In this document: piece by piece, positions 1 through 64,000 of the stretch
Layout of the letters: each line of letters opens with the position of its first letter
Numbering within the stretch: position 1 is the first letter of the stretch
NCBI GenBank assembly: GCA_964539635.1
Contig: CAZIJN010000005.1
Span: forward strand, 78,765 to 142,764
Length of the DNA stretch: 64,000 bases
Source of the DNA: an uncultured Desulfobacterales bacterium
GTDB taxonomy: Bacteria; Desulfobacterota; Desulfobacteria; Desulfobacterales; Desulfobacteraceae
Direction: 5' to 3'
Notes under the pieces: generated by a model
What the model saw: only the letters and a program-made list of their open reading frames with translations
Database searches by the model: none
What the model was told of the DNA's origin: nothing
Position numbers and translations under genes: made by a program

Positions 1-1
1 T

Positions 2-244
2 GATGTGGTAGTGCTTGATATCAAAATGCCGGGGATTGATGGAATTGAGACTCTTAAACGGATCAAAGCCAAAAAACCGGAAGTGGAAGTTATTATGCTT
101 ACAGGTCATGTTTCAGTGGAGTTTGGCATCACAGGAATGCAGCTTGGAGCTTTTGATTATGTTATGAAACCTGCCCCTATGCCGGAGCTTTTAGACAAGA
201 TAAGGCAGGCATACGATAAAAAGCTCGAAACTGCGGACTCCTAA
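2..244 (+). CDS. Response regulator receiver domain, 5'-truncated by window edge
   Basis: VVVLDIKMPG (phospho-Asp), IMLTGH and DYVMKP receiver motifs; frame is open to the window start. Confidence 0.9.
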   Translation, partial: DVVVLDIKMPGIDGIETLKRIKAKKPEVEVIMLTGHVSVEFGITGMQLGAFDYVMKPAPMPELLDKIRQAYDKKLETADS

Positions 245-303
245 GCAAACCAAATTATAAGGGTGCCGAGGTACATAACACCGATAAAAAATAGGAGATA
301 TTT

Positions 304-435
304 ATGAAAAAAATTATAATAACAGTTGCAGCGGTTTTTTTGTTTTGTGTTTCCATTCAAGGCTGCAATACAGTTAAGGGAGTTGGTAAAGATATCCAAA
401 AAACCGGAGAAGTCATTCAAAAAAGCGTAAATTAG
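304..435 (+). CDS. Entericidin EcnA/B family small lipoprotein (43 aa; not in ORF track)
   Basis: Hand translation MKKIIITVAAVFLFCVSIQGCNTVKGVGKDIQKTGEVIQKSVN; lipobox-like IQGC followed by CNTVKGVGKDIQ entericidin signature; AGGAGA RBS upstream; stop overlaps ampG stop at 432-435. Confidence 0.88.
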   Translation: MKKIIITVAAVFLFCVSIQGCNTVKGVGKDIQKTGEVIQKSVN

Positions 436-1652
436 CTAAAGCCTTTTTTAGATAGATAAAAAGGAAATATTATCCCGGGAATGGCGATCAGGGTGCAGAC
501 AATGAAAAATCCTGTCCACCCTGTATGTTCTGCTATAAAACCTGTTGGTGCAGATGCAATTACACGGGGAATACCCATAAGGCTTGACAAAAGTGCGTAC
601 TGTGTTGCTGTAAACCTTCGGTTTGTCATTGAAGCCATAAACGCAACATAGGCTGCTGTCCCCATTCCGCTTGATATATTTTCAAATGCTATAACACCTG
701 AAAGAAGAGAGATGCTGTGACCTACCACAGCAAGCCATGCAAAACATGCAGTTGATAGTGCCTGCAAGATACCAAACAGCCATAGACTGCTATTAATACC
801 AAGTTTGAGCATCATCACTCCGCCTGCAAAAGTTCCAGCTAAAGTTGCCCAAAATCCAAATATCTTTACCACAGCACCAATCTCTGTTTTTGTAAATCCA
901 ATATCAAGATAAAAAGGTGTTGTCATTGCAGATGCCATTGTATCTCCTATCTTGTAAAAAAGAATAAATAGAAGAATGAATAGAGCACCATCTCTTTCAA
1001 AATACTCTTTTAATGGCTCAACTACTGCCTCTGCAATTGTAGCAGGCTGTCCTTCAACTGAAACAGGTTCAGGGGTTAGAACCACAGCAGCCACACATGG
1101 TATAAGTGATGCCGCCATAATAAGATAGACCATTGAGAATGGGATTTTGTCAGCAAGAATAAGACCTCCTCCAGAGGAGAGAAGCATACCAGCACGATAT
1201 CCGTAAATATACATTGAAGAGCCAAGCCCAAGCTCTTCATCTTTTAAATCTTCACGGCGGTAGGCATCTACAACAATATCTTGTGATGCACTAAAAAATG
1301 TCACTAAAAATGCTGCAAACGCAACTGTCCATGGTGCTTTTGAGGGATTTGTAAATCCAAGAAGGGCGATAGAGACGATCAGAAGTATCTGCGATGCAGC
1401 GAGCCACCCTTTTCGTCTGCCAAGAAATGGAAGTGTAAAGCGGTCAAAAATAGGTGCCCAGAGAAATTTTAAGGTGTAAGGAAGACCAACAAGGGAAAAT
1501 AAACCTATTGTTGCGAGATCAATTCCCTCCTGCTTCATCCACGCTTGCAGTACAGAAATAGTAAGAAGCAGAGGAACTCCGCACGAAAATCCCATAATAA
1601 GTGCAACCAGCATTTTTCTGTTAAAGATGCTGCGCAAAATCCCATATGTCAT
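432..1652 (-). CDS. ampG: AmpG-family muropeptide MFS permease
   Basis: GFSCGVPLLL, LPYTLKFLWAP, SASQDIVVDAYR, ATQYALLSSL motifs; multi-TM. Confidence 0.9.
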   Translation of the reverse strand: MTYGILRSIFNRKMLVALIMGFSCGVPLLLTISVLQAWMKQEGIDLATIGLFSLVGLPYTLKFLWAPIFDRFTLPFLGRRKGWLAASQILLIVSIALLGFTNPSKAPWTVAFAAFLVTFFSASQDIVVDAYRREDLKDEELGLGSSMYIYGYRAGMLLSSGGGLILADKIPFSMVYLIMAASLIPCVAAVVLTPEPVSVEGQPATIAEAVVEPLKEYFERDGALFILLFILFYKIGDTMASAMTTPFYLDIGFTKTEIGAVVKIFGFWATLAGTFAGGVMMLKLGINSSLWLFGILQALSTACFAWLAVVGHSISLLSGVIAFENISSGMGTAAYVAFMASMTNRRFTATQYALLSSLMGIPRVIASAPTGFIAEHTGWTGFFIVCTLIAIPGIIFPFYLSKKGFS

Positions 1653-1803
1653 AATATCAATATTTCCACCAAATTGTATGTTCGTAACTACTTTGTTTGC
1701 TTAACACTTGCCCAAATATTCAAACTATTGTATTCAAATATTAAAATAACAGATATTTGATTAAATTAAAATAAACAATAACTTGTGAAATAGTGGAATT
1801 GAA

Positions 1804-2436
1804 ATGAAAGTAATAAGTTTGGCAAACCAGAAAGGCGGGTGTGGAAAAAGTACGATAGCTATTAACCTTGCTCTTAACTGGGCTTTACAAAAAAAACGTG
1901 TTATTCTGTTTGACACTGATCCTCAAAAAAGCAGCTATGAGACCCTTCAGGTAGGTGAGGATAAGCTGTGCAAGGTTGTTGCAGTCTATTCAGATATATA
2001 TCAGGCTCTTGAGAAGTATGACTCTTACTACGATTACGCAATTATTGATACTCCCCCCCACGATAATGAGATTGTTACAGTATCTGTTGTCTGCTCTGAT
2101 CTTGTTATTATTCCTGTTCAAGACTCTCCGCTTGATATCAGAAGCACTAAGGTTACTGTTGATCTTATCCGTAAAGCAAAAACGCTTAATCCTGATCTTA
2201 AGTGCTATTTCTTATTGAGTCGTATCCAGCCTCAGACTGTACTTGCAAAAGAGTTAGCTGAAATTCTTACAAACAGGTATGAGATGGATATACTAACAAC
2301 CCAGATTTCAAACAGGGTGGCTTATAAATATTCTCTTATATATGGTAAGGGGGTAACTGAAATGTTTAATAATGATGCTGCAAGCACTGAGATTAATAAC
2401 TTATCAAACGAGATAATTAAAATACTTGGTCAATAA
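1804..2436 (+). CDS. ParA/MinD-family ATPase, short plasmid-like type
   Basis: Deviant Walker A NQKGGCGKST, DTDPQ, IIDTPP; 210 aa, no N-terminal HTH. Confidence 0.88.
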   Translation: MKVISLANQKGGCGKSTIAINLALNWALQKKRVILFDTDPQKSSYETLQVGEDKLCKVVAVYSDIYQALEKYDSYYDYAIIDTPPHDNEIVTVSVVCSDLVIIPVQDSPLDIRSTKVTVDLIRKAKTLNPDLKCYFLLSRIQPQTVLAKELAEILTNRYEMDILTTQISNRVAYKYSLIYGKGVTEMFNNDAASTEINNLSNEIIKILGQ

Positions 2437-2466
2437 AGTACTCAGTATAAAAAAGGAAATTTTAAT

Positions 2467-3039
2467 ATGAAAAAGAAGCCTTCATTGCTTGATATAGAGC
2501 TTTTTGTCCAGAAAAGAGCTGATGAGAAAAAAAGAGAGTTGTCACAGATAGAAGCTGATTCTGCTGCTTCAAAACTGCCTTCTTCTAATATAGAACAAGA
2601 TGGTAAAATTACAGATAATCAGATTCAAACCCCTTTGGTTATTGAGGAGATGTTTACAAGTATTATTGGTGTTACAGATACCCAGCGAGATGATATCAAT
2701 AAACTTAAACAAGATATATTTAAGCTAAAAGAGGAGTTGAGAGTATATCACTCATTTTTAAGCAGCCAGCAGAAAAAGATTGCAGAGCTTGAAAAGAGCC
2801 TGGCAGAAAAGAGCATCTCTTCTGACGACCAGAAGGTTAATATGGGAATTATAGATGCAAATTACTCAAAACTTCTGCTGAAAAATATCATCTGGCTCAA
2901 AGAGGAGAAAGATTTCTCATCAAATGATGTAGCAAGGCTTTTCAGGGCAGAGGCTTTTCAGACTCCTTATCCGCACACAAGCTGGAATGAAAAGGTTATC
3001 AATATTCTTTACAATGAGGCGAAGAAGAGTTTTCTTTGA
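2467..3039 (+). CDS. Hypothetical coiled-coil protein with C-terminal recombinase-like HTH; probable ParA partner
   Basis: 30 bp after parA with GGA-containing RBS; heptad region ~aa 75-115; C-terminal SSNDVARLF...FQTPY...SWNEKVINIL pattern. Confidence 0.6.
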   Translation: MKKKPSLLDIELFVQKRADEKKRELSQIEADSAASKLPSSNIEQDGKITDNQIQTPLVIEEMFTSIIGVTDTQRDDINKLKQDIFKLKEELRVYHSFLSSQQKKIAELEKSLAEKSISSDDQKVNMGIIDANYSKLLLKNIIWLKEEKDFSSNDVARLFRAEAFQTPYPHTSWNEKVINILYNEAKKSFL

Positions 3040-5386
3040 TACAAGGAAGAGTTAATATAACCGAAGTCCCTGTATGTCTGCCTGATTGAGACAAAGCTCT
3101 ATTTTTACTATATTGTGGTTTGCTGTAGTCGTTATCAATAATGCTGTTGTTGGATTTAATCGAAAAAGAGGCACCAACCAACTTTGCCCTGTAGTTCATG
3201 ATTCGTATTCCCATTCCCTTAGTCTCAATCTTTCTGTCCATGCCGATTCCATTATCAGAGACAGAAAGATTGAGATTTTCATCTTCAGTATTGAGCGAGA
3301 CAACTATCTTATCTGCTTTTCCATGTCTTATCGCATTTTGGATTGCTTCTCCAACTATATGGTAGAGATTTATAACCATCATAGGATTTCGTATATCAAC
3401 TGTATTGGGGCATTCAAGAGAGCACTTAACCTGATATAAAAGTTCTATGTTGTTCACCAGCTCGCGTAATGATGACTCAAGACCGTAATCAAAATAGGCA
3501 GGACAAAGCCCTCTTGCCAAACGTCTTGTTTTTGAGATCGCCTCTTTTATAAGCTCTGTAATTTTATCGGATAGATTACAAGCATCGTAAGAGTAGTGCT
3601 GAACCTTTCGTTTTAATACTTTAGTCAACCCCTCGATTCCAATCAGATGAGGACATAGATCGTCATGCAGATCATTTCCTATCTTCTGCCTCTCCCGCTC
3701 TCCAGTCTCCATTATGCTCTTTTCAAGAAATTTCACCTCAGATATATCACGATGCGTTACAACGCTGCCTAAAGGCTGTCCATATTTATCTCTATAAACA
3801 GACCCTCTGATACTTACATCAATAAATCTGCCTGACTTTGATCTTCTTTTTGTCTCTGTTATTGAGACAGGCTCTCCTTTTAAGATCATCTTAATCGCAT
3901 TCATTGTCTCTTGCCAATCCTCTGCAGGAACAAAGTTATCTATTGTGCGACCAACGCTCTCTTCCAATGTGTAACCAAAAACTCGTGTAAAAGCAGGATT
4001 AAGATAGCTCACCTCTCCGTTCATATTGTAAACAATAATCGGATCAGGAGTTGCCTCCATTACAGAGCGGTACTTCTCCTCACTAAGCTCAAGAGCCTCT
4101 TGTGCAAGTTTTCTCTCTGCTATTTCTGCTTGAAGGGTTTTGTTGTAGCGTTCAAGTTTTTCCATAAATGAGTTGTAGTAAAAGGCAAGCTGTCCTACCT
4201 CGTCATCTGAATCTAAAGTCACAAGCCTATCGGAAAAACCATCGTTAATCTCTTGATTAAAGCGGCTCATTAACTCTCGCAGAGGTTTTGTAATTGTGGA
4301 GCTTAAAAGAAATGTGATTGGAATAAAAATGATAAGAGATGCAAATCCCATAACAAGTATTATATTTTTAATAATATTAAGCGGGGAGTAGAACTCATCA
4401 AGATAGCTTGCAGATGCAACTATCCACTCATATTCAGGAATAGCGTTAAATATCACAAGTTTTTTTCTTAAATGTTTATCGTTTGGATTTTTCCACTCAT
4501 AGATAAGTTTGCCGTTTTTCTGTTTGAGCATCTGCTGATAAAAACTTGAAGAGAATCTTTTATCTTTAAATACATTTATCCCCTCAAGTTCAGGGTGGAT
4601 AATAACATTTCCTTTCATATCCATAACATACGAGTAACCAGTCTTTCCAAATCTCTGGCTTAAGATACTCTCTTTAAAGTCGCTGATATTTACAAGCTGT
4701 TCAAACTCTTTTCTGTATGACGATACTGTTATCAGCCAGTCCCATGGCTCAAAATAGTTGATATATAGTGCTTTTGGCAGAGGAGAAGCATCTTCTGGGT
4801 TTTGCCAAAAGTATTCAATATATCCTGTTTTAATGGTGATCATCTGTTGTACAAACTGATGATCAGATATATCAAGTCCTTCTGATAATCTTGGGTGTTT
4901 GAGCACTTTGCCTTTTCCGTCAAGTATGCACAGATATCCTGTAGTTCCGACTTTCTGGCACAAAATAATTTCAGCAGACAGAGATTTTGCCTCCTCAAGA
5001 GTAATTTCTCCCCTTTGTTGTCGATTGTACAGATGCTGGATAATTTCGTAATTTTTTTCTGCAGTTGCCCTGATATGGTTTTTTATTGATACAGATACTG
5101 CTGTCTTTACGTTGTTTAGTATAGCTGTTGTGGAGTTTTTTAGCTCGCTCTCAATATTGTTTTCAACTGTGGATTTTACAATGTAGTAGAGTATAAAACT
5201 TGCAATACCCATTATTACAATAAAAGTCGCGGAGTATATAAAGAGAAGTTTGTAACGTATTCTAAAGTTTTTAACAAAGCTAAGAGGATTTATCTTATAT
5301 ATTGTTTTTATGGAGTCTATTCCAATTTTTACTAATCTATCTTTTAAACTATGCTCTTGTACATTTTTATAGCTTTTTCCATACAT
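2999..5386 (-). CDS. Sensor histidine kinase (Cache-HAMP-PAS-HisKA_3-HATPase); true start may be further downstream
   Basis: Two TM segments, YFEPWDW Cache motif, DEVGQLA HAMP, PAS, ERERQKIGNDLHDDL H-box, EAIQNAIRHG, DNGIG. Confidence 0.88.
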   Translation of the reverse strand: MYGKSYKNVQEHSLKDRLVKIGIDSIKTIYKINPLSFVKNFRIRYKLLFIYSATFIVIMGIASFILYYIVKSTVENNIESELKNSTTAILNNVKTAVSVSIKNHIRATAEKNYEIIQHLYNRQQRGEITLEEAKSLSAEIILCQKVGTTGYLCILDGKGKVLKHPRLSEGLDISDHQFVQQMITIKTGYIEYFWQNPEDASPLPKALYINYFEPWDWLITVSSYRKEFEQLVNISDFKESILSQRFGKTGYSYVMDMKGNVIIHPELEGINVFKDKRFSSSFYQQMLKQKNGKLIYEWKNPNDKHLRKKLVIFNAIPEYEWIVASASYLDEFYSPLNIIKNIILVMGFASLIIFIPITFLLSSTITKPLRELMSRFNQEINDGFSDRLVTLDSDDEVGQLAFYYNSFMEKLERYNKTLQAEIAERKLAQEALELSEEKYRSVMEATPDPIIVYNMNGEVSYLNPAFTRVFGYTLEESVGRTIDNFVPAEDWQETMNAIKMILKGEPVSITETKRRSKSGRFIDVSIRGSVYRDKYGQPLGSVVTHRDISEVKFLEKSIMETGERERQKIGNDLHDDLCPHLIGIEGLTKVLKRKVQHYSYDACNLSDKITELIKEAISKTRRLARGLCPAYFDYGLESSLRELVNNIELLYQVKCSLECPNTVDIRNPMMVINLYHIVGEAIQNAIRHGKADKIVVSLNTEDENLNLSVSDNGIGMDRKIETKGMGIRIMNYRAKLVGASFSIKSNNSIIDNDYSKPQYSKNRALSQSGRHTGTSVILTLPCIKENSSSPHCKEY

Positions 5387-6128
5387 TCTTCACCTGCTTT
5401 AATGTATTTTCAAGATCGCCGGAATTATCAATTACAAAGTCAGCATATTGTATCTTATCATCAATTGGAAGTTGAGATTTGATCATAGAAGCTGCTCTAT
5501 CTTCATCAATATTTTCTCTCTGCATCAGCCGTTTTAGCTGATTTTCAGAAGAGAGATAGATAATAACTATCTTATCAAACAGGTTTTGAAGGTTCATCTC
5601 AATCATAAGCGGAATCACAGCAATGATAACTCTTTTTCCACTATTTGAATCGTCTGGACTCTTTGAATTGTCTGAACTATCTGAACCATCAAACTCTCTC
5701 TTATTTGTCTTATAATAGTTCACCTTGTCGCAAAAGAGCTTAAATATTGCAGGGTGAGTCAATTTTTCAAGCACCCTTCTCTTCTGTTTATCTTTAAAGA
5801 CAATCTTTGAAAGAGCGTTTCTATCCAAATATCCGTTTTTATCAAGAATGCCGGGACCAAAGTGGGATACTATATTGTTAAAAGATTTGGTTCCCGGTTC
5901 AACAGCCTCTCTTGCCAAAATATCAAAATCGATAATTTGTGCACCACACTGTCTGAACATCTCTGCTACAGTTGTTTTACCGCCAGCAATACCTCCTGTA
6001 AGACCGATAAGCTCTTGCTGTCCGTTTTTAATCATATCAAGATTTATATGAAAGTCTCTTAACTGACCTTCATTTTTGGCTGTGTGATTTATCGCATGGT
6101 CGTTATATCCAACCTCTTTTTTATCCAT
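5367..6128 (-). CDS. coaE: Dephospho-CoA kinase with N-terminal and internal insertions
   Basis: IGLTGGIAGGKTT, LEKLTHP, SQLPIDDKIQYADFVIDNSG. Confidence 0.92.
   Translation of the reverse strand: MDKKEVGYNDHAINHTAKNEGQLRDFHINLDMIKNGQQELIGLTGGIAGGKTTVAEMFRQCGAQIIDFDILAREAVEPGTKSFNNIVSHFGPGILDKNGYLDRNALSKIVFKDKQKRRVLEKLTHPAIFKLFCDKVNYYKTNKREFDGSDSSDNSKSPDDSNSGKRVIIAVIPLMIEMNLQNLFDKIVIIYLSSENQLKRLMQRENIDEDRAASMIKSQLPIDDKIQYADFVIDNSGDLENTLKQVKNVWKKL
6043..6108 (-). repeat. Intragenic ~60-bp module, copy in coaE
   Basis: 6043-6067 is the exact reverse complement of 11923-11947 (gtcagttaagagactttcatataaa); the adjacent aacgaccatg...aatcacacag..aaaaatgaa segment also matches recC. Confidence 0.85.
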
Positions 6129-6367
6129 CTAAAATCTCCTATTCTTTCCGCATTAGTATGAAGAGTATCCATTGGTTATAGATAACTTGAACCATTCAAA
6201 TATAATGATATTTATCTTTATCTATCAAAGTCAAGACATGTTAAAATAAATATGATATTTTGTTAAATTATTGATACCGATCCTCAAAGTAAAAAATATC
6301 ATAATGACTTTTCTTGCTTTGAGGATTTTATATTAAAAATAGAGATAAAAAAGGTTTATCATACAAT

Positions 6368-8071
6368 ATGAAGTATTGTGAAATTTCATTAAAGATGCCG
6401 ACATATTATGATGATGCTCAGATTAGACAGGCAATATTAAAATATTTAAAAATAGATAGCAGCAGCATTAATAGTAGTTGTTGTCTTGAATTTGATAAGT
6501 CATCTGAATTAAATCAAAAGGCTGAACTACCTGAAATAACTGATAAAGAGTTCCAATTTAAGATTCTTAACAAGAGCCTTGATGCACGAAAAAAGAGCGA
6601 TATCCACTGGGTTATAAAGGTTGCAGTTACATCTGATCCTGATGAGCTACGCATAAAACCCGAGCTTGATATTGAACATCGTAAGAGATCGCAACGAGTT
6701 GTTGTTGCAGGCAGCGGTCCATCAGGTTTTTTTGCAGCGTATGTTTTGCAAAAAGCAGGCTTTAATACCACCATAATCGAGAGAGGCTCTGAAGTAAAAA
6801 AGCGTGAGGCATCTATAAAGGAGTTTGAATCTACAGGCAGGTTCGACCCTGTAACCAACTACGCTTTTGGTGAAGGGGGAGCTGGAACATTTTCTGATGG
6901 AAAACTTACATCAAGAAGCAAACATATCAGCAAAGAGAAAGAGTTTGTTCTATTAAGTTATGTTCAAGCAGGAGCACCCGAAGAGATACTCTACATGGCA
7001 CATCCGCACCTTGGCAGCGATAACTTAAAGCAGATTGTAAAAAATCTGAGAAAGTCGTTCATCAATATCGGCGGCACAATTTTGTTTGAAACCATGCTCA
7101 AAGATTTGAAGATTAAAAACAGCACGGTTTTAGGAGTATGTTTATCATCTGTAAATAGTGAGTCTTTACAGGAAATTGAAGCAGATCAAGTTATAATTGC
7201 ATCTGGTCACTCTGCCTATGAGACCTACAGAATGCTTATGTCAAAAGGCGTTCTGTTTAAAACCAAAAATTTTGCTGTCGGCTGCCGGGTTGAACACCCT
7301 CAAGAGCTTATAAATATTGCTCAGTGGGGAACAAAATCCTTAAAAGGCGTTAAAGCTGCTGAATACCGCCTCACATCAAGAGGAGATGGACAGCTTCCAG
7401 TTTATACATTCTGCATGTGCCCGGGAGGTGTTATAGTTCCATCAACAGCTTATGAAAATGCAAATATTGTTAACGGCATGAGCAGGTATCAGAGAAATGG
7501 AAATTTTGCCAATGCTGCCTGTGTTGCAGGCGTTAATCCTGACTATTTAATTGAAAAAAAAGGTGCAATATCATGCTTAGGAAAAAATAATATCTCAAAA
7601 TTAAAAGAGGAGAGAGAAGCAGAGAGGATTTTAGATTGGTTGGAGAGTCTTGAGCACGATTTTTACAAATATTCAGATGGATATGCTGCACCCTGCTGCA
7701 CTATCCAAAGTTTTATTGACAAGAAATTGACCAATAAACGCTCTGATGTCAACCGATTAGATTCAAGCTATCCCTTAGGATTAAAGATTGCACCTTTGTG
7801 GGAGCTTCTGCCGCTTGAGATAAGCAATTCAATCTGTGAGGGTTTAAAGGATTTCAGCCGGAAAATAAGAGGATTTGAGAGAGGAATAATAATGGGACTT
7901 GAGAGCAAGACCTCTTCTCCTCTCTCTGTGGTTAGGGATAAGAGCGGCTGCTGTATAGGATTTGATAATCTCTATATGACAGGCGAGGGAAGCGGACATG
8001 CAGGAGGTATTATCTCCAGTGCATCAGACGGTATAAAAGCTGCCGTTTCAATTATAAATAGATACAATTAA
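6368..8071 (+). CDS. FAD/NAD(P)-dependent oxidoreductase, uncharacterised family
   Basis: VVVAGSGPSG, FGEGGAGTFSDGKL, FCMCPGG, GEGSGHAGGIISSASDG. Confidence 0.82.
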   Translation: MKYCEISLKMPTYYDDAQIRQAILKYLKIDSSSINSSCCLEFDKSSELNQKAELPEITDKEFQFKILNKSLDARKKSDIHWVIKVAVTSDPDELRIKPELDIEHRKRSQRVVVAGSGPSGFFAAYVLQKAGFNTTIIERGSEVKKREASIKEFESTGRFDPVTNYAFGEGGAGTFSDGKLTSRSKHISKEKEFVLLSYVQAGAPEEILYMAHPHLGSDNLKQIVKNLRKSFINIGGTILFETMLKDLKIKNSTVLGVCLSSVNSESLQEIEADQVIIASGHSAYETYRMLMSKGVLFKTKNFAVGCRVEHPQELINIAQWGTKSLKGVKAAEYRLTSRGDGQLPVYTFCMCPGGVIVPSTAYENANIVNGMSRYQRNGNFANAACVAGVNPDYLIEKKGAISCLGKNNISKLKEEREAERILDWLESLEHDFYKYSDGYAAPCCTIQSFIDKKLTNKRSDVNRLDSSYPLGLKIAPLWELLPLEISNSICEGLKDFSRKIRGFERGIIMGLESKTSSPLSVVRDKSGCCIGFDNLYMTGEGSGHAGGIISSASDGIKAAVSIINRYN

Positions 8072-8076
8072 GATGG

Positions 8077-8775
8077 ATGGACACCCTGAAAAACGAAATT
8101 AACAAGATAAACAATCAGAAACAACAGAGATTGTATAAAACAACAGAAGGTAAAATTCTCTGGATAGGTATTTTTCTCACTTTGCTGCTTATAGGTATAA
8201 TTGTTTATTATCTAATTACAGAGCCTTCAAAAGCCAAGATAATTACCCTTGTCTTTTTTGCCCACACCTTTGGAGGCAGGGCTGCCGGCGTTGGTTTGTG
8301 CATTATGGAGAAGCTCGATTTTTTTACTACACTAATTTACAATTTTTTTATTGAAATTCAATTACTTGCCCTTACCTACTCTATTTTTGTCCTTGCAATC
8401 ACAAATTATATAAAAATTCCATGGGTTCTTCGTATTGCAAATGATATGAGAGATAACGCTGACAAACATAAGGATAAAATTGCTAAATACGGCTGGATAG
8501 GTATATTTTTGTTTGTGCTTGCTCCATTTCCGGGAAGCGGTCCTGTAGGGGGTTCTATACTTGGATATCTCCTTAAAATGAGGCTCTCACACAACTTCAG
8601 TGCAGTATTATCAGGCACATTTTTGGCAATTTTGCTATGGGTTCTATGTTTTGATTTTCTCAAGGAGTATCTTTATATAATTCAGTATATTATAGCTGCG
8701 ATCATCATTTTTGTTCTATTTTCGCATTTTAACACCATAAAAAACTGGTTTACCAATAAAAATTCAAAATATTAA
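8077..8775 (+). CDS. Small multi-drug export-type membrane protein
   Basis: KYGWIGIFLFVLAPFPGSGPVGGSILG motif; several TM helices. Confidence 0.7.
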   Translation: MDTLKNEINKINNQKQQRLYKTTEGKILWIGIFLTLLLIGIIVYYLITEPSKAKIITLVFFAHTFGGRAAGVGLCIMEKLDFFTTLIYNFFIEIQLLALTYSIFVLAITNYIKIPWVLRIANDMRDNADKHKDKIAKYGWIGIFLFVLAPFPGSGPVGGSILGYLLKMRLSHNFSAVLSGTFLAILLWVLCFDFLKEYLYIIQYIIAAIIIFVLFSHFNTIKNWFTNKNSKY

Positions 8776-8828
8776 AAATAGAAAAAAGAGGTTATCAAAT
8801 CTTTAAATATCTTAAGTTGGGGAAGATA

Positions 8829-11800
8829 ATGACAGGTATAAAACTTTATAGAAGTAACAGCGTTGAAGAGTTAGCTGATGCTTTAGCAGACAGCATACAA
8901 TCGCCGCTTGCTTCACCGTTTGAACCAGAGATAATTTTAGTCCAAAGTCTTGGAATGGCAAAATGGGTCAATCTGGAACTTGCAAAACGGCTTGGTGTAT
9001 TTGCAAACAGCAGTATGGTTTTTCCCAACGCCCTTATAAACAGCCTTCTTTCCAAAGTGCTTCCTAATATAGATGAAAAAGTTTTTCTTGATAGAGAGAT
9101 ACTTGCATGGATGATACTTGATCGTCTGCTCAACTCTAACCATTTAAAGGGTAAATTTAACCATTTGGAAGAGTATTGCAGCGGCAGAGATAAAAGTTTC
9201 GATGAAAACGAAAGAAAGTTTAGAGCGTTCCAGCTTGCCCGCCAGCTTGCCATGACCTATGATCAATATCTTACCTACAGACCCGATTATATTCAGTCGT
9301 GGGAGAAGATGGAATCTGACTATGAGTTTAAGCGAAAAATTGAATCTGAGTTTCAAGAAAAAATGAAGCCTGAGTTTGAAGAAAAGATTAAATATGACTC
9401 TAAAAAATATAACTGGTATTGGCAGGCAGAACTTTGGCGATCTATTTGTAAAGAAAATATTGCTTGTGGAGAAAATATTGAAACAGAATCTCAAGATGTA
9501 AAAGAGTTTACCCATAAAGCTGTTAAATATAATAAATTTTTGGAGGTTATGAAAAATCAAAACATTCAGATTAATTGCCTGCCAGAGAGGATATCTGTGT
9601 TTGGAATACCATCTCTTCCCCCATTTCATTTGAACATATTGGCATCTCTCTCTCCAATGGTTGATATTTCGTTTTATGTTATGACTCCTGCAAAAGGTTA
9701 TTTCAGCGATTTAAGATCAGCTAAACAGAAGATGAAGATCGAAAATAGAGAGATAACAGATAAAGATAGCGGGAATAACTTACGATACTCATCAGAATTA
9801 TTACATATAGAGACTGGAAATCCTCTTTTAGCATCTCTTGGCAGAGCTGGCGCAGATTTTATGGACGCTCTTCTTGATTACGATAATCTTGAGGATATTG
9901 ACCGAAAATTTCTCGAACCTGCTGGAAACACAATACTTGAAATGGTGCAAAAAGATATCCTTCTTATGGAGGAGAGAGCGGCTGCACATCTCACTCTAAA
10001 GGATATAGATAAAGATCGCTCTATTATCATAAACTCATGCCACAGCCCGATGAGAGAGGTTGAAGTTCTTAACGACTATCTTCTTGATCTATTCAATTCA
10101 AATTCTGATATCACTCCGGCAGATGTTTTGGTTATGACTCCAGATATAGAGAGCTATGCACCTTTTATTCGGGCAGTTTTCACAACTCCTGAAAAGGAGA
10201 GGTTAAGGATTCCGTTCTCTATTGCAGATTTGAGTATAAAGAGCGTAAGCCGTGCAGTAGATGTGTTTATGAATATACTATCTCTGCCTGAAACCCGTTT
10301 TGAAGCAGCTTATATTATGGATATTTTAGAGTGTGACGATGTTGCACGCTGTTTTAACCTTGAGGCAGCAGACATTGATCTTATAAGAGAGTGGATTAAA
10401 CAGACAGCCATAAGATGGGGAGAAGATGGTAAATACAGAGAGAAGTTAGGGCTTCCTAATTTTGATCAGAACAGTTGGAGAGCAGGTCTTGACAGGCTTA
10501 TTGCTGGTTATGCAATGACAGGAGAATCAGAGCAGTTTTTCACGGCAAATCATAATGGAGACAATATAGATATTTTACCCTGCGATATTGTTGAGGGAAA
10601 TTCAAGTGCTGTTCTCGGCTCTCTTGCCCGTTTTTTCAACATATTGTCAATTACAGCAGAACAGATGACAGTTGATAAGAGCTTGTCTGAATGGAGCGAT
10701 TTTCTTATGGAGGCTGCCAACAACTTCTTCCTTCCAGATCAAGAGAGTTCAGGCATGATTCAGCAGATAAGAAACACGATAAATGATCTTAAGCAGATGG
10801 AGGAGCGTACAGGATTTAGATCATCTGTAAACTCAAGGATTATAAAGAGTTGGTTAGATCAAGAGATCGGAAAAGAGTATCACGATTCAAACTTTCTCAA
10901 CGGCGGAGTGACATTTTGTGCGATGCTTCCTATGAGAAGCGTTCCGGCAAAAGTTATCTCTATTTTAGGGCTTAATGATAAGACCTTTCCAAGAATAGAC
11001 AACTCTCCAAATTTTGATCTGATAAAACAGCGTCAAAGAAGAGGGGATCGCTCTTTGCGTAATGAAGATAGATACCTTTTCCTTGAAACTATTATCTCGG
11101 CAAAAGAGAAACTCTATTTAAGCTATACAGGACAGGGAATAGAGGATAACAGCGTAATTCCTCCATCTGTGGTTATAAGCGAACTTATTGACTATTTGGA
11201 TAGAGCTTTTGTTGTGCAGGGATCTGATTTAGATAGAACTCAGTTATCGTCATACATAGTTGTACAACACCCGCTTCAGCCGTTTAACCCTCTATATTTT
11301 CAACAGGGAGCATCTTTTGATTCAGCTGATTGCCAACAGGATTCATCAAAACTTTTAGGAAATATTTCAAATAGCTCTGTTTCTTCAAGGCTGTTTAGTT
11401 ACTCTAAAGATAATTTATTTGCTGCATCAGCGTTAAGATCAGATAAGATATCGTTAGAGCCGTTCGTATCTGACAGCGTACAACAAAGTGAAGATCAAAA
11501 GGATAATAGAGCATATGAACAGCTGAATTCTAATCTGATATCACTAAATAATCTTATAGCTTTTTTCAGTGCACCACAAAAATATTTTCTCGAAAACAGC
11601 TTGGGAATCTATCTTAAAGATCAGGCTGAAACGCTTGACGATTGTGAACTGTTCAGCCTTGACTCTCTTGATAATTACAATCTGAAAGATGATATGCTCA
11701 AGCGTAAGATAAAAAATAGTAACATAGAAATTAAGCCTTACAAAGCAAGAGGCATTCTTCCCCACGGAACAGCGGGCAGAGCTTTTTTTCAAGAGAGTTC

Positions 11801-12542
11801 AAACATGGTCAACGCCTTTTACGGTAAAATAGAACCATATGTCACAAACGGGCGATCCGGCTCTGTTGAAGTTGACATTACATATAACTACCATGAAATA
11901 AATAACGCAACGAGCGGTGAAAGTCAGTTAAGAGACTTTCATATAAACGACCATGGAATAGATCACACAACGAAAAATGAAAGCCTTAATATAAACGGCT
12001 GGAGATTAAAGGGGATAATCTCAGATATATGGGGCGATCAGTTGGTAAGATTTAGGATAGCATCTGTAAAGCCAAAGGATATTTTAAGGGCATGGCTTAT
12101 CCATCTTGCATATGCCTGTTCTTGTAAATGCAAGATAGAGAAATCTCAAACGCTTCTTATTGCTACTGATAAAAGCTATATTTTTACAACTCCTGAAAAT
12201 CCTCTCTCTATTTTGGACAGGCTCATAACTATCTATAGAAACGGCATAAAAACTCCAGTTAAATTTTTTCCAGCATCTTCAATGGCATATGCAAATAGTT
12301 TGTTTAGTCAAACAAATAATAATAAAGCTGATTCATCACAAACCGATTTGATATCAAACGGAATTAAAAAGGCAAATAATGAGTTTTTAGGTAATATGAA
12401 TAAGCAGGGAGAATGTGAGTCAGAAGAGGTTAAACTCTGCTTCAGACACATTGAGAGAGAATTAATATTAGACAAAGAGTTCTGCTTATTATCTGAAGAT
12501 GTTTTTATGCCTGTTTTCGCTCATATGGAGGAGATAAAATAG
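8829..12542 (+). CDS. recC: Exodeoxyribonuclease V gamma subunit
   Basis: LYRSNSVEEL, ILVQSLGMAKW, CHSPMREVEVL, VMTPDIESYAP, FCAMLPMRSVP, EDRYLFLE; ATG 8829 preferred to TTG 8817. Confidence 0.95.
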   Translation: MTGIKLYRSNSVEELADALADSIQSPLASPFEPEIILVQSLGMAKWVNLELAKRLGVFANSSMVFPNALINSLLSKVLPNIDEKVFLDREILAWMILDRLLNSNHLKGKFNHLEEYCSGRDKSFDENERKFRAFQLARQLAMTYDQYLTYRPDYIQSWEKMESDYEFKRKIESEFQEKMKPEFEEKIKYDSKKYNWYWQAELWRSICKENIACGENIETESQDVKEFTHKAVKYNKFLEVMKNQNIQINCLPERISVFGIPSLPPFHLNILASLSPMVDISFYVMTPAKGYFSDLRSAKQKMKIENREITDKDSGNNLRYSSELLHIETGNPLLASLGRAGADFMDALLDYDNLEDIDRKFLEPAGNTILEMVQKDILLMEERAAAHLTLKDIDKDRSIIINSCHSPMREVEVLNDYLLDLFNSNSDITPADVLVMTPDIESYAPFIRAVFTTPEKERLRIPFSIADLSIKSVSRAVDVFMNILSLPETRFEAAYIMDILECDDVARCFNLEAADIDLIREWIKQTAIRWGEDGKYREKLGLPNFDQNSWRAGLDRLIAGYAMTGESEQFFTANHNGDNIDILPCDIVEGNSSAVLGSLARFFNILSITAEQMTVDKSLSEWSDFLMEAANNFFLPDQESSGMIQQIRNTINDLKQMEERTGFRSSVNSRIIKSWLDQEIGKEYHDSNFLNGGVTFCAMLPMRSVPAKVISILGLNDKTFPRIDNSPNFDLIKQRQRRGDRSLRNEDRYLFLETIISAKEKLYLSYTGQGIEDNSVIPPSVVISELIDYLDRAFVVQGSDLDRTQLSSYIVVQHPLQPFNPLYFQQGASFDSADCQQDSSKLLGNISNSSVSSRLFSYSKDNLFAASALRSDKISLEPFVSDSVQQSEDQKDNRAYEQLNSNLISLNNLIAFFSAPQKYFLENSLGIYLKDQAETLDDCELFSLDSLDNYNLKDDMLKRKIKNSNIEIKPYKARGILPHGTAGRAFFQESSNMVNAFYGKIEPYVTNGRSGSVEVDITYNYHEINNATSGESQLRDFHINDHGIDHTTKNESLNINGWRLKGIISDIWGDQLVRFRIASVKPKDILRAWLIHLAYACSCKCKIEKSQTLLIATDKSYIFTTPENPLSILDRLITIYRNGIKTPVKFFPASSMAYANSLFSQTNNNKADSSQTDLISNGIKKANNEFLGNMNKQGECESEEVKLCFRHIERELILDKEFCLLSEDVFMPVFAHMEEIK
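9324..9395 (+). repeat. In-frame 24-bp tandem repeat x3 (degenerate) in recC
   Basis: gagttt...-initiated units at 9324, 9348, 9372 encode EFKRKIES/EFQEKMKP/EFEEKIKY. Confidence 0.75.
11888..11983 (+). repeat. Intragenic 60-bp module, ~1.6 tandem copies in recC
   Basis: Period-60 similarity between 11888-11923 and 11948-11983; contains the 25-mer shared exactly with coaE. Confidence 0.82.
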
Positions 12543-12543
12543 A

Positions 12544-15500
12544 GTGATGAATAAATTTGATATAACATCAGCACCGTTAAAAGGCGAAACTGTTATTGAG
12601 GCAAGTGCAGGAACAGGAAAAACCTATGCAATAGCAGGGCTTTTTCTACGTCTTATTGTTGAGGGTAATCTTAAAGTAAATCAGATACTTGTCGTAACTT
12701 TTACTGTTGCTGCAACAGATGAATTAAGAGATAGAATACGGCGGAGGCTCAGAGAGGGATTAAATGCACTAATAGACGGCTATCAAGGCAGTGACGCTGT
12801 TCTTGCTTGGCTTGCGGGTAAATATAAAAACAACATAACTATCCGAAATCGTTTAAAAGAGGCTATTATCTGTTTTGATGAGGCAGCAATTTTTACTATT
12901 CACGGATTCTGTCAGAAGTTATTATCTGAAAATGCTTTTGAAAGCAGCACCCTTTTTGATACAGAACTTCTTTTAGATGACAGCGATATCTTAATTGAAG
13001 TCTGCCGCGATTACTACAGACGACATTTTATTACGATGTGTCCGCTTCTATTCAGCAATCCTCAAATTAAACAAATAACGCCTGACTCTCTTTTAAAGCT
13101 GATAAAATGCCTCTCAATTGATCCTGATTTTACTATTATACCTAAAATTACTGACATATGCGATAATCCAAACGACAGCCAAACTGCAATCAAATCAGCA
13201 GTTGAAGAGCTTGAAACGCTTTTCAGCTCAATCAGGCAGATGTGGATAAATCAAGGAAAAGAAATTTCAAATATTATTCTAAAAGCACAGGATAACAAGG
13301 CTTTTAACGGAACATACATAAAGAAAACTACATACATAACTGCTATAGCTGAAATGGACACTTATGTTAAAAATGGAAATTTATGGGATATTGTTAAGCC
13401 TTCCAAAATTGTAAAAGACGATAAAGCTAAAAAAGACGATAAAATTAAAAAAGACGATAAAATTAAAAAAGACGATAAAATTGAAAAAACTATAAGTATT
13501 GAGAAACTTACAAACAGCTTTATGCAGGAGAAAGCAAAAGACAGCTCAAAACTTCCAGCCCACCAGATTTTTCAAGATATTGAGGATTTTATCAATCTTC
13601 TTGATAAAACTCAGCATAGAATCAATAAATTCTGCTTATGCTTAAAATTATATTTTTTGAAATCTGCCAAAGATTCAATGAAAAAGAGCAAAATGGCAAA
13701 AAATGTAAGAGCATTTGACGATCTTTTAGCTGCTATGCACAATGCAGTAGGAGATGGCAGCACTCCAATGGCTCGTGCAGTTAGAAATAGATTCTCTGCC
13801 GCACTTATTGATGAATTTCAAGATACAGACCCGCTTCAATACTCTATTTTTACAAATATCTTTAAATCAGATAATACTCTTCTCTATCTTATAGGCGATC
13901 CAAAACAGGCTATATACGGCTTTAGAGGTGCTGATATCTACGCATATCTAAAGGCTAAAAAGAGCGTAGATTCATCATACACTCTTGAGACGAACTGGAG
14001 ATCAGATGGCGGTCTTGTAACTGCTGTGAATAGCATTTTTGATTTAAAGGTGAAAAATCCTTTTGTTATTGACGGTATAGATTTTTCTCCTGTAAGCCAC
14101 GCTCCAGATAGAGAACAAGGCTCTCTATATATTTATATTAACCCCAATCCAGTTACTCCTATGAACGTAGAACTTATTCCAGTTGCTCCTATGAACGTAG
14201 AACTTATTCCAGTTACTCCTATGAACATAGCATTTATCGGCAGTAATTTATCGTCATCGGAAGAAGAATCGTCTAAAAAAGAGGCTGCTGGTTTTATAAC
14301 TAAAGGTGATGCAGAAACGTTTGCCGCTAAATATACAGCTTCTAAAATAAGCGAAATGATAAATAAGAGTTCTTATCGAAAGACAGTTATAATAAAGGAT
14401 AAAAAAGCTGCTGAAAAGCCAGTTATAATAGATGATAAAAAAGCTGCTGAAAAGGCAGTTATAACAGATGCTAAAGATTTATCTCCAGAAGATATAGCTG
14501 TGCTTGTAAGAACCAACCGGCAGACTTTAATCGTTTTAGAAGAGCTGCGAAAACTTTCCATTCCGGCAGTTATCTATAGTGCCGGCTCTGTTTATGCTGA
14601 AGAAGAGGCTATGGAGATTGAACGATTTATGAGGGCTGCTGCCGAGCCGTCAAATGAAAGAAATCTTAAAGCAGCTCTTATTACTGGTTTTTTCGGGTTT
14701 AACAGCAGTCAGATATTTGAGCTTGCAGTTGACGAAAAACGGTATGACTCTTTGCAGAACGAATTTTTAGAGTATAACAGATTATGGAGAAAATCGGGCT
14801 TTATCTCCATGTTCCGCTATATGGTAGGAAAAAGACGAGTTCGCCAAAGAGTGCTTAAATATAAATCAGGCGAGCGTAAACTTACCAACTATCTGCATAT
14901 TGCAGAGCTTCTGCATATTGCTGATATAGAGCTGAAACCCGGAATTGACAGGCTTATAAACTTTTTAGCAAAAAGAAGGCTTGCAGTTGATAAAGATGAG
15001 AAGACCTCTTCTAATGAGTATAGACTCCGCCTTGAAACAGATGAAAAAGCGGTGAAGATAATTACTGTTCATAGAAGCAAAGGGCTTGAATTTCCAGTAG
15101 TTTTTTGTCCATATCTTTACCACTCAAGAGATTCAAGCAGAGACGATATTTTGAAATTTCACGATAATAATGGAACTCAGACTCTTGATATTGGTTCTGA
15201 CGATTTTCCTGAAAATAGACAAAAGATGCACAAAGAGGAGTTTGCAGAGTCAATACGCCTTGCCTATGTTGCACTTACAAGAGCAAGATATGCCTGTTTT
15301 ACAATTTGGGGACGAATAAATAAATCGGACAATAGTGCACTTGCATGGCTTTTTCATAACAGCTCTATTCAAAATGCAATTGAAAGCACCACGTCTGATT
15401 GTGCTGGTTTTAAAAATTATGATTGGGAGAAGATGCGATCAGATATAAATATAATTGCTGATAATTCTAATAACACAATCAGCGTTGAAGTTATCAGCAA

Positions 15501-16479
15501 TACCAATATTGAGCCTCAAATCTATTTATCCCCTTTACATAATAAATTAGGATTGTCATGCAAAAAGTTTAAGGAGCAAGAGCAAGGTCGTGTGCCTGAA
15601 GGTTGGAGAATATCAAGTTTTTCATCGATATTTGCAGGCAGAGATGCACAGCTTCCAGATCATGATGAGATAGATTCACAGCCTTTTTTAATTGAATACT
15701 TACCTGTTGAAAAGAACCAATCAGAAGGAAAATTCTTTGATTTCCCAAGAGGTGCAAGGGCTGGAAGCTGTATCCACGAGATAATGGAAAACATAGATTT
15801 TACTCAGCCGGACGTTGATATTGCACGAGAGAGGCTTAAAAAATTTGGATTTAATGAAGATGATGAAATTGATAAAATTAAGGAGATGCTCGACCATGTT
15901 CTTAAAGCCAATCTTAAAGATAGTCTATCTTTAGAACAGATAAAAAACGGACAGCGAATAAACGAAATGGAGTTTTTCTTTCCAGTCGGCAATACAAACT
16001 CCACAGCTATTGCAGAGGTAATGAAAAAATACGGCAATACAACAATTTCCGATTTCTCATCAACTATGAAGAGTCTTGGTTTCTCTCAAAAAGGGGGCTA
16101 TCTTAAAGGATTTATTGACATGATATTTTGCGATAATGAAAAGTTCTATATAGTTGACTGGAAAACCAACTATCTTGGAAACAGCTTTGAGCACTATGAG
16201 ATATCTATACTTAACAAAGAGATGAAAAGATCGGGCTATGTTCTTCAATATCTTCTATATACATTAGCTCTTGATCTCTATTTAAAACAAAGAGTTAAAG
16301 ATTACACTTATGATAAACATTTTGGAGGTGTTTTTTACCTGTTTATAAGAGGGATAAAACCGGGGTCTGATACAGGCATCTATTTTGATCTTCCTGATAG
16401 TGATATGGTTAAGCAGATTGCAAAAGAGCTTACGAGCCGTTCCGAAAATAACTCTGAACAGCCTCATCTATTATCTTAA
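12544..16479 (+). CDS. recB: Exodeoxyribonuclease V beta subunit
   Basis: IEASAGTGKT, IDEFQDTD, IGDPKQAIYGFRGAD, TVHRSKGLEF, nuclease GFIDMIF...VDWKTN. Confidence 0.95.
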   Translation: MMNKFDITSAPLKGETVIEASAGTGKTYAIAGLFLRLIVEGNLKVNQILVVTFTVAATDELRDRIRRRLREGLNALIDGYQGSDAVLAWLAGKYKNNITIRNRLKEAIICFDEAAIFTIHGFCQKLLSENAFESSTLFDTELLLDDSDILIEVCRDYYRRHFITMCPLLFSNPQIKQITPDSLLKLIKCLSIDPDFTIIPKITDICDNPNDSQTAIKSAVEELETLFSSIRQMWINQGKEISNIILKAQDNKAFNGTYIKKTTYITAIAEMDTYVKNGNLWDIVKPSKIVKDDKAKKDDKIKKDDKIKKDDKIEKTISIEKLTNSFMQEKAKDSSKLPAHQIFQDIEDFINLLDKTQHRINKFCLCLKLYFLKSAKDSMKKSKMAKNVRAFDDLLAAMHNAVGDGSTPMARAVRNRFSAALIDEFQDTDPLQYSIFTNIFKSDNTLLYLIGDPKQAIYGFRGADIYAYLKAKKSVDSSYTLETNWRSDGGLVTAVNSIFDLKVKNPFVIDGIDFSPVSHAPDREQGSLYIYINPNPVTPMNVELIPVAPMNVELIPVTPMNIAFIGSNLSSSEEESSKKEAAGFITKGDAETFAAKYTASKISEMINKSSYRKTVIIKDKKAAEKPVIIDDKKAAEKAVITDAKDLSPEDIAVLVRTNRQTLIVLEELRKLSIPAVIYSAGSVYAEEEAMEIERFMRAAAEPSNERNLKAALITGFFGFNSSQIFELAVDEKRYDSLQNEFLEYNRLWRKSGFISMFRYMVGKRRVRQRVLKYKSGERKLTNYLHIAELLHIADIELKPGIDRLINFLAKRRLAVDKDEKTSSNEYRLRLETDEKAVKIITVHRSKGLEFPVVFCPYLYHSRDSSRDDILKFHDNNGTQTLDIGSDDFPENRQKMHKEEFAESIRLAYVALTRARYACFTIWGRINKSDNSALAWLFHNSSIQNAIESTTSDCAGFKNYDWEKMRSDINIIADNSNNTISVEVISNTNIEPQIYLSPLHNKLGLSCKKFKEQEQGRVPEGWRISSFSSIFAGRDAQLPDHDEIDSQPFLIEYLPVEKNQSEGKFFDFPRGARAGSCIHEIMENIDFTQPDVDIARERLKKFGFNEDDEIDKIKEMLDHVLKANLKDSLSLEQIKNGQRINEMEFFFPVGNTNSTAIAEVMKKYGNTTISDFSSTMKSLGFSQKGGYLKGFIDMIFCDNEKFYIVDWKTNYLGNSFEHYEISILNKEMKRSGYVLQYLLYTLALDLYLKQRVKDYTYDKHFGGVFYLFIRGIKPGSDTGIYFDLPDSDMVKQIAKELTSRSENNSEQPHLLS
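13414..13485 (+). repeat. In-frame 18-bp tandem repeat x4 in recB
   Basis: aaagacgataaaattaaa units encoding KDDK(A/I)K. Confidence 0.92.
14148..14230 (+). repeat. In-frame 30-bp tandem repeat x~2.7 in recB
   Basis: tccagtt(a/g)ctcctatgaacgtagaacttat units encoding PV(T/A)PMNVELI. Confidence 0.92.
14384..14475 (+). repeat. In-frame 36-bp tandem repeat x~2.5 in recB
   Basis: cagttataata..(g/t)gataaaaaagctgctgaaaag units encoding VII(K/D)DKKAAEK(P/A). Confidence 0.88.
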
Positions 16480-16491
16480 AGGAGAAATTTA

Positions 16492-18420
16492 ATGCTCAAT
16501 CCTTACAAATTTTACGAAAAACTGCCCGCAGATATACTATTTTCTGCTGATATAGAAAAAGAGTTCTCAAATATTGATAAGGAGTTTGCACTGTTTATAT
16601 CACGCATTGATAAGAGCTTTGAGACAATTTTAGCTGCACTTCTTGTAAGCAGAACAACAATGTCCGGCAACGTCTGCCTATATCTTCCGGCAATCGCAAG
16701 CACCCCGCTAAAAGATGCAATAGCTGATACAGAATCTAAATATACTCTGCCTGAACTTGATATATGGATAGATATTCTGCAAAATAGTCCGGCAGTGGGT
16801 AAAGCTGACGATTTTGCACCCATGATACTTGACAATAGCGGCAGGCTTTACCTTCAAAGATATTGGTATTACGAAAATCTTCTTTTTAATAATATAAATA
16901 ATAGAACGATTCAGATATCTTCTCAATTATCTTATGATGTTTCGTATATTCTTGATAAACTTTTTCCATCAAATGGAGAGTCAGATTTATCCGCTCAACC
17001 TGACTGGCAGAAAGTTGCTGCTGCTGCATCTATTTTGAATAATTTTACCGTTATATCAGGGGGACCCGGCACTGGAAAGACCACAACCATAGCAAAAATA
17101 TTAATTGCCCTCTGCTATATTAACGCCCAAAATGGACGAAAAATATCAGCAGCAATCACAGCACCAACAGGCAAGGCTGCTGCAAGGCTTATGGAATCTA
17201 TAAACTCTGCTGTTGAAAAATCTGCTGACGAAATTTTAAGCATAAGTGATTTAGCAAGATTTAAAGATGCTGTTCCAACTGAAGCACATACAATACACAG
17301 GCTGCTTGGATATAGGAAAAACTCTGTATTTTTTAGACATAACAGAGAAAATCCTCTTCCTTATGATCTTGTTATTGTTGATGAATCCTCTATGGCTGAT
17401 CTTCCTCTTATGGCAAAGCTGTTTGATGCGGTGCCTCTAACAGCAAAGATAATTTTATTAGGAGATAATAACCAGCTTTCATCAGTAGAATCTGGTGCAG
17501 TGCTTGGCGATATCTGCTCTGGAGCTGAAGGATTTACACAAGATTTTTCAGATAAAATAAAAGCAATGGGAGACGATTTAATTTTAGATGATGTTCAAGT
17601 AAAACAAGAGCTTCCATCAATTGCAAACTCTATTGTCATGCTTAAAAAGAGTTTTAGATTTGATGAAAATAGCGGTATCGGTGCTTTAAGTGCTATGGTT
17701 AATAATGGAAAATCAAAAGAGGCGGTTGAGCTTCTTGTAAGCGGTCAATACAGCGATATTACTTTTGTCCGGATAAATAGATCAGATATCCAATCGCAAG
17801 ATAATTATATAAAAGATATCCATTCATTAATAGAATCTGCTGCTATTGAAGAGTACGAAAAATCTTTTCAAGCATCAACTCCAGAAGAGGCATTTGAGCT
17901 TTTAACGCGTTTTAGAATCTTGACACCAATCAGAAAAGGCATAGGCGGAGTTGAAGATATAAACAGGTATGTTGACTCTTTAGCAAGAACAGATACGAAT
18001 GCTCTTACGAAAAAGCGTGGAGTGTTTTATGCGGGGCTTCCGGTTATCATTAAAAGAAACGATTATGGAATGGGTCTTTATAACGGAGATATAGGGATAT
18101 TTCTTAAAGATAAAGATGGGTTGAGAGTCTTTTTTCAGGGGCAGCACGGTTTTAGAAAATTTATGCCGGGCAGGCTTGCAGAATACGAAATTGCATACGC
18201 ATTGACTGTGCATAAGAGTCAAGGTTCAGAGTTTGATAAAGTTCTATTTGTTATTCCAGATAGTAAAAGCCCGCTTCTTACAAGAGAGATGCTCTACACA
18301 GGCATAACAAGAGCAAAAAAGAAGATTATTATAGCAGCTTCAAAAGATACTATATCGCATATGATAAACAATCCTATAAAGCGATATTCAGGTCTTACAG
18401 AGGCGTTGTGGGGTAATTAA
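16492..18420 (+). CDS. recD: Exodeoxyribonuclease V alpha subunit
   Basis: ISGGPGTGKTTT, IHRLLG, VDESSM, LTVHKSQGSEF, YTGITRAK; third gene of recCBD. Confidence 0.95.
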   Translation: MLNPYKFYEKLPADILFSADIEKEFSNIDKEFALFISRIDKSFETILAALLVSRTTMSGNVCLYLPAIASTPLKDAIADTESKYTLPELDIWIDILQNSPAVGKADDFAPMILDNSGRLYLQRYWYYENLLFNNINNRTIQISSQLSYDVSYILDKLFPSNGESDLSAQPDWQKVAAAASILNNFTVISGGPGTGKTTTIAKILIALCYINAQNGRKISAAITAPTGKAAARLMESINSAVEKSADEILSISDLARFKDAVPTEAHTIHRLLGYRKNSVFFRHNRENPLPYDLVIVDESSMADLPLMAKLFDAVPLTAKIILLGDNNQLSSVESGAVLGDICSGAEGFTQDFSDKIKAMGDDLILDDVQVKQELPSIANSIVMLKKSFRFDENSGIGALSAMVNNGKSKEAVELLVSGQYSDITFVRINRSDIQSQDNYIKDIHSLIESAAIEEYEKSFQASTPEEAFELLTRFRILTPIRKGIGGVEDINRYVDSLARTDTNALTKKRGVFYAGLPVIIKRNDYGMGLYNGDIGIFLKDKDGLRVFFQGQHGFRKFMPGRLAEYEIAYALTVHKSQGSEFDKVLFVIPDSKSPLLTREMLYTGITRAKKKIIIAASKDTISHMINNPIKRYSGLTEALWGN

Positions 18421-18462
18421 CAGTGCTTTAAAATCTACTATAATTTATTAAAATATACTCTT

Positions 18463-18637
18463 ATGGAAAATAAATTAGTCAAATAGGTGCAGCACAGCAA
18501 AAATGTTCGACACAACTCCTTGAACCCTCAGAAAATGGGAAAATACTGGAGAATTACTGCTATTCAGAAATTTAGTAGTTAAAGGAATTGAAAATGGAAA
18601 TAACGTTGGGGCACAAAATCAGGCTGAACCCGAATAA
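18463..18637 (+). pseudogene. tnpA: IS607 serine-recombinase TnpA remnant (frameshifts, internal stop, catalytic core deleted)
   Basis: MENKLVK, then after frameshifts AKMFDTTP*TLRKWENTGELL (MerR-like HTH) running directly into VVKGIENGNNVGAQNQAEPE* over the tnpB start. Confidence 0.72.
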
Positions 18638-19682
18638 AAAACAGGTGGAATATTTCAATAAGGCTTGTGGAACTGCCAGATTTACTTACAACTGGGGGCT
18701 TGCTGAATGGAAACGGCAGTATGAAGCAGGATTAAAACCATCTGGTTTAGCGTTAAAAAAAGATTTTAATGCGATAAAACAGGAACAATTCCCATGGACT
18801 TATGAAGTTACCAAGTATGCAAGCCAGCAGCCATTTATCCAGCTTCAGACAGCATTCGTAAAGTTTTTTAAAGGTGATGCTGAATATCCTGTTTTCAAGA
18901 AAAAAGGGATACATGACAGTTTTTATATTGGCAATGACCAATTCAGGATTGAAGGTAAAAAAATAAAAATACCCAATCTCGGCTGGGTTAGAATGGCTGA
19001 ATGTTTAGGCTGCAACGGAAAAATTCAAAATGCTGTTGTTTCACGAACAGCTGGCAAATGGTTTGTAAGTATCAATATTCTTATGAATATCACACCTGCA
19101 TCATGCGAAAATCAAGCGATTGCAGGTGTGGATTTAGGAATTAAAAATTTAGCAGCTCTATCAAGCGGGGAAACTATTGAAGGACCTAAAGCATACCGCA
19201 AATTACAGAAAAAACTCAAAAGGCTTCAGCAGTCATTTTCAAGAAAGCAGAAAGGTTCAAAAAATAGGGAAAAGCAGAAGCGTAAAATAGCCAGTCTGCA
19301 TTATCGGATTTCATGTATCCGTATGGATTCTCTTCATAAGCTGACCACCCGGCTTGCAAACGATTACAGCGTAATTGTGATTGAAGATTTGAATGTAAAA
19401 GGCATGATGAGCAATGGAAAATTAGCAAAAGCCATTGCAGACATGGGATTTAATGAGTTCCGCCGTCAGCTTGCTTATAAAGCGGTTATCTCTTCTGCTC
19501 ATGTAATTGTTGCAGACCGCTGGTTTCCTTCTTCAAAACGATGTTCAGCCTGTGGAGAGAAACATAAAGAACTTAAACTTTCTGATAGAATCTTTAAATG
19601 TCCTTCTTGTTTTTTCACAATAGATAGAGATTTAAACGCCGCCATAAATTTAAAACAATATCCACAACTAATGGCAGCATAG
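18594..19682 (+). CDS. tnpB: RNA-guided endonuclease TnpB, IS607-associated type
   Basis: HKIRLNPN..ACGTARFTYNWGL HTH; RuvC GVDLG, IEDLNV, DRDLNAAINL; zinc finger CSAC..CPSC; catalytic residues intact. Confidence 0.95.
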   Translation: MEITLGHKIRLNPNKKQVEYFNKACGTARFTYNWGLAEWKRQYEAGLKPSGLALKKDFNAIKQEQFPWTYEVTKYASQQPFIQLQTAFVKFFKGDAEYPVFKKKGIHDSFYIGNDQFRIEGKKIKIPNLGWVRMAECLGCNGKIQNAVVSRTAGKWFVSINILMNITPASCENQAIAGVDLGIKNLAALSSGETIEGPKAYRKLQKKLKRLQQSFSRKQKGSKNREKQKRKIASLHYRISCIRMDSLHKLTTRLANDYSVIVIEDLNVKGMMSNGKLAKAIADMGFNEFRRQLAYKAVISSAHVIVADRWFPSSKRCSACGEKHKELKLSDRIFKCPSCFFTIDRDLNAAINLKQYPQLMAA

Positions 19683-19822
19683 CCAAAAAGAATACCGTCA
19701 GCTTGACGGAATTTTAAGCCTGTGGAGAGGAAATAAGACCTAAGTAGTTAATTCGGGCATACTCTATGAATCAGGAAGAAAAAGATAGATAATTATAGAT
19801 TATCTTAGATTTTTCAAAGCGG
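19660..19822 (+). ncRNA. Predicted omegaRNA scaffold of the IS607 TnpB
   Basis: Position (tnpB 3' end to right end) plus hairpin ccgtcagcttgacgg, aagcctgtggagag and gaatcaggaag motifs typical of these right ends; boundaries inferred. Confidence 0.55.
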
Positions 19823-19870
19823 AAAGGATAATTAAAAGATATTCACCGCTCAAAAGGTTGTTTTTTTATC

Positions 19871-19912
19871 GTGAAGCAGGAAGCCCATATGCTTTAGCAT
19901 TGGGTAGCTCAC
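19871..19912 (+). mobile_element. Orphan IS200/IS605-type right end (omegaRNA 3' hairpin) remnant
   Basis: gtgaagcaggaagcccatatgctttagcattgggtagctcac: GAAGCCC..TTTA..TGGGTAGxTCAC subterminal hairpin ending in TCAC. Confidence 0.7.
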
Positions 19913-19917
19913 TAAAA

Positions 19918-19947
19918 GTAGAGACCACACAACAAGCGGGTCTCTAC
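19918..19947. repeat. GTAG-type REP-like palindrome
   Basis: gtagagacc-N12-ggtctctac between convergent tnpB and cbiK. Confidence 0.7.
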
Positions 19948-20034
19948 GGTTTTGTTTAAATCTAAAAAGGCAGCACTTTTATATCAAAAGTTATGCTTTT
20001 GTATTGTGATTTGTATTGTGAAGTGCCCCTTTTT

Positions 20035-20928
20035 CTAAAAATGAGCTACTATAACCTTGATATGCTCAACCCAGATATTGACAAAATCGTCAAACTCGGC
20101 AGTTCCTTTTAATATCGGCTCGCATTTTATTCCAGCTTTGGTCAAAATTGATTTCCAAGAATCATCTTCATCTCCAGCCATATCATTTTTTGCATGATCT
20201 CCAGCAACTGACATAAACGGCATCAGATACGCTTTTTTGATTTTTGATTTTGCCATCAGCGATTTGATAGCTTCAATCCCGGGATAACCCTCAACCGTTC
20301 CAACAAAGATATTTGGGTCTTTTAACTGAAGCTGAAACATCAAAGCTGCATAAAAGGCGTTTGACGGGTGGGGCGTGCCGTGTCCCATAAGAACTACTGC
20401 TTCGTTTGCTTTTCTATCCTTTGGGATATTTTTCAAAACAGCATCAACAACTTTAACCATATCATCTTGTGTTGACATCATTGGATATCCAAGCATAACC
20501 TTTTCAAATCCTCCCATCTGGTTAAAAGCCCCAACTATTTTTCTCAAATCGTGGTACTCTTCACCAGCAATTGTATGAAGGCTCTGAACTGCAACATGGG
20601 TAAAACCTTCTGCACGCATTTTTGCTAACGCAACCTCTGGAGCATCAAGGATTTTGCCCTGTTTTGCAAGTTTGTTTCTGATTATATGCGATGTGTAAGC
20701 CCAGTAAACTGGAACATCAGGAAACGTAGCTTTTGTCTTTTTATCAATATTGTCAAAAGAGATTTGTGCACTCTCTTCACTTGAGCCGAATGCCACAAGC
20801 AAAATTCCCTTTTTCATCTCTTGTTTTCCGCCATGACTTGCATTAGCACTAACAAAATTTGAAATGAGCAAAAGACAAACTATTGCAATAGTAAAAATAA
20901 CACTTTTTTTAATCATACTACCTTTCAT
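20035..20928 (-). CDS. cbiK: Sirohydrochlorin cobaltochelatase CbiK, exported (periplasmic) type
   Basis: ILLVAFGSS, VLMGHGTPHPS, PFMSVAGDHAKNDMAG; N-terminal signal peptide; GGAG RBS. Confidence 0.9.
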   Translation of the reverse strand: MKGSMIKKSVIFTIAIVCLLLISNFVSANASHGGKQEMKKGILLVAFGSSEESAQISFDNIDKKTKATFPDVPVYWAYTSHIIRNKLAKQGKILDAPEVALAKMRAEGFTHVAVQSLHTIAGEEYHDLRKIVGAFNQMGGFEKVMLGYPMMSTQDDMVKVVDAVLKNIPKDRKANEAVVLMGHGTPHPSNAFYAALMFQLQLKDPNIFVGTVEGYPGIEAIKSLMAKSKIKKAYLMPFMSVAGDHAKNDMAGDEDDSWKSILTKAGIKCEPILKGTAEFDDFVNIWVEHIKVIVAHF

Positions 20929-20970
20929 GGTTAATTCTCCTTAAATATGTTTATTGTTTTTTATATAAAA

Positions 20971-20999
20971 GCAGAGACGCATAGCCGTGCGTCTTCTAC
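20971..20999. repeat. GTAG-type REP-like palindrome
   Basis: Minus strand gtagaagacgcacggctatgcgtctctgc; same family as 50553 and 59323. Confidence 0.75.
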
Positions 21000-21138
21000 A
21001 TATCATCTCTGTCTCCTCTCCCACATCATCAACAATGTACTCGTAAAGGTTTGAATAATAATCAGACTGAAATAAAAAATAAGCTAAAACAAAGAACTTT
21101 ACAACCAAACAACCCTTAAAAAATGCTGATAAAAAATC

Positions 21139-23175
21139 TCAAAATTCAATCTCATAACCCGCCTTGAAAAGCCTTCCTAAATCCTCATAAACGTAGAGAT
21201 TTAAAGAACCTTCACTTAAATCGCCAGTAACCTGCACATCTTGATCAAAGATATTATCAACACCAAAGGTGAGATATCCTATTCCAGCTTTTAACTTGCC
21301 GTAAAAATTGAGTGCTGCATAACCGTCAAGATTTCTCTCTCTTGATGCAAGCATCTGGCAGTTCAGATTAAGCACAAGAGGTTCTGTAATGTATGAAAAT
21401 CCAATGCTGTTCTGAAATTTGGGACCAGACTGATACTCAAGCCCCTCGGTATCTTCGGCTGTCGGGTCTGCCCAATATCCGGCAGTGTAGAGCCAAAGCT
21501 GTTGATGCCAGCCGTTTTGATGGATAAAAGGAGATATTCCAAATTCCCACTCAACGCCTGTTGACTCATAATCTCCTGCGTTAAAATAGGTTTGCGGATA
21601 ACCTTTAGAGCGGTCAATTTCGATTTTATCCTCATAAGCCATGTAAAAGCCTGCAAACCTAACCCGAAACATATCAGCATCATATTTAAGACCTGTTTCA
21701 TACGTCCACCCCTCTTCAGGGTTTAGATCAGGATTTCCAACCGTAAAAGAGCTTTGATAATATAGATTGTTAAAAGTTGGGGCACGAAATGCTTTGCCAG
21801 TATTTGCAAAAATATTTAGCTGTTCATTTATCTTATAGGTCAATCCTAAACTCGGAAGAAATCGGTCGTAATCTGCGGTTCCAGACTCTCCTTCAATCAA
21901 CTGTTCTCTTAGTCCTGCTGTAGCTGTTACATTCTGAAAAAACGATTTTTTTATCTCCATAAAAACAGCAGCATCATTTCTGTGATGTTCTCCATATTGA
22001 TTTGAATAATTTGCCCCGCGGTGTATAACGCTTGCTCCGCTGGTAAAATGCCAATCTGAGAGAGTAAAACGATAATCAGCCTCTACACCAGCGTTGTAAT
22101 TGCGGTTATCATCATCAGGATCAGATGATGTGTATTCAGAGCGTCTCAGAATATCGTAATTTCCAAATATTTTTGCTCTAACTGAATCAGCTTCAAATCT
22201 TAAATCTGCAAAATGTTTGGTCTGCTCCTGTTCTGTTCCCTCAAATGATTTTTTTATATCGTCATACACCTTTTTAAATCCGGTCTTATTAAACGAGGCT
22301 AAATAGTCAAAGTAGAGATTTTCAAACAGATTTGCATTTAAGTTGAATCCATATCTGTCTGTAGAATCGGTGTCGTAACGATATTTTTTTGTGTAGCTTC
22401 GCGAAATCTCTTCCTGTGCTCCAAGATGCTGATAATTTGCTCCGATATTGACCCCGGGGCAGGAGGCAGAAATCGTGTGGTTTTGATACGATTCAGAACC
22501 AGCCTCAGCAGATATTTTTATGGATTTATCCTTTTTTTCAACTAAAACTTCTTCTAATATGTTTTCTGCTTTATCTGAACTATCTGTTTTTTTCCTATTA
22601 ATCCTCTTTTTCTTTGCCTTTTTTGTGATGATGTTGATAACACCAGACATAGCGTCTGCTCCGTAAATTGTTGAAGCTGCACCTTTTAGAACTTCGATCC
22701 GCTCAATCTGCTCAACTGGAATGGTGTTTAAATCATAAGCGTGTCCTGCTGCCCCTTGGATTGGAACGCCGTTGATGAGAATCAACTCCCCATCTTTAAT
22801 TCCGCGGATAGAGAGCGTGCTGTTCATGCCTCCATGACTTGTTCCTAATGGGCTGTAAGCCTTGTAAGAAAAGCCGCCCGAACGCTTTAGAGCATCAATA
22901 AGATTTATCGCACCGCTCTCTTTCAGCTCTTCTGATGATATTACAGTTACAAATCGGGAACTCTCTTTCTCTTGAACTGGAAACCGCTCGGCAGTAACGG
23001 TCATGGTTTCAAGTGTGATTGAATCTTTTTTATCGTCAGATGCAATACTCTCGTTATTGTAAGCTAAAACAAAGAGTGCGATTAAAATAGAGGCAAATAT
23101 AGATATACGTGCAGCTTTAAAACTAAATATGCCGACAGAAAACAGAATCCCAAGAAACAGACTTTTTAACTCCAT
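21139..23175 (-). CDS. TonB-dependent receptor, BtuB-like (corrinoid/cobalt uptake by context)
   Basis: TonB-box-like LETMTVTAER, plug IERIEVLKGAASTIYGADAMSGVINIITKK, FRAPTF..LY, C-terminal Phe; downstream of B12 riboswitch. Confidence 0.88.
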   Translation of the reverse strand: MELKSLFLGILFSVGIFSFKAARISIFASILIALFVLAYNNESIASDDKKDSITLETMTVTAERFPVQEKESSRFVTVISSEELKESGAINLIDALKRSGGFSYKAYSPLGTSHGGMNSTLSIRGIKDGELILINGVPIQGAAGHAYDLNTIPVEQIERIEVLKGAASTIYGADAMSGVINIITKKAKKKRINRKKTDSSDKAENILEEVLVEKKDKSIKISAEAGSESYQNHTISASCPGVNIGANYQHLGAQEEISRSYTKKYRYDTDSTDRYGFNLNANLFENLYFDYLASFNKTGFKKVYDDIKKSFEGTEQEQTKHFADLRFEADSVRAKIFGNYDILRRSEYTSSDPDDDNRNYNAGVEADYRFTLSDWHFTSGASVIHRGANYSNQYGEHHRNDAAVFMEIKKSFFQNVTATAGLREQLIEGESGTADYDRFLPSLGLTYKINEQLNIFANTGKAFRAPTFNNLYYQSSFTVGNPDLNPEEGWTYETGLKYDADMFRVRFAGFYMAYEDKIEIDRSKGYPQTYFNAGDYESTGVEWEFGISPFIHQNGWHQQLWLYTAGYWADPTAEDTEGLEYQSGPKFQNSIGFSYITEPLVLNLNCQMLASRERNLDGYAALNFYGKLKAGIGYLTFGVDNIFDQDVQVTGDLSEGSLNLYVYEDLGRLFKAGYEIEF

Positions 23176-23291
23176 AAAACGTTCTCCTCTTTTAAACCTC
23201 TTTATTGTTACTAAGTTGCAATTTTATATTTTTGCTTAAATAATCTTAAGGACTTTTTGCTGCGGCAGATTTCGCTGGCTGCAAAAATAAA

Positions 23292-23326
23292 AATCCCCGA
23301 ATCGAAAACAGCTCGATTCGGGGATT
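23292..23326 (-). terminator. Intrinsic terminator in riboswitch expression platform
   Basis: 14-bp stem aatccccgaatcga/tcgattcggggatt followed by a T-run on the minus strand, between aptamer and TonB receptor start. Confidence 0.8.
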
Positions 23327-23389
23327 CCCTTTTTTATCCATCGAATGCAGTGCACGTAACTTTTGTCCGTAAGTTCGATAGTGCTTTGC

Positions 23390-23605
23390 TCAGGCAGGTC
23401 TTCTGACTTTTGGCTCACCCTACTTGCAGCGTCTTCCCAACCTAATATAAAAACAGGTCAGTGACTTTAAATGCTGCGTTCGTCCCCAATTACAGCGGCG
23501 GGTCCGTCCCCGATTCTCACGGGGTTCCCTATTACGCTTTTAAAACAAGCAGCTTGATAAAAAAGTCTATTTTCTTAAAAATCAGCTTATTTTAAAGCAC
23601 CTGAA
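23390..23605 (-). ncRNA. Cobalamin (AdoCbl) riboswitch
   Basis: Minus strand aggtgc...aatagggaaccccgtgagaatcggggacggacccgccgctgta...gtcactg...gggaag...gtcagaagacctgcct (B12 box). Confidence 0.95.
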
Positions 23606-23652
23606 CAATTATGGTTATTGGCAATAGCTAAAATATTTAGTTATGTCAAGAA

Positions 23653-25098
23653 TTATTCAACGCTTTTGCAGCCTCCTCCAAGTGCTTGATAGAGCTTCAT
23701 CATATTCGTAAGTCTGTTCAACCTATTTTGAGCAAGCGATATTTCAGCAGCTCTTCGGCTCTCTTGAGAATCTAACCATGACTGCATTGAAGTTGCTCCG
23801 CTTCTATAACGTATCTCAAGCAGATGTTCTGCCTCTTTTGCCAAAGATAGAGCCTCTTTAAGACGGATACTCTCCTCATGGTAACTTATATTTGCAGAGA
23901 GTGCGTTTTCAACTTCACCCAACGCATTGTAAATTTTCTGCCTAAAGTTGATAACTGCCTCTTGGTATTCTGCCTCTGAAACCTTTATGGTAAGCTGCAT
24001 TTTGTTCCACTCAACAAACGGCAGAACAACTCCTGCACCTAAGGAAGCTAACGGATTTTGCAGAACATTTATAAGTGTGTTGCTGCTGCTGCCAAGACTT
24101 CCAGTAAGTGTAAAGGTTGGATAAAAAGATAGGCGTGCCGCATCAATATTGGCAAAAGATTCACGAAGCCTTAGTTCAGCAGCTCTAAGATCAGGTCGTC
24201 TTCTTAAAATTTCGGCTGGAATACCGCTTGCAATAACAGGAAGCTGACTCTCTGGAAGCCGGCTTGGTTCTGGTACGCTTTTTTGCTGAGGAGCCTGATT
24301 AAATAGAATTGAAAGAGCGTTTGCTGCCTCTTTTTTCTGCATAATCAACTGGCTCAAACCAGCCTTTTGATTTTCAACGCTCTGCCGAGCCTGTACTAAA
24401 TCAAGCCTTGAAACTGCACCATTTCTATATTTTACTTCAACCAAATTAAGGGTTTTTTCTGCATAACCAATGCTTGCTTTTGTTGAGTCAATCTGCTGGT
24501 TTAAATATGCAGCCTGCCAGTATGCTGATGCTGTTGTGCCGATCAATGAGAGTGCTGTGCTTTGGCGATCAGCTTCGGTTGCCTCTGCTGCAAAGCGATC
24601 TGCATCACGAAGCGTCTCTAATCTATTCCACAGATCAACCTCATAGCTTAAATTGCCTACAACAGTTGATGCAGTTGATCCAATGCTGTTTTTTAGATCA
24701 TACTTATGCCCGCTCTCTGTAGATACGCTCGCTGACGGAGTTAAATTTGTGCTGGTCAATCCCAATTGCAGCAATGCTCTTTGAACTCTTACGGCTGCGG
24801 CTGCAAGATCGTTGTTTGTTCTAAGTGCCCGCTCAATCAGATAATCAAGCGTTGGGTCATTAAAATTTTTCCACCACTGCTCTTCGTTTGAAGTGGAGCT
24901 GAAATTTTTATCTTCAGCGGTTGTTATATTCTCTGTTGCCGCTTGCTGTAATTTCTGCTCTTGCTGCCATTCATGCGGCATATCAACCGTAGGTCTTTTA
25001 TAGATGCTTTTCGGCAGCATATTAGAGCATGAGTTAAGAAGAGCTGCTGAAATAACTATTGTAATTATATATCTAAATTTTATGATGTTCCGTATCAA
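23653..25098 (-). CDS. Efflux outer-membrane factor lipoprotein (NodT/OprM/TolC family)
   Basis: Lipobox LLNSC, NNDLAAAAVRV, LRRRPDLRAAE, LYQALGGG. Confidence 0.9.
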   Translation of the reverse strand: MIRNIIKFRYIITIVISAALLNSCSNMLPKSIYKRPTVDMPHEWQQEQKLQQAATENITTAEDKNFSSTSNEEQWWKNFNDPTLDYLIERALRTNNDLAAAAVRVQRALLQLGLTSTNLTPSASVSTESGHKYDLKNSIGSTASTVVGNLSYEVDLWNRLETLRDADRFAAEATEADRQSTALSLIGTTASAYWQAAYLNQQIDSTKASIGYAEKTLNLVEVKYRNGAVSRLDLVQARQSVENQKAGLSQLIMQKKEAANALSILFNQAPQQKSVPEPSRLPESQLPVIASGIPAEILRRRPDLRAAELRLRESFANIDAARLSFYPTFTLTGSLGSSSNTLINVLQNPLASLGAGVVLPFVEWNKMQLTIKVSEAEYQEAVINFRQKIYNALGEVENALSANISYHEESIRLKEALSLAKEAEHLLEIRYRSGATSMQSWLDSQESRRAAEISLAQNRLNRLTNMMKLYQALGGGCKSVE

Positions 25099-25167
25099 TG
25101 ATAATATCCTTGAGCGTTTGCGAAATCCATTTATATGATGCTGATCATAATATACACTTATAATTTT

Positions 25168-27174
25168 CTATTCCCGTGCCAACGCCTCAATCGGATCGAG
25201 TTGGGCAGCACTGCGGGCTGGAAGAAATCCAAACAAAACACCTATAAGCGAAGAGCATAAAACTGCGTAAATTATTGATGCTGCTGAAAATTTCATTGTA
25301 ATTGCCGTAACAAAGAAGGGAAAAATCATGGCAATTGCATAAGACATTAAAATCCCGATTACTCCTCCAAGCAGACAGACCAGAATTGACTCAATCAGAA
25401 ACTGCTGCAAGATATCGCTCTGCCTTGCACCGATTGCCATACGGATTCCTATTTCGTGCGTCCGCTCAGAAACAGAGACCAGCATGATATTCATAACTCC
25501 AATTCCTCCTACTAATAAAGAGATAACAGCAATTGCTGAGATCATAATGGTCAAAGTTGCTGTGGTTTTCTCTACAGTTTTAAGAATTGTATCGCTGCTG
25601 TTGGTAAAAAAATCTTTAGTTCCGTGACGCTGTTTTAGAAGTTTGATAATGCTCTGTTCAGCAATTGGGTTTGACATTCCATCTTTTACCCTCACTGTAA
25701 TTGAATTAAAGTGCTGCTGCCCTAAAAGTCTGCTCATTGCTGATGTGTACGGCATCCATACCTCTAAATTCTGGTTGTTGCCAAATGGGCTTTCTTTCTC
25801 TTTAGTAACTCCGATTACTTGGCAGGGAAGAGAGCCGACAAAGATAATTTTTCCAATCGGCTCTTCATGAGATGCAAATAATTTTTTACACGTATTTGGA
25901 TCAATAACAACTACCTGGGCATGTATTTTAATATCCTGCTGATCAAATAAAATACCTTTATCAATCTCAAAACCTCGAACCCTGAAATATTGATCCCCTA
26001 CCCCGCTTACTGAAGCATCAGCTTTTATATTGCGGTATCTCAAGAGCCGGCTTGTTCCCGTGCCCGGTGTTGCACTATCCACATAAACTTGAGATTGAAG
26101 AACCTCAAGATCAGACGGAACAAGCGTCTGAATAGTTGCTGCATCTTCATCACCAAAATCCTCTCCCGGGTAGATGCTGATAACATTTGTGCCCATAGAG
26201 CTTATATCGTTAATAACTTTCTGGCGTGCACCCTGCCCTAATGCAACAACAGAGACCACAGACATTATACCGATAATTATACCAAGCATAGTGAGCAGAG
26301 TACGCATTCTGTGAGATGCCATTGCAACAATAGCCATGTTAAACGCCTCTGCAAAACGTCCCCAGTGTGCCTGCCATGTTGTTTTTTGGGGTAGAATTTC
26401 AGATTGGTTTTGTGCTTCTAACTCTTGATCTTGAAGTTTTTCAAGCTCCTCTTTGGTTATTCCCTCTATCTGATTATCAATAAAATTGGCATTTGGATAA
26501 TCTTTTAAAATCTCTCCATCTCTAATTTCAATAATACGCTTTGCACTGTTTGCCACCTGCATATCGTGGGTAACTAAAATTATTGTATGACCAATATCAT
26601 TCAGCTCGTGCAAAATTTTGAGCATCTCCTGCCCGCTCTTGCTGTCTAAAGCTCCTGTAGGTTCATCAGCAAGAATAACATTGCCTCCATTCATTAAAGC
26701 ACGGGCAACGCTTACCCGCTGCTGCTGTCCGCCTGACAACTGACCCGGGCGGTAATAACATCTATCTTCCAATCCAAGACGACTCAGCAGTCGGAGTGCT
26801 CTCTCTTTGCGTCCAGATTTAGACATTCCTGAATAGATTGCGGGTATCTCTGCGTTTTGAATCGCATTTAGATGGGTCATAAGGTGGTATTTTTGAAAGA
26901 TAAAACCAAAGTGCTCACGCCTCAATCTTGCCAGCTCATCACTATATAGGTCTTTAACTTCACGACCATCTATGCTGTAGCTGCCTTTAGTGGGGCGATC
27001 TAAACATCCTAAAATATTCATTAATGTTGATTTGCCTGAACCAGATGCACCAATGATCGCAACCATTTCTCCTGCATAAATGGTCAGATCAATATTTTTT
27101 AAAACTGTAGTTTCATGCTCTCCTGACAAAAAGCAGCGTGTTATTTGGGAGAGTTCAAGTAAAGGTCTGGTCAT
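25168..27174 (-). CDS. macB: MacB ABC transporter ATP-binding/permease
   Basis: GASGSGKST, LSGGQQQRV, ADEPTGALD, GGIGVMNIMLVSVSERTHEIGIRMAIGA. Confidence 0.95.
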   Translation of the reverse strand: MTRPLLELSQITRCFLSGEHETTVLKNIDLTIYAGEMVAIIGASGSGKSTLMNILGCLDRPTKGSYSIDGREVKDLYSDELARLRREHFGFIFQKYHLMTHLNAIQNAEIPAIYSGMSKSGRKERALRLLSRLGLEDRCYYRPGQLSGGQQQRVSVARALMNGGNVILADEPTGALDSKSGQEMLKILHELNDIGHTIILVTHDMQVANSAKRIIEIRDGEILKDYPNANFIDNQIEGITKEELEKLQDQELEAQNQSEILPQKTTWQAHWGRFAEAFNMAIVAMASHRMRTLLTMLGIIIGIMSVVSVVALGQGARQKVINDISSMGTNVISIYPGEDFGDEDAATIQTLVPSDLEVLQSQVYVDSATPGTGTSRLLRYRNIKADASVSGVGDQYFRVRGFEIDKGILFDQQDIKIHAQVVVIDPNTCKKLFASHEEPIGKIIFVGSLPCQVIGVTKEKESPFGNNQNLEVWMPYTSAMSRLLGQQHFNSITVRVKDGMSNPIAEQSIIKLLKQRHGTKDFFTNSSDTILKTVEKTTATLTIMISAIAVISLLVGGIGVMNIMLVSVSERTHEIGIRMAIGARQSDILQQFLIESILVCLLGGVIGILMSYAIAMIFPFFVTAITMKFSAASIIYAVLCSSLIGVLFGFLPARSAAQLDPIEALARE

Positions 27175-27185
27175 AGTAACTCTCT

Positions 27186-28400
27186 TTAACGCCGAGGCGG
27201 TCTTCTACGGGTTTGTGGATCAGCCTCTTGTGCTGCGGCTGCTGAATCGCTGTCTCCTAAAATAACTTTGTCTCCCTCTTTAAGTCCATCTAATACCTCA
27301 GTGCGTACATTATCGTTGATTCCGATTTTTACTTTACGCTCTACAGCAGCCTTATTTTTAAGCACCATTACCGTATATGTTCCATCTTGCTGCCTCTCTC
27401 CGAGTGCAGAGAGCGGAATAGATAGAGCATCTTTAACTTCGTTTAATACTATAGATACCTGAGCCGTCATTGAGACACGCAACCGATTGTCAGGATTTGG
27501 AACTTCAAACAGCCCGTTGTAATAAATTGCTGTATTGCCGGTATCAGCAGACGAGGAGCTTAAACCGCTGCCGGCAGACGATGTGCTGCTCGAAGCCGGA
27601 GCAGGCTCTATTGCTCTAAGCGTGCTGTAATAACGGGTATCAGAATCGCCAAGCAGAGTAAAATATGTAGTAAGTCCCGGTTTTACCCTCATAATATCTG
27701 CCTCTGAAATTTTTGCCTTTACTGTCATTGTCTCTAAGTCTGCCAATGTTAGAATGGTTGTGGCAGTCTGGGTAGATATTACAGTCTGCCCCTCTTCTGT
27801 ATTTATAGATAAGACAACTCCGTCCATTGGTGCTGTTATTTTTGTGTATCCTAAGTTTGCCTTTGCTGTATCAATTGCGATTTTAGCACTGTTGATTTGA
27901 GCATCTAAAGAGGAAGTCTCAGCACTGGTGCTCTCTAATTGGGCTTGGGCACTCTCAAGATCAGACAGCGATGAGGCATCTTCTGAAAGCATCTGTTTTT
28001 GACGCCGATAGTTTGCCTCATACTGTTTTAGCAATGCCTGTTTTGAACGCCTCTGAGCCTGCAAACTCTCAACCTTAGCCTCTGCCTCTTTAAGTGAGTT
28101 CTCTTGAAGCACAGGATCGATCTGGGCAAGAAGCTGATCTTTTTCAACGCTGTCTCCTGTATTAACGTGCAGCTTTTGCAACTGTCCTGAAACCTGAGCA
28201 CCGACTTCTACCGTTTTAAAAGCCTTTAATATTCCGCTTGCCAGAACACTCTCTACAATATCCATCTTAACAACATCTGCTGTTATAAATGTTATCTCTT
28301 TTTTTGCAAAAAACATCTTTCGGGCAAAAAATCCCCCTCCAATCAAGAGTGCAATGAGAACCAGCCAAATTAAAGTTTTTTTATATGATCTTTTTTCCAT
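27186..28400 (-). CDS. macA: MacA periplasmic adaptor
   Basis: VEVGAQVSGQL, ITAPMDGVV, ISEADI; upstream of macB. Confidence 0.92.
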   Translation of the reverse strand: MEKRSYKKTLIWLVLIALLIGGGFFARKMFFAKKEITFITADVVKMDIVESVLASGILKAFKTVEVGAQVSGQLQKLHVNTGDSVEKDQLLAQIDPVLQENSLKEAEAKVESLQAQRRSKQALLKQYEANYRRQKQMLSEDASSLSDLESAQAQLESTSAETSSLDAQINSAKIAIDTAKANLGYTKITAPMDGVVLSINTEEGQTVISTQTATTILTLADLETMTVKAKISEADIMRVKPGLTTYFTLLGDSDTRYYSTLRAIEPAPASSSTSSAGSGLSSSSADTGNTAIYYNGLFEVPNPDNRLRVSMTAQVSIVLNEVKDALSIPLSALGERQQDGTYTVMVLKNKAAVERKVKIGINDNVRTEVLDGLKEGDKVILGDSDSAAAAQEADPQTRRRPPRR

Positions 28401-28625
28401 GAAAATATCTCTCTACTGCTGTTCAAAAATTTCAATTAGTTTGTTTTACATATTTTATCTTTATTTACTTCTTTCCTGACTTATAAATGGTTCAGTTTTG
28501 ATAATAGTATAATAAAGTAGTGTTATAGGCTACAATCTTTTGAAATATTGCAATATGATTCAACAATATGCTACTGTTATTTATTTGAAATTATATTAAA
28601 AATCCTAAAAATCAGGAGAACCGTT

Positions 28626-31208
28626 ATGACACATCAATTTACATCAACTGATTCAAATGAGTGTTCCAAGCCTTACGGCGATCTTAAAGATAATATCTGC
28701 CGCCATATTCTTGCGACACTTGGTGCAGACCCTTCACGCACAAGCAAGTACAACTGCTTTACCGGTCTTGCATTCAGCGTAAGAGAGAGGCTTATCAGAC
28801 AATGGATTGATACGCAGCGAGCCTGTTATGATAACCTTGCAAAAAGGGTCTATTATCTATCATTAGAGTTTCTGCCGGGCAGATTTTTAAAAAATTATCT
28901 TATAAGTCTTGGCATGGAAGAGGAGGCTGAACAGACTCTTGATGAGATGGGATTTGATATTAACGAAATTGAGGAAGAGGAGTGGGACTCAGGGCTTGGA
29001 AACGGCGGGCTTGGACGGCTTGCATCTTGCTACATGGACTCAATGGCACGACTTCGTCTGGCTGGTTATGGCTACGGAATACGTTATGATTACGGAATAT
29101 TCCACCAAGTTATCAAAAATGGATATCAGACTGAAGAGAGCGACAACTGGATGCGCCGCGGCAATCCATGGGAGATAAAACGGCGTGATAATGTCTATAA
29201 AGTCTCATTTTACGGCAGAACAGAGACATACTCAGATGAAACAGGACGGCTCCGCCACAGATGGGTTGGAACAGACAGCGTAATGGCTATGCCTTGCGAT
29301 ATCTTTATACCCGGATATACTCCAAAATCAGATTCTAACTCTTCAGATTCTGATCCTAAAGACAAATCAGATTTCTGCTTTGTTACCAATATGCGTCTTT
29401 GGGTTGCCAAATCGAGCCGTGAGTTTGAGCTTGATTACTTTAATCAGGGCAACTATGTCGGAGCTGTAGAGAATAAAGTTTTGAGCGAAACAATCTCTAA
29501 AGTTCTATATCCAAGCGATGAGCAGGAGAAAGGAAGAGAGTTGAGATTGCGGCAGCAATACTTTTTTGTATGTGCAACTCTTCAAGATATATTTAGACGC
29601 TATAAAAAACAGAACCGTACATTTACAAGTTTTCCTGAATTTGTTGCAATCCAGCTTAATGATACACATCCTTCAATTGCCATTCCTGAACTTATGAGAA
29701 TTTTGATAGATGATGAGGGATTAGAGTGGAAAGATGCATGGAATATATGTGTAAACACCTTTGCATATACAAACCACACAGTTCTGCCAGAAGCTCTTGA
29801 GACTTGGCCCGTTGATATGCTCGGGCGTATTCTGCCGAGGCATCTTGAGATTATTTTTGATATAAACCAATACTTTCTTGAAGAGGTTAAAAAAGCGTTT
29901 CCAAATGAGCCTGAACTTGCATCTCAGATGTCAATCATAAAAGACGGGGATAGAAAAGTCGTAAGAATGGCACATCTTGCAATTGTTGGCAGCCACTCTG
30001 TAAACGGAGTTGCAGCACTTCACACGCAGATTATTAAGCAGGGTATGTTCAAGCCGTTTGACCGCATGTTTCCGGGAAAAATAAAAAATATCACCAACGG
30101 CATCACGCCAAGAAGATGGCTCTATCAGGCAAATCCTGCTCTATCTGATCTTATCACATCTGCTATTGGTTCAGATTGGATAGAAAATCTTGACCACTTA
30201 AAAAAACTTATTCCGCTTGCAGATGATGCACAGTTTAGAACAGACTGGATAGCTGTTAAACAGGAAAATAAAAAGAGGCTTGCACATTACGTTCTTAGAA
30301 AGACCGGTTTGATAATTAATGTAAACAGCCTTGTTGATGTGCATGTAAAAAGAATACATGAGTATAAAAGACAGCTTCTCAATGTTCTTCATGTTATTAC
30401 TTTGTATAACCGCATAAAATCTGGTGCTGTAATTAAAGATGATTTACTATCAAAAGGTTCTTCTTCTGCCAAGTCTGATGTTGATGGTTTTTTTAAGAGC
30501 GTGCCGCGGACAGTTATATTTGCAGGAAAGGCAGCTCCAGCATATTTTCAGGCAAAACTTATTATTAAGCTCATCAACTCTGTTAGTGACAAGCTGAATC
30601 GTGATCCGCAGATTCAAAAGCATCTTAAAGTGGTATTTCTTCCTAACTACTGCATCTCACAGGCTGAAAAGGTTATTCCGGCAGCAGACCTTTCTGAGCA
30701 GATTTCAACTGCTGGAATGGAGGCATCTGGAACTGGAAATATGAAGTTTGCACTCAATGGTGCCCTTACTATCGGCACACTTGATGGTGCTAATGTGGAA
30801 ATCATGCAGGAGGTTGGAAAGGATAATATATTTATTTTTGGACTTAATGCAGAGCAGGTAGCCTCAACAAGAGATAGAGGGTACAATCCGCGTAAATTTT
30901 ATGAGGAAGACCCTGAACTGAAACAGGTTATTGATATGATTGGCGGCGGATTTTTCTCGCCGGAAAATCCTGATCTCTTTACCCCGATTGTCCGCTCTCT
31001 TCTGGATCAGGGCGATTACTACATGCTTCTTGCAGACTACCGCTCATACGTTGAAGCACAAGATGCAGTCCGCAAGGCTTATAATGATCCTCACGATTGG
31101 GCAAAAAAATCTATATTAAATACAGCAAATATGGGTAAGTTTTCCAGCGATAGAGCTGTTATGCAGTACGCAGAAAATATATGGAACATTACGCCATTGA
31201 ATATATAA
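28626..31208 (+). CDS. glgP: Glycogen/maltodextrin phosphorylase
   Basis: LGNGGLGRLASCY, QLNDTHP, PLP site EASGTGNMKF; ATG 28626 follows AGGAG RBS. Confidence 0.95.
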   Translation: MTHQFTSTDSNECSKPYGDLKDNICRHILATLGADPSRTSKYNCFTGLAFSVRERLIRQWIDTQRACYDNLAKRVYYLSLEFLPGRFLKNYLISLGMEEEAEQTLDEMGFDINEIEEEEWDSGLGNGGLGRLASCYMDSMARLRLAGYGYGIRYDYGIFHQVIKNGYQTEESDNWMRRGNPWEIKRRDNVYKVSFYGRTETYSDETGRLRHRWVGTDSVMAMPCDIFIPGYTPKSDSNSSDSDPKDKSDFCFVTNMRLWVAKSSREFELDYFNQGNYVGAVENKVLSETISKVLYPSDEQEKGRELRLRQQYFFVCATLQDIFRRYKKQNRTFTSFPEFVAIQLNDTHPSIAIPELMRILIDDEGLEWKDAWNICVNTFAYTNHTVLPEALETWPVDMLGRILPRHLEIIFDINQYFLEEVKKAFPNEPELASQMSIIKDGDRKVVRMAHLAIVGSHSVNGVAALHTQIIKQGMFKPFDRMFPGKIKNITNGITPRRWLYQANPALSDLITSAIGSDWIENLDHLKKLIPLADDAQFRTDWIAVKQENKKRLAHYVLRKTGLIINVNSLVDVHVKRIHEYKRQLLNVLHVITLYNRIKSGAVIKDDLLSKGSSSAKSDVDGFFKSVPRTVIFAGKAAPAYFQAKLIIKLINSVSDKLNRDPQIQKHLKVVFLPNYCISQAEKVIPAADLSEQISTAGMEASGTGNMKFALNGALTIGTLDGANVEIMQEVGKDNIFIFGLNAEQVASTRDRGYNPRKFYEEDPELKQVIDMIGGGFFSPENPDLFTPIVRSLLDQGDYYMLLADYRSYVEAQDAVRKAYNDPHDWAKKSILNTANMGKFSSDRAVMQYAENIWNITPLNI

Positions 31209-31241
31209 GAGTTTTGTTATCAGTGGGTGATTTACAGTTTT

Positions 31242-31562
31242 TTATTCAGCTCTCTTAACCTGTGTTGCGTAAATGCTCTGGACATCACCCTCTTGACTAA
31301 CCATGCCGACAACAGCAACTCTTTTTTCGTTAAATCCGCCAACCTGATCGCATGGGATTATGTAGATGTTATCTTCTACTATAACACCGCACACATCGTC
31401 AGCTTGAATAACAGTTCCTTTAATTATAACCTCTTTGCTATTACTGCTGCTGTTTAGAACTTCATCAGCAATTACAGGGTTTACCATTGAACTGACAGCA
31501 AGCATTATAAATATACCTGCAGCAACAAAACGTGCTGTTTTTAAAATCCAAACCAGTTTCAT
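31242..31562 (-). CDS. Small exported protein, possibly OB-fold-like; unknown function
   Basis: Signal peptide ending PVIA-D; beta-rich mature part; GGAG RBS; sigma54-type promoter upstream. Confidence 0.65.
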   Translation of the reverse strand: MKLVWILKTARFVAAGIFIMLAVSSMVNPVIADEVLNSSSNSKEVIIKGTVIQADDVCGVIVEDNIYIIPCDQVGGFNEKRVAVVGMVSQEGDVQSIYATQVKRAE

Positions 31563-31679
31563 AATTTAATATCTCCTTGTATGATTGATACTTGTGTAAT
31601 TAATACTCGTATTATTGGTAATATATAGCTGGTGATAACCACCAATTGTTCATCTATGATTTTTAATCATAGACATGTT

Positions 31680-31696
31680 AGCAATAACTGTACCAA
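31680..31696 (-). promoter_or_regulatory. Sigma54 (-24/-12) promoter, with IHF consensus at 31715-31727
   Basis: Minus strand TTGGTAC-AGTTA-TTGCT; aatcaa-agta-tta matches WATCAAN4TTR just upstream. Confidence 0.7.
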
Positions 31697-31863
31697 TATT
31701 TTAAACAATCAGTAAATCAAAGTATTACAAGGAGAATTAGTTGTGTAGAAGAGCTTTTTAGCTTTTTCTCTTACGATTAAAATTACAAAATTTTCACATT
31801 TTTCATAGCAATGTACGGATTTTACTCAATTCTATTATTTGCACCTAAATTTGCATCTGATAT

Positions 31864-33804
31864 TTATCTTAAACATCGTTCAATCTGGTTGATAAATCTG
31901 CTTTTCATGGAATACTGCCCTTTTCTGTATTCTGAATAAGATAGATAGAGACGCTTTTCTGCTCTTGTCATAGCAACATACATAAGCCTTCTCTCCTCCT
32001 GAACAGCCTTATCTCCAGAGTCAATCGAACGCCAATGTGGAAATAGATTCTCCTCACACCCAACTACAAACACAGTATCAAACTCTAAGCCCTTAGCAGA
32101 GTGGATAGTTAAAAGTGCAACGCAGTCTTGTTTTTCATTATCATCAGACTCCTCTTTATCCTCTCTAATCAGTGCAGCCTCTTCTAAATACTCTAAAATA
32201 TCTGCCTTATCTTTTGCTGTGTGCCACAACTGCTCAAGGTTCTCCTTTTTTGAGATAAACTCATCTTGATTTTTTACCTGCTGCCTTAAATATTCGTAAT
32301 AGTCAGTTCGTTCGATAACTGTTTGAATAGCTGTTGCAGGCTCTAAATCACGGATATCATCAATTATGGAAATAAGTTCAGATAGCTGTTCGTGTATCTT
32401 TTTTGCAAGAATCCTCTCTTTTACCATTACCCTTGCACAATCTTGAAGACTCATGCCCTCGAGCCGCAGCTTTCCCATCTCCTTTATTTTAGCAGGACCA
32501 ATGCCTCTTTTGGGCGTGTTGATAATTCTCTCAAAAGAGACATCATCTTTAGGAAATAGTGATGCTGCCAAATAGGAGTTGATATCCATAACCTCCATGC
32601 GTTCAAAAAAGCCTTGTGATCCCATAAGTTTGTATGGAATCTTGAACATGCGGAAATTTTTCTCAAATGGAAGAGAGCAGAATTTTGTTCTGTAAACAAC
32701 AGCCATCTTTTCAAAAGGAATGCCCTCACCACGCTGATTTAGAGCTTTTATCCTGCTTGATACCCATTGAGCTTCGTCAATATCAGATGAAAAATCATAA
32801 ATCTCAACCTTGCCGCCCTGTTTTATTGAGAAGCAGCGTTTATCCATCTTGTCTTTGTTAAAGTCGATCAACCCGTTGGCAACTTGAACAATCTCATCTG
32901 CAGAACGATAATTCTGCTCTAATCTAAATACCCGTGCATTTTTATACCGTTTGGGAAATTCGAGAAAATGGCTCACATTGCTGCCGCGAAATCCATAAAC
33001 AGCCTGCCAGTCATCTCCCACACAAAAAAGATTACCGTGAGAGCCAAGCAGCAGGCGAGTCAGCTCATCTTGCAGATTATTTGTATCTTGATATTCATCA
33101 ACAAGAATATGAGTAAAATAGTCTCTGTAATAATCCCCTACTCTTACCTCCTTATCTCCTACTCTTACCTTGCTGTTATCTCGTAATATATCTCTTGTTT
33201 TAAGTAAAATATTATCAAAATCAACGCTGTTAGCCTCCATTAATTTCTCTTCATACTGTTTAAAAAGTTCGTAAGCCCTTACATGCACACCCATCATTCT
33301 TGGATGCTCATCAAAATATCGTTCAGGATTAGCAGAATTTTTTGCATGAGATATGATAGATAGAAGATTTGAAGCATGTTTTTTTTCAAGATTGTAATTG
33401 AGAAGTATCTGTTCAGACAGCTTTTTTTGATGATACAGAGTGCATATCTGTATAGGCTCTTTATATCCTGCAAGTTCACAATGTCTTTTTAATATCATAA
33501 GACAGGCTGAATGGTAGGTTCTAACCCAAGGAAAATCTGCATAGCCTTTACCAGTCAGTTCGTAAAGGCGGCTTTTCATCTCATCTGCTGCCTTGTTTGT
33601 AAATGTGATTGCAAGGATTCGTTTTGATGCAGATCGTGAGGCATTTTCTCTATTTATAATATCAACTATCTTTGCCGTAAGAGTTCGTGTTTTTCCTGAT
33701 CCTGCACCAGCAACTACCAAAGCTGGCGAGCCGTAATGCTCTATGGCTTGTTTTTGCTGTTCTGATAGTTCTATCTGTTTTGATCCGTTTTTTTTTTGTT
33801 CCAA
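31864..33804 (-). CDS. pcrA: PcrA/UvrD-family ATP-dependent DNA helicase
   Basis: VAGAGSGKTRTL, LVDEYQDTN, VGDDWQAVYGFRGS, LEQNYRS, TIHSAKGLEF, EERRLMYVAMTRA. Confidence 0.9.
   Translation of the reverse strand: MEQKKNGSKQIELSEQQKQAIEHYGSPALVVAGAGSGKTRTLTAKIVDIINRENASRSASKRILAITFTNKAADEMKSRLYELTGKGYADFPWVRTYHSACLMILKRHCELAGYKEPIQICTLYHQKKLSEQILLNYNLEKKHASNLLSIISHAKNSANPERYFDEHPRMMGVHVRAYELFKQYEEKLMEANSVDFDNILLKTRDILRDNSKVRVGDKEVRVGDYYRDYFTHILVDEYQDTNNLQDELTRLLLGSHGNLFCVGDDWQAVYGFRGSNVSHFLEFPKRYKNARVFRLEQNYRSADEIVQVANGLIDFNKDKMDKRCFSIKQGGKVEIYDFSSDIDEAQWVSSRIKALNQRGEGIPFEKMAVVYRTKFCSLPFEKNFRMFKIPYKLMGSQGFFERMEVMDINSYLAASLFPKDDVSFERIINTPKRGIGPAKIKEMGKLRLEGMSLQDCARVMVKERILAKKIHEQLSELISIIDDIRDLEPATAIQTVIERTDYYEYLRQQVKNQDEFISKKENLEQLWHTAKDKADILEYLEEAALIREDKEESDDNEKQDCVALLTIHSAKGLEFDTVFVVGCEENLFPHWRSIDSGDKAVQEERRLMYVAMTRAEKRLYLSYSEYRKGQYSMKSRFINQIERCLR
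33137..33181 (-). repeat. In-frame 21-bp duplication in pcrA
   Basis: cctactcttacct at 33137 and 33158; encodes ..KVRVGDKEVRVGD.. Confidence 0.7.
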
Positions 33805-33868
33805 TTTTATTTATTCCAGTTATTTTTATTATTTTTTTTAAATTACTATATCCAAATGGAATAGCTGC

Positions 33869-33897
33869 TTGACTCACAAGAGTTCTTACAATATATA
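33869..33897 (+). promoter_or_regulatory. Candidate sigma70 promoter for the ehr operon
   Basis: TTGACT-17 bp-TATATA about 80 bp before the hyfB start. Confidence 0.4.
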
Positions 33898-33975
33898 AAT
33901 TTACATTTTCATTCCACAATTAAATTTAGGCTGCTAAGTTAAAAATTAAACTACTTAATCTAAGTTGAGGACAGC

Positions 33976-36084
33976 ATGAATCTTTTTTTTCTCTCTCTTT
34001 TAATAATACTCTCTGGAGGAGTTGCCGCTCCTCTGTTAAATCGTAGTTTTACCACTATGAAATTGACGGCTGTCAGCACAATGATTGTTGGTTCTATTAT
34101 AGGTCTTATTGACGCAGGCTCTAAGCTGATGAGACAATCTAAAATAATAGATTCATACGATTATACAGCATCATTAAGTTATCTAAAATCTTTTACATTC
34201 TCATTTCAGATCGATAACTTGTCGGCTTTTTTTTTGGTTATTATCTTTGGTATCTCATTAATGGCATCAATTTACAGTTTCCATTACATGGATAAGCCTG
34301 AAAAGAATCTTGCCACTGCTGTAAAATACTTTTTATTCAGCCTGCTTATAGTATCCATGTGCCTTGTTGTAACTGGCTCGAACATGATAGCTTTTATGCT
34401 TTCATGGGAGATGATGTCGCTCTCCTCATTTTTCTTAGTAATATATAATTACAAAACGCATGATAACCGAAGAGCCGGTTATCTATATTTTGTATTTTCC
34501 CATGTTGGAGCTATGTTTATACTATCTGCTTTTGGGATTTTATACTCATTTACCGGCTCTTTTAGTTTTCAAGATATTGCAGCTCTATCATCAGGAGCTT
34601 TATCGGAAAATATCCAGCTTATTATTTTTCTTCTTGCTTTTATCGGATTTGGCTCTAAGGCTGGTGTTTTTCCCTTTCATGTATGGCTGCCTTATGCCCA
34701 CCCGGCAGCACCAAGCCACATATCAGCAATAATGTCTGGCGTGATGATTAAAACTGGAATTTACGGCATTATAAGAATCTATTCGCTTCTTAATTTATCT
34801 TCACCAATTATGGGAGACAATGGACTGATTATAGGCAGCTCTCAGTTTATAGGACACATAGTTGTTATAGCTGGAGTTGTTTCAGGCGTTCTTGGAGTTG
34901 TATATGCTTTAGGACAGCATGACATAAAAAGGCTTTTAGCATATCACAGCGTTGAGAATATCGGCATTATTCTTATTGGAATTGGAATTGGTATGGTTGG
35001 CGTGTCGTCTGCAAATCCTATTATGGCACTATTGGGTTTTTCAGGCGGGCTTTTTCATGTTCTTAATCATGCGATATTTAAATCTCTTCTTTTTATGGGT
35101 GCAGGAGTTGTGCTTCATAAAACAGGTTCCCGCTCCATTGATGCACTTGGCGGTCTTATAAAGAATATGCGGGTAACCGGCACAACGTTTCTTATCGGCT
35201 CGCTTGCGATTTCAGGACTTCCTCCGTTTAACGGTTTTGCGAGTGAGTTTTTTATCTATATGGGAGGTTTCAAAGGTATTGGCATGAACAGCGGTGCACT
35301 AAATGATGCTGCTTTGGCTGGATTTTCAGTTAATCAATTTGCCATAAGCCGATTGACATTTGGCACTACAGCTTTTGCGGTTGTAAGTCTTGCTGTTATA
35401 GGAGGTCTTGCGTTAGCCTGTTTTACTAAAGTTGTAGGAGTTGTATTTCAAGGAGAGCCTCGAACTCGTGCTGCTGAAAACGTAAATGAAAAAGGTTTTG
35501 CAATGCTGTTCCCAATGGTTGTTCTTGCAGTTTTATGTCTTGCTATCGGTGTTTTCCCTGAATCTGCACTTTTGATGTGTATGAATGCAGTATCCTCTTT
35601 AAATATTGCCAATCTTGGAACAGCATCAGGAGTTCTTGCTATGACAACCAGAATGGTTGAGATGGCAGGAACTATTTCAGGCGGTGCCTTGCTCTTTATC
35701 TCAACTATTTTATCTATTCTGATGCTTCGCAATTTTGCATACAAAAACAAACCAATTACCACATCATCTACTTGGGGGTGCGGATTTACAAGACCTACCG
35801 TAAAAATGCAATACACAGGAACATCTTATGCTGCTTCAATTGTGGAATTTTTTAGACCATTTGCACCCGTCCATGAAGATCATGCTCCTGTAAAAGGCAG
35901 AATGGCTGGACGGTCGCATTATCAGAGCCATATCAACGATATTGCAGAGCTTTATATGGATAAAGTAACTCTCAAGCCTGTGATGTTTCTGTTTGACAAG
36001 CTCCACTGGATTCAGCACGGAGATATTCATCTGTATATCGGATACATACTTCTTGCCATAGTTGTAGCGATGTTTTTTGTGTGA
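33976..36084 (+). CDS. hyfB: Ehr/hydrogenase-4 antiporter-like membrane subunit (HyfB/NuoL-like)
   Basis: WEMMSLSSFFL, FPFHVWLPYAHPAAPSHISA, KRLLAYHSVENIG, TWGCG. Confidence 0.9.
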   Translation: MNLFFLSLLIILSGGVAAPLLNRSFTTMKLTAVSTMIVGSIIGLIDAGSKLMRQSKIIDSYDYTASLSYLKSFTFSFQIDNLSAFFLVIIFGISLMASIYSFHYMDKPEKNLATAVKYFLFSLLIVSMCLVVTGSNMIAFMLSWEMMSLSSFFLVIYNYKTHDNRRAGYLYFVFSHVGAMFILSAFGILYSFTGSFSFQDIAALSSGALSENIQLIIFLLAFIGFGSKAGVFPFHVWLPYAHPAAPSHISAIMSGVMIKTGIYGIIRIYSLLNLSSPIMGDNGLIIGSSQFIGHIVVIAGVVSGVLGVVYALGQHDIKRLLAYHSVENIGIILIGIGIGMVGVSSANPIMALLGFSGGLFHVLNHAIFKSLLFMGAGVVLHKTGSRSIDALGGLIKNMRVTGTTFLIGSLAISGLPPFNGFASEFFIYMGGFKGIGMNSGALNDAALAGFSVNQFAISRLTFGTTAFAVVSLAVIGGLALACFTKVVGVVFQGEPRTRAAENVNEKGFAMLFPMVVLAVLCLAIGVFPESALLMCMNAVSSLNIANLGTASGVLAMTTRMVEMAGTISGGALLFISTILSILMLRNFAYKNKPITTSSTWGCGFTRPTVKMQYTGTSYAASIVEFFRPFAPVHEDHAPVKGRMAGRSHYQSHINDIAELYMDKVTLKPVMFLFDKLHWIQHGDIHLYIGYILLAIVVAMFFV

Positions 36085-36287
36085 ATTGGAGAAAATATAT
36101 TTATTTGAAAGATTTAAATAAAAAAAAAGAAGATGAAATATCCCAAAAATCAGATTTTATGAATCTTCCTTTGAATGAACGGCGTATGATAATGGAAGAA
36201 CAAGCCCAAAAGATGATTTTGCACTATCAGCAGAATATAGAAGAACGTCAGAATTGGCAATCTGGAGAGTTCAGTGATGAATATTAG
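36081..36287 (+). CDS. Putative antitoxin preceding a PemK/MazF toxin
   Basis: GTGA overlap with the hyfB stop; acidic 68 aa LPLNERRMIMEEQAQKM...WQSGEF; overlaps toxin start. Confidence 0.55.
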   Translation: MNWRKYIYLKDLNKKKEDEISQKSDFMNLPLNERRMIMEEQAQKMILHYQQNIEERQNWQSGEFSDEY

Positions 36288-36468
36288 TCGTGGTGATATT
36301 TGGAGAGTATGTCTTGACCCGACTGTCGGAGCAGAAATTAAAAAAAGCAGACCTGTTGTTGTTATCAGTTCAGATGCTGTTGGATTGTTGCCTATAAAAT
36401 TGGTAGCTCCACTCACCGAATGGAAAGACTACCTTGCTCGCAATATATGGCATATAAACCGTTGCTAA
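36277..36468 (+). pseudogene. Truncated PemK/MazF-family toxin (63 aa)
   Basis: SRGDIWRVCLDPTVGAEIKKSRPVVVIS signature; stops at about half the usual length. Confidence 0.8.
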
Positions 36469-36542
36469 TCAAGTGGTCAAGCAGATGAATATCACACTCA
36501 TCGCTTTTCTTATTGTTATAACAAAACTTTTGGAAAAAACTT

Positions 36543-37469
36543 ATGATTGAATCACTTTTACTATGGGTTATCGGGATTATCACCGCACCTTTTTTTTCTG
36601 CGGTGATTCTTAAAGTCAAGGCGTTCTTTGGAGGAAAAAAGGGACCGCCGATTTTTATCAACTACTACACTCTTATCAAGCTGTTTCAAAAAGGGTCGGT
36701 TTACAGCACAAGCACTACATTTATATTTAAACTCGGACCAGTCGTCTCTCTTGGTGCTGCTCTTACTGCCCTGATGTTTCTGCCTGTTTTTGGACATAGA
36801 CCGATATTCTCATTTGAGGGCGATGTCATCTTTGTGCTCTATCTTTTGGGATTAGGGCGTTTTTTCACAATTGCCGCTGCAATGGATACAGCATCACCAT
36901 TTGAAGGCATGGGAGCTGCAAGAGAGGCTTTTTTCCCAATTATCTGCGAAGCCACAATGTTTATGATCTGTATTCTGTTTTATAAACTTACAGGTAATTT
37001 AAGCCTTCAAAGCTATTTTGGAGGAGCGAATCCTTCATATCTTTGGAACATGGCTGGAACTTCAATAGTTTTTATTGTGATTGCACTATTTATTGTTCTT
37101 TTAACAGAAAACTCACGCGTTCCAGTTGACGATCCTGCAACTCATCTTGAACTTACCATGATCCATGAAGTTATGGTTCTTGATCACAGCGGACCTGATC
37201 TTGCCTTTATTGAACTGGGTGCTTTTACCAAACTGTTTTTCTATTCAACTATGATATCAAGCCTTATTATGCCTTTTCAACGAGATGGTATCTTTTCTCC
37301 TTATTCGCTGTTTTTGGGCTTTTTATCCATGATAGTTGTATATGGCTGCGTAGGAATCATGGAGTCTGTGGTTGCACGCTACAAAATGGATAAAGTCCCA
37401 AAATTTATTCTCACATCATTTGCATTAGCTTTTTTTGCCACAGTTATAACTATGGAATTTATAAAATAA
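36543..37469 (+). CDS. hyfC: Ehr/hydrogenase-4 NuoH-like membrane subunit
   Basis: KGPPIFINYYTLIKLF, SPFEGMGAARE, ENSRVPVDDPATHLELTMIHE. Confidence 0.9.
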   Translation: MIESLLLWVIGIITAPFFSAVILKVKAFFGGKKGPPIFINYYTLIKLFQKGSVYSTSTTFIFKLGPVVSLGAALTALMFLPVFGHRPIFSFEGDVIFVLYLLGLGRFFTIAAAMDTASPFEGMGAAREAFFPIICEATMFMICILFYKLTGNLSLQSYFGGANPSYLWNMAGTSIVFIVIALFIVLLTENSRVPVDDPATHLELTMIHEVMVLDHSGPDLAFIELGAFTKLFFYSTMISSLIMPFQRDGIFSPYSLFLGFLSMIVVYGCVGIMESVVARYKMDKVPKFILTSFALAFFATVITMEFIK

Positions 37470-37538
37470 TCAATATTCAGATTAGATTAATGCTTAATTG
37501 TTATTTGGATTTTTATAATATTTTGGGAGTTTGCCATT

Positions 37539-38180
37539 ATGAGTTATTCAGTTGACACTGTTCTATCTTTAGCACTTCTATCAAGTCTGTTTGCAATTTG
37601 TTCAAGCCGCCTTCCCGGACTTATCAAAATTGTCGGTTTTCAGGGTATAGTCGTATCTATTGTGCCGATATTTATTGAGTATAATGTAACCAGCGGTGCA
37701 GTAACTTTTTACATGTTTACCATGACGATTAGAGGAGTCATAATACCTCTGTCTATCTATCTTCTGATAAAAAAAATTGCAATCCGCCGGGAAGTTCAGC
37801 CTATAATAGGATATCACGCCTCTTTGTTTGCCGGTCTTCTTCTGATTGTTGCCTCCTCAATTATCAACCACAAACTTGATTTACCCGTAACTACAAACAG
37901 TGTTCTTCTTATGCCGACAGCCATTACGATTCTTGTAACTGGAATGTTTATTTTAATTGCAAGAAGAAATGCCATAGCTATGGTTCTCGGCTATATTATG
38001 ATGGAAAATGGAATATATCTTGTCGGAACGACATTTTCGATGGGAACGCACCATATTGTGGAGTTCGGCATTCTTCTTGATGTGCTTGCCGGAGTTATGA
38101 TTATGGCTATTATGCTTGAAAATATGAAACAAAAATTTGATGATGTTGACACCTCATTTTTAAGCGAATTAAAAGAGTAA
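37539..38180 (+). CDS. hyfE: Ehr/hydrogenase-4 HyfE-like membrane subunit
   Basis: VLGYIMMENGIY, VEFGILLDV; operon position. Confidence 0.85.
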   Translation: MSYSVDTVLSLALLSSLFAICSSRLPGLIKIVGFQGIVVSIVPIFIEYNVTSGAVTFYMFTMTIRGVIIPLSIYLLIKKIAIRREVQPIIGYHASLFAGLLLIVASSIINHKLDLPVTTNSVLLMPTAITILVTGMFILIARRNAIAMVLGYIMMENGIYLVGTTFSMGTHHIVEFGILLDVLAGVMIMAIMLENMKQKFDDVDTSFLSELKE

Positions 38181-38229
38181 CGATCCAACCCCTAAACATC
38201 TTAATTTTAAGGAGATAGATTTTCTCATC

Positions 38230-39705
38230 ATGGTTAAAATTCTTATACTTCTTCCATTTATTGCCGGCTCTATCGCCTTTTTTCTTCCTAAAAAAGCTGG
38301 GCGTTTAATTTTAGTTCTAACTGCTTCTATCCACATTGTAACCTCAATTCTATTGTGGATAGAGAGACCTCCTCCGCCTTTTCCCGACTATTTCGCCATT
38401 ACACCGGAAGGGCTTTTATCTCTTCTTGTCATATCTCTGCTCTTTTTTCTTATATCTATCTATTCAGCCGGATATCTGAAGGTTGAATCAGAGCATTTTG
38501 AAGCTGGAACGCTTGATACTGAAGCTATTCAATCAGAACCGATATTTATCGGCTCAATGCTCATATTTCTATCAACCATGACTATGGTAACACTATCTGA
38601 TCATATAATGGTTATGTGGATTGCAATAGAGGCGACAACTCTTGCAAGCGCCCCTCTTATCTACTCTCACCGGACAGCAGCAGCTCTTGAAGCTACATGG
38701 AAATATGTGATTGTCTGTTCTGTGGGCATTGCAATGGCACTTTTAGGGTCAATGTTTATAGCGATTGCAATGGATGTTGGAAAGGTAAATGTGCCGGTCT
38801 CTTTTTCTGCAATCACTTCCGTAGCAAAACAGCTTGACCCTATGTGGCTGAAAGCAGGTTTTGTATTCATACTGGTTGGATATGGAACCAAAATGGGACT
38901 TGCTCCAATGCACACATGGCTTCCTGATGCCCACTCTGAAGCTCCAAGTCCTGCATCTGCTCTATTATCAGGAGTTTTGCTCAACTGTGCATATCTTGGG
39001 ATTTTTAAGACAAACAAGATAATGCACGGTGCAGGTTTAGGCGATTTTTCCGGCACTATTTTGATGGTGTTTGGTCTGATTTCTATTATTGCTGCTGCCA
39101 CGTTTATCCTTAGACAGACTGAATATAAAAGACTGCTTGCCTATTCAAGCATTGAAAATATGGGAATAATTGCCTTTGGAACCGGTGTCGGCGGTATGGG
39201 TGCTTATGGAGCGATACTGTGCCTTATCCACCACAGCCTTATTAAATCTTCTCTTTTTCTCACATCAAGTAATATGCTGCTTGGTTATGGAACAGGTCTT
39301 ATAAAAAAGACAGGTAATATGGTAAATCTTATGCCGAAAAGTTTTGTGGTATTTTTCGCAGGATTTACGGGCATCTCAGGATTCCCGCCTTTTGGGATAT
39401 TTATCGGGGAATTTTTTATTATCATGGCTGCTTTTCATTCAGGAAAATTTATTGAAGTTGGAATTTTCATCTTAACGATTTGCATAATATTTGCAGGATT
39501 TTCCAATCAGATGATGAAAATTTCATTTGCTCCGTCAGCTATTGATAAAATGACCATGCACACGCGTCAGATCGAATCCAGCCCAAGTATGATACTGCCC
39601 CAATATCTGCTGCTGATAACATCAATAATATTGTGCTTCTGGATGCCGGCTTCGCTCTATCATACAATCATCAATGCAGTGGCAGCTATGGGAGGATTAA
39701 AATGA
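38230..39705 (+). CDS. hyfF: Ehr/hydrogenase-4 antiporter-like subunit (HyfF)
   Basis: WIAIEATTLAS, EATWKY, GYGTKMGLAPMHTWLPDAHSEAP, KRLLAYSSIE. Confidence 0.9.
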   Translation: MVKILILLPFIAGSIAFFLPKKAGRLILVLTASIHIVTSILLWIERPPPPFPDYFAITPEGLLSLLVISLLFFLISIYSAGYLKVESEHFEAGTLDTEAIQSEPIFIGSMLIFLSTMTMVTLSDHIMVMWIAIEATTLASAPLIYSHRTAAALEATWKYVIVCSVGIAMALLGSMFIAIAMDVGKVNVPVSFSAITSVAKQLDPMWLKAGFVFILVGYGTKMGLAPMHTWLPDAHSEAPSPASALLSGVLLNCAYLGIFKTNKIMHGAGLGDFSGTILMVFGLISIIAAATFILRQTEYKRLLAYSSIENMGIIAFGTGVGGMGAYGAILCLIHHSLIKSSLFLTSSNMLLGYGTGLIKKTGNMVNLMPKSFVVFFAGFTGISGFPPFGIFIGEFFIIMAAFHSGKFIEVGIFILTICIIFAGFSNQMMKISFAPSAIDKMTMHTRQIESSPSMILPQYLLLITSIILCFWMPASLYHTIINAVAAMGGLK

Positions 39706-41366
39706 TAAATTTTTTAGAAGTTGAAAATGGTGCTGCAATATCAAGAGATTTGATTCCCCATCTGCCATTTTACGATTTTAGAGATATCTCTCTGAAACTG
39801 GTCAGAAACAATGCAAAGATTGTCCAATTTTTTGGATATCAAGATGATAAACCAGTTTGCAAAGATGATAATAACAAATTTGATAACAATGAAGTTAGCT
39901 GCAAAATAAAGCTGTTTGCACTCTTTAGAACAAACAGGATTTACAGCGATAGACGTTACACTCTTTTAGCTGCCACATGCGATGCTCCTGACAGCTATCC
40001 ATCTTTTACCTCTGAATGCGAGCCTTTTCATCTGTTTGAGCGTGAAATTGCAGAGCAGTTTGGAATAGTTCCAGAGGGACATCCATGGCTTAAAATGGTC
40101 AGATACCACCCAAACAGCCAAGGCAAACCCGATGTGTTTGGCAATGACTGCGTTTATGATAGTAGCGGACGCTGCTCTTATACCCAAGATATTCCCGGAA
40201 ATTATCCTTACTATTCAGTTGAGGGAAAAGAGATTCATGAGGTTGCAGTGGGTCCTGTTCATGCAGGAGTTATCGAGCCGGGACATTTTAGATTCAACTG
40301 CATTGGAGAAAGAGTTCTCCATTTAGAGATTCAGTTGGGATATCAGCATCGAGGCATTGAAAATCTTATTGTCAACGCTCCTTTAAAACGGCTGCCTGTT
40401 ATTGTTGAAGGCATTGCAGGAGATACAACAGTTGCGAATGCCGTCTCTTTTGCCCAAGCGATTGAAGCATTGACAAAAATATCTTCAGATAGAGAGAGCG
40501 GGCTGAAATTAAAACAAGATTTACAACCAGATACAGGTGCGAAAAAGATAAGAACCATTGCACTTGAACTTGAGAGGCTTGCAAACCATGTTGGTGATCT
40601 TGGTGCATTAAGCGGCGATGTTGCCTTTCTGCCTCCTGCCAACTACTGCGGACGCATGAGGGGCGATTTTCTTAATATGACTCTTCTTATCTGCGGAAAC
40701 AGGTTTGGCAAAGGGTTGGTCAGACCCGGAGGAGTTAGATTTACGATTGACCAAGAGCTTAGTAATGAGCTTATGAGGCGGATAACTGAACTTGAGGTTC
40801 AGGTTGCCAACGTGATTGAGCTTTTGCTCGTAACAACTCCAAGCGTAAGAGATCGTTTTGAAAATTGCGGAGTTGTCAGCCGTTCAGATGCACATGAGCT
40901 TGGGCTTGTCGGACCTGCCGGACGTGCCTGCGGTCTCTCTTATGATGCAAGAAGAGCCTTTCCAACCGAATATTACCCAAACATTAAAATTCCAGAAAAT
41001 GCAAAATCAACAGGCGATGTATATGCACGGGCAAAGGTGAGGGCAGATGAGGTTATGCAGTCAATTTCAATCATAAAAACTCTGTTAAGCGAGCCGATTG
41101 AGACATCTTACGCAGCAGAGCCTTTTTATCTAAATAGAACTACTCCACCCAACTCATTTGTAGCAACCGTAAATGAGGCTTGGAGAGGAGAGCTTTCCCA
41201 CTGCATTCTTACAGATGAAACAGGTAAGATACTACGTTACAAGATAAAAGACCCCTCTTTTCATAATTGGAGCTCTCTTGCAATGTCGCTTAGAGATACT
41301 GGAATTTCAGATTTTCCTCTTAATAACAAGAGCTATAATCTTTCATACTGCGGTTTTGATTTATAA
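39702..41366 (+). CDS. hyfG: Ehr large subunit (fused NuoC/NuoD-like, HyfG-like) without Ni-binding CxxC motifs
   Basis: FEREIAEQFG, GPVHAGVIEPGHFRF, LGYQHRGIE; N-terminal site is GIAGDTTVAN and C-terminus DFPLNNKSYNLSYCGFDL; ATGA overlap with hyfF. Confidence 0.88.
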   Translation: MINFLEVENGAAISRDLIPHLPFYDFRDISLKLVRNNAKIVQFFGYQDDKPVCKDDNNKFDNNEVSCKIKLFALFRTNRIYSDRRYTLLAATCDAPDSYPSFTSECEPFHLFEREIAEQFGIVPEGHPWLKMVRYHPNSQGKPDVFGNDCVYDSSGRCSYTQDIPGNYPYYSVEGKEIHEVAVGPVHAGVIEPGHFRFNCIGERVLHLEIQLGYQHRGIENLIVNAPLKRLPVIVEGIAGDTTVANAVSFAQAIEALTKISSDRESGLKLKQDLQPDTGAKKIRTIALELERLANHVGDLGALSGDVAFLPPANYCGRMRGDFLNMTLLICGNRFGKGLVRPGGVRFTIDQELSNELMRRITELEVQVANVIELLLVTTPSVRDRFENCGVVSRSDAHELGLVGPAGRACGLSYDARRAFPTEYYPNIKIPENAKSTGDVYARAKVRADEVMQSISIIKTLLSEPIETSYAAEPFYLNRTTPPNSFVATVNEAWRGELSHCILTDETGKILRYKIKDPSFHNWSSLAMSLRDTGISDFPLNNKSYNLSYCGFDL

Positions 41367-41379
41367 AGAGAATAAAAAA

Positions 41380-42132
41380 ATGCTTGATACACTAAAAAAT
41401 AGAATAGAACAGGGATATAGAACAAGTAAATATCCAAAACAGACAATATCTTTACCAGAAAGATATCGTGGTCTGCCAGCGATCAATCAGAATGCTGATG
41501 CTGCTGTGGTGAAAATTGCTGCTGATGCGTGTCCTCAAGATGCAATTGATGTAGCAAATAAGATGATCGATATGGGGCGGTGCGTTTTTTGCGGAACTTG
41601 CGAAAGGGTCTCAGAAGGAAAATTTATAACATTTACCCAGAATTTTGAGTGTTCAACAGCCCAAAGAGAGCATCTTCTCACTTTCGGAACTCTGCCAGAC
41701 CTTGCAAAACACTCTAAACAGCATTTCAAAAAATTGTTTGGACGCTCTTTACAGCTTCGTCAAGTCTCTGCTGCCGGCTGCAATGCCTGTGAAGCAGATT
41801 TAAATGTTCTTGCAACTCCGTTTTTTGATCTTGCAAGATTTGGAATAAACTTTGTAGCCTCTCCCCGCCATGCTGACGGGCTGGTTGTAACTGGTCCAAT
41901 ATCAAGAAATATGCGGACAGCCCTTCTCCAAACTTATGAAGCCCTGCCTGCACCAAAAGTTGTAATTGCGGTCGGCAGTTGTGCTATTACAGGCGGTCCT
42001 TTTAGAGAAAGCCCTGAAGTATCCAAAGGTCTTGATACAATTCTGCCGGTTGATCTCTATATTCCGGGTTGCCCCTCCCACCCTTTGACAAACCTCCACG
42101 CACTTCTGACATTTTTTAAACAAAAAATATAA
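41380..42132 (+). CDS. hyfI: Ehr small subunit (ferredoxin-like plus NuoB-like fusion)
   Basis: CPQDA, GRCVFCGTCE, AGCNACE, ASPRHADG, GSCAITGG, PGCP. Confidence 0.88.
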   Translation: MLDTLKNRIEQGYRTSKYPKQTISLPERYRGLPAINQNADAAVVKIAADACPQDAIDVANKMIDMGRCVFCGTCERVSEGKFITFTQNFECSTAQREHLLTFGTLPDLAKHSKQHFKKLFGRSLQLRQVSAAGCNACEADLNVLATPFFDLARFGINFVASPRHADGLVVTGPISRNMRTALLQTYEALPAPKVVIAVGSCAITGGPFRESPEVSKGLDTILPVDLYIPGCPSHPLTNLHALLTFFKQKI

Positions 42133-42207
42133 AATGTGAACCCCCTGCCTTTATCTCGCCCATCTTATGTATATCTTTTTACAGAAGATGGGTTTTAAGG
42201 AGATTTT

Positions 42208-43467
42208 ATGATACGCTTTATTCATGCTTCAGATATCCACCTTGACAGCCCCCTTAAAGGACTTCAATCTCACGAGGGCGCACCTGTTGATACTCTTCGC
42301 AGTGCAACAAGGCGTGCTTTTGAAAATCTTGTCCAGCTTGCAATTGATGAGCAGGTTGATTTTATCCTTATTGCTGGTGATCTTTATGATGGAGATTGGA
42401 GAGATTACAGCACAGGTCTCTTTTTCCGCGGGCAGATGGTTAGATTAAAAGATAAGGGTATTGATGTCTATATAGTTGCCGGCAACCACGATGCAGCTTC
42501 TGTTATCTCTAAAAAACTTACGCTGCCAAAAAATGTCCACATCTTTTCCACACGCACAGTTGAATCATTAGAACCCGCCGCTCTCCCTGTGGTTATTCAT
42601 GGACGGGGATTTCCAAATCGTGCTGTGCCTGAAAATCTTGCAAAAGATTATCCTTTGGCTTTTGCTGATAAGTTTAACATAGGTCTTTTGCACACAAGTC
42701 TTACCGGACGCACAGGACACGACACATACTCCCCATGTTCAGATCGGGATTTACGCGAAAAAGGTTATGGATATTGGGCATTGGGTCATGTGCATCAGCC
42801 TGAGATTATAAGCCGAGAGCCTTGGATCGTATTTTCCGGCAACTGTCAGGGGCGTGATATCAGAGAGTCTGGAGAGAGAGGCTGTTTTATTGTTAGTGTC
42901 AATGACTCTTTAGAGGTTGAGAGTGTTGATTGGTACAACCTTGACGTTGTCAGATGGCAGACGCTTGAGATCGATCTTTTAGCTGTTAAAGATGAGTCTG
43001 AGGCTTTACGCCGTGTCTCGCAATCTATTATCTCTGCTGTAAATAGTTCTGGAAATAGGCTTGTAGCCGCAAGAGTTATCTTTACAGGAGCTACAAATCT
43101 TCATGGTTCTCTTCATCGTGAAACTTCCCGCTGGCGTGCAGAAATTCTCGGCATTGCACAAGATCGTGGAGAAGATGCTGTCTGGATTGAACAGATAAAA
43201 GTTTTAACCACTCCAATATATGATTTAGAACAGCTTGCCCAGAGAGATACTCTTACAAAAATTATCCTTGAGACCATTGATAATGCAAATATTCAACCTG
43301 AAAATCTTCCTCACGAAATAAAAGATATGCTCGGAATTCTTCCAAATGAAATTCAAAGAGAGATAGAGTATGATTTAACTAAAGAAGATAATAGCTCCCT
43401 TTTGCTTAAAGATGTAAGAGCCATTATCCTTGATGCTTTAGGAACAAAGGGTGCTGCTGGAGCTTGA
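42208..43467 (+). CDS. YhaO-like DNA repair exonuclease (Mre11/SbcD-type metallophosphoesterase)
   Basis: HASDIHLDSP, IAGDLYD, AGNHD, GLLHTSL, WALGHVH. Confidence 0.9.
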   Translation: MIRFIHASDIHLDSPLKGLQSHEGAPVDTLRSATRRAFENLVQLAIDEQVDFILIAGDLYDGDWRDYSTGLFFRGQMVRLKDKGIDVYIVAGNHDAASVISKKLTLPKNVHIFSTRTVESLEPAALPVVIHGRGFPNRAVPENLAKDYPLAFADKFNIGLLHTSLTGRTGHDTYSPCSDRDLREKGYGYWALGHVHQPEIISREPWIVFSGNCQGRDIRESGERGCFIVSVNDSLEVESVDWYNLDVVRWQTLEIDLLAVKDESEALRRVSQSIISAVNSSGNRLVAARVIFTGATNLHGSLHRETSRWRAEILGIAQDRGEDAVWIEQIKVLTTPIYDLEQLAQRDTLTKIILETIDNANIQPENLPHEIKDMLGILPNEIQREIEYDLTKEDNSSLLLKDVRAIILDALGTKGAAGA

Positions 43468-43537
43468 GCAGGATAGAAAAAAATAACTTAAGGATAGAAT
43501 CAGGATAGCTGAGAAGAGAGATTACAGCCGTATAGCC

Positions 43538-43628
43538 GCCGTGGGGCTGAAGCCCTCGGCTAACCATAAAAGAAGCCCTCTTAAGAGGGCTTGGGTGAAA
43601 ATGCAGCCCTGAGCTTTAGCTCTGGGGC
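43538..43628. repeat. Triple-palindrome REP unit, copy 1 (91 bp)
   Basis: gccgtggggctgaagccctcggc / aagccctcttaagagggctt / gccctgagctttagctctggggc. Confidence 0.92.
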
Positions 43629-43674
43629 ATCAAAATCACGGATTAAATCAATTCATTTGGATAAAATAAAAATC

Positions 43675-44088
43675 ATGGCATTTTGGAAACTCTATTATCA
43701 TATTGTATGGGGAACAAAAAATAGGCTGCCATTAATCACAGAGCAAATAGAAGAACAATTGTATAAATATATAACAATGAAGAGTGAAGAGCTAAAAAGC
43801 ATTACCCATGCACTTGGCGGTATTGATGACCATATTCATATTATTGTATCCATTCCGCCTGCATTATCTATTTCAGAATATGTTGGTAAAATAAAGGGCA
43901 GCAGTTCACATTTTGTGAACTATAGATTTGATAATTCCCAATTTTTCGCTTGGCAGGAGAAATATGGAGTATTTTCGCTTGGGTCTAAACAGTTGGATAA
44001 TGCTGTGGATTATGTGGTTAAACAGAAAGAGCATCACTATACAGGGGCAATCATACCTGTTTTGGAAAAATATGATGATAAAGATTAA
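43675..44088 (+). CDS. tnpA: IS200-like Y1 HUH transposase (TnpA / REP-associated RAYT-like)
   Basis: YYHIVWGTKNR, DHIH (HUH), IKGSSS, WQEKYG, catalytic YVVKQKEHH; ATG 43675; same REP unit on both sides. Confidence 0.9.
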   Translation: MAFWKLYYHIVWGTKNRLPLITEQIEEQLYKYITMKSEELKSITHALGGIDDHIHIIVSIPPALSISEYVGKIKGSSSHFVNYRFDNSQFFAWQEKYGVFSLGSKQLDNAVDYVVKQKEHHYTGAIIPVLEKYDDKD

Positions 44089-44099
44089 TTCATATTTCA

Positions 44100-44191
44100 G
44101 CCGTGGGGCTGAAGCCCTCGGCTAACCTTTAAAAGAAGCCCTCTTAAGAGGGCTTGGGTGAAAAGATAGCCCAGAGCTTTAGCTCAGGGGC
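44100..44191. repeat. Triple-palindrome REP unit, copy 2 (92 bp)
   Basis: Near-identical direct repeat of copy 1, 11 bp after the tnpA stop. Confidence 0.92.
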
Positions 44192-44208
44192 GGGGGGGAT
44201 ATGTTTCT

Positions 44209-44272
44209 GAATCACAGATTGACACAGATTAAGGGATTTCACGGATTTAAAAATCAGTGGAATCCGTGATTC
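44209..44272. repeat. Second repeat family: aatcac(a/g)gatt ... aatccgtgatt hairpin element
   Basis: gaatcacagatt..ttcacggatt..aatccgtgattc; half-sites recur at about 43633, 44823, 44986 and 45697. Confidence 0.75.
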
Positions 44273-44362
44273 TGAATCAAGATTGGCAGGATATAAAGGA
44301 TAAGGAAGGATAAAGATAGACGTGGTGATGTCTTTAAAAAAAATCAACGGGGGGGGGAAACA

Positions 44363-44602
44363 ATGCTTAATATAACAATTCCAGAGAAACTGACGTTAAA
44401 GATTAATCAATTTGCGGGCATTTTCCATCAAACACCTGAAGAGTTCATTATTGAGATATTAGAAGAACGTCTTTAGCATGATAGTGCATATAAAGAGACT
44501 CTCTATCTGGCTCAATCAAATGTTAATAAGCAGCGTCTTGACAGGGCTGTTGCAGATATAAACAAAGGCAGATATGAAGTTCATGGGTTATTAAATGATT
44601 AG
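44363..44602 (+). pseudogene. YefM-like antitoxin with one in-frame TAG (44474-44476)
   Basis: MLNITIPEKL...EERL*HDSAYKETLYLAQSNVNKQRLDRAV..; ETLYL..N..RL is the YefM C-terminal pattern; overlaps yoeB start. Confidence 0.72.
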
Positions 44603-44843
44603 CTGGCACTCTCACGCATGGGAAGATTATCTTTATTGGCAGGAAAACGATAAGCGTATTGTAAAACGTATAAATATGTTGATTAAAGATATATTGTGAA
44701 ATCCTTTTGACGGAATAGGTAAGCCTGAATCTTTAAAATATGAATGGAGTGGATTCTGGAGCAGACGCATAAATGATGAACACAGGCTTGTTTATGCAAT
44801 AAATAATCTTGGCGTGCATCAAAATCACGGATTGGCAGGATAG
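44595..44843 (+). pseudogene. yoeB: Txe/YoeB toxin with one in-frame TGA (44697-44699) and a repeat-derived C-terminus
   Basis: [59 protein letters not shown]; normal C-terminal ..HY absent. Confidence 0.85.
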
Positions 44844-44880
44844 AAGGATAAGGAGGGATAGCCGATGATGTGTTTTTGCA

Positions 44881-44972
44881 GCCGTGGGGCTGAAGCCCTC
44901 GGCTAACCTTTAAAAGAAGCCCTCTTAAGAGGGCTTGGGTGAAAAGATAGCCCTGAGCTTTAGCTCGTGGGC
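44881..44972. repeat. Triple-palindrome REP unit, copy 3 (92 bp)
   Basis: Differs from copy 2 only at a few positions in the last palindrome. Confidence 0.92.
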
Positions 44973-45027
44973 GGTAAATGATGTTAATTTGTGATTCTGA
45001 TAGTTTTAGATTAGGAGGATAACTATA

Positions 45028-45261
45028 ATGATGACTAAACAATTAACAACTCACATTAATGAAAGTGGAATGTTAAATCTTAATATTCCATTATCTATAA
45101 AAAATCAGGATATAGAAGTTTTGATTGTAATCAGCACTAAAACCCAAAGAGAAAAATCTCATTGGCAAGATGATTTTGTTGAGAAATTTGCTGGTTGTAT
45201 GCCTGATTTTCCTGAAAATGATTATGAAGGCGATTTTGAAGAGAGAGAAATGTTGCTATGA
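45028..45261 (+). CDS. Putative antitoxin of the VapC toxin
   Basis: GGAGG RBS; 77 aa with acidic tail WQDDFVEKFAGCMPDF..EERE; ATGA overlap with vapC. Confidence 0.75.
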   Translation: MMTKQLTTHINESGMLNLNIPLSIKNQDIEVLIVISTKTQREKSHWQDDFVEKFAGCMPDFPENDYEGDFEEREMLL

Positions 45262-45659
45262 AGTATCTATTAGACACAAATATTTGTATTGCCATTTTAA
45301 AAGCTGGAAATCAAAAAGTTATAAACCGCTTTTTGATCGAACAGCCTTACAATCTCTCTGTATGCTCTATTGTAAAAGCTGAACTTTTTTATGGTGCTTG
45401 TAAAAGTCATAATCGTGAAAAGAATCTTGAAAAACTATCTGAATTTTTTAATCTTTTTCATTCATTTTCTTTTGATGATGATACTGCTGAGATTTATGGA
45501 GATATAAGAGCAGATTTAAGTGCTAAAGGAACGCCTATTGGTCCAAATGATTTAATTATAGCTTCGATTGCATTACAAAACAGCCTTATTCTTGTAACTC
45601 ATAATACTCGTGAATTTGAAAGAGTAAGTGGTTTGCATCTGGAAGATTGGGAAGGCTGA
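45258..45659 (+). CDS. vapC: VapC PIN-domain toxin (intact)
   Basis: YLLDTNICI, IVKAELFYG, GPNDLIIA, LVTHNTREF..LEDW. Confidence 0.93.
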   Translation: MKYLLDTNICIAILKAGNQKVINRFLIEQPYNLSVCSIVKAELFYGACKSHNREKNLEKLSEFFNLFHSFSFDDDTAEIYGDIRADLSAKGTPIGPNDLIIASIALQNSLILVTHNTREFERVSGLHLEDWEG

Positions 45660-45696
45660 TAACAGATGTTTGGGCAGGGGTGTTGTGGGCGTTTTA

Positions 45697-45741
45697 GAAT
45701 CACGGATTGCCAGAGAATTTAAGAGATTTCACAGATTAAAA
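45697..45741. repeat. Copy of the aatcacggatt repeat family
   Basis: gaatcacggattgccagagaatttaagagatttcacagatt aligns with 44209-44250. Confidence 0.7.
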
Positions 45742-45768
45742 GATTAGTACAATTGGAGGTTAAAACTC

Positions 45769-48700
45769 ATGAGATTTGAGAGGCTGCTTATACCCGCATT
45801 TGGTCCTTTTACAAATTTTGATATTAGATTCCCCTCAGCCGTATCTGATCTTCATATTATTTACGGATCAAACGAGGCTGGAAAAAGTTCTCTTTTACGT
45901 GCATTCCGTGATCTGCTGTTTGGTATCCGCGGACACTCTTCAGATAATTTTCTGCACGATTACAAAGATTTACGCATAGTTGGAGAGGTGAACAATAGAA
46001 CCGGAGAGCGTTTTATATTTCAACGCCGTAAGGGCAATAAAAACACCTTGTTGGATAACGATGGAAATCCCATTCCAGAAACAGCTCTTCTTCCTTTTCT
46101 TGGAAGTGTTGATATCTCTTATTTTTCTACAATGTTTGGACTTGGAGCACGCGAACTACGTGACGGAGCAGAGCAGCTTCTCCGGGGTGAGGGTGATATG
46201 GGCAATGCCCTGTTTTCAGCAAGTTTAGGCGGAACTCCGGTGCAAATGGTTTTATCATCTTTGATTCAGGAATCTGAACGTCTATTTAAAGGTAAGGCAA
46301 CCGCAAATGTCTCAATACGTCCTAATTTAAAACAATATAAAGAGCTTTTAAAACTTAGCCGTGATGCTGCTGTAAATCCTGAACTATGGGAAAGTATTGA
46401 ACAAGAGCTTAATCTAAGCAAATCTAAAAAGGAGAAGTTAGAACAAGAGATTGCTGGATTTACAATAGATTTGGAGTGGATTAACAGTTGTGAATCTGCT
46501 CTGCCCATAGTAGGGCGTTTAGACGAGGAGATGAGAAAGTTGGAGATTATCCCTTCTATGCCTGAGCTTTCAAGTGATTTTATCGGGCGGGTGAGAATCG
46601 CAAGAAAAGCTGCAAGCGACTCAGAGGCAGAAGTCCATCGTCTGTCAAACATTATTGATAAATTGGAAACTCAGTTAGCTGATTGCCATACCTCCCCTGC
46701 CCTGTTGGCTGAGTCTGATACTATAGAGCGTCTTCACCAGAATATGACTCTTTACGGAAAAAAGAACTCGCTTATTGAGCTTGAGAGCGAGATTGCTGAG
46801 ATTGAATCAACATTACGATCAGGAATGCAGCGGCTTGAAGCTGCTGGAACTATATCAGAGCTTGAAAAGTTGGTTTTGAGCAGTAAAGATCGGCTGATGT
46901 GCGAAGAGGCGGCTGGCATTTTGCAAACGGCAGCAGATGATTACGATAAAAATAGAGATAAGATAGATGATATCCAACGTCAGATTGAGGCAAAAGAGAG
47001 GCAGTTAAAGACTCTTCCTGAAAAGGATTTACAAAATCTTAGAGATGCACTTGCTACTGCTGCGGTTGCAACTGATGCGAATAAAACCCTTAGAGGTGAT
47101 GAGTCTGAGGTCAAACGGCTGCAATTGGAGATAAATGATCTGCACAAAGAGCTTAAAGGTGCTCCTGATGATCTAAATAGAACAGCAGCTCTTCCTATCC
47201 CTTCAAAATCTACTATTCATCGAATTGGTGAAGAGATGGCTGAGATAAAGAGGCTCATCAAGATAGAAGAGAATAAAATATCTGACGGAAAGAGGCGCAT
47301 AGAATCGATTCAAGCTGAACTTGGAAGAATAGACAGGCGTGGAGAGCTGCCGTCAGAAGATGCTCTTTGCAAAGCGCGGGAACTCAGAGATTATGGCTGG
47401 CAACTGGTTCTTTCAGATTGGAAGGGATATACCGATATTAATCCAAAAGATGAGCATGAAAGTTATGTTAGTAAAAGTGAGTTCACTCAAGGAGTTCCTC
47501 TTGAAACGGCTTTTCCTCAATCAATTGCACAGGCTGATCGCATTGCAGATCAACTGCGTGAGCAGGCTGAAGCTGTCGCACAGGTAGAGGAGAAACGATT
47601 TCAGATAGCTAAATCTGAGCAGCAGAACAGAGATGCCGAAGAGGCTGTCAATCAGCTTCAAGCTAAACTGCAAGAGGCTCAATTATCGTGGGAATCTGTA
47701 TGGCTTGAATGCAGCATTAAACCTTTGACTCCTGTTGAGATGGACGAATGGCGTGAGAAATGGAGTCAATTCAAAAATCTGCTTCGCCAACTAAGGTCTT
47801 CTGAAGAGTCTTTGGATCGAAAAAAGAGGCAGATAATGCAGGCAAAAAAAGAACTTGGCACTGTTCTTGCTGTATCAGAAGATAACGAGTTTGAGCTGCT
47901 TTATGATAAGGCAAGACAACTGGTGCAGCAGGGAGAAGAGTCAAGAGGCAGAAGAGAGGGTATATTAGAAGAGCTGTGTATGCTCAAAAGCCAGTTGGAA
48001 ACTTTAAATCAAAATGATCTTAAAATAGGTAAAAGAAAAGAGAGTGCTTTAGAGAGTTGGAAATTACAGTGTGCAAAAATTGGTATTTCAGATACGATAT
48101 CTGCTTCATCTGGTTTGGCTCTTTTGAGAGAGAGGACAGAAATTCTTTCAACATTTGATAGATGGAAAAAGTTGAGTGTAAAGTATGAAAAAAAATTTGC
48201 CGAGTTTAAACAGTATGAGCATAATGTAAAATCCCTCTACAACTCTATTTTATTGCAAAACAGAGCTGTTTTTGGGGTTGAAAGTTTGTCAGAAGCGGAA
48301 AACGAAACTACTGAGGCTAAAGTATCAAGACTTTGGAAGGCACTTGCCAGTGCTAAAGAGGCTGAAATTAATCGCAAGCAGATTTTAAGCAGGATAGAGG
48401 AGGCATCAACTGAACTAATAGCTGCTAAAGAGTTATCTGTTCAGGCAGCGGGCGATTTAGAAGAGCTTACACGCTTGGCACGGCTTAATAGTTCAGACGA
48501 GTTAGAGTCTTTTATTTCAAATTTAGAGCAGCGAAATGAGATACTCAATAAAATAGCAGGTTTGCGTGATACATTAAGTGCTCTTGCCCGTGGAGAGATT
48601 GTAGAACAATTTATATCACGCATAAAAGCAGAGGATAGAGAGACTCTTTTATTGAGAAAAAGCTCTCTTAACACCCTTAAAAAGGATAAGATGGAAGAAC

Positions 48701-49329
48701 TCCAGCAGCTAAATGACACTTTGTACTCACTTAAAGAGAGAAAAAAGTCTCTTGAAGATAGAGGAGACGCTGCATCAAACTATCTTCAGAGGGCTGAATC
48801 TTGTGCTGCAATATTAAAAGATGATGCTTCTCGATTTGTTCGTCTTCGTTTGGCTATCAATTTTTTGCAAACGCAGATTGAGCGTTTTAGAAAGGAGAAT
48901 CAAGGTCCTTTGTTAGAAAAGTCTGGACAGATATTTAACAGCATAACGCAGGGGGCATTTTCAGGACTTGGGGCTGAGTTTAACGCTGATGATACTCCCA
49001 TACTTGTCGGCTTGCGTGCAGATCAATCTGCTGTTCCTATTGAAGGAATGAGCGATGGAACAAGGGATCAGCTCTATCTTGCTCTTCGTATGGCAGCACT
49101 TGAGCGTTACCTTGAGCAGCATGAACCAATGCCGCTTATTCTTGATGATCTGCTGATTACATTTGATGATGAGAGGGCTAAAGCCATTATTCCGCAGCTT
49201 GCAAAATTGGCTCAACGTACCCAGATATTTCTTTTTACCCATCACAGCCACCTTGTAGAGCTGTGCCTTGCAGCGATTGGTAAGGAGAATTTTTACATCC
49301 ACAATCTAAATAGTACAAACAACGACTAA
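45769..49329 (+). CDS. YhaN-like AAA/SMC-type ATPase with long coiled coil
   Basis: MRFERL..FGPF, YGSNEAGKSS, MSDGTRDQLYLALR, PLILDDLLITFDDER, LFTHH. Confidence 0.9.
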   Translation: MRFERLLIPAFGPFTNFDIRFPSAVSDLHIIYGSNEAGKSSLLRAFRDLLFGIRGHSSDNFLHDYKDLRIVGEVNNRTGERFIFQRRKGNKNTLLDNDGNPIPETALLPFLGSVDISYFSTMFGLGARELRDGAEQLLRGEGDMGNALFSASLGGTPVQMVLSSLIQESERLFKGKATANVSIRPNLKQYKELLKLSRDAAVNPELWESIEQELNLSKSKKEKLEQEIAGFTIDLEWINSCESALPIVGRLDEEMRKLEIIPSMPELSSDFIGRVRIARKAASDSEAEVHRLSNIIDKLETQLADCHTSPALLAESDTIERLHQNMTLYGKKNSLIELESEIAEIESTLRSGMQRLEAAGTISELEKLVLSSKDRLMCEEAAGILQTAADDYDKNRDKIDDIQRQIEAKERQLKTLPEKDLQNLRDALATAAVATDANKTLRGDESEVKRLQLEINDLHKELKGAPDDLNRTAALPIPSKSTIHRIGEEMAEIKRLIKIEENKISDGKRRIESIQAELGRIDRRGELPSEDALCKARELRDYGWQLVLSDWKGYTDINPKDEHESYVSKSEFTQGVPLETAFPQSIAQADRIADQLREQAEAVAQVEEKRFQIAKSEQQNRDAEEAVNQLQAKLQEAQLSWESVWLECSIKPLTPVEMDEWREKWSQFKNLLRQLRSSEESLDRKKRQIMQAKKELGTVLAVSEDNEFELLYDKARQLVQQGEESRGRREGILEELCMLKSQLETLNQNDLKIGKRKESALESWKLQCAKIGISDTISASSGLALLRERTEILSTFDRWKKLSVKYEKKFAEFKQYEHNVKSLYNSILLQNRAVFGVESLSEAENETTEAKVSRLWKALASAKEAEINRKQILSRIEEASTELIAAKELSVQAAGDLEELTRLARLNSSDELESFISNLEQRNEILNKIAGLRDTLSALARGEIVEQFISRIKAEDRETLLLRKSSLNTLKKDKMEELQQLNDTLYSLKERKKSLEDRGDAASNYLQRAESCAAILKDDASRFVRLRLAINFLQTQIERFRKENQGPLLEKSGQIFNSITQGAFSGLGAEFNADDTPILVGLRADQSAVPIEGMSDGTRDQLYLALRMAALERYLEQHEPMPLILDDLLITFDDERAKAIIPQLAKLAQRTQIFLFTHHSHLVELCLAAIGKENFYIHNLNSTNND

Positions 49330-49375
49330 AGGGCAAAAAATTTAATCTAACAATTAAAAGTCAGGAGAATTTAAT

Positions 49376-50506
49376 ATGAATAAGCGATATTATACGAGAC
49401 TCTTTTGCACTGCTATTGTGTCAACTGCACTACTAACCGGCTGTGTAGTATATCAAGACCCGGCTACAAGCAGCTATACTGATAATTATACAAACAGCTA
49501 TGATTATAATAATTCTTATAGTTCTGACTCGCCGCCTCCGGTTGAATTTTACAATTCACCAGAATTGGTAGTTATACCAGAAACTTATGTGTATGCTGTT
49601 CCTGATGCCACTGTTGATATCTTTTTTTATGACGGCTGGTGGTGGAGACCTTGGAATGGCAGATGGTATCAATCACGACACTATAGTTCCGGCTGGAGAC
49701 ACCATAGAGGTGTGCCGAATTTTTATAGAACTATACCCGGTAACTGGAGAAGTGAATATAGAAACCGCCGATGGAGAGGACATGAATGGAATCATAAGAG
49801 AATACCTTATAAACATGTAGAGCGTAACTGGAGACAGTGGGAAAATAAAAAACATTGGGAGAGAGAGCACCATTGGGGTGTGAAAGATTTTAAGCCGAAC
49901 AGAAGACACGATCAACCGGATAGGCGTTTTTCTCCTGATCGGAATCATAATAACACCCGCCCTGACAGATTCGAGCCAAGAAGAGATAACAATATCAGAC
50001 ATGATAGAATTGAACCAAGAAGAGATAATAACCAAAATCGCCCTGACAGGTTTGAGCCAAGAAGAGATAACAATATCAGACATGATAGGATTGAGCCAAG
50101 AAGGGATAATAACCGCCCTGACAGGTTTAACCCAAATAATGATAACCGCAACCGTCCTGACAGGTTTAATCCAAATAATGATAACCGCAACCGTCCTGAC
50201 AGGATTGAACCAAGAAATGATAACCGCAACCGTCCTGACAGGTTTAAGCCAAATAATGATAACCGCAACCGTCCTGACAGGTTTAAGCCAAGACCAGATA
50301 ATAACGTCCAAAAGGATAGAGTTATGCCGGAACGAGAAAATCCTAATCGAAGAGAAAGACAAGATCGAAGGCATAGAGATGACGCTGTTCAGCCTCCCCA
50401 ATCTCCTCGCCATGAACAGAGAAAAATAGAAGATGCAAGAGAGCAGATACTTGAAAATAAAAGACGTTATGATGAACAATTAGAGATTAATAAAGACAGC
50501 CCCTGA
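49376..50506 (+). CDS. Lipoprotein with Trp/Arg-rich region and long R/D/N/P repeat tail
   Basis: Lipobox LLTGC; YDGWWWRPWNGRWY..; tandem RPDR repeats; GGAG RBS. Confidence 0.75.
   Translation: MNKRYYTRLFCTAIVSTALLTGCVVYQDPATSSYTDNYTNSYDYNNSYSSDSPPPVEFYNSPELVVIPETYVYAVPDATVDIFFYDGWWWRPWNGRWYQSRHYSSGWRHHRGVPNFYRTIPGNWRSEYRNRRWRGHEWNHKRIPYKHVERNWRQWENKKHWEREHHWGVKDFKPNRRHDQPDRRFSPDRNHNNTRPDRFEPRRDNNIRHDRIEPRRDNNQNRPDRFEPRRDNNIRHDRIEPRRDNNRPDRFNPNNDNRNRPDRFNPNNDNRNRPDRIEPRNDNRNRPDRFKPNNDNRNRPDRFKPRPDNNVQKDRVMPERENPNRRERQDRRHRDDAVQPPQSPRHEQRKIEDAREQILENKRRYDEQLEINKDSP
49958..50308 (+). repeat. In-frame tandem repeat, nine units of 12-14 codons
   Basis: R(P/H)DR(F/I)xPxxDN.. units; the last five have a 39-bp period (gataaccgcaaccgtcctgacagg..). 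Confidence 0.9.
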
Positions 50507-50552
50507 TATATATACTCTATAATAGGGCATTAATTGAGCTTTTCACATTTAA

Positions 50553-50580
50553 GTAGAGACGCACGGCTGTGCGTCTCTAT
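50553..50580. repeat. GTAG-type REP-like palindrome, likely bidirectional terminator
   Basis: gtagagacgcac-ggct-gtgcgtctcta between convergent genes. Confidence 0.8.
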
Positions 50581-50584
50581 TTTA

Positions 50585-53443
50585 TTAGCCAGAGACATTT
50601 AATGGATCGATTAATGAGTCGATCTCTTTTCTAAGTTTTTTATTATAAAAATCAACCTGCACAGGATTGGTCATTATCATATCAAGCTGCCTTGTGTGAA
50701 GAGTCAGATGACCGAGAATTTTAAGCCTACTTTTCATAAAAGGTTCATCATAGCCCTGAATCCTTGCAGCTAAATGATCGTCTCGTATTACTGATCTAAA
50801 GCCGTAATCTTCAAGAATATTTCCTATAAAGTGAACTCTGTTAAGGCGGCGCTGCCTGTCTGCTGCTCCGCCTTTGAACTGGAAGCTGACATAGTTTTCA
50901 GGTGTACGCTCGCTTACCAATGCCTCCATCACTGAAAAATGATATCCAAGCCTTGAGTTTAGGCTGCAATAGTGTTTTGAAATCATAAAGTAGTTGTGCT
51001 GTGCATAGGCAGATTGTATGCCGGTGGTAAGGGCTGTATTTGCAGTTGACTGAAACATTACAGACATCATTCCTTTTCCGTCCATTGCAGGAGGTCCGTC
51101 CCATGGTATTGCAACAAATCCGTCCCAAAATGCAAGCATCGGTATTGAGGCTATCTCTTCAAGTTTTACATATTTGCCCTTTATAGGCACAGCAAACCCA
51201 TCATCTAAATCAAGAATATACCACTGCATAGGAACTTTGTAATGAAGCTGCTTGCTGCTCTTTTCTGGAAAATTGTGGTTTTTTCCAAAGCTGAACATCT
51301 CAGCTACAGATTTTTCATGGATAAAGCGTGTGATATCGTGAAATGTTTTGCAGTTAGCCGGTTTAAAGTCAGTAGAATCTGGATCAAGAAGTCCTAAAGG
51401 AACTATATGGCGGGAGCATCTTTCTAAAATATTATAAACAGGACTGTCTTTCATAGGGTTTGTTTTTAGGCTGCACCCACTGTTATCTATCCATTTATCA
51501 AAATTCTGCCTTCCATCGTTTACATTATGATCATCAGTACTAATCGTGCTGCCTATATTTTCAAGACACTCTCCATTTTGAAAACCTGCTCCTCTCCAGA
51601 CTGCTGTAATATCTGCATTTACGGTTATCTGCTCACCTTGCGTTACTGCTGAGGTTATCCCTTTGACTCCAAAAATTGCAGGAACGCGAAACTCTCTTGC
51701 CACACTTGCAAGATGGCTTGCAGCACTGCCCTGCTCTGATACAATAGCCGATGCTCTTGCCACAACGCTTGCCCATTCAGGAAGTGCCTGACGGATAATC
51801 AGAACCGAACATACTGGAAATCGTAATATATCTACATGTTTAAGTGCTACAAATGCCTCACCTGAAGCAGTACCAGGAGAGGCGGATATACCCTCTCTTG
51901 AAATTAGATTTTTTTCAATATATCGCTTTTGCTCTGGAGAGAGTCTATCTTCAATAGATATAGTCTCATCTGAATTGCCATACCCTGTAAAATCATCTTG
52001 CTGATCGTTTGAGCTGTTCTGCTGAAGAGGTCTGCTTTGAAGAATCAGCAGATTACCTACATTGTCAACTGCCCACTCAATATCTTGGGTAGAACCAAAA
52101 TGCTCTTCAAGTCTTAGGGCAATCTTTGCAAGCTCAATAACCTGATCTGATGAAATTGACGCTATATTTCGCTGATCTTCTGCTACCTCTGTCCGAAACA
52201 CACCCTCTTCAGGGTAGCAGACAAATTTTTTCTCCTTAACCACAATCTCCTGTCTGATAATTTTAAGCCCGTTACGCGATACCACAAAAAGATCGCTTGG
52301 CAATGCTCCGTCAACAACTGCCTTTGGAAGACCAAAAACAGAGTTTATAAATATGGAGTTGTCGCTCTTGTCAACTGGATTGCCCGAATACATAACCCCT
52401 CCGACCACAGCATCAACCATCTGGACACAGCCGACAGCCATTGGAAGGTCTTCATCTCTGAACCCTTTATTTATACGGTACATCATTGCGTGAAGGGTAT
52501 ATTTACTTGCTACAACTGTTTTGTATGCTTCAAAGAGCGATTCTCTGCTCACATTGAGTTCTGAATGATACTGCCCTGCAAACGAGCTTTTCATTGAGTC
52601 CTCTCCAAGTGCACTGCTTCTTAGTGCAACCCTTAACGGAGATTTATCCATGATATTATGTTCAGACTCAATTTTATCCCATGCAGTTTCAATCTCTTTT
52701 TTCACGGCATCAGGTATTTTTGCCTGTATAATCATCTGGCGTATCTTACCGCTCAATAGGTGCATAGCCTCCATATCATCATGATCAGTTGTCTGCACCA
52801 AGCGGTCAATCTCAGTTTGGACTCCCTCTTCACCTGCATGGACAAAAAGATCGTAAGCATAAGATGTAATTACAAAACCAAGTGGAATGCTAACATTGCA
52901 GCATCTGCCTATCTCTGCAAGAGATGCCATCTTGCTGCCGACAAGATCAGACGGAAGTTTTAGAGCTAAAGAGTCTTGAGCAGCATTTTTTAGTTTGTTT
53001 TCTTGAGATTTAGGAAGTTGGAGAGGAACGACAATATCTCTTGGTATGAGCGGACGTTTTTCCATCAAGATATCATCAACAGATTTACGTATCTGAAAAA
53101 ATACAGGAGAGAGCATATCATATTTTTCAGGTGCAAGAAGTTCAATATTTCTTATCATTCTGAGAACATTTACAGAAACATCTGTGCATTTAGAGCGGAT
53201 AAATGTTATTGGAAAAGGCTTGTTGCCTACAAGTGCATGTTCAATCTCTGCCATTCCTTCAAGAGATTTCTGATTTGCAGCAAGCAGGACTTTAAAGTTA
53301 TGGTATCGCTCTTTAAATTCATTTCTAAGCTCTTCTGCCTTTTGACGCTCTTCAGGAGTCTCTTCAGGCTCTGTTATATTAAACCACTGTTTCAGCGTAT
53401 CAATCCAGCCCATATTTTCCCTCTTCTGCTTTTGGATATTCAA
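50585..53443 (-). CDS. PEP/pyruvate-binding domain protein (PEP-synthase-like ATP-grasp plus phospho-His swivel domain), function unknown
   Basis: VALRSSALGED..SFAGQY, QDIEWA..LQSRPL, SHLASVAREF; no full PpsA C-terminal barrel recognisable. Confidence 0.82.
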   Translation of the reverse strand: MNIQKQKRENMGWIDTLKQWFNITEPEETPEERQKAEELRNEFKERYHNFKVLLAANQKSLEGMAEIEHALVGNKPFPITFIRSKCTDVSVNVLRMIRNIELLAPEKYDMLSPVFFQIRKSVDDILMEKRPLIPRDIVVPLQLPKSQENKLKNAAQDSLALKLPSDLVGSKMASLAEIGRCCNVSIPLGFVITSYAYDLFVHAGEEGVQTEIDRLVQTTDHDDMEAMHLLSGKIRQMIIQAKIPDAVKKEIETAWDKIESEHNIMDKSPLRVALRSSALGEDSMKSSFAGQYHSELNVSRESLFEAYKTVVASKYTLHAMMYRINKGFRDEDLPMAVGCVQMVDAVVGGVMYSGNPVDKSDNSIFINSVFGLPKAVVDGALPSDLFVVSRNGLKIIRQEIVVKEKKFVCYPEEGVFRTEVAEDQRNIASISSDQVIELAKIALRLEEHFGSTQDIEWAVDNVGNLLILQSRPLQQNSSNDQQDDFTGYGNSDETISIEDRLSPEQKRYIEKNLISREGISASPGTASGEAFVALKHVDILRFPVCSVLIIRQALPEWASVVARASAIVSEQGSAASHLASVAREFRVPAIFGVKGITSAVTQGEQITVNADITAVWRGAGFQNGECLENIGSTISTDDHNVNDGRQNFDKWIDNSGCSLKTNPMKDSPVYNILERCSRHIVPLGLLDPDSTDFKPANCKTFHDITRFIHEKSVAEMFSFGKNHNFPEKSSKQLHYKVPMQWYILDLDDGFAVPIKGKYVKLEEIASIPMLAFWDGFVAIPWDGPPAMDGKGMMSVMFQSTANTALTTGIQSAYAQHNYFMISKHYCSLNSRLGYHFSVMEALVSERTPENYVSFQFKGGAADRQRRLNRVHFIGNILEDYGFRSVIRDDHLAARIQGYDEPFMKSRLKILGHLTLHTRQLDMIMTNPVQVDFYNKKLRKEIDSLIDPLNVSG

Positions 53444-53537
53444 AAACTAAATTTATAGGATTGCTATGGTAATATTTTATTCCAATTCCTAAGGTATATT
53501 ATGCACAATTAAAAATGAAACTTTAATATAAAAATAT

Positions 53538-53567
53538 GGGGTAGAACCCATTTTTAAGCTCTACCCC
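53538..53567. terminator. GC-rich hairpin between the membrane-protein gene and the PEP-binding gene
   Basis: ggggtaga-N14-tctacccc. Confidence 0.5.
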
Positions 53568-53656
53568 AACCTTGCACACATCAAGCGGATAATCATGGGC
53601 GAACATGCAGGATACACCTGATATGTGATGGATTCGACTTCAACTCGTTGCTGCAA

Positions 53657-54355
53657 TTAATGAGATAGCTTCATACCCCATCCTTCAAAGAGGAACATAA
53701 TAGAGAAACCAAACCACATTGTGTAGATTACATAAAAAACAAGAGAGAATACTACAACGCCAGCTTTATCTTTTATCTTTTCTGCTGGAACTTTATAGTA
53801 GTTATATGAGCACTCGACTGATCTGGTCATTATGTTATTTACAAACTTGGCTTCAGCAAATTTTTCCTGTTTTGTCAGTGACTTGTTAATGCCTTTTAGA
53901 ATGTTCCACCAGTTGTAAAGAACCTTTTTCTCGTCATAACTCTCATCATAACCATATTTCTCTTTGAGTTTTTTTCCATCATTTGCAAACATTACATCAG
54001 CGTCTGAAAGTGCAGCTTGAAGAATTGCTCCGAGACTGCCTTCAACTGCTACGTTCACATCATTTTGTATAGCTTTTGCACCTGTTGTATTTATAATCTG
54101 CATAGCTTCTGCTGCCATCTCTGCTGATTTTAAATCAAAATTAACAGCTATATTGTTATCTTTATGCTGTTCAGTGTCTTTAATAAGTCCGGGTATATAG
54201 TAGGCAGAACCTTTGGAAATGGAGTTATACAGATTATCCATAGCGTTAATCGCATGGTGTCCGTTAAAAATCGGCATGAACATCATAAATAGAACTATGA
54301 GAAATCCAGCCATCAGAACCGCACCTTTGAGAAATATATTTTTATGAGCAATCAT
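53657..54355 (-). CDS. Hypothetical membrane-anchored protein accompanying TauE
   Basis: N- and C-terminal TM helices; DNLYNSISKGSAYYIP, VECSYNYY; 2 bp from the tauE stop. Confidence 0.7.
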   Translation of the reverse strand: MIAHKNIFLKGAVLMAGFLIVLFMMFMPIFNGHHAINAMDNLYNSISKGSAYYIPGLIKDTEQHKDNNIAVNFDLKSAEMAAEAMQIINTTGAKAIQNDVNVAVEGSLGAILQAALSDADVMFANDGKKLKEKYGYDESYDEKKVLYNWWNILKGINKSLTKQEKFAEAKFVNNIMTRSVECSYNYYKVPAEKIKDKAGVVVFSLVFYVIYTMWFGFSIMFLFEGWGMKLSH

Positions 54356-54357
54356 TA

Positions 54358-55641
54358 TTATCTGCCTCCTTCGCCTTTAAGTACTTTAATGTTCATAAGA
54401 AAGGTTCCTATTACCCAGACAGCAAAACCGCCTATTACAATAAAGAATGAATAGACTCCTATACCATCAAGTATAGCAATTGTTTTTGGGCTGATTGATA
54501 TAATGTCGAGTGAGTTTAGTTTGGCTGGAAGGGCGAAAATTCGGTTTACAAAACCTGCAAGAACTGCCATTGCATAAAATCCGCGGATTGTGATGCCTGT
54601 AACAACTTTGGTTACTAATGCACCAATCTGAATGCCGATAAGAGAGCCGAGCAGCATGCCCATTGCCATTGTGTAGAAGATAAAACCGTAAATAGCATAC
54701 TGAGTTATTGCAGCATAACCAGCAGTAAAAACAATCTGAAAAATATCAGTTCCAACTGTGGTCATTGAGGAGACACCGAGAATATATACAAAAATTGGGA
54801 AAGTTAGAAAACCGCCGCCAACACCCATGATAGAAGCAGTAAGACCAACAAGAGCACCGCTCATAATAAGAAATACACAGGAGATTTTTCTACCCCCAGG
54901 CACTACGCCTTCGTCAAATGTTATCATTGGAGGAATATTGATTGCCTGAAGTTTTTTGGGAAGATTACCTAAATCTGTACCTTCTGCTTTTCCGCCGTGT
55001 GCACCACCTGTATCTCCGGCTTTTCTTGCTTTAAGAAAGTCCATCATTGAATAGGCACCAAGCATTCCAAGCATAAGAGAATATACAGTTGTAATAAAGG
55101 CATCGCTCAATACAGGGTTGATTTCATAAAGAACACGGTTCAGCATACCGCCGACTGTTGCACCGATAATAGCTCCAATTAAGAAAATAAGAGCTAATCC
55201 AACAGATACGTTGCCAAGTTTTCTGTGGATAACGCTTCCCATTATAGCTTTTGCAAAAATATGGAAAAGGTCTGTTCCAACAGCAAGAATACCTTTAATG
55301 CCGGCACTCATAAGTGCAGGAGCAATGATAAATCCGCCGCCAGCACCAATACAGCCTGTAATAAGACCTGCACAAACACCGATAAGAATTGATGCAATAA
55401 AGATAAACGGGGTGAAGAATGCAGGGCTGTATGCAGTTTTACCGCCAAGCATGTGCGGCATTACATCTCCTACTTGATCTGCAAAGGCAACTCCAAGTAC
55501 TGCTATAGGAATGCACAGAAGCAGAAGTATGATCAATCTTCGTTTGTCGTTCATAATAGTGTTGGAGATATCCATCTCCCACTTGGCATGAGCTTTCGCT
55601 CCCATCATCATAAATTGTCCAAACTCTTTGAAAAATTTCAT
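54358..55641 (-). CDS. TSUP (TauE/SafE) family permease
   Basis: GCIGAGGGFII, AVGTD, MGVGGGFLTFP, TTVGTD duplicated motifs. Confidence 0.88.
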   Translation of the reverse strand: MKFFKEFGQFMMMGAKAHAKWEMDISNTIMNDKRRLIILLLLCIPIAVLGVAFADQVGDVMPHMLGGKTAYSPAFFTPFIFIASILIGVCAGLITGCIGAGGGFIIAPALMSAGIKGILAVGTDLFHIFAKAIMGSVIHRKLGNVSVGLALIFLIGAIIGATVGGMLNRVLYEINPVLSDAFITTVYSLMLGMLGAYSMMDFLKARKAGDTGGAHGGKAEGTDLGNLPKKLQAINIPPMITFDEGVVPGGRKISCVFLIMSGALVGLTASIMGVGGGFLTFPIFVYILGVSSMTTVGTDIFQIVFTAGYAAITQYAIYGFIFYTMAMGMLLGSLIGIQIGALVTKVVTGITIRGFYAMAVLAGFVNRIFALPAKLNSLDIISISPKTIAILDGIGVYSFFIVIGGFAVWVIGTFLMNIKVLKGEGGR

Positions 55642-55701
55642 ACGATTAAATTTCCTTTTTTTATTGTTGTCATTTGATCAGGATATTTCCTGAAATCGGT
55701 T

Positions 55702-56097
55702 CTATTTTTTTAATTTTCCTTCCTGAATAACCTTATTTGCATGAGCATCTTGGAGTTTGTAATACAGCTCATCAATATTCATTGGTTTCATCAGATAATC
55801 GTAAGCTCCGCACTCCATTCCCTGAACCGCAACCTCAATGTTGGCGTGTCCTGTGAGCATGATGACCTCAATCAGTCCATTGATCTCTTTTATCTTTTTA
55901 AGGGTCTCAAGACCATTTATCCCGGGCATTTTCATATCAAGCACTACCACATCAACCGGAGATTCTTTTATGATGGAGAGAGCCTTTTCGCCATTGCCAG
56001 CCATCAAAATATTGAGCTGGCGCTTTTTAAGTCTTTTACCTAAAGGCACTAAAAAATCCTCTTCATCATCAACCAGCAATACATTGAATCCGTCCAT
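55702..56097 (-). CDS. Stand-alone response regulator receiver
   Basis: LLVDDE, LDMKMPG, YLMKP; ATG 56097 after GGAGG. Confidence 0.9.
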   Translation of the reverse strand: MDGFNVLLVDDEEDFLVPLGKRLKKRQLNILMAGNGEKALSIIKESPVDVVVLDMKMPGINGLETLKKIKEINGLIEVIMLTGHANIEVAVQGMECGAYDYLMKPMNIDELYYKLQDAHANKVIQEGKLKK

Positions 56098-56136
56098 TTG
56101 TATCCCCTCCTTCCATAAGCAATACATTCAATCCGA

Positions 56137-56535
56137 TCATTGATACTTTTTTCTATTTTCATGAATTTCCCTGATTTTTTTTACCAGCTCCTCAAAATCA
56201 TAGGGCTTGGGAAGGCAATCTACAGCACCGGAATCAATACCTTTTTTTGCATCTTCAAGAGAACCGTGTCCGGTAATCATGATGACTGGCATATCAATAC
56301 CTATCTCCTTTAATGCTTTTAAAACTTCAATGCCATCCATGAACTCCATTTTGAGATCAAGCAGCATTATATCGAACTTTTGTCTCTTGCACTGCTGAAT
56401 TGCTCCGTCTCCACTTAGTGCAGTGGTAACGTTGATATTGCGTTTGCCAAGGCGTTTGGAAAGCACCTGAACAAATCCCTCTTCGTCATCTACCAGAAGC
56501 AGTTCAATGGTGTCAGATTTAGTCTGATTTTCCAT
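56137..56535 (-). CDS. Stand-alone response regulator receiver
   Basis: LLVDDE, LDLKM, CLPKP; ATG 56535 after AGGAG. Confidence 0.9.
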   Translation of the reverse strand: MENQTKSDTIELLLVDDEEGFVQVLSKRLGKRNINVTTALSGDGAIQQCKRQKFDIMLLDLKMEFMDGIEVLKALKEIGIDMPVIMITGHGSLEDAKKGIDSGAVDCLPKPYDFEELVKKIREIHENRKKYQ

Positions 56536-56570
56536 GATCTTGTCTCCTATCTCTGATGAGATCGTTATTT

Positions 56571-57011
56571 TCAATCGAAACCTTTTCTACGCATAATATC
56601 TTTCATTCTTGCTTCAACTATCTTGCTCTCCTGCGCCCGTTTTTTTGCAACAGCTTCACCCACTTTAGTAACAAGAACCTCCATGTCACAAGGCTTCATA
56701 AGATAGTCAAATGCCCCTTTTTTCATACCGTCAATAGCTGATGGAACTGTCGCGTGTCCTGTCAGCATAATAACTTCAACTAATGGATATTTACGCTTAA
56801 TCTCTTCAAGTGTCTCAATTCCGTCCATTCCGGGCATCTTTACATCAAGAATAACAACTTCTGGATCAAAGTTTCCTGACCCTAATCTTTCTAATGCCTC
56901 CATTCCGCTGTGAGCCATCTCTACGTTAAAATTACGTTTTTTCAGGCGTTTGCTGATTGCTTCGATAAAGGGAACTTCATCATCGACTAAAAGCAGTTTT
57001 GGTTCGTTCAT
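56571..57011 (-). CDS. Stand-alone response regulator receiver
   Basis: LLVDDE, LDVKMPG, YLMKP. Confidence 0.9.
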   Translation of the reverse strand: MNEPKLLLVDDEVPFIEAISKRLKKRNFNVEMAHSGMEALERLGSGNFDPEVVILDVKMPGMDGIETLEEIKRKYPLVEVIMLTGHATVPSAIDGMKKGAFDYLMKPCDMEVLVTKVGEAVAKKRAQESKIVEARMKDIMRRKGFD

Positions 57012-57065
57012 AACTTTCCTCCTTAAGATTATTGTATTAATGTAATTATCTATTCTATATTTATT

Positions 57066-58838
57066 CTACTCTTGATCTTCAATAGCAGGGATTGATATCG
57101 TAAATACCGTTCCTTCATTTGTCGCACTTTTTACAGTGATGTTGCCGCCTAATTTATTGATAATTCCGTAGCATATATAAAGCCCCAATCCTGTACCTTT
57201 GCCGACTGGCTTTGTAGTAAAAAATGGGTCAAATATCCTTGCAAGATGCTCTTGTGAAATTCCTGAGCCGTTGTCCTCAACAACTATCTTTACCATTTTA
57301 TCTTCTTTTGATGTGGAGATGAGAATTTTACCGCCAATCTCTTTCATGGAATCCATTGCATTGTTGATAAGGTTGAAGAGAATCTGCTGAATCTCTGTTT
57401 GAGATGCCATGAACTGGAGATTATTCTGTTTAAAATGCTGTTCAAAGCTGATATTGCTGAACTTTGCTTCATGGGCAAAAAGATTTACAGTTTCAGTTAT
57501 AAGATCGTTGATATTGATGATATGGGTTCCGCTCTCTGCTGGTCTTGCAAAACTCAGCAGTTTATGGGTGATATCACGGCATCTTAAACCCTGCTTCCGT
57601 ATCTGATCCAAAGCACGGGTAAACTCTTCAAGATTTTCACTCTTCTGAAACTCCTCTTCTGCAAGCAAATCTTTAATCCACCCTGCCTCTTCAACCATAA
57701 TAGCTACAGGGTTGTTGATCTCATGAGCTATACCTGCTGCCATTTCCCCAAGTGCTGCAAGTCTGCCGTGTTCAATTACTTGCTGATTCATCATCTCTTT
57801 CTCTCCTTCTGCCTTAAGAAGTCTTGCCACCATTCTCCGAGACAGAATAAGTGCCATGGTGATGATGGCGATACCACCTGATATAAATGCTATCAATGCT
57901 ATCATGCGGATGCGGTTTAAGTCTGCAAATGCATCATCTGCATCTTGTTGAAATATTAAAACCCAATCTTTGTTCTGAAGCATTGTTGCTACATAAAGTG
58001 TTTTTCCAATGCGTCTGTGTTCAATTGAGGTTTGTCTTTTGTCAATAATCTTTCCAGAGTTTGCAGGAAGCATTTTGCTGTACAGCCCTTTTGGATCGTC
58101 TATTTTTAAAGATGCGTGGGTCTGGAACTCTCCATTTTGATTAAGGATAAATGCAACTCCTGTTTCGCCGATTCTTATATTTTCAACAAGGTCTGTAAAT
58201 GCCTGAAAATGAACTGATGTGCGGAGTATCCAAGGCTTGCCATCTTTGAACTGGCGGGTTGTTACTGTAAAATGAGGAAATCCTCTCATTCCTAAGAAAA
58301 CATCGCTGATATAGTGGGGCTGTGTAATAGCCATTTTAAACCAGTCAGCATCTTTATAGTGTGCACCTTCAAGCCCAAATGGTCCAGCATATGCAATCTG
58401 CTCACCCTGATCGTTTAGAACTGCAAGATCGGTGAAAACCTCCCCATATTCGCGTTGGAGTATGGCAAGCTGCTTTTCCAATAGATCGTGATCTGTTAGC
58501 TGTTCAAATGTTGTTATTGATACTAATTGATTTAGGTTGTTTTGACGTTCATTAAGAAACACATCAATGTTCTGGCGATGTTTTTTTACAAGAGTATCAA
58601 GATGGGCACTTACCTTTGCACTGTATGTTGTGGTGAACTGCACAAATAGAACTCCAGCCACAAAGATTAGCGGCATGAAAGAGACTATGATCACAGTAAA
58701 CATAATGTTTCTGGATAGAGAACGATAATAGCTTTTATCTGTTTTAGACTCACGGTTCTTCAAATTAGATTCGTCTTTTTTTGAGTTAGAATCTTCTTGC
58801 TGAGAATTTGACAGAGTTTTCTGTAAAGCCTTTTCCAT
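57066..58838 (-). CDS. Sensor histidine kinase (Cache, NtrB-type HisKA)
   Basis: Two TMs, [35 protein letters not shown]. Confidence 0.92.
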
Positions 58839-58908
58839 AATTCACCGCCTGAGATAACAGGTTAAATAGTTTATCAGCCGCTTATTCTTAATTATGGCAA
58901 TTTAGATT

Positions 58909-58925
58909 AGCAACATACATGCCAA
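58909..58925 (-). promoter_or_regulatory. Sigma54 (-24/-12) promoter for the kinase-receiver operon; IHF consensus at 59008-59020
   Basis: Minus strand TTGGCAT-GTATG-TTGCT; aatcaa-tatg-tta matches WATCAAN4TTR. Confidence 0.8.
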
Positions 58926-59099
58926 ACATTAATTAGTCATATTTTTTAATATCTACCACAATTTTGTTAAAGATTAGTTTATATTAATTTGTAAAAACAT
59001 CTTTTTAAATCAATATGTTATATAAGATAAAATATTTTGGAGTGCGGATTTATCCATATTTGTAAATAGCCGTTTCTACCTATTAACGATTAGCTCTCT

Positions 59100-59132
59100 T
59101 CGGCTTCTTTTACACTGTGTAAAAGAAGCCGA
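59100..59132. repeat. Perfect 33-bp palindrome (16-bp arms, 1-nt centre)
   Basis: tcggcttcttttacac-t-gtgtaaaagaagccga. Confidence 0.9.
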
Positions 59133-59224
59133 CACCCTTGAAAAATCAGGCATCTTCGGGCTATAAATAGGGTAAAAAACGGACGAATATCATAGAAAAA
59201 TAGATAATATTCTGCTATGGATAA

Positions 59225-59266
59225 AAAATGGGGAGTTATGACTCAGCGAGGCATAACTCCCCATTT
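59225..59266 (-). terminator. Intrinsic terminator of the CBS-DASS operon
   Basis: atgggagttatg/cataactccccat stem followed by a T-run on the minus strand. Confidence 0.7.
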
Positions 59267-59322
59267 TAAATGCGGGGGGGGTGTAAGGTTTTAGGTTTTA
59301 TTTAAAATAGAGTTAAAACAAT

Positions 59323-59348
59323 TAGAGACGCACGGCTATGCGTTTCTA
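59323..59348. repeat. GTAG-type REP-like palindrome (degenerate)
   Basis: tagagacgcacggctatgcgtttcta. Confidence 0.75.
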
Positions 59349-59401
59349 ATTGTTTGTAATTAAATATATTGGAAAATTTCGTATAAAAATCTATTTTTAT
59401 A

Positions 59402-60877
59402 CTATTTAACAAGAATCGGCATACCCATCATAGGCCAGATAACAAATACAGCAAGTGCCACCACGCCCATCAAAATAATACTTGTAGGGATTCCATGAAG
59501 AAAAAATTCACCAGGTGTAAACTGCTTGGAGTTATATGCAATAGCATTTGGAGCAGCACCAACAAGAAGAAGGAACGGCATACCAGCAGTTAAAAGTGAA
59601 GCGTAAAGAATTACATCGCCGGCAACGCCTAAATATGGAGCAATAACAAGGGCAACTGGAAGTGATATGGCAATTGCAGCAACGTTCATAATAAAGTTGG
59701 TCATTACCATTACAAAGAACGCTATACCCATTACAAATATAAACCAGTTGGCATCTTTAAATATCGCAAGCCAGTTGATAGCCATCCACTCAGCAGCACC
59801 AGTCTCCCACAAGCAGAAACCGATACTCATTGCACCAGCAAACAGAAGAATGATGTTCCATGGGATATCTTCTAAATCGTCAATATCAAGGATGCCGGTG
59901 ATGAAAAATAAAATTGTTGAGATAAGCATTACAGCGGTTTTATTAGGAGATTTAAAACCGGGAATATAAGCACTCATAATTGCAAAAGAGGCAAGAGCTA
60001 TAATAACCACGCCAACAATAATAGCAGCCATCCACTCTTTTTTAGTTACCTGTCCAAGATCAGCGTAAAGAGATTTTGCCTTTTCTCTAAGACCTGGAAT
60101 GGTCTTTTTTTCAGGCTTCATAACGATCATAAAGTAGAGCCAGAGAAGAGCTACCATAAGCCAGCCGACTGGAAGCATGTAATAAGTCAATTCAAAAAAT
60201 CCAATCTCTTTTCCAGCAATATCTTTGAAAAAACCAACAGCAACAGCACCACGGGCAGCACCAAGCAGAGTTACAACAGAGCCAGCACCTGCTACATAAG
60301 CCATACCCATAAAAAGCCCTTTACCAAATTTGCTCGGCTTGTCGCTATCATCATAAAGTGAATAGATAGCTATCAATAAAGGGTATATTGTTGCGGCAAC
60401 AGCAGTGTGTGCCATAATAAGGGTCAGAAAGGCTACAACAACAAAGCACCCTAAATATATCATGCTGGTTCTTTCACCGACAATGGCGAGCATCTTGTAT
60501 GCAAGTCGTTTGGTAAGACCTGTTTTGGTAAACACAAGACCGATTACAATAGAGCCAAATATAAACATAACAGATGGATCCATAAAATCTTTAAAAGCCT
60601 TATCTGCAGGACGGATTAAAAAAAGTGCTTGCACAACGCCGATTGCAAGGCTTGTAACGCCGATGGGCACAACTTCAAATACCCACCATGTACCTGCAAG
60701 GAGAAATAGTGCAATTGCACCTTTGCCTTGGGGGCTTAATGCAAAATGTTTTCCCATAGGATCAACAGCGTCAGGCCACATTGGAGAGTAAAATACTATT
60801 ACAAACAGCCCAACACCAACAAAAAGACATATAAGTTTAGTCCAGTTTATCTTTTTTTCTTCTTGTACAGCGTTCAT
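59402..60877 (-). CDS. DASS/SLC13-family anion:sodium symporter
   Basis: WWVFEVVPIGVTSL, IPWNIILLFAG, TNFIMNVAA, GAAPNAIAY. Confidence 0.88.
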   Translation of the reverse strand: MNAVQEEKKINWTKLICLFVGVGLFVIVFYSPMWPDAVDPMGKHFALSPQGKGAIALFLLAGTWWVFEVVPIGVTSLAIGVVQALFLIRPADKAFKDFMDPSVMFIFGSIVIGLVFTKTGLTKRLAYKMLAIVGERTSMIYLGCFVVVAFLTLIMAHTAVAATIYPLLIAIYSLYDDSDKPSKFGKGLFMGMAYVAGAGSVVTLLGAARGAVAVGFFKDIAGKEIGFFELTYYMLPVGWLMVALLWLYFMIVMKPEKKTIPGLREKAKSLYADLGQVTKKEWMAAIIVGVVIIALASFAIMSAYIPGFKSPNKTAVMLISTILFFITGILDIDDLEDIPWNIILLFAGAMSIGFCLWETGAAEWMAINWLAIFKDANWFIFVMGIAFFVMVMTNFIMNVAAIAISLPVALVIAPYLGVAGDVILYASLLTAGMPFLLLVGAAPNAIAYNSKQFTPGEFFLHGIPTSIILMGVVALAVFVIWPMMGMPILVK

Positions 60878-61449
60878 TATTTATTACCTCCATCATCAAG
60901 CCCGCACTGTTTCATTGAATCGCAAATATAATCAAAAACATCGGTAAGTCTAAGGATTCCAGTAATTGTATCATCTTTCGTTACAAGAAGAGATTGATGA
61001 TAACCGCATACCATTTGGTGTATAGCTTCATCTAAAGAGGCTGACTCATCAATATACTCTCCTTCTGCAGGTTTTCTCATAAATTTGGTAACTGATATCT
61101 CTCCTGCTTTTTTACAGAGGTCTGCAAGGGGTGAGTCCCAAAGGTTGTAGTAATTTACAAGAGATTTGATAAACTTACTCGAAAATCCATACATTGCAAG
61201 GTTAGAACCCTCCTGCATCTCTGAATACTTAGGCTCAAGAGCACGCAGCACGTCCATCTGGCTGACCTTGCCTAACACCTGACCATTTGTACTTAGAACA
61301 AGTATTGCTCTGTGGGGATATTTTGTCCCCTGATAAGCATCTTGAGCTTTCTCAAGTGCCAAAACAGCCTCAAAAAGAGTTGCTGTCTCTTCTACTGTCG
61401 CATACTTTGACAGTGATACCATTAGCTCTTTTACTTTATAGTTTTTCAA
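60877..61449 (-). CDS. CBS-domain protein
   Basis: VKELMV...YATV, LDEAIHQM...LLVT..GILRLTDVF; abuts the DASS start. Confidence 0.8.
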   Translation of the reverse strand: MKNYKVKELMVSLSKYATVEETATLFEAVLALEKAQDAYQGTKYPHRAILVLSTNGQVLGKVSQMDVLRALEPKYSEMQEGSNLAMYGFSSKFIKSLVNYYNLWDSPLADLCKKAGEISVTKFMRKPAEGEYIDESASLDEAIHQMVCGYHQSLLVTKDDTITGILRLTDVFDYICDSMKQCGLDDGGNK

Positions 61450-61787
61450 TGTTGTCTCTCCTTCTTTATTTATACATTCAGCACTCTACTGTGCTTTAAA
61501 GTCATTATGTTTTCAGATATTACCATTTTCCCATCATTATGCTTATAAAAAACTGCATACGCCTATCACAAAGTGATAATCAGGTCAAGATAGAGTATAA
61601 GATAATAGTTTGATTTCACTGTATTTACAGATAGTTTAATTACTGACTGATGAGTCAGTCATATTGCTACTCTATTTATGCAAAATCTTGATATAACAGT
61701 TCATACATGATAGAGATAGATCAATAAATAATAGACTGAGACTATAAAATTACATAAATTAATATTTTATTTAAGGGATAAAAACTT

Positions 61788-63209
61788 ATGCAGGAGTTAC
61801 AAAAACTTTATGATAGAATTATTCAGAGAGTAAATATCAATTTAAGAGAGTTGGAGTTTGACGTAAATCCTTATGTCAAGGATATTATCTCATTTGAACA
61901 GATGTGTAAATTTTACGCATTTTTTGGTATCTCTCCACACCATCCTTTAAACTTTCAATTCAAACACTCCAATCTTGCAGGCAGCTATTTTTTGGGTCAA
62001 TGTAAGATTACAAATTCATTACTATACAAAAGCGATATCAGAGGAGACGAGCTGAAAAAAAAGGGCGATATTTTTCAGTATCAGAACTTTGAGATTCCAG
62101 TAAGCAGGGACGAAGAGATTTATATCCAAGACAGTATGCTGATCAAGACTCTTGTGCATAACTATTCACATGATCCAGAGACGCTTGAGGAATTTTTCAT
62201 TAGAAATACAGTAGCTGCCAATTACGCAAATATTCATGGTTCTCCGTCAGACGGCTCTTTTGTGGGATCGTTTTCCACAGTAGATTTAACAACAATGAGA
62301 GACTGCGTTATCGGCAACTTTGCATACATACAGGCTGGAGAGATATCTCATTTAAATATTGCTCCCGGCACGGTGTGGGTAAGAAATCCAGAAGAGTTTA
62401 ACTTTATGTACCAGCACCCTGTTGATCTGCTTAATGACTATATATACTTTAAGGCTGCTGTCCCTCCACGGGGTATTTTTATCGACTTTGTTGAGGATCG
62501 AAAAGAGGCATTTCAGAGGGTTTTTGATGTTGTTAATATTGAGCACTCAACACCTGTTCCAAGCAGTGCCTCCTTAGATAGATATGCAGTGAATAAGCCG
62601 CCCACACACATAGGAGAGAATGTTCTGGTCTCTCAGCGTGCATATCTTCAAAACGCATGGCTCGGCAAAGGTGCAAATGCTCAGGAGAACTGCTATATTA
62701 TCAACTCCCGTCTTGAGGGGAATAACGTTACCGCTCATGGGGCAAAAATAATCAGTGCTGACCTTGGAACTAATGTGTTTGTGGGATTTAATGGTTTTCT
62801 AAGAGGTGCTGCCGGCAAAGGTCTTACAATCGGAAATGATTGTATCATAATGCCTCATACGATTATTGATGTCCGCGTACCGTTAAATATTCCTGAAGGG
62901 CACTTGGTTTGGGGTATGATAAAATCAGAAGCAGACCTTGCCCGTCACAGCATTGCTATTGAGGATTTCTCTAAAATAGAGTCAAGTTTTACTATGGGCA
63001 GCATGTTTTTTGAAGGGAGCGGCAGCAGTTTTATCGGTGCATTTAGAGAGAGAATCCACCACATCTTAGAGGCAAATGGCGCATTTTTTGATGGAAGCGA
63101 GAAAAAGGGTCATGCCCAGAAAAACCAGTTCATATCGTTCAACACGCTGCAACCTTATCCTGAAGGCAAAAATAAAGGGCTTTATCCAACAATAAGCATA
63201 AAACCTTAA
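61788..63209 (+). CDS. Left-handed beta-helix (hexapeptide repeat) protein, unknown function
   Basis: IGENVLV, LGKGANA, LGTNVFVG, IGNDCII and VIGNFAYI hexapeptide runs; 473 aa. Confidence 0.65.
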   Translation: MQELQKLYDRIIQRVNINLRELEFDVNPYVKDIISFEQMCKFYAFFGISPHHPLNFQFKHSNLAGSYFLGQCKITNSLLYKSDIRGDELKKKGDIFQYQNFEIPVSRDEEIYIQDSMLIKTLVHNYSHDPETLEEFFIRNTVAANYANIHGSPSDGSFVGSFSTVDLTTMRDCVIGNFAYIQAGEISHLNIAPGTVWVRNPEEFNFMYQHPVDLLNDYIYFKAAVPPRGIFIDFVEDRKEAFQRVFDVVNIEHSTPVPSSASLDRYAVNKPPTHIGENVLVSQRAYLQNAWLGKGANAQENCYIINSRLEGNNVTAHGAKIISADLGTNVFVGFNGFLRGAAGKGLTIGNDCIIMPHTIIDVRVPLNIPEGHLVWGMIKSEADLARHSIAIEDFSKIESSFTMGSMFFEGSGSSFIGAFRERIHHILEANGAFFDGSEKKGHAQKNQFISFNTLQPYPEGKNKGLYPTISIKP

Positions 63210-63297
63210 TATATTTAAGAAATCATAGATATTTTAAATCATAGATGATTTTAATAGATAGCATTTTGTAGTTTAAATAATTATATAGCGTAATTCC

Positions 63298-63321
63298 GTA
63301 GGGGTGCAGCGTGCTGCACCC
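63298..63321. terminator. GTAG-led GC hairpin between convergent genes
   Basis: gtaggggtgcagc-gt-gctgcaccc followed by T7. Confidence 0.7.
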
Positions 63322-63353
63322 TTTTTTTATATCTTAATTTTTATATTTTGTCG

Positions 63354-64000
63354 CTATTTCTCAAGTTTTAACCGCAATGTTTTTCTGTCAATACCAAGAA
63401 TCTGGGCAGCTTTAGTCTTGTTTCCTCTAACACTTGCAAGCACTGAATTAATATACTCTTTTTCAAACTCTTTTAGAGTCTTAAATTGGCTGCTGTTCTT
63501 TTGATTTACGCTAAATCGCATAGATTCAGGAAGATCAGAGACTTTTATCTGGTTATTATCTACAATCACCACAAGTCTTTGGACAAGATTTTCAAGCTCT
63601 CTTACATTGCCGGGCCAATCATAATTTTTAAGAGCTTGAAGTGCATTATCAGTGAAGAGCCGGGGATTTTCAAACTCCATCTCTTCTGAAAATTTTTTTA
63701 GATAAAAACTTACAAGAGGCAGGATATCTTCACGTCTCTCTCGAAGAGGCGGAATAGTAATATTTATCACATCTAAGCGGTAGTAAAGGTCTTCTCGAAA
63801 CAGCCCTTTTGGAATCATAGATTTTAAATCTTTATGAGATGCAGCAATAATACGAGCGTCAATTTTTTGAATTTGGCTTGAGCCGACCATGTTAATCTCT
63901 TTATTTTGAAGAACTCTGAGAAGTTTTGCCTGCATTCCAGGGCTTGCGTCCCCTATCTCATCTAAGAAGATCGTTCCATGCTCTGCTATCTGAAAAAAAC
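63354..64000 (-). CDS. Sigma54-dependent enhancer-binding protein (NtrC/Fis family), 5' part beyond the window
   Basis: GTIFLDEIGD upstream of the track start, QAKLLRVLQ, FREDLYYRL, WPGNVRELEN, GNKTKAAQILGIDRKTL. Confidence 0.95.
   Translation of the reverse strand, partial: FFQIAEHGTIFLDEIGDASPGMQAKLLRVLQNKEINMVGSSQIQKIDARIIAASHKDLKSMIPKGLFREDLYYRLDVINITIPPLRERREDILPLVSFYLKKFSEEMEFENPRLFTDNALQALKNYDWPGNVRELENLVQRLVVIVDNNQIKVSDLPESMRFSVNQKNSSQFKTLKEFEKEYINSVLASVRGNKTKAAQILGIDRKTLRLKLEK

Follow-up and report, generated by a model that had tools for sequence, protein, structure and literature searches.

A dispersed 66-nt hairpin repeat with in-frame copies in coaE, recC and other genes of Desulfamplus-like Desulfobacterales

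INTRODUCTION

REP and REPIN sequences are built on a short imperfect palindrome with a conserved 5′ GT(A/G)G motif; they are essentially extragenic, and their RAYT (Y1) gene is flanked by the repeat. Elements of the IS200/IS605 type have no terminal inverted repeats, carry subterminal hairpins at both ends, and insert 3′ of a fixed 4–5-nt target without duplicating it. Further groups of short repeats include the bacterial MITEs, such as Correia, ERIC, BOX/RUP and the Chunjie element of Geobacter (review PMC10969869), and the Rickettsia palindromic elements (RPEs), which are about 100–150 bp long with a palindrome that spans the whole element (Ogata et al. 2000, as summarised in PMC10969869).

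The DNA analysed here (the window) is a stretch of 64,000 nucleotides from an uncultured Desulfobacterales bacterium. A first-pass annotation had reported a 60-bp module read in the same frame in coaE and recC, and had interpreted it as a protein-invading repeat family comparable to RPEs in a sulfate-reducer lineage. That interpretation is partly supported here: the family exists in a Desulfobacterales lineage and is RPE-like, its numerous copies lying partly between genes and partly in frame within unrelated ones. Several of the structural details have to be revised.

RESULTS

Edges, ends and hairpin of the element

The 25-mer GTCAGTTAAGAGACTTTCATATAAA on which the first-pass annotation was built occurs exactly twice in the window, as claimed, at 6043-6067 on the minus strand and at 11923-11947 on the plus strand, with none expected (100 shuffles). 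It is the core of an AT-rich repeat element of 66 nt, ATATAAC...CATATAAA. The similarity of the two copies spans 66 nt at 82% identity (6043-6108 versus 11882-11947), and the edges of the element fall at 6043 and 6107/6108 (65–66 nt), the points at which about 17 other genomic copies stop matching; beyond them, agreement with the flank consensus is only about 0.5 among the 17 contig pieces of the source run. The proposed 60-bp unit agrees with the period in RecC, which is 60, but not with the element edges. A 66-nt element may be equivalent to a 60-nt unit set just 3′ of an ATATAA-like site. Such a hexamer is found at both element ends; it scarcely varies at the right end, CATATAAA, and is degenerate at the left, with ATATAA exact in 8 of 18 copies, ATAA kept in 15 of the 18, and (T)ATAA forming the left flank in the same proportion (15/18). 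No empty site was recovered, so that insertion with target duplication is indistinguishable from insertion without it.

The element had been described as not obviously palindromic, but it contains a perfect inverted repeat, ATGAAAGTC-AGTTAAGA-GACTTTCAT, with a 9-bp stem and an 8-nt loop. The consensus element folds at −10.6 kcal/mol (z = −3.4). Only this local 26-nt hairpin folds within the 66 nt; it is not an element-wide palindrome. The clear hairpin is at the right end, and a second one appears only with G-U pairs on the antisense strand. Neither shows covariation above shuffled controls, and because the changes in the main hairpin are no better than those of the controls, its conservation may reflect recent copying alone.

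The suggestion that the repeat is a decayed IS or MITE end is not supported. Terminal inverted repeats are absent, a trivial ATAT being all that the aligned ends, ATATAACNNNCATG.. and ..GACTTTCATATAAA, have in common. The 0.98 Mb of fetched loci contained no longer or half elements and no parent IS sharing the element ends. Searches of viral, plasmid and phage collections gave no meaningful match, and Rfam has no family for the element. Reading the sequence as an integron attC, CRISPR repeat, DGR template, XerCD/dif site or class C group II intron target was weighed and given up: its ends are unpaired, arrays and cassettes are absent, and the locations are unsuitable. A sigma-70 promoter inside the element was likewise rejected, TATAAA being present with no usable −35.

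Two of the six reading frames of the consensus element are open, the sense one reading YN.HAMTYTTKNESQLRDFHI(N/K). A 54-nt variant lacking 12 nt of the hairpin tip also exists, both in recC (below) and in a copy of another genome (L022) that has the same 12-nt deletion.

Copies across three genomes

Four public scans together with nhmmer gathered 21 element-bearing loci (22 element copies), with flanks, from three related Desulfamplus-like genomes: that of the window's species (including L013 and L014) and the MAGs nHGRbin17 and CAYRLG. A census based on contig depth and seeds puts about 17–22 copies in the window's own genome; in the source run, 17 contig pieces at an equal depth of 46–50x match only 6043-6107/8, and the depth ratio is about 22. 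The host range would be a small clade of Desulfamplus-like Desulfobacterales with about 20 copies per genome. Copies from different genomes are 83–87% identical, although the RecC proteins are only 58–62% identical, versus 85–88% among copies within one genome.

About one-third of the copies are intragenic, lying in genes for CoaE, RecC, an NRPS (in the adenylation domain), a GT2 glycosyltransferase, an ETF protein, a lipoprotein (in the signal region) and an SH3 protein. Six of these are read in the sense open frame and one in the antisense open frame. The other copies are in short intergenic spacers: 8–9 in sense orientation within operon spacers, and four in antisense orientation, all 0–60 nt past stop codons. 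The genes downstream of copies (argH, mlaC, rpoN, purC, an ABC permease gene and coaE) are unrelated, and a regulon or leader-RNA role was dropped for that reason. An independent copy in nHGRbin17 lies in the coaE 5′ leader, 36 nt ahead of the ATG, with an in-frame stop; the coaE 5′ region has been struck independently in two lineages.

An exhaustive HMMER search of 1.84 billion representatives with the RecC peptide returned only RecC itself and two spurious low-complexity matches, from which we take the element peptide not to be a protein domain. A profile search with the 44-aa dimer peptide gave no match.

The coaE and recC copies

The coaE ORF (5367..6128, minus strand; 253 aa, with a Pfam CoaE match) starts at the ATG at 6126-6128 and is preceded by AGGAG at 6136-6140 and a promoter-like TTGACT/TATCAT site at 6234-6205. 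Its element copy (6043..6108, minus strand) is the 66-nt sequence ATATAACGACCATGCGATAAATCACACAGCCAAAAATGAAGGTCAGTTAAGAGACTTTCATATAAA, corresponding to CoaE residues about 8–29, and its hairpin (6048..6073) has the stem ATGAAGGTC/GACTTTCAT, with one G-T pair, and the loop AGTTAAGA, folding as RNA at −10.3 kcal/mol (z = −3.0 versus shuffles). Peptides predicted from this part of CoaE would include EVGYNDHAINHTAK, NEGQLR and DFHINLDMIK. CoaE residues 1–24 have pLDDT <50. An N-terminal extension of CoaE is common to the clade, and within it the element occurs in the window's species only; the coaE element lies in a clade-specific disordered N-terminal tail, downstream of an ATG with a strong ribosome-binding site.

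The recC ORF (8817..12542, plus strand; Pfam RecC_N/RecC_C) carries about 1.8 head-to-tail units with a period of 60, contributing residues about 1023–1060 within the RecC_C domain. Unit A (11882..11947) is a full element with its hairpin (11917..11942; stem GTGAAAGTC/GACTTTCAT, loop AGTTAAGA); the whole 66-nt copy folds at −14.2 kcal/mol (z = −4.3), a 3-bp helper stem adding to the hairpin. Unit B (11948..11995) is a second unit of the 54-nt variant kind, and at the junction unit follows unit with nothing between. A peptide predicted from the region is DFHINDHGIDHTTK. In the AlphaFold2 model the segment is a loop with pLDDT <50 between strands 116–124 and 163–173 of the modelled domain. P0002 and P0004, orthologues with 58% and 55% identity, lack the full 36-residue segment, as does every RecC more distant than these; two others, at 54% identity, retain a short piece that is possibly a remnant. 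By orthologue comparison, both the CoaE and the RecC segments are lineage-specific insertions. The RecC copy is almost certainly translated.

As the first-pass annotation had it, the coaE and recC copies share one frame of the element, which is free of stops: ..YNDHAINHTAKNEGQLRDFHIN.. in CoaE and ..YNYHEINNATSGESQLRDFHIN.. in RecC. Each lies within a long ORF with its Pfam matches. Its view of the two as circular permutations of one tandem unit does not hold, for coaE has one linear unit. The apparent permutation of the peptides arises only from the RecC string, which begins within unit A and continues into unit B.

Strain variation

Strains differ by exact 60-nt units, with one or two units in RecC and one or two in CoaE. 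In recC, units A and B are both present in the window and in run X8, a hybrid shorter by 60 nt is present in L009/X2, X3 and X7, and L103 has unit B alone. The presence or absence of unit A is compatible with insertion or deletion, and the L009 hybrid requires two extra substitutions or gene conversion. The coaE copy is unchanged in strain L009 and has a 1-nt difference in L103; CoaE of X5 carries a 60-nt tandem duplication. A second locus in run SRR30726425 (X2), on a 43,936-nt contig, matches the coaE copy at 100% identity across exactly 6043-6108; in SRR8925775 (X1) the closest other copy among the matches listed differs from it at 8 positions over the full 65–66 nt. In other strains (runs X13 and X16; the major allele in X4) the 102-nt segment 6031..6132, comprising the ATG, the element and a second ATG, is replaced by a segment of 2,902 nt, seen on a 6,749-nt contig of X13 and a 2,962-nt contig of X4. 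A look-up of this allele by neighbouring protein returned the source run only, and a 30-mer search gave no match. The short-read contigs of some runs break at the repeat. Neighbouring genes are rich in other in-frame tandem repeats.

DISCUSSION

A model for spread and persistence

The observations are probably best explained by a dispersed, short, AT-rich, non-coding repeat family that invades genes in frame and is copied to new sites. For the copying, our best guess is a Y1/HUH enzyme that acts in trans and transposes the element as a single strand in a hairpin-dependent way; for the target rule, it is insertion 3′ of (T)ATAA without target duplication. Hints in this direction are the missing terminal inverted repeats, the near-invariant right end beside a degenerate left one, the direct unit-to-unit junction, and the presence of a Y1 transposase gene in the window. 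No transposase with element ends was found in the fetched loci. The only Y1 transposase in the window, the Y1_Tnp gene at 43675-44088, is flanked by a different, GC-rich repeat of 99 nt, and a link to it was rejected: the flanking repeats are another family, and a shared 7-nt TTAAGAG is compatible with chance.

We infer a selective filter through which most in-gene insertions would be lost. The survivors would be those with a length that is a multiple of three (66, 60 or 54 nt), a frame free of stops, in sense or (once) antisense, and a tolerant place such as an N-terminal tail, the n-region of a signal peptide or a surface loop. The element would then have added about 22 residues to the disordered N-terminal tail of CoaE and about 38 residues to the loop between two strands of RecC, the inserted peptides being presumably passengers rather than a functional domain. 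After insertion, head-to-tail units grow and shrink by exact 60-nt steps, giving the strain-level length differences. A bolder version of this model strikes us as distinctly improbable. In it, a 60-nt unit, one of the smallest mobile units known, would still be moving today, carried as single-stranded DNA by a Y1/HUH enzyme to sites just 3′ of ATATAA; its sequence would be shaped for in-frame read-through, its copies would act as recombination hot spots, and, given the two independent hits on the coaE 5′ region and the 2.9-kb replacement there, the repeats might be landing pads for a larger mobile element.

Alternative explanations

A possible objection concerns coaE itself: CoaE may start at the downstream ATG (MIKNG, 6033-6035), leaving the element in the 5′ leader and its coaE copy untranslated, so that RecC and the other internal copies would be the sole true protein insertions. 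More distant CoaE proteins do begin about at the MIKNG position, the downstream ATG still yields a CoaE of normal length, the element-encoded tail is predicted to be disordered, and the nHGRbin17 copy sits in a coaE leader with an in-frame stop. Moreover, a low-depth metatranscriptome contig (X27), which covers 5881-6197, from the predicted transcription start through the element, has ATG>ACG at 6127. This variant, however, comes from a single contig at depth 3, and the upstream ATG has AGGAG 7 nt ahead of it whereas the downstream ATG has no Shine-Dalgarno sequence. No stop interrupts the frame across the element in any of the three strains compared (up to 91% protein identity), and sequence conservation sets in abruptly at the ribosome-binding site, immediately upstream of which the untranslated leader is variable. 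All Desulfamplus-clade orthologues have the N-terminal extension, with an I(D/N)IxxIKS motif that spans the MIKN position. The first-pass annotation had named a downstream coaE start as what would count against it; the AGGAG, the clade extension and the coverage of the RNA contig speak against such a start, and the ACG contig speaks for it. The upstream start is the better supported, the coaE copy is likely translated, and an untranslated copy is unlikely; some doubt about the upstream start remains because of the one contig with ATG>ACG.

It is also rather unlikely that the family persists by virtue of its own function, as a mobile weak terminator or RNA-stability hairpin in the manner of pneumococcal SPRITE or REP, with the coding copies as tolerated by-products. 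Antisense copies do resemble weak intrinsic terminators, because on that strand the hairpin is followed by a T-run, and the prediction scores this strand as terminator-like at L008 but neither at the window copy nor at L021. All four intergenic copies in antisense come shortly after a stop codon, copies are as alike between genomes as within them despite the divergence of RecC, and the coaE 5′ region was struck twice. Against this, the 8–9 sense copies in operon spacers form no terminator, the stem is AT-rich and weak (about −10 kcal/mol), there is no covariation, the neighbouring genes share no common function, and copies with the hairpin deleted persist. Much less plausible is a purely local in-frame minisatellite, with the CoaE–RecC match produced by gene conversion between nearby loci. 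The 1.8 tandem units of RecC, their variable number between strains, the 60-nt duplication in CoaE, and the many other in-frame tandem repeats in neighbouring genes would suit it, but the dispersal of the copies refutes it: there are no fewer than 19 other loci on different contigs in three genomes, mostly single units and many of them intergenic, with copies on about 17 separate contigs in the source run. The remaining concern, that an assembly chimera or artefact joined repeat-containing reads, draws on the contigs that break at the repeat in some runs. The same coaE and recC structures recur, however, in independent assemblies from at least eight metagenomes, and single contigs span both loci at even depth, which refutes an artefact and leaves it a negligible probability; the worry raised at first pass, that only two copies exist and one is chimeric, is likewise answered by the far larger number of copies and the independent assemblies. 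A dispersed repeat family that invades genes in frame remains the reading we favour.

Implications

Short palindromic repeats that settle in frame in housekeeping proteins are best known from Rickettsia; the phenomenon occurs also in free-living, environmentally widespread anaerobes. Related strains found in public metagenomes vary in RecC and CoaE by steps of exactly 60 nt, and one of them has a fresh identical copy, so that RPE-like movement and its tolerance by proteins could be studied in existing samples. The repeat also explains contig breaks and length differences in these genes, warns annotators about the choice of coaE start codon, and points to places where RecC, CoaE and an NRPS adenylation domain naturally tolerate insertions.

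Comparison with known systems

Variation of unit number between strains by a period of 60 is minisatellite behaviour; it describes the stage after insertion and not the origin of the family. The resemblance to terminator-like dispersed repeats of the SPRITE kind consists in one strand having a hairpin and T-run and some copies lying directly past stop codons; most copies here, in contrast, are in the non-terminator orientation or intragenic, and the stem is weak.

With REP/REPIN-RAYT systems and IS200/IS605-derived palindrome-associated elements the family shares the hairpin, the lack of terminal inverted repeats, the apparent insertion beside a short fixed motif, and a Y1 gene in the window. 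It differs from both in having one clear hairpin rather than one per end. Unlike REP/REPINs, it is AT-rich, has no GTAG-type 5′ motif (GT(A/G)G), and is intragenic in about one-third of its copies, and the window's Y1_Tnp gene is not flanked by it as a RAYT gene would be by its repeat.

The family resembles MITEs in several respects: the element is small, non-autonomous, AT-rich and multi-copy, and it lies in operon spacers without breaking operons and is sometimes fused to an ORF in frame. It is, however, much shorter, has no terminal inverted repeats, and has no parent autonomous IS with shared ends in the 0.98 Mb of fetched loci or the viral, plasmid and phage collections.

Compared by description rather than by sequence, RPEs differ from the present element in size and fold, their palindrome of about 100–150 bp spanning the whole element, whereas here a local 9-bp hairpin (26 nt) stands near one end of 66 nt (60-nt unit). 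Each genome has about 20 copies of the present element, which also forms head-to-tail units, variable from strain to strain. The hosts also differ, RPEs belonging to obligate intracellular Alphaproteobacteria and this element to free-living anaerobic Desulfobacterales of reactors and wastewater. In both cases the repeat is nevertheless short and dispersed (here at 21 loci), contains a palindrome and encodes no transposase, and both occur between genes as well as in frame in unrelated housekeeping genes, where they add a conserved passenger peptide at tolerant, surface or disordered sites (here in seven genes, the CoaE and RecC segments having low pLDDT and being absent from orthologues). What we describe is a known kind of event in a new lineage: an RPE-like or MITE-like repeat in a wastewater relative of the sulfate reducers.

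A repeat in the coaE and recC genes

The coaE and recC genes of the window carry a bounded, dispersed, hairpin-bearing, AT-rich repeat (the element) that lies in frame within several genes and whose units are gained or lost between strains. An exact 25-mer occurs at two places, 6043-6067 (minus strand) and 11923-11947 (plus strand), where none is expected from shuffled sequence. The first-pass annotation had reported this match in the same reading frame of CoaE and RecC; both observations hold, and the likeness reaches 66 nt at 82% identity. The coaE copy (6043-6108, minus) is inside the ORF 5367-6128(-), whose Pfam CoaE match begins at residue 40. The recC copy, inside the ORF 8817-12542(+) with Pfam matches RecC_N and RecC_C, consists of a full unit A (11882-11947, plus) followed head to tail by unit B (11948-11995, plus), which lacks 12 nt. 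Scanning the whole 64-kb window revealed no copies beyond those in these two genes.

The edges were mapped by aligning source-metagenome contigs (run X1, organism depth about 48x) to the coaE copy. All 17 matching contig pieces end at 6043 and 6107/6108, setting the length at 65-66 nt, and the flanks outside show no consensus; the depth ratio is about 22. The consensus is ATATAACNNCCATGCAATGACTTACACAACGAAAAATGAAAGTCAGTTAAGAGACTTTCATATAAA. Described before as not obviously palindromic, the element in fact contains, close to its 3' end, a perfect 9-bp inverted repeat around an 8-nt loop, which had been overlooked. The consensus hairpin folds at -10.6 kcal/mol (z = -3.4), and on the opposite strand it is followed by TTTTT. 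Covariation gives no support for selection on this main hairpin, or on a second antisense hairpin rich in G-U pairs, and no Rfam family matches the element. The right end CATATAAA is nearly invariant; at the left, eight of 18 aligned copies have the hexamer ATATAA and 15 retain ATAA. Terminal inverted repeats are lacking. Only two of the six reading frames are free of stops.

Family members and their contexts

Exact-seed scans of one genome per species, metagenome contigs and viral contigs, followed by nhmmer, yielded 21 element-bearing loci (22 copies, flanks included), far beyond the two copies first noticed. They come from three genomes: the window's species (including L013 and L014), the MAG 'Desulfamplus sp.' nHGRbin17 and the uncultured Desulfobacterales MAG CAYRLG01, the latter two being the nearest species representatives to the window (RecC identity 58-62%). 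Comparing copies from different genomes gives 83-87% identity, against 85-88% for copies of the same genome. Viral, plasmid and phage collections held no sequence resembling the element.

Both in-frame genic and intergenic copies were found. Besides CoaE and RecC, sense copies with an open frame occur in an NRPS adenylation domain (directly ahead of the AYIIYTSGSTG motif), a GT2 glycosyltransferase, an ETF-domain protein and, as the 54-nt variant, the n-region of a lipoprotein signal peptide; an antisense open-frame copy with a decayed hairpin occurs in an SH3-domain protein. Eight or nine sense intergenic copies occupy 96-150-nt spacers between co-directional genes, with argH, mlaC, rpoN, purC, an ABC permease gene and coaE of nHGRbin17 downstream. 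These genes have no common function, and we therefore rejected a regulon leader. Four antisense intergenic copies lie 0-60 nt past a stop codon, one of which (L008) scores terminator-like. A protein domain was likewise rejected: when 1.84 billion representative proteins were searched exhaustively with HMMER, the RecC peptide matched only RecC.

Turnover of units in recC

Being internal to a 1,241-residue ORF, the RecC copies must be translated. AlphaFold2, applied to the C-terminal domain, models the segment as a loop with pLDDT below 50 that joins two adjacent strands. Its earlier reading as an insertion agrees with the orthologue alignment: the full 36-residue segment is absent from the 58% and 55% identical orthologues and from every more distant one (Desulfonema and others). 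Two 54% orthologues retain the short piece IYNGSSD(Q/E)I, which could be an old remnant.

Three close strains (recC 97.8-98.6% nucleotide identity) show three RecC states: units A and B in the window, a hybrid unit in L009 (a 95% identical orthologue lacking exactly 60 nt) and unit B alone in L103. Among the metagenome runs, X3 and X7 likewise carry the allele shortened by 60 nt, and X8 has the two-unit form. The L009 hybrid retains the A-specific middle segment, so the two-unit state is probably ancestral, with one 60-nt period lost twice. Gain of unit A by insertion 3' of ATATAA would predict the same window sequence. Elsewhere, the coaE copy of groundwater strain X5 carries a 60-nt tandem duplication. 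Recent copying is best indicated by strain X2, where another locus matches the coaE copy without a difference across exactly 6043-6108. Unit B and L022, from another genome, share one 12-nt hairpin-tip deletion that leaves a 5-bp mini-hairpin. Every in-gene change seen is a multiple of three.

The recB-like gene has in-frame tandem repeats of its own (13405-13488, 14148-14237 and 14379-14475; periods 18, 30 and 36 nt).

The coaE gene start

Translation of CoaE might begin at the downstream ATG (6033-6035), leaving the element copy untranslated, and a metatranscriptome contig from wastewater does have ACG, at depth 3, for the upstream ATG (6126-6128). However, AGGAG stands 7 nt ahead of the upstream ATG, whereas the window sequence has no Shine-Dalgarno sequence before the downstream one. 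In a strain with a 91%-identical CoaE, conservation starts at the ribosome-binding site while the leader just 5' of it is scrambled. The same RNA contig covers exactly 5881-6197, in agreement with the transcription start predicted near 6197 from a promoter-like TTGACT/TATCAT pair, and the predicted disorder of residues 1-24 also counts for the upstream start. All Desulfamplus-clade CoaE orthologues have an N-terminal extension (25-35 residues, poorly conserved) ending in I(D/N)IxxIKS; because the window reads ..FHINLDMIKN.., the alternative initiator methionine falls within this motif. We consider it quite probable that the coaE copy is translated.

In metagenome runs X13, X16 and X4 (in the last as the major allele), the 102 nt at 6031-6132 comprising ATG, element and second ATG are swapped for a 2,902-nt segment (left end on the coaE strand: CTTAAATATATAAAGAAGCTATGAAAACAA) whose flanks are otherwise identical or near-identical to the window; X4 holds both alleles (depths about 15 and 5). 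The segment is derived, since nHGRbin17 has none between the FAD gene and coaE. That MAG (JADFZJ010000002.1) has an independent element copy in its coaE 5' leader (L107, 5900-5965); this copy belongs to another subfamily and contains an in-frame stop, and the CoaE of the MAG is only 56% identical to the window's. The coaE gene start has thus been hit twice, in the window's species and in nHGRbin17; two hits within one region of roughly 200 bp, at about 20 copies per genome, are unlikely by chance.

Further into coaE, an in-frame tandem repeat (5640-5685, period 18 nt) differs in length among strains by +9, +27 or -27 nt, and clade orthologues bear unrelated repeat insertions, such as VHKVDAI x5 in D. 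magnetovallimortis.

Possible mechanism and other repeats

Selection would purge insertions that bring stops, frameshifts or an antisense terminator, and we infer that such removal accounts for the frame and strand bias and for the preference for tails and loops. Tentatively, we guess that the element moves as single-stranded DNA by the action of a Y1/HUH enzyme, which would insert it 3' of (T)ATAA with no duplication. What prompts this guess is that the element lacks terminal inverted repeats, that its two ends are unequally conserved, that unit joins unit cleanly, and that the window contains a gene for a Y1 transposase. Against such a link, that gene has its own GC-rich repeats on its flanks. 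The element may instead have spread by a target-duplicating transposase or by recombination-based copying.

The transposase gene (43675-44088(+), IS200-like; Pfam Y1_Tnp, E = 4e-27) sits in a RAYT/REP-like arrangement with a 99-nt GC-rich repeat bearing several hairpins (43532-43630, 44095-44193, 44876-44974), in which many contigs terminate and for which contig depth suggests about 14-29 copies per genome. Between two of these repeats, 44363-44830 holds short ORFs resembling an antitoxin and a YoeB-type toxin, with an apparent internal stop. The GC-rich palindrome AGAGACGCACGGCTGTGCGTCTCT (20969-21000, 50551-50582, 59320-59351) could belong to a terminator family or represent a third small repeat. 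A long imperfect tandem array at 49955-50305 (about 9 units; periods 39, 81 and 117 nt) is rich in AACCG(C/T)CCTGACAGGTTT. Inverted repeats of 68-116 nt (72-85% identity) linking 1-117 with 55887-56861, 56 kb apart, probably represent paralogous genes, and 23377-23571(-) is a cobalamin riboswitch (Rfam RF00174, 100.8 bits).

Comparison with known repeats

The element is of modest interest because it is very small, because it is polymorphic among strains represented in public metagenomes, and because the coaE 5' region has been involved more than once. A MITE review (PMC10969869) calls in-frame fusions by intragenic MITEs 'not unusual', with Rickettsia palindromic elements (RPEs) as the extreme case, and includes SPRITE, which resembles a terminator, and Chunjie, a Geobacter MITE compatible with operons. 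The comparison with RPEs drawn in the first-pass annotation stands as to function, where the story is the same; judged by the features that define the RPE, MITE and REP families, the element belongs to none of them.
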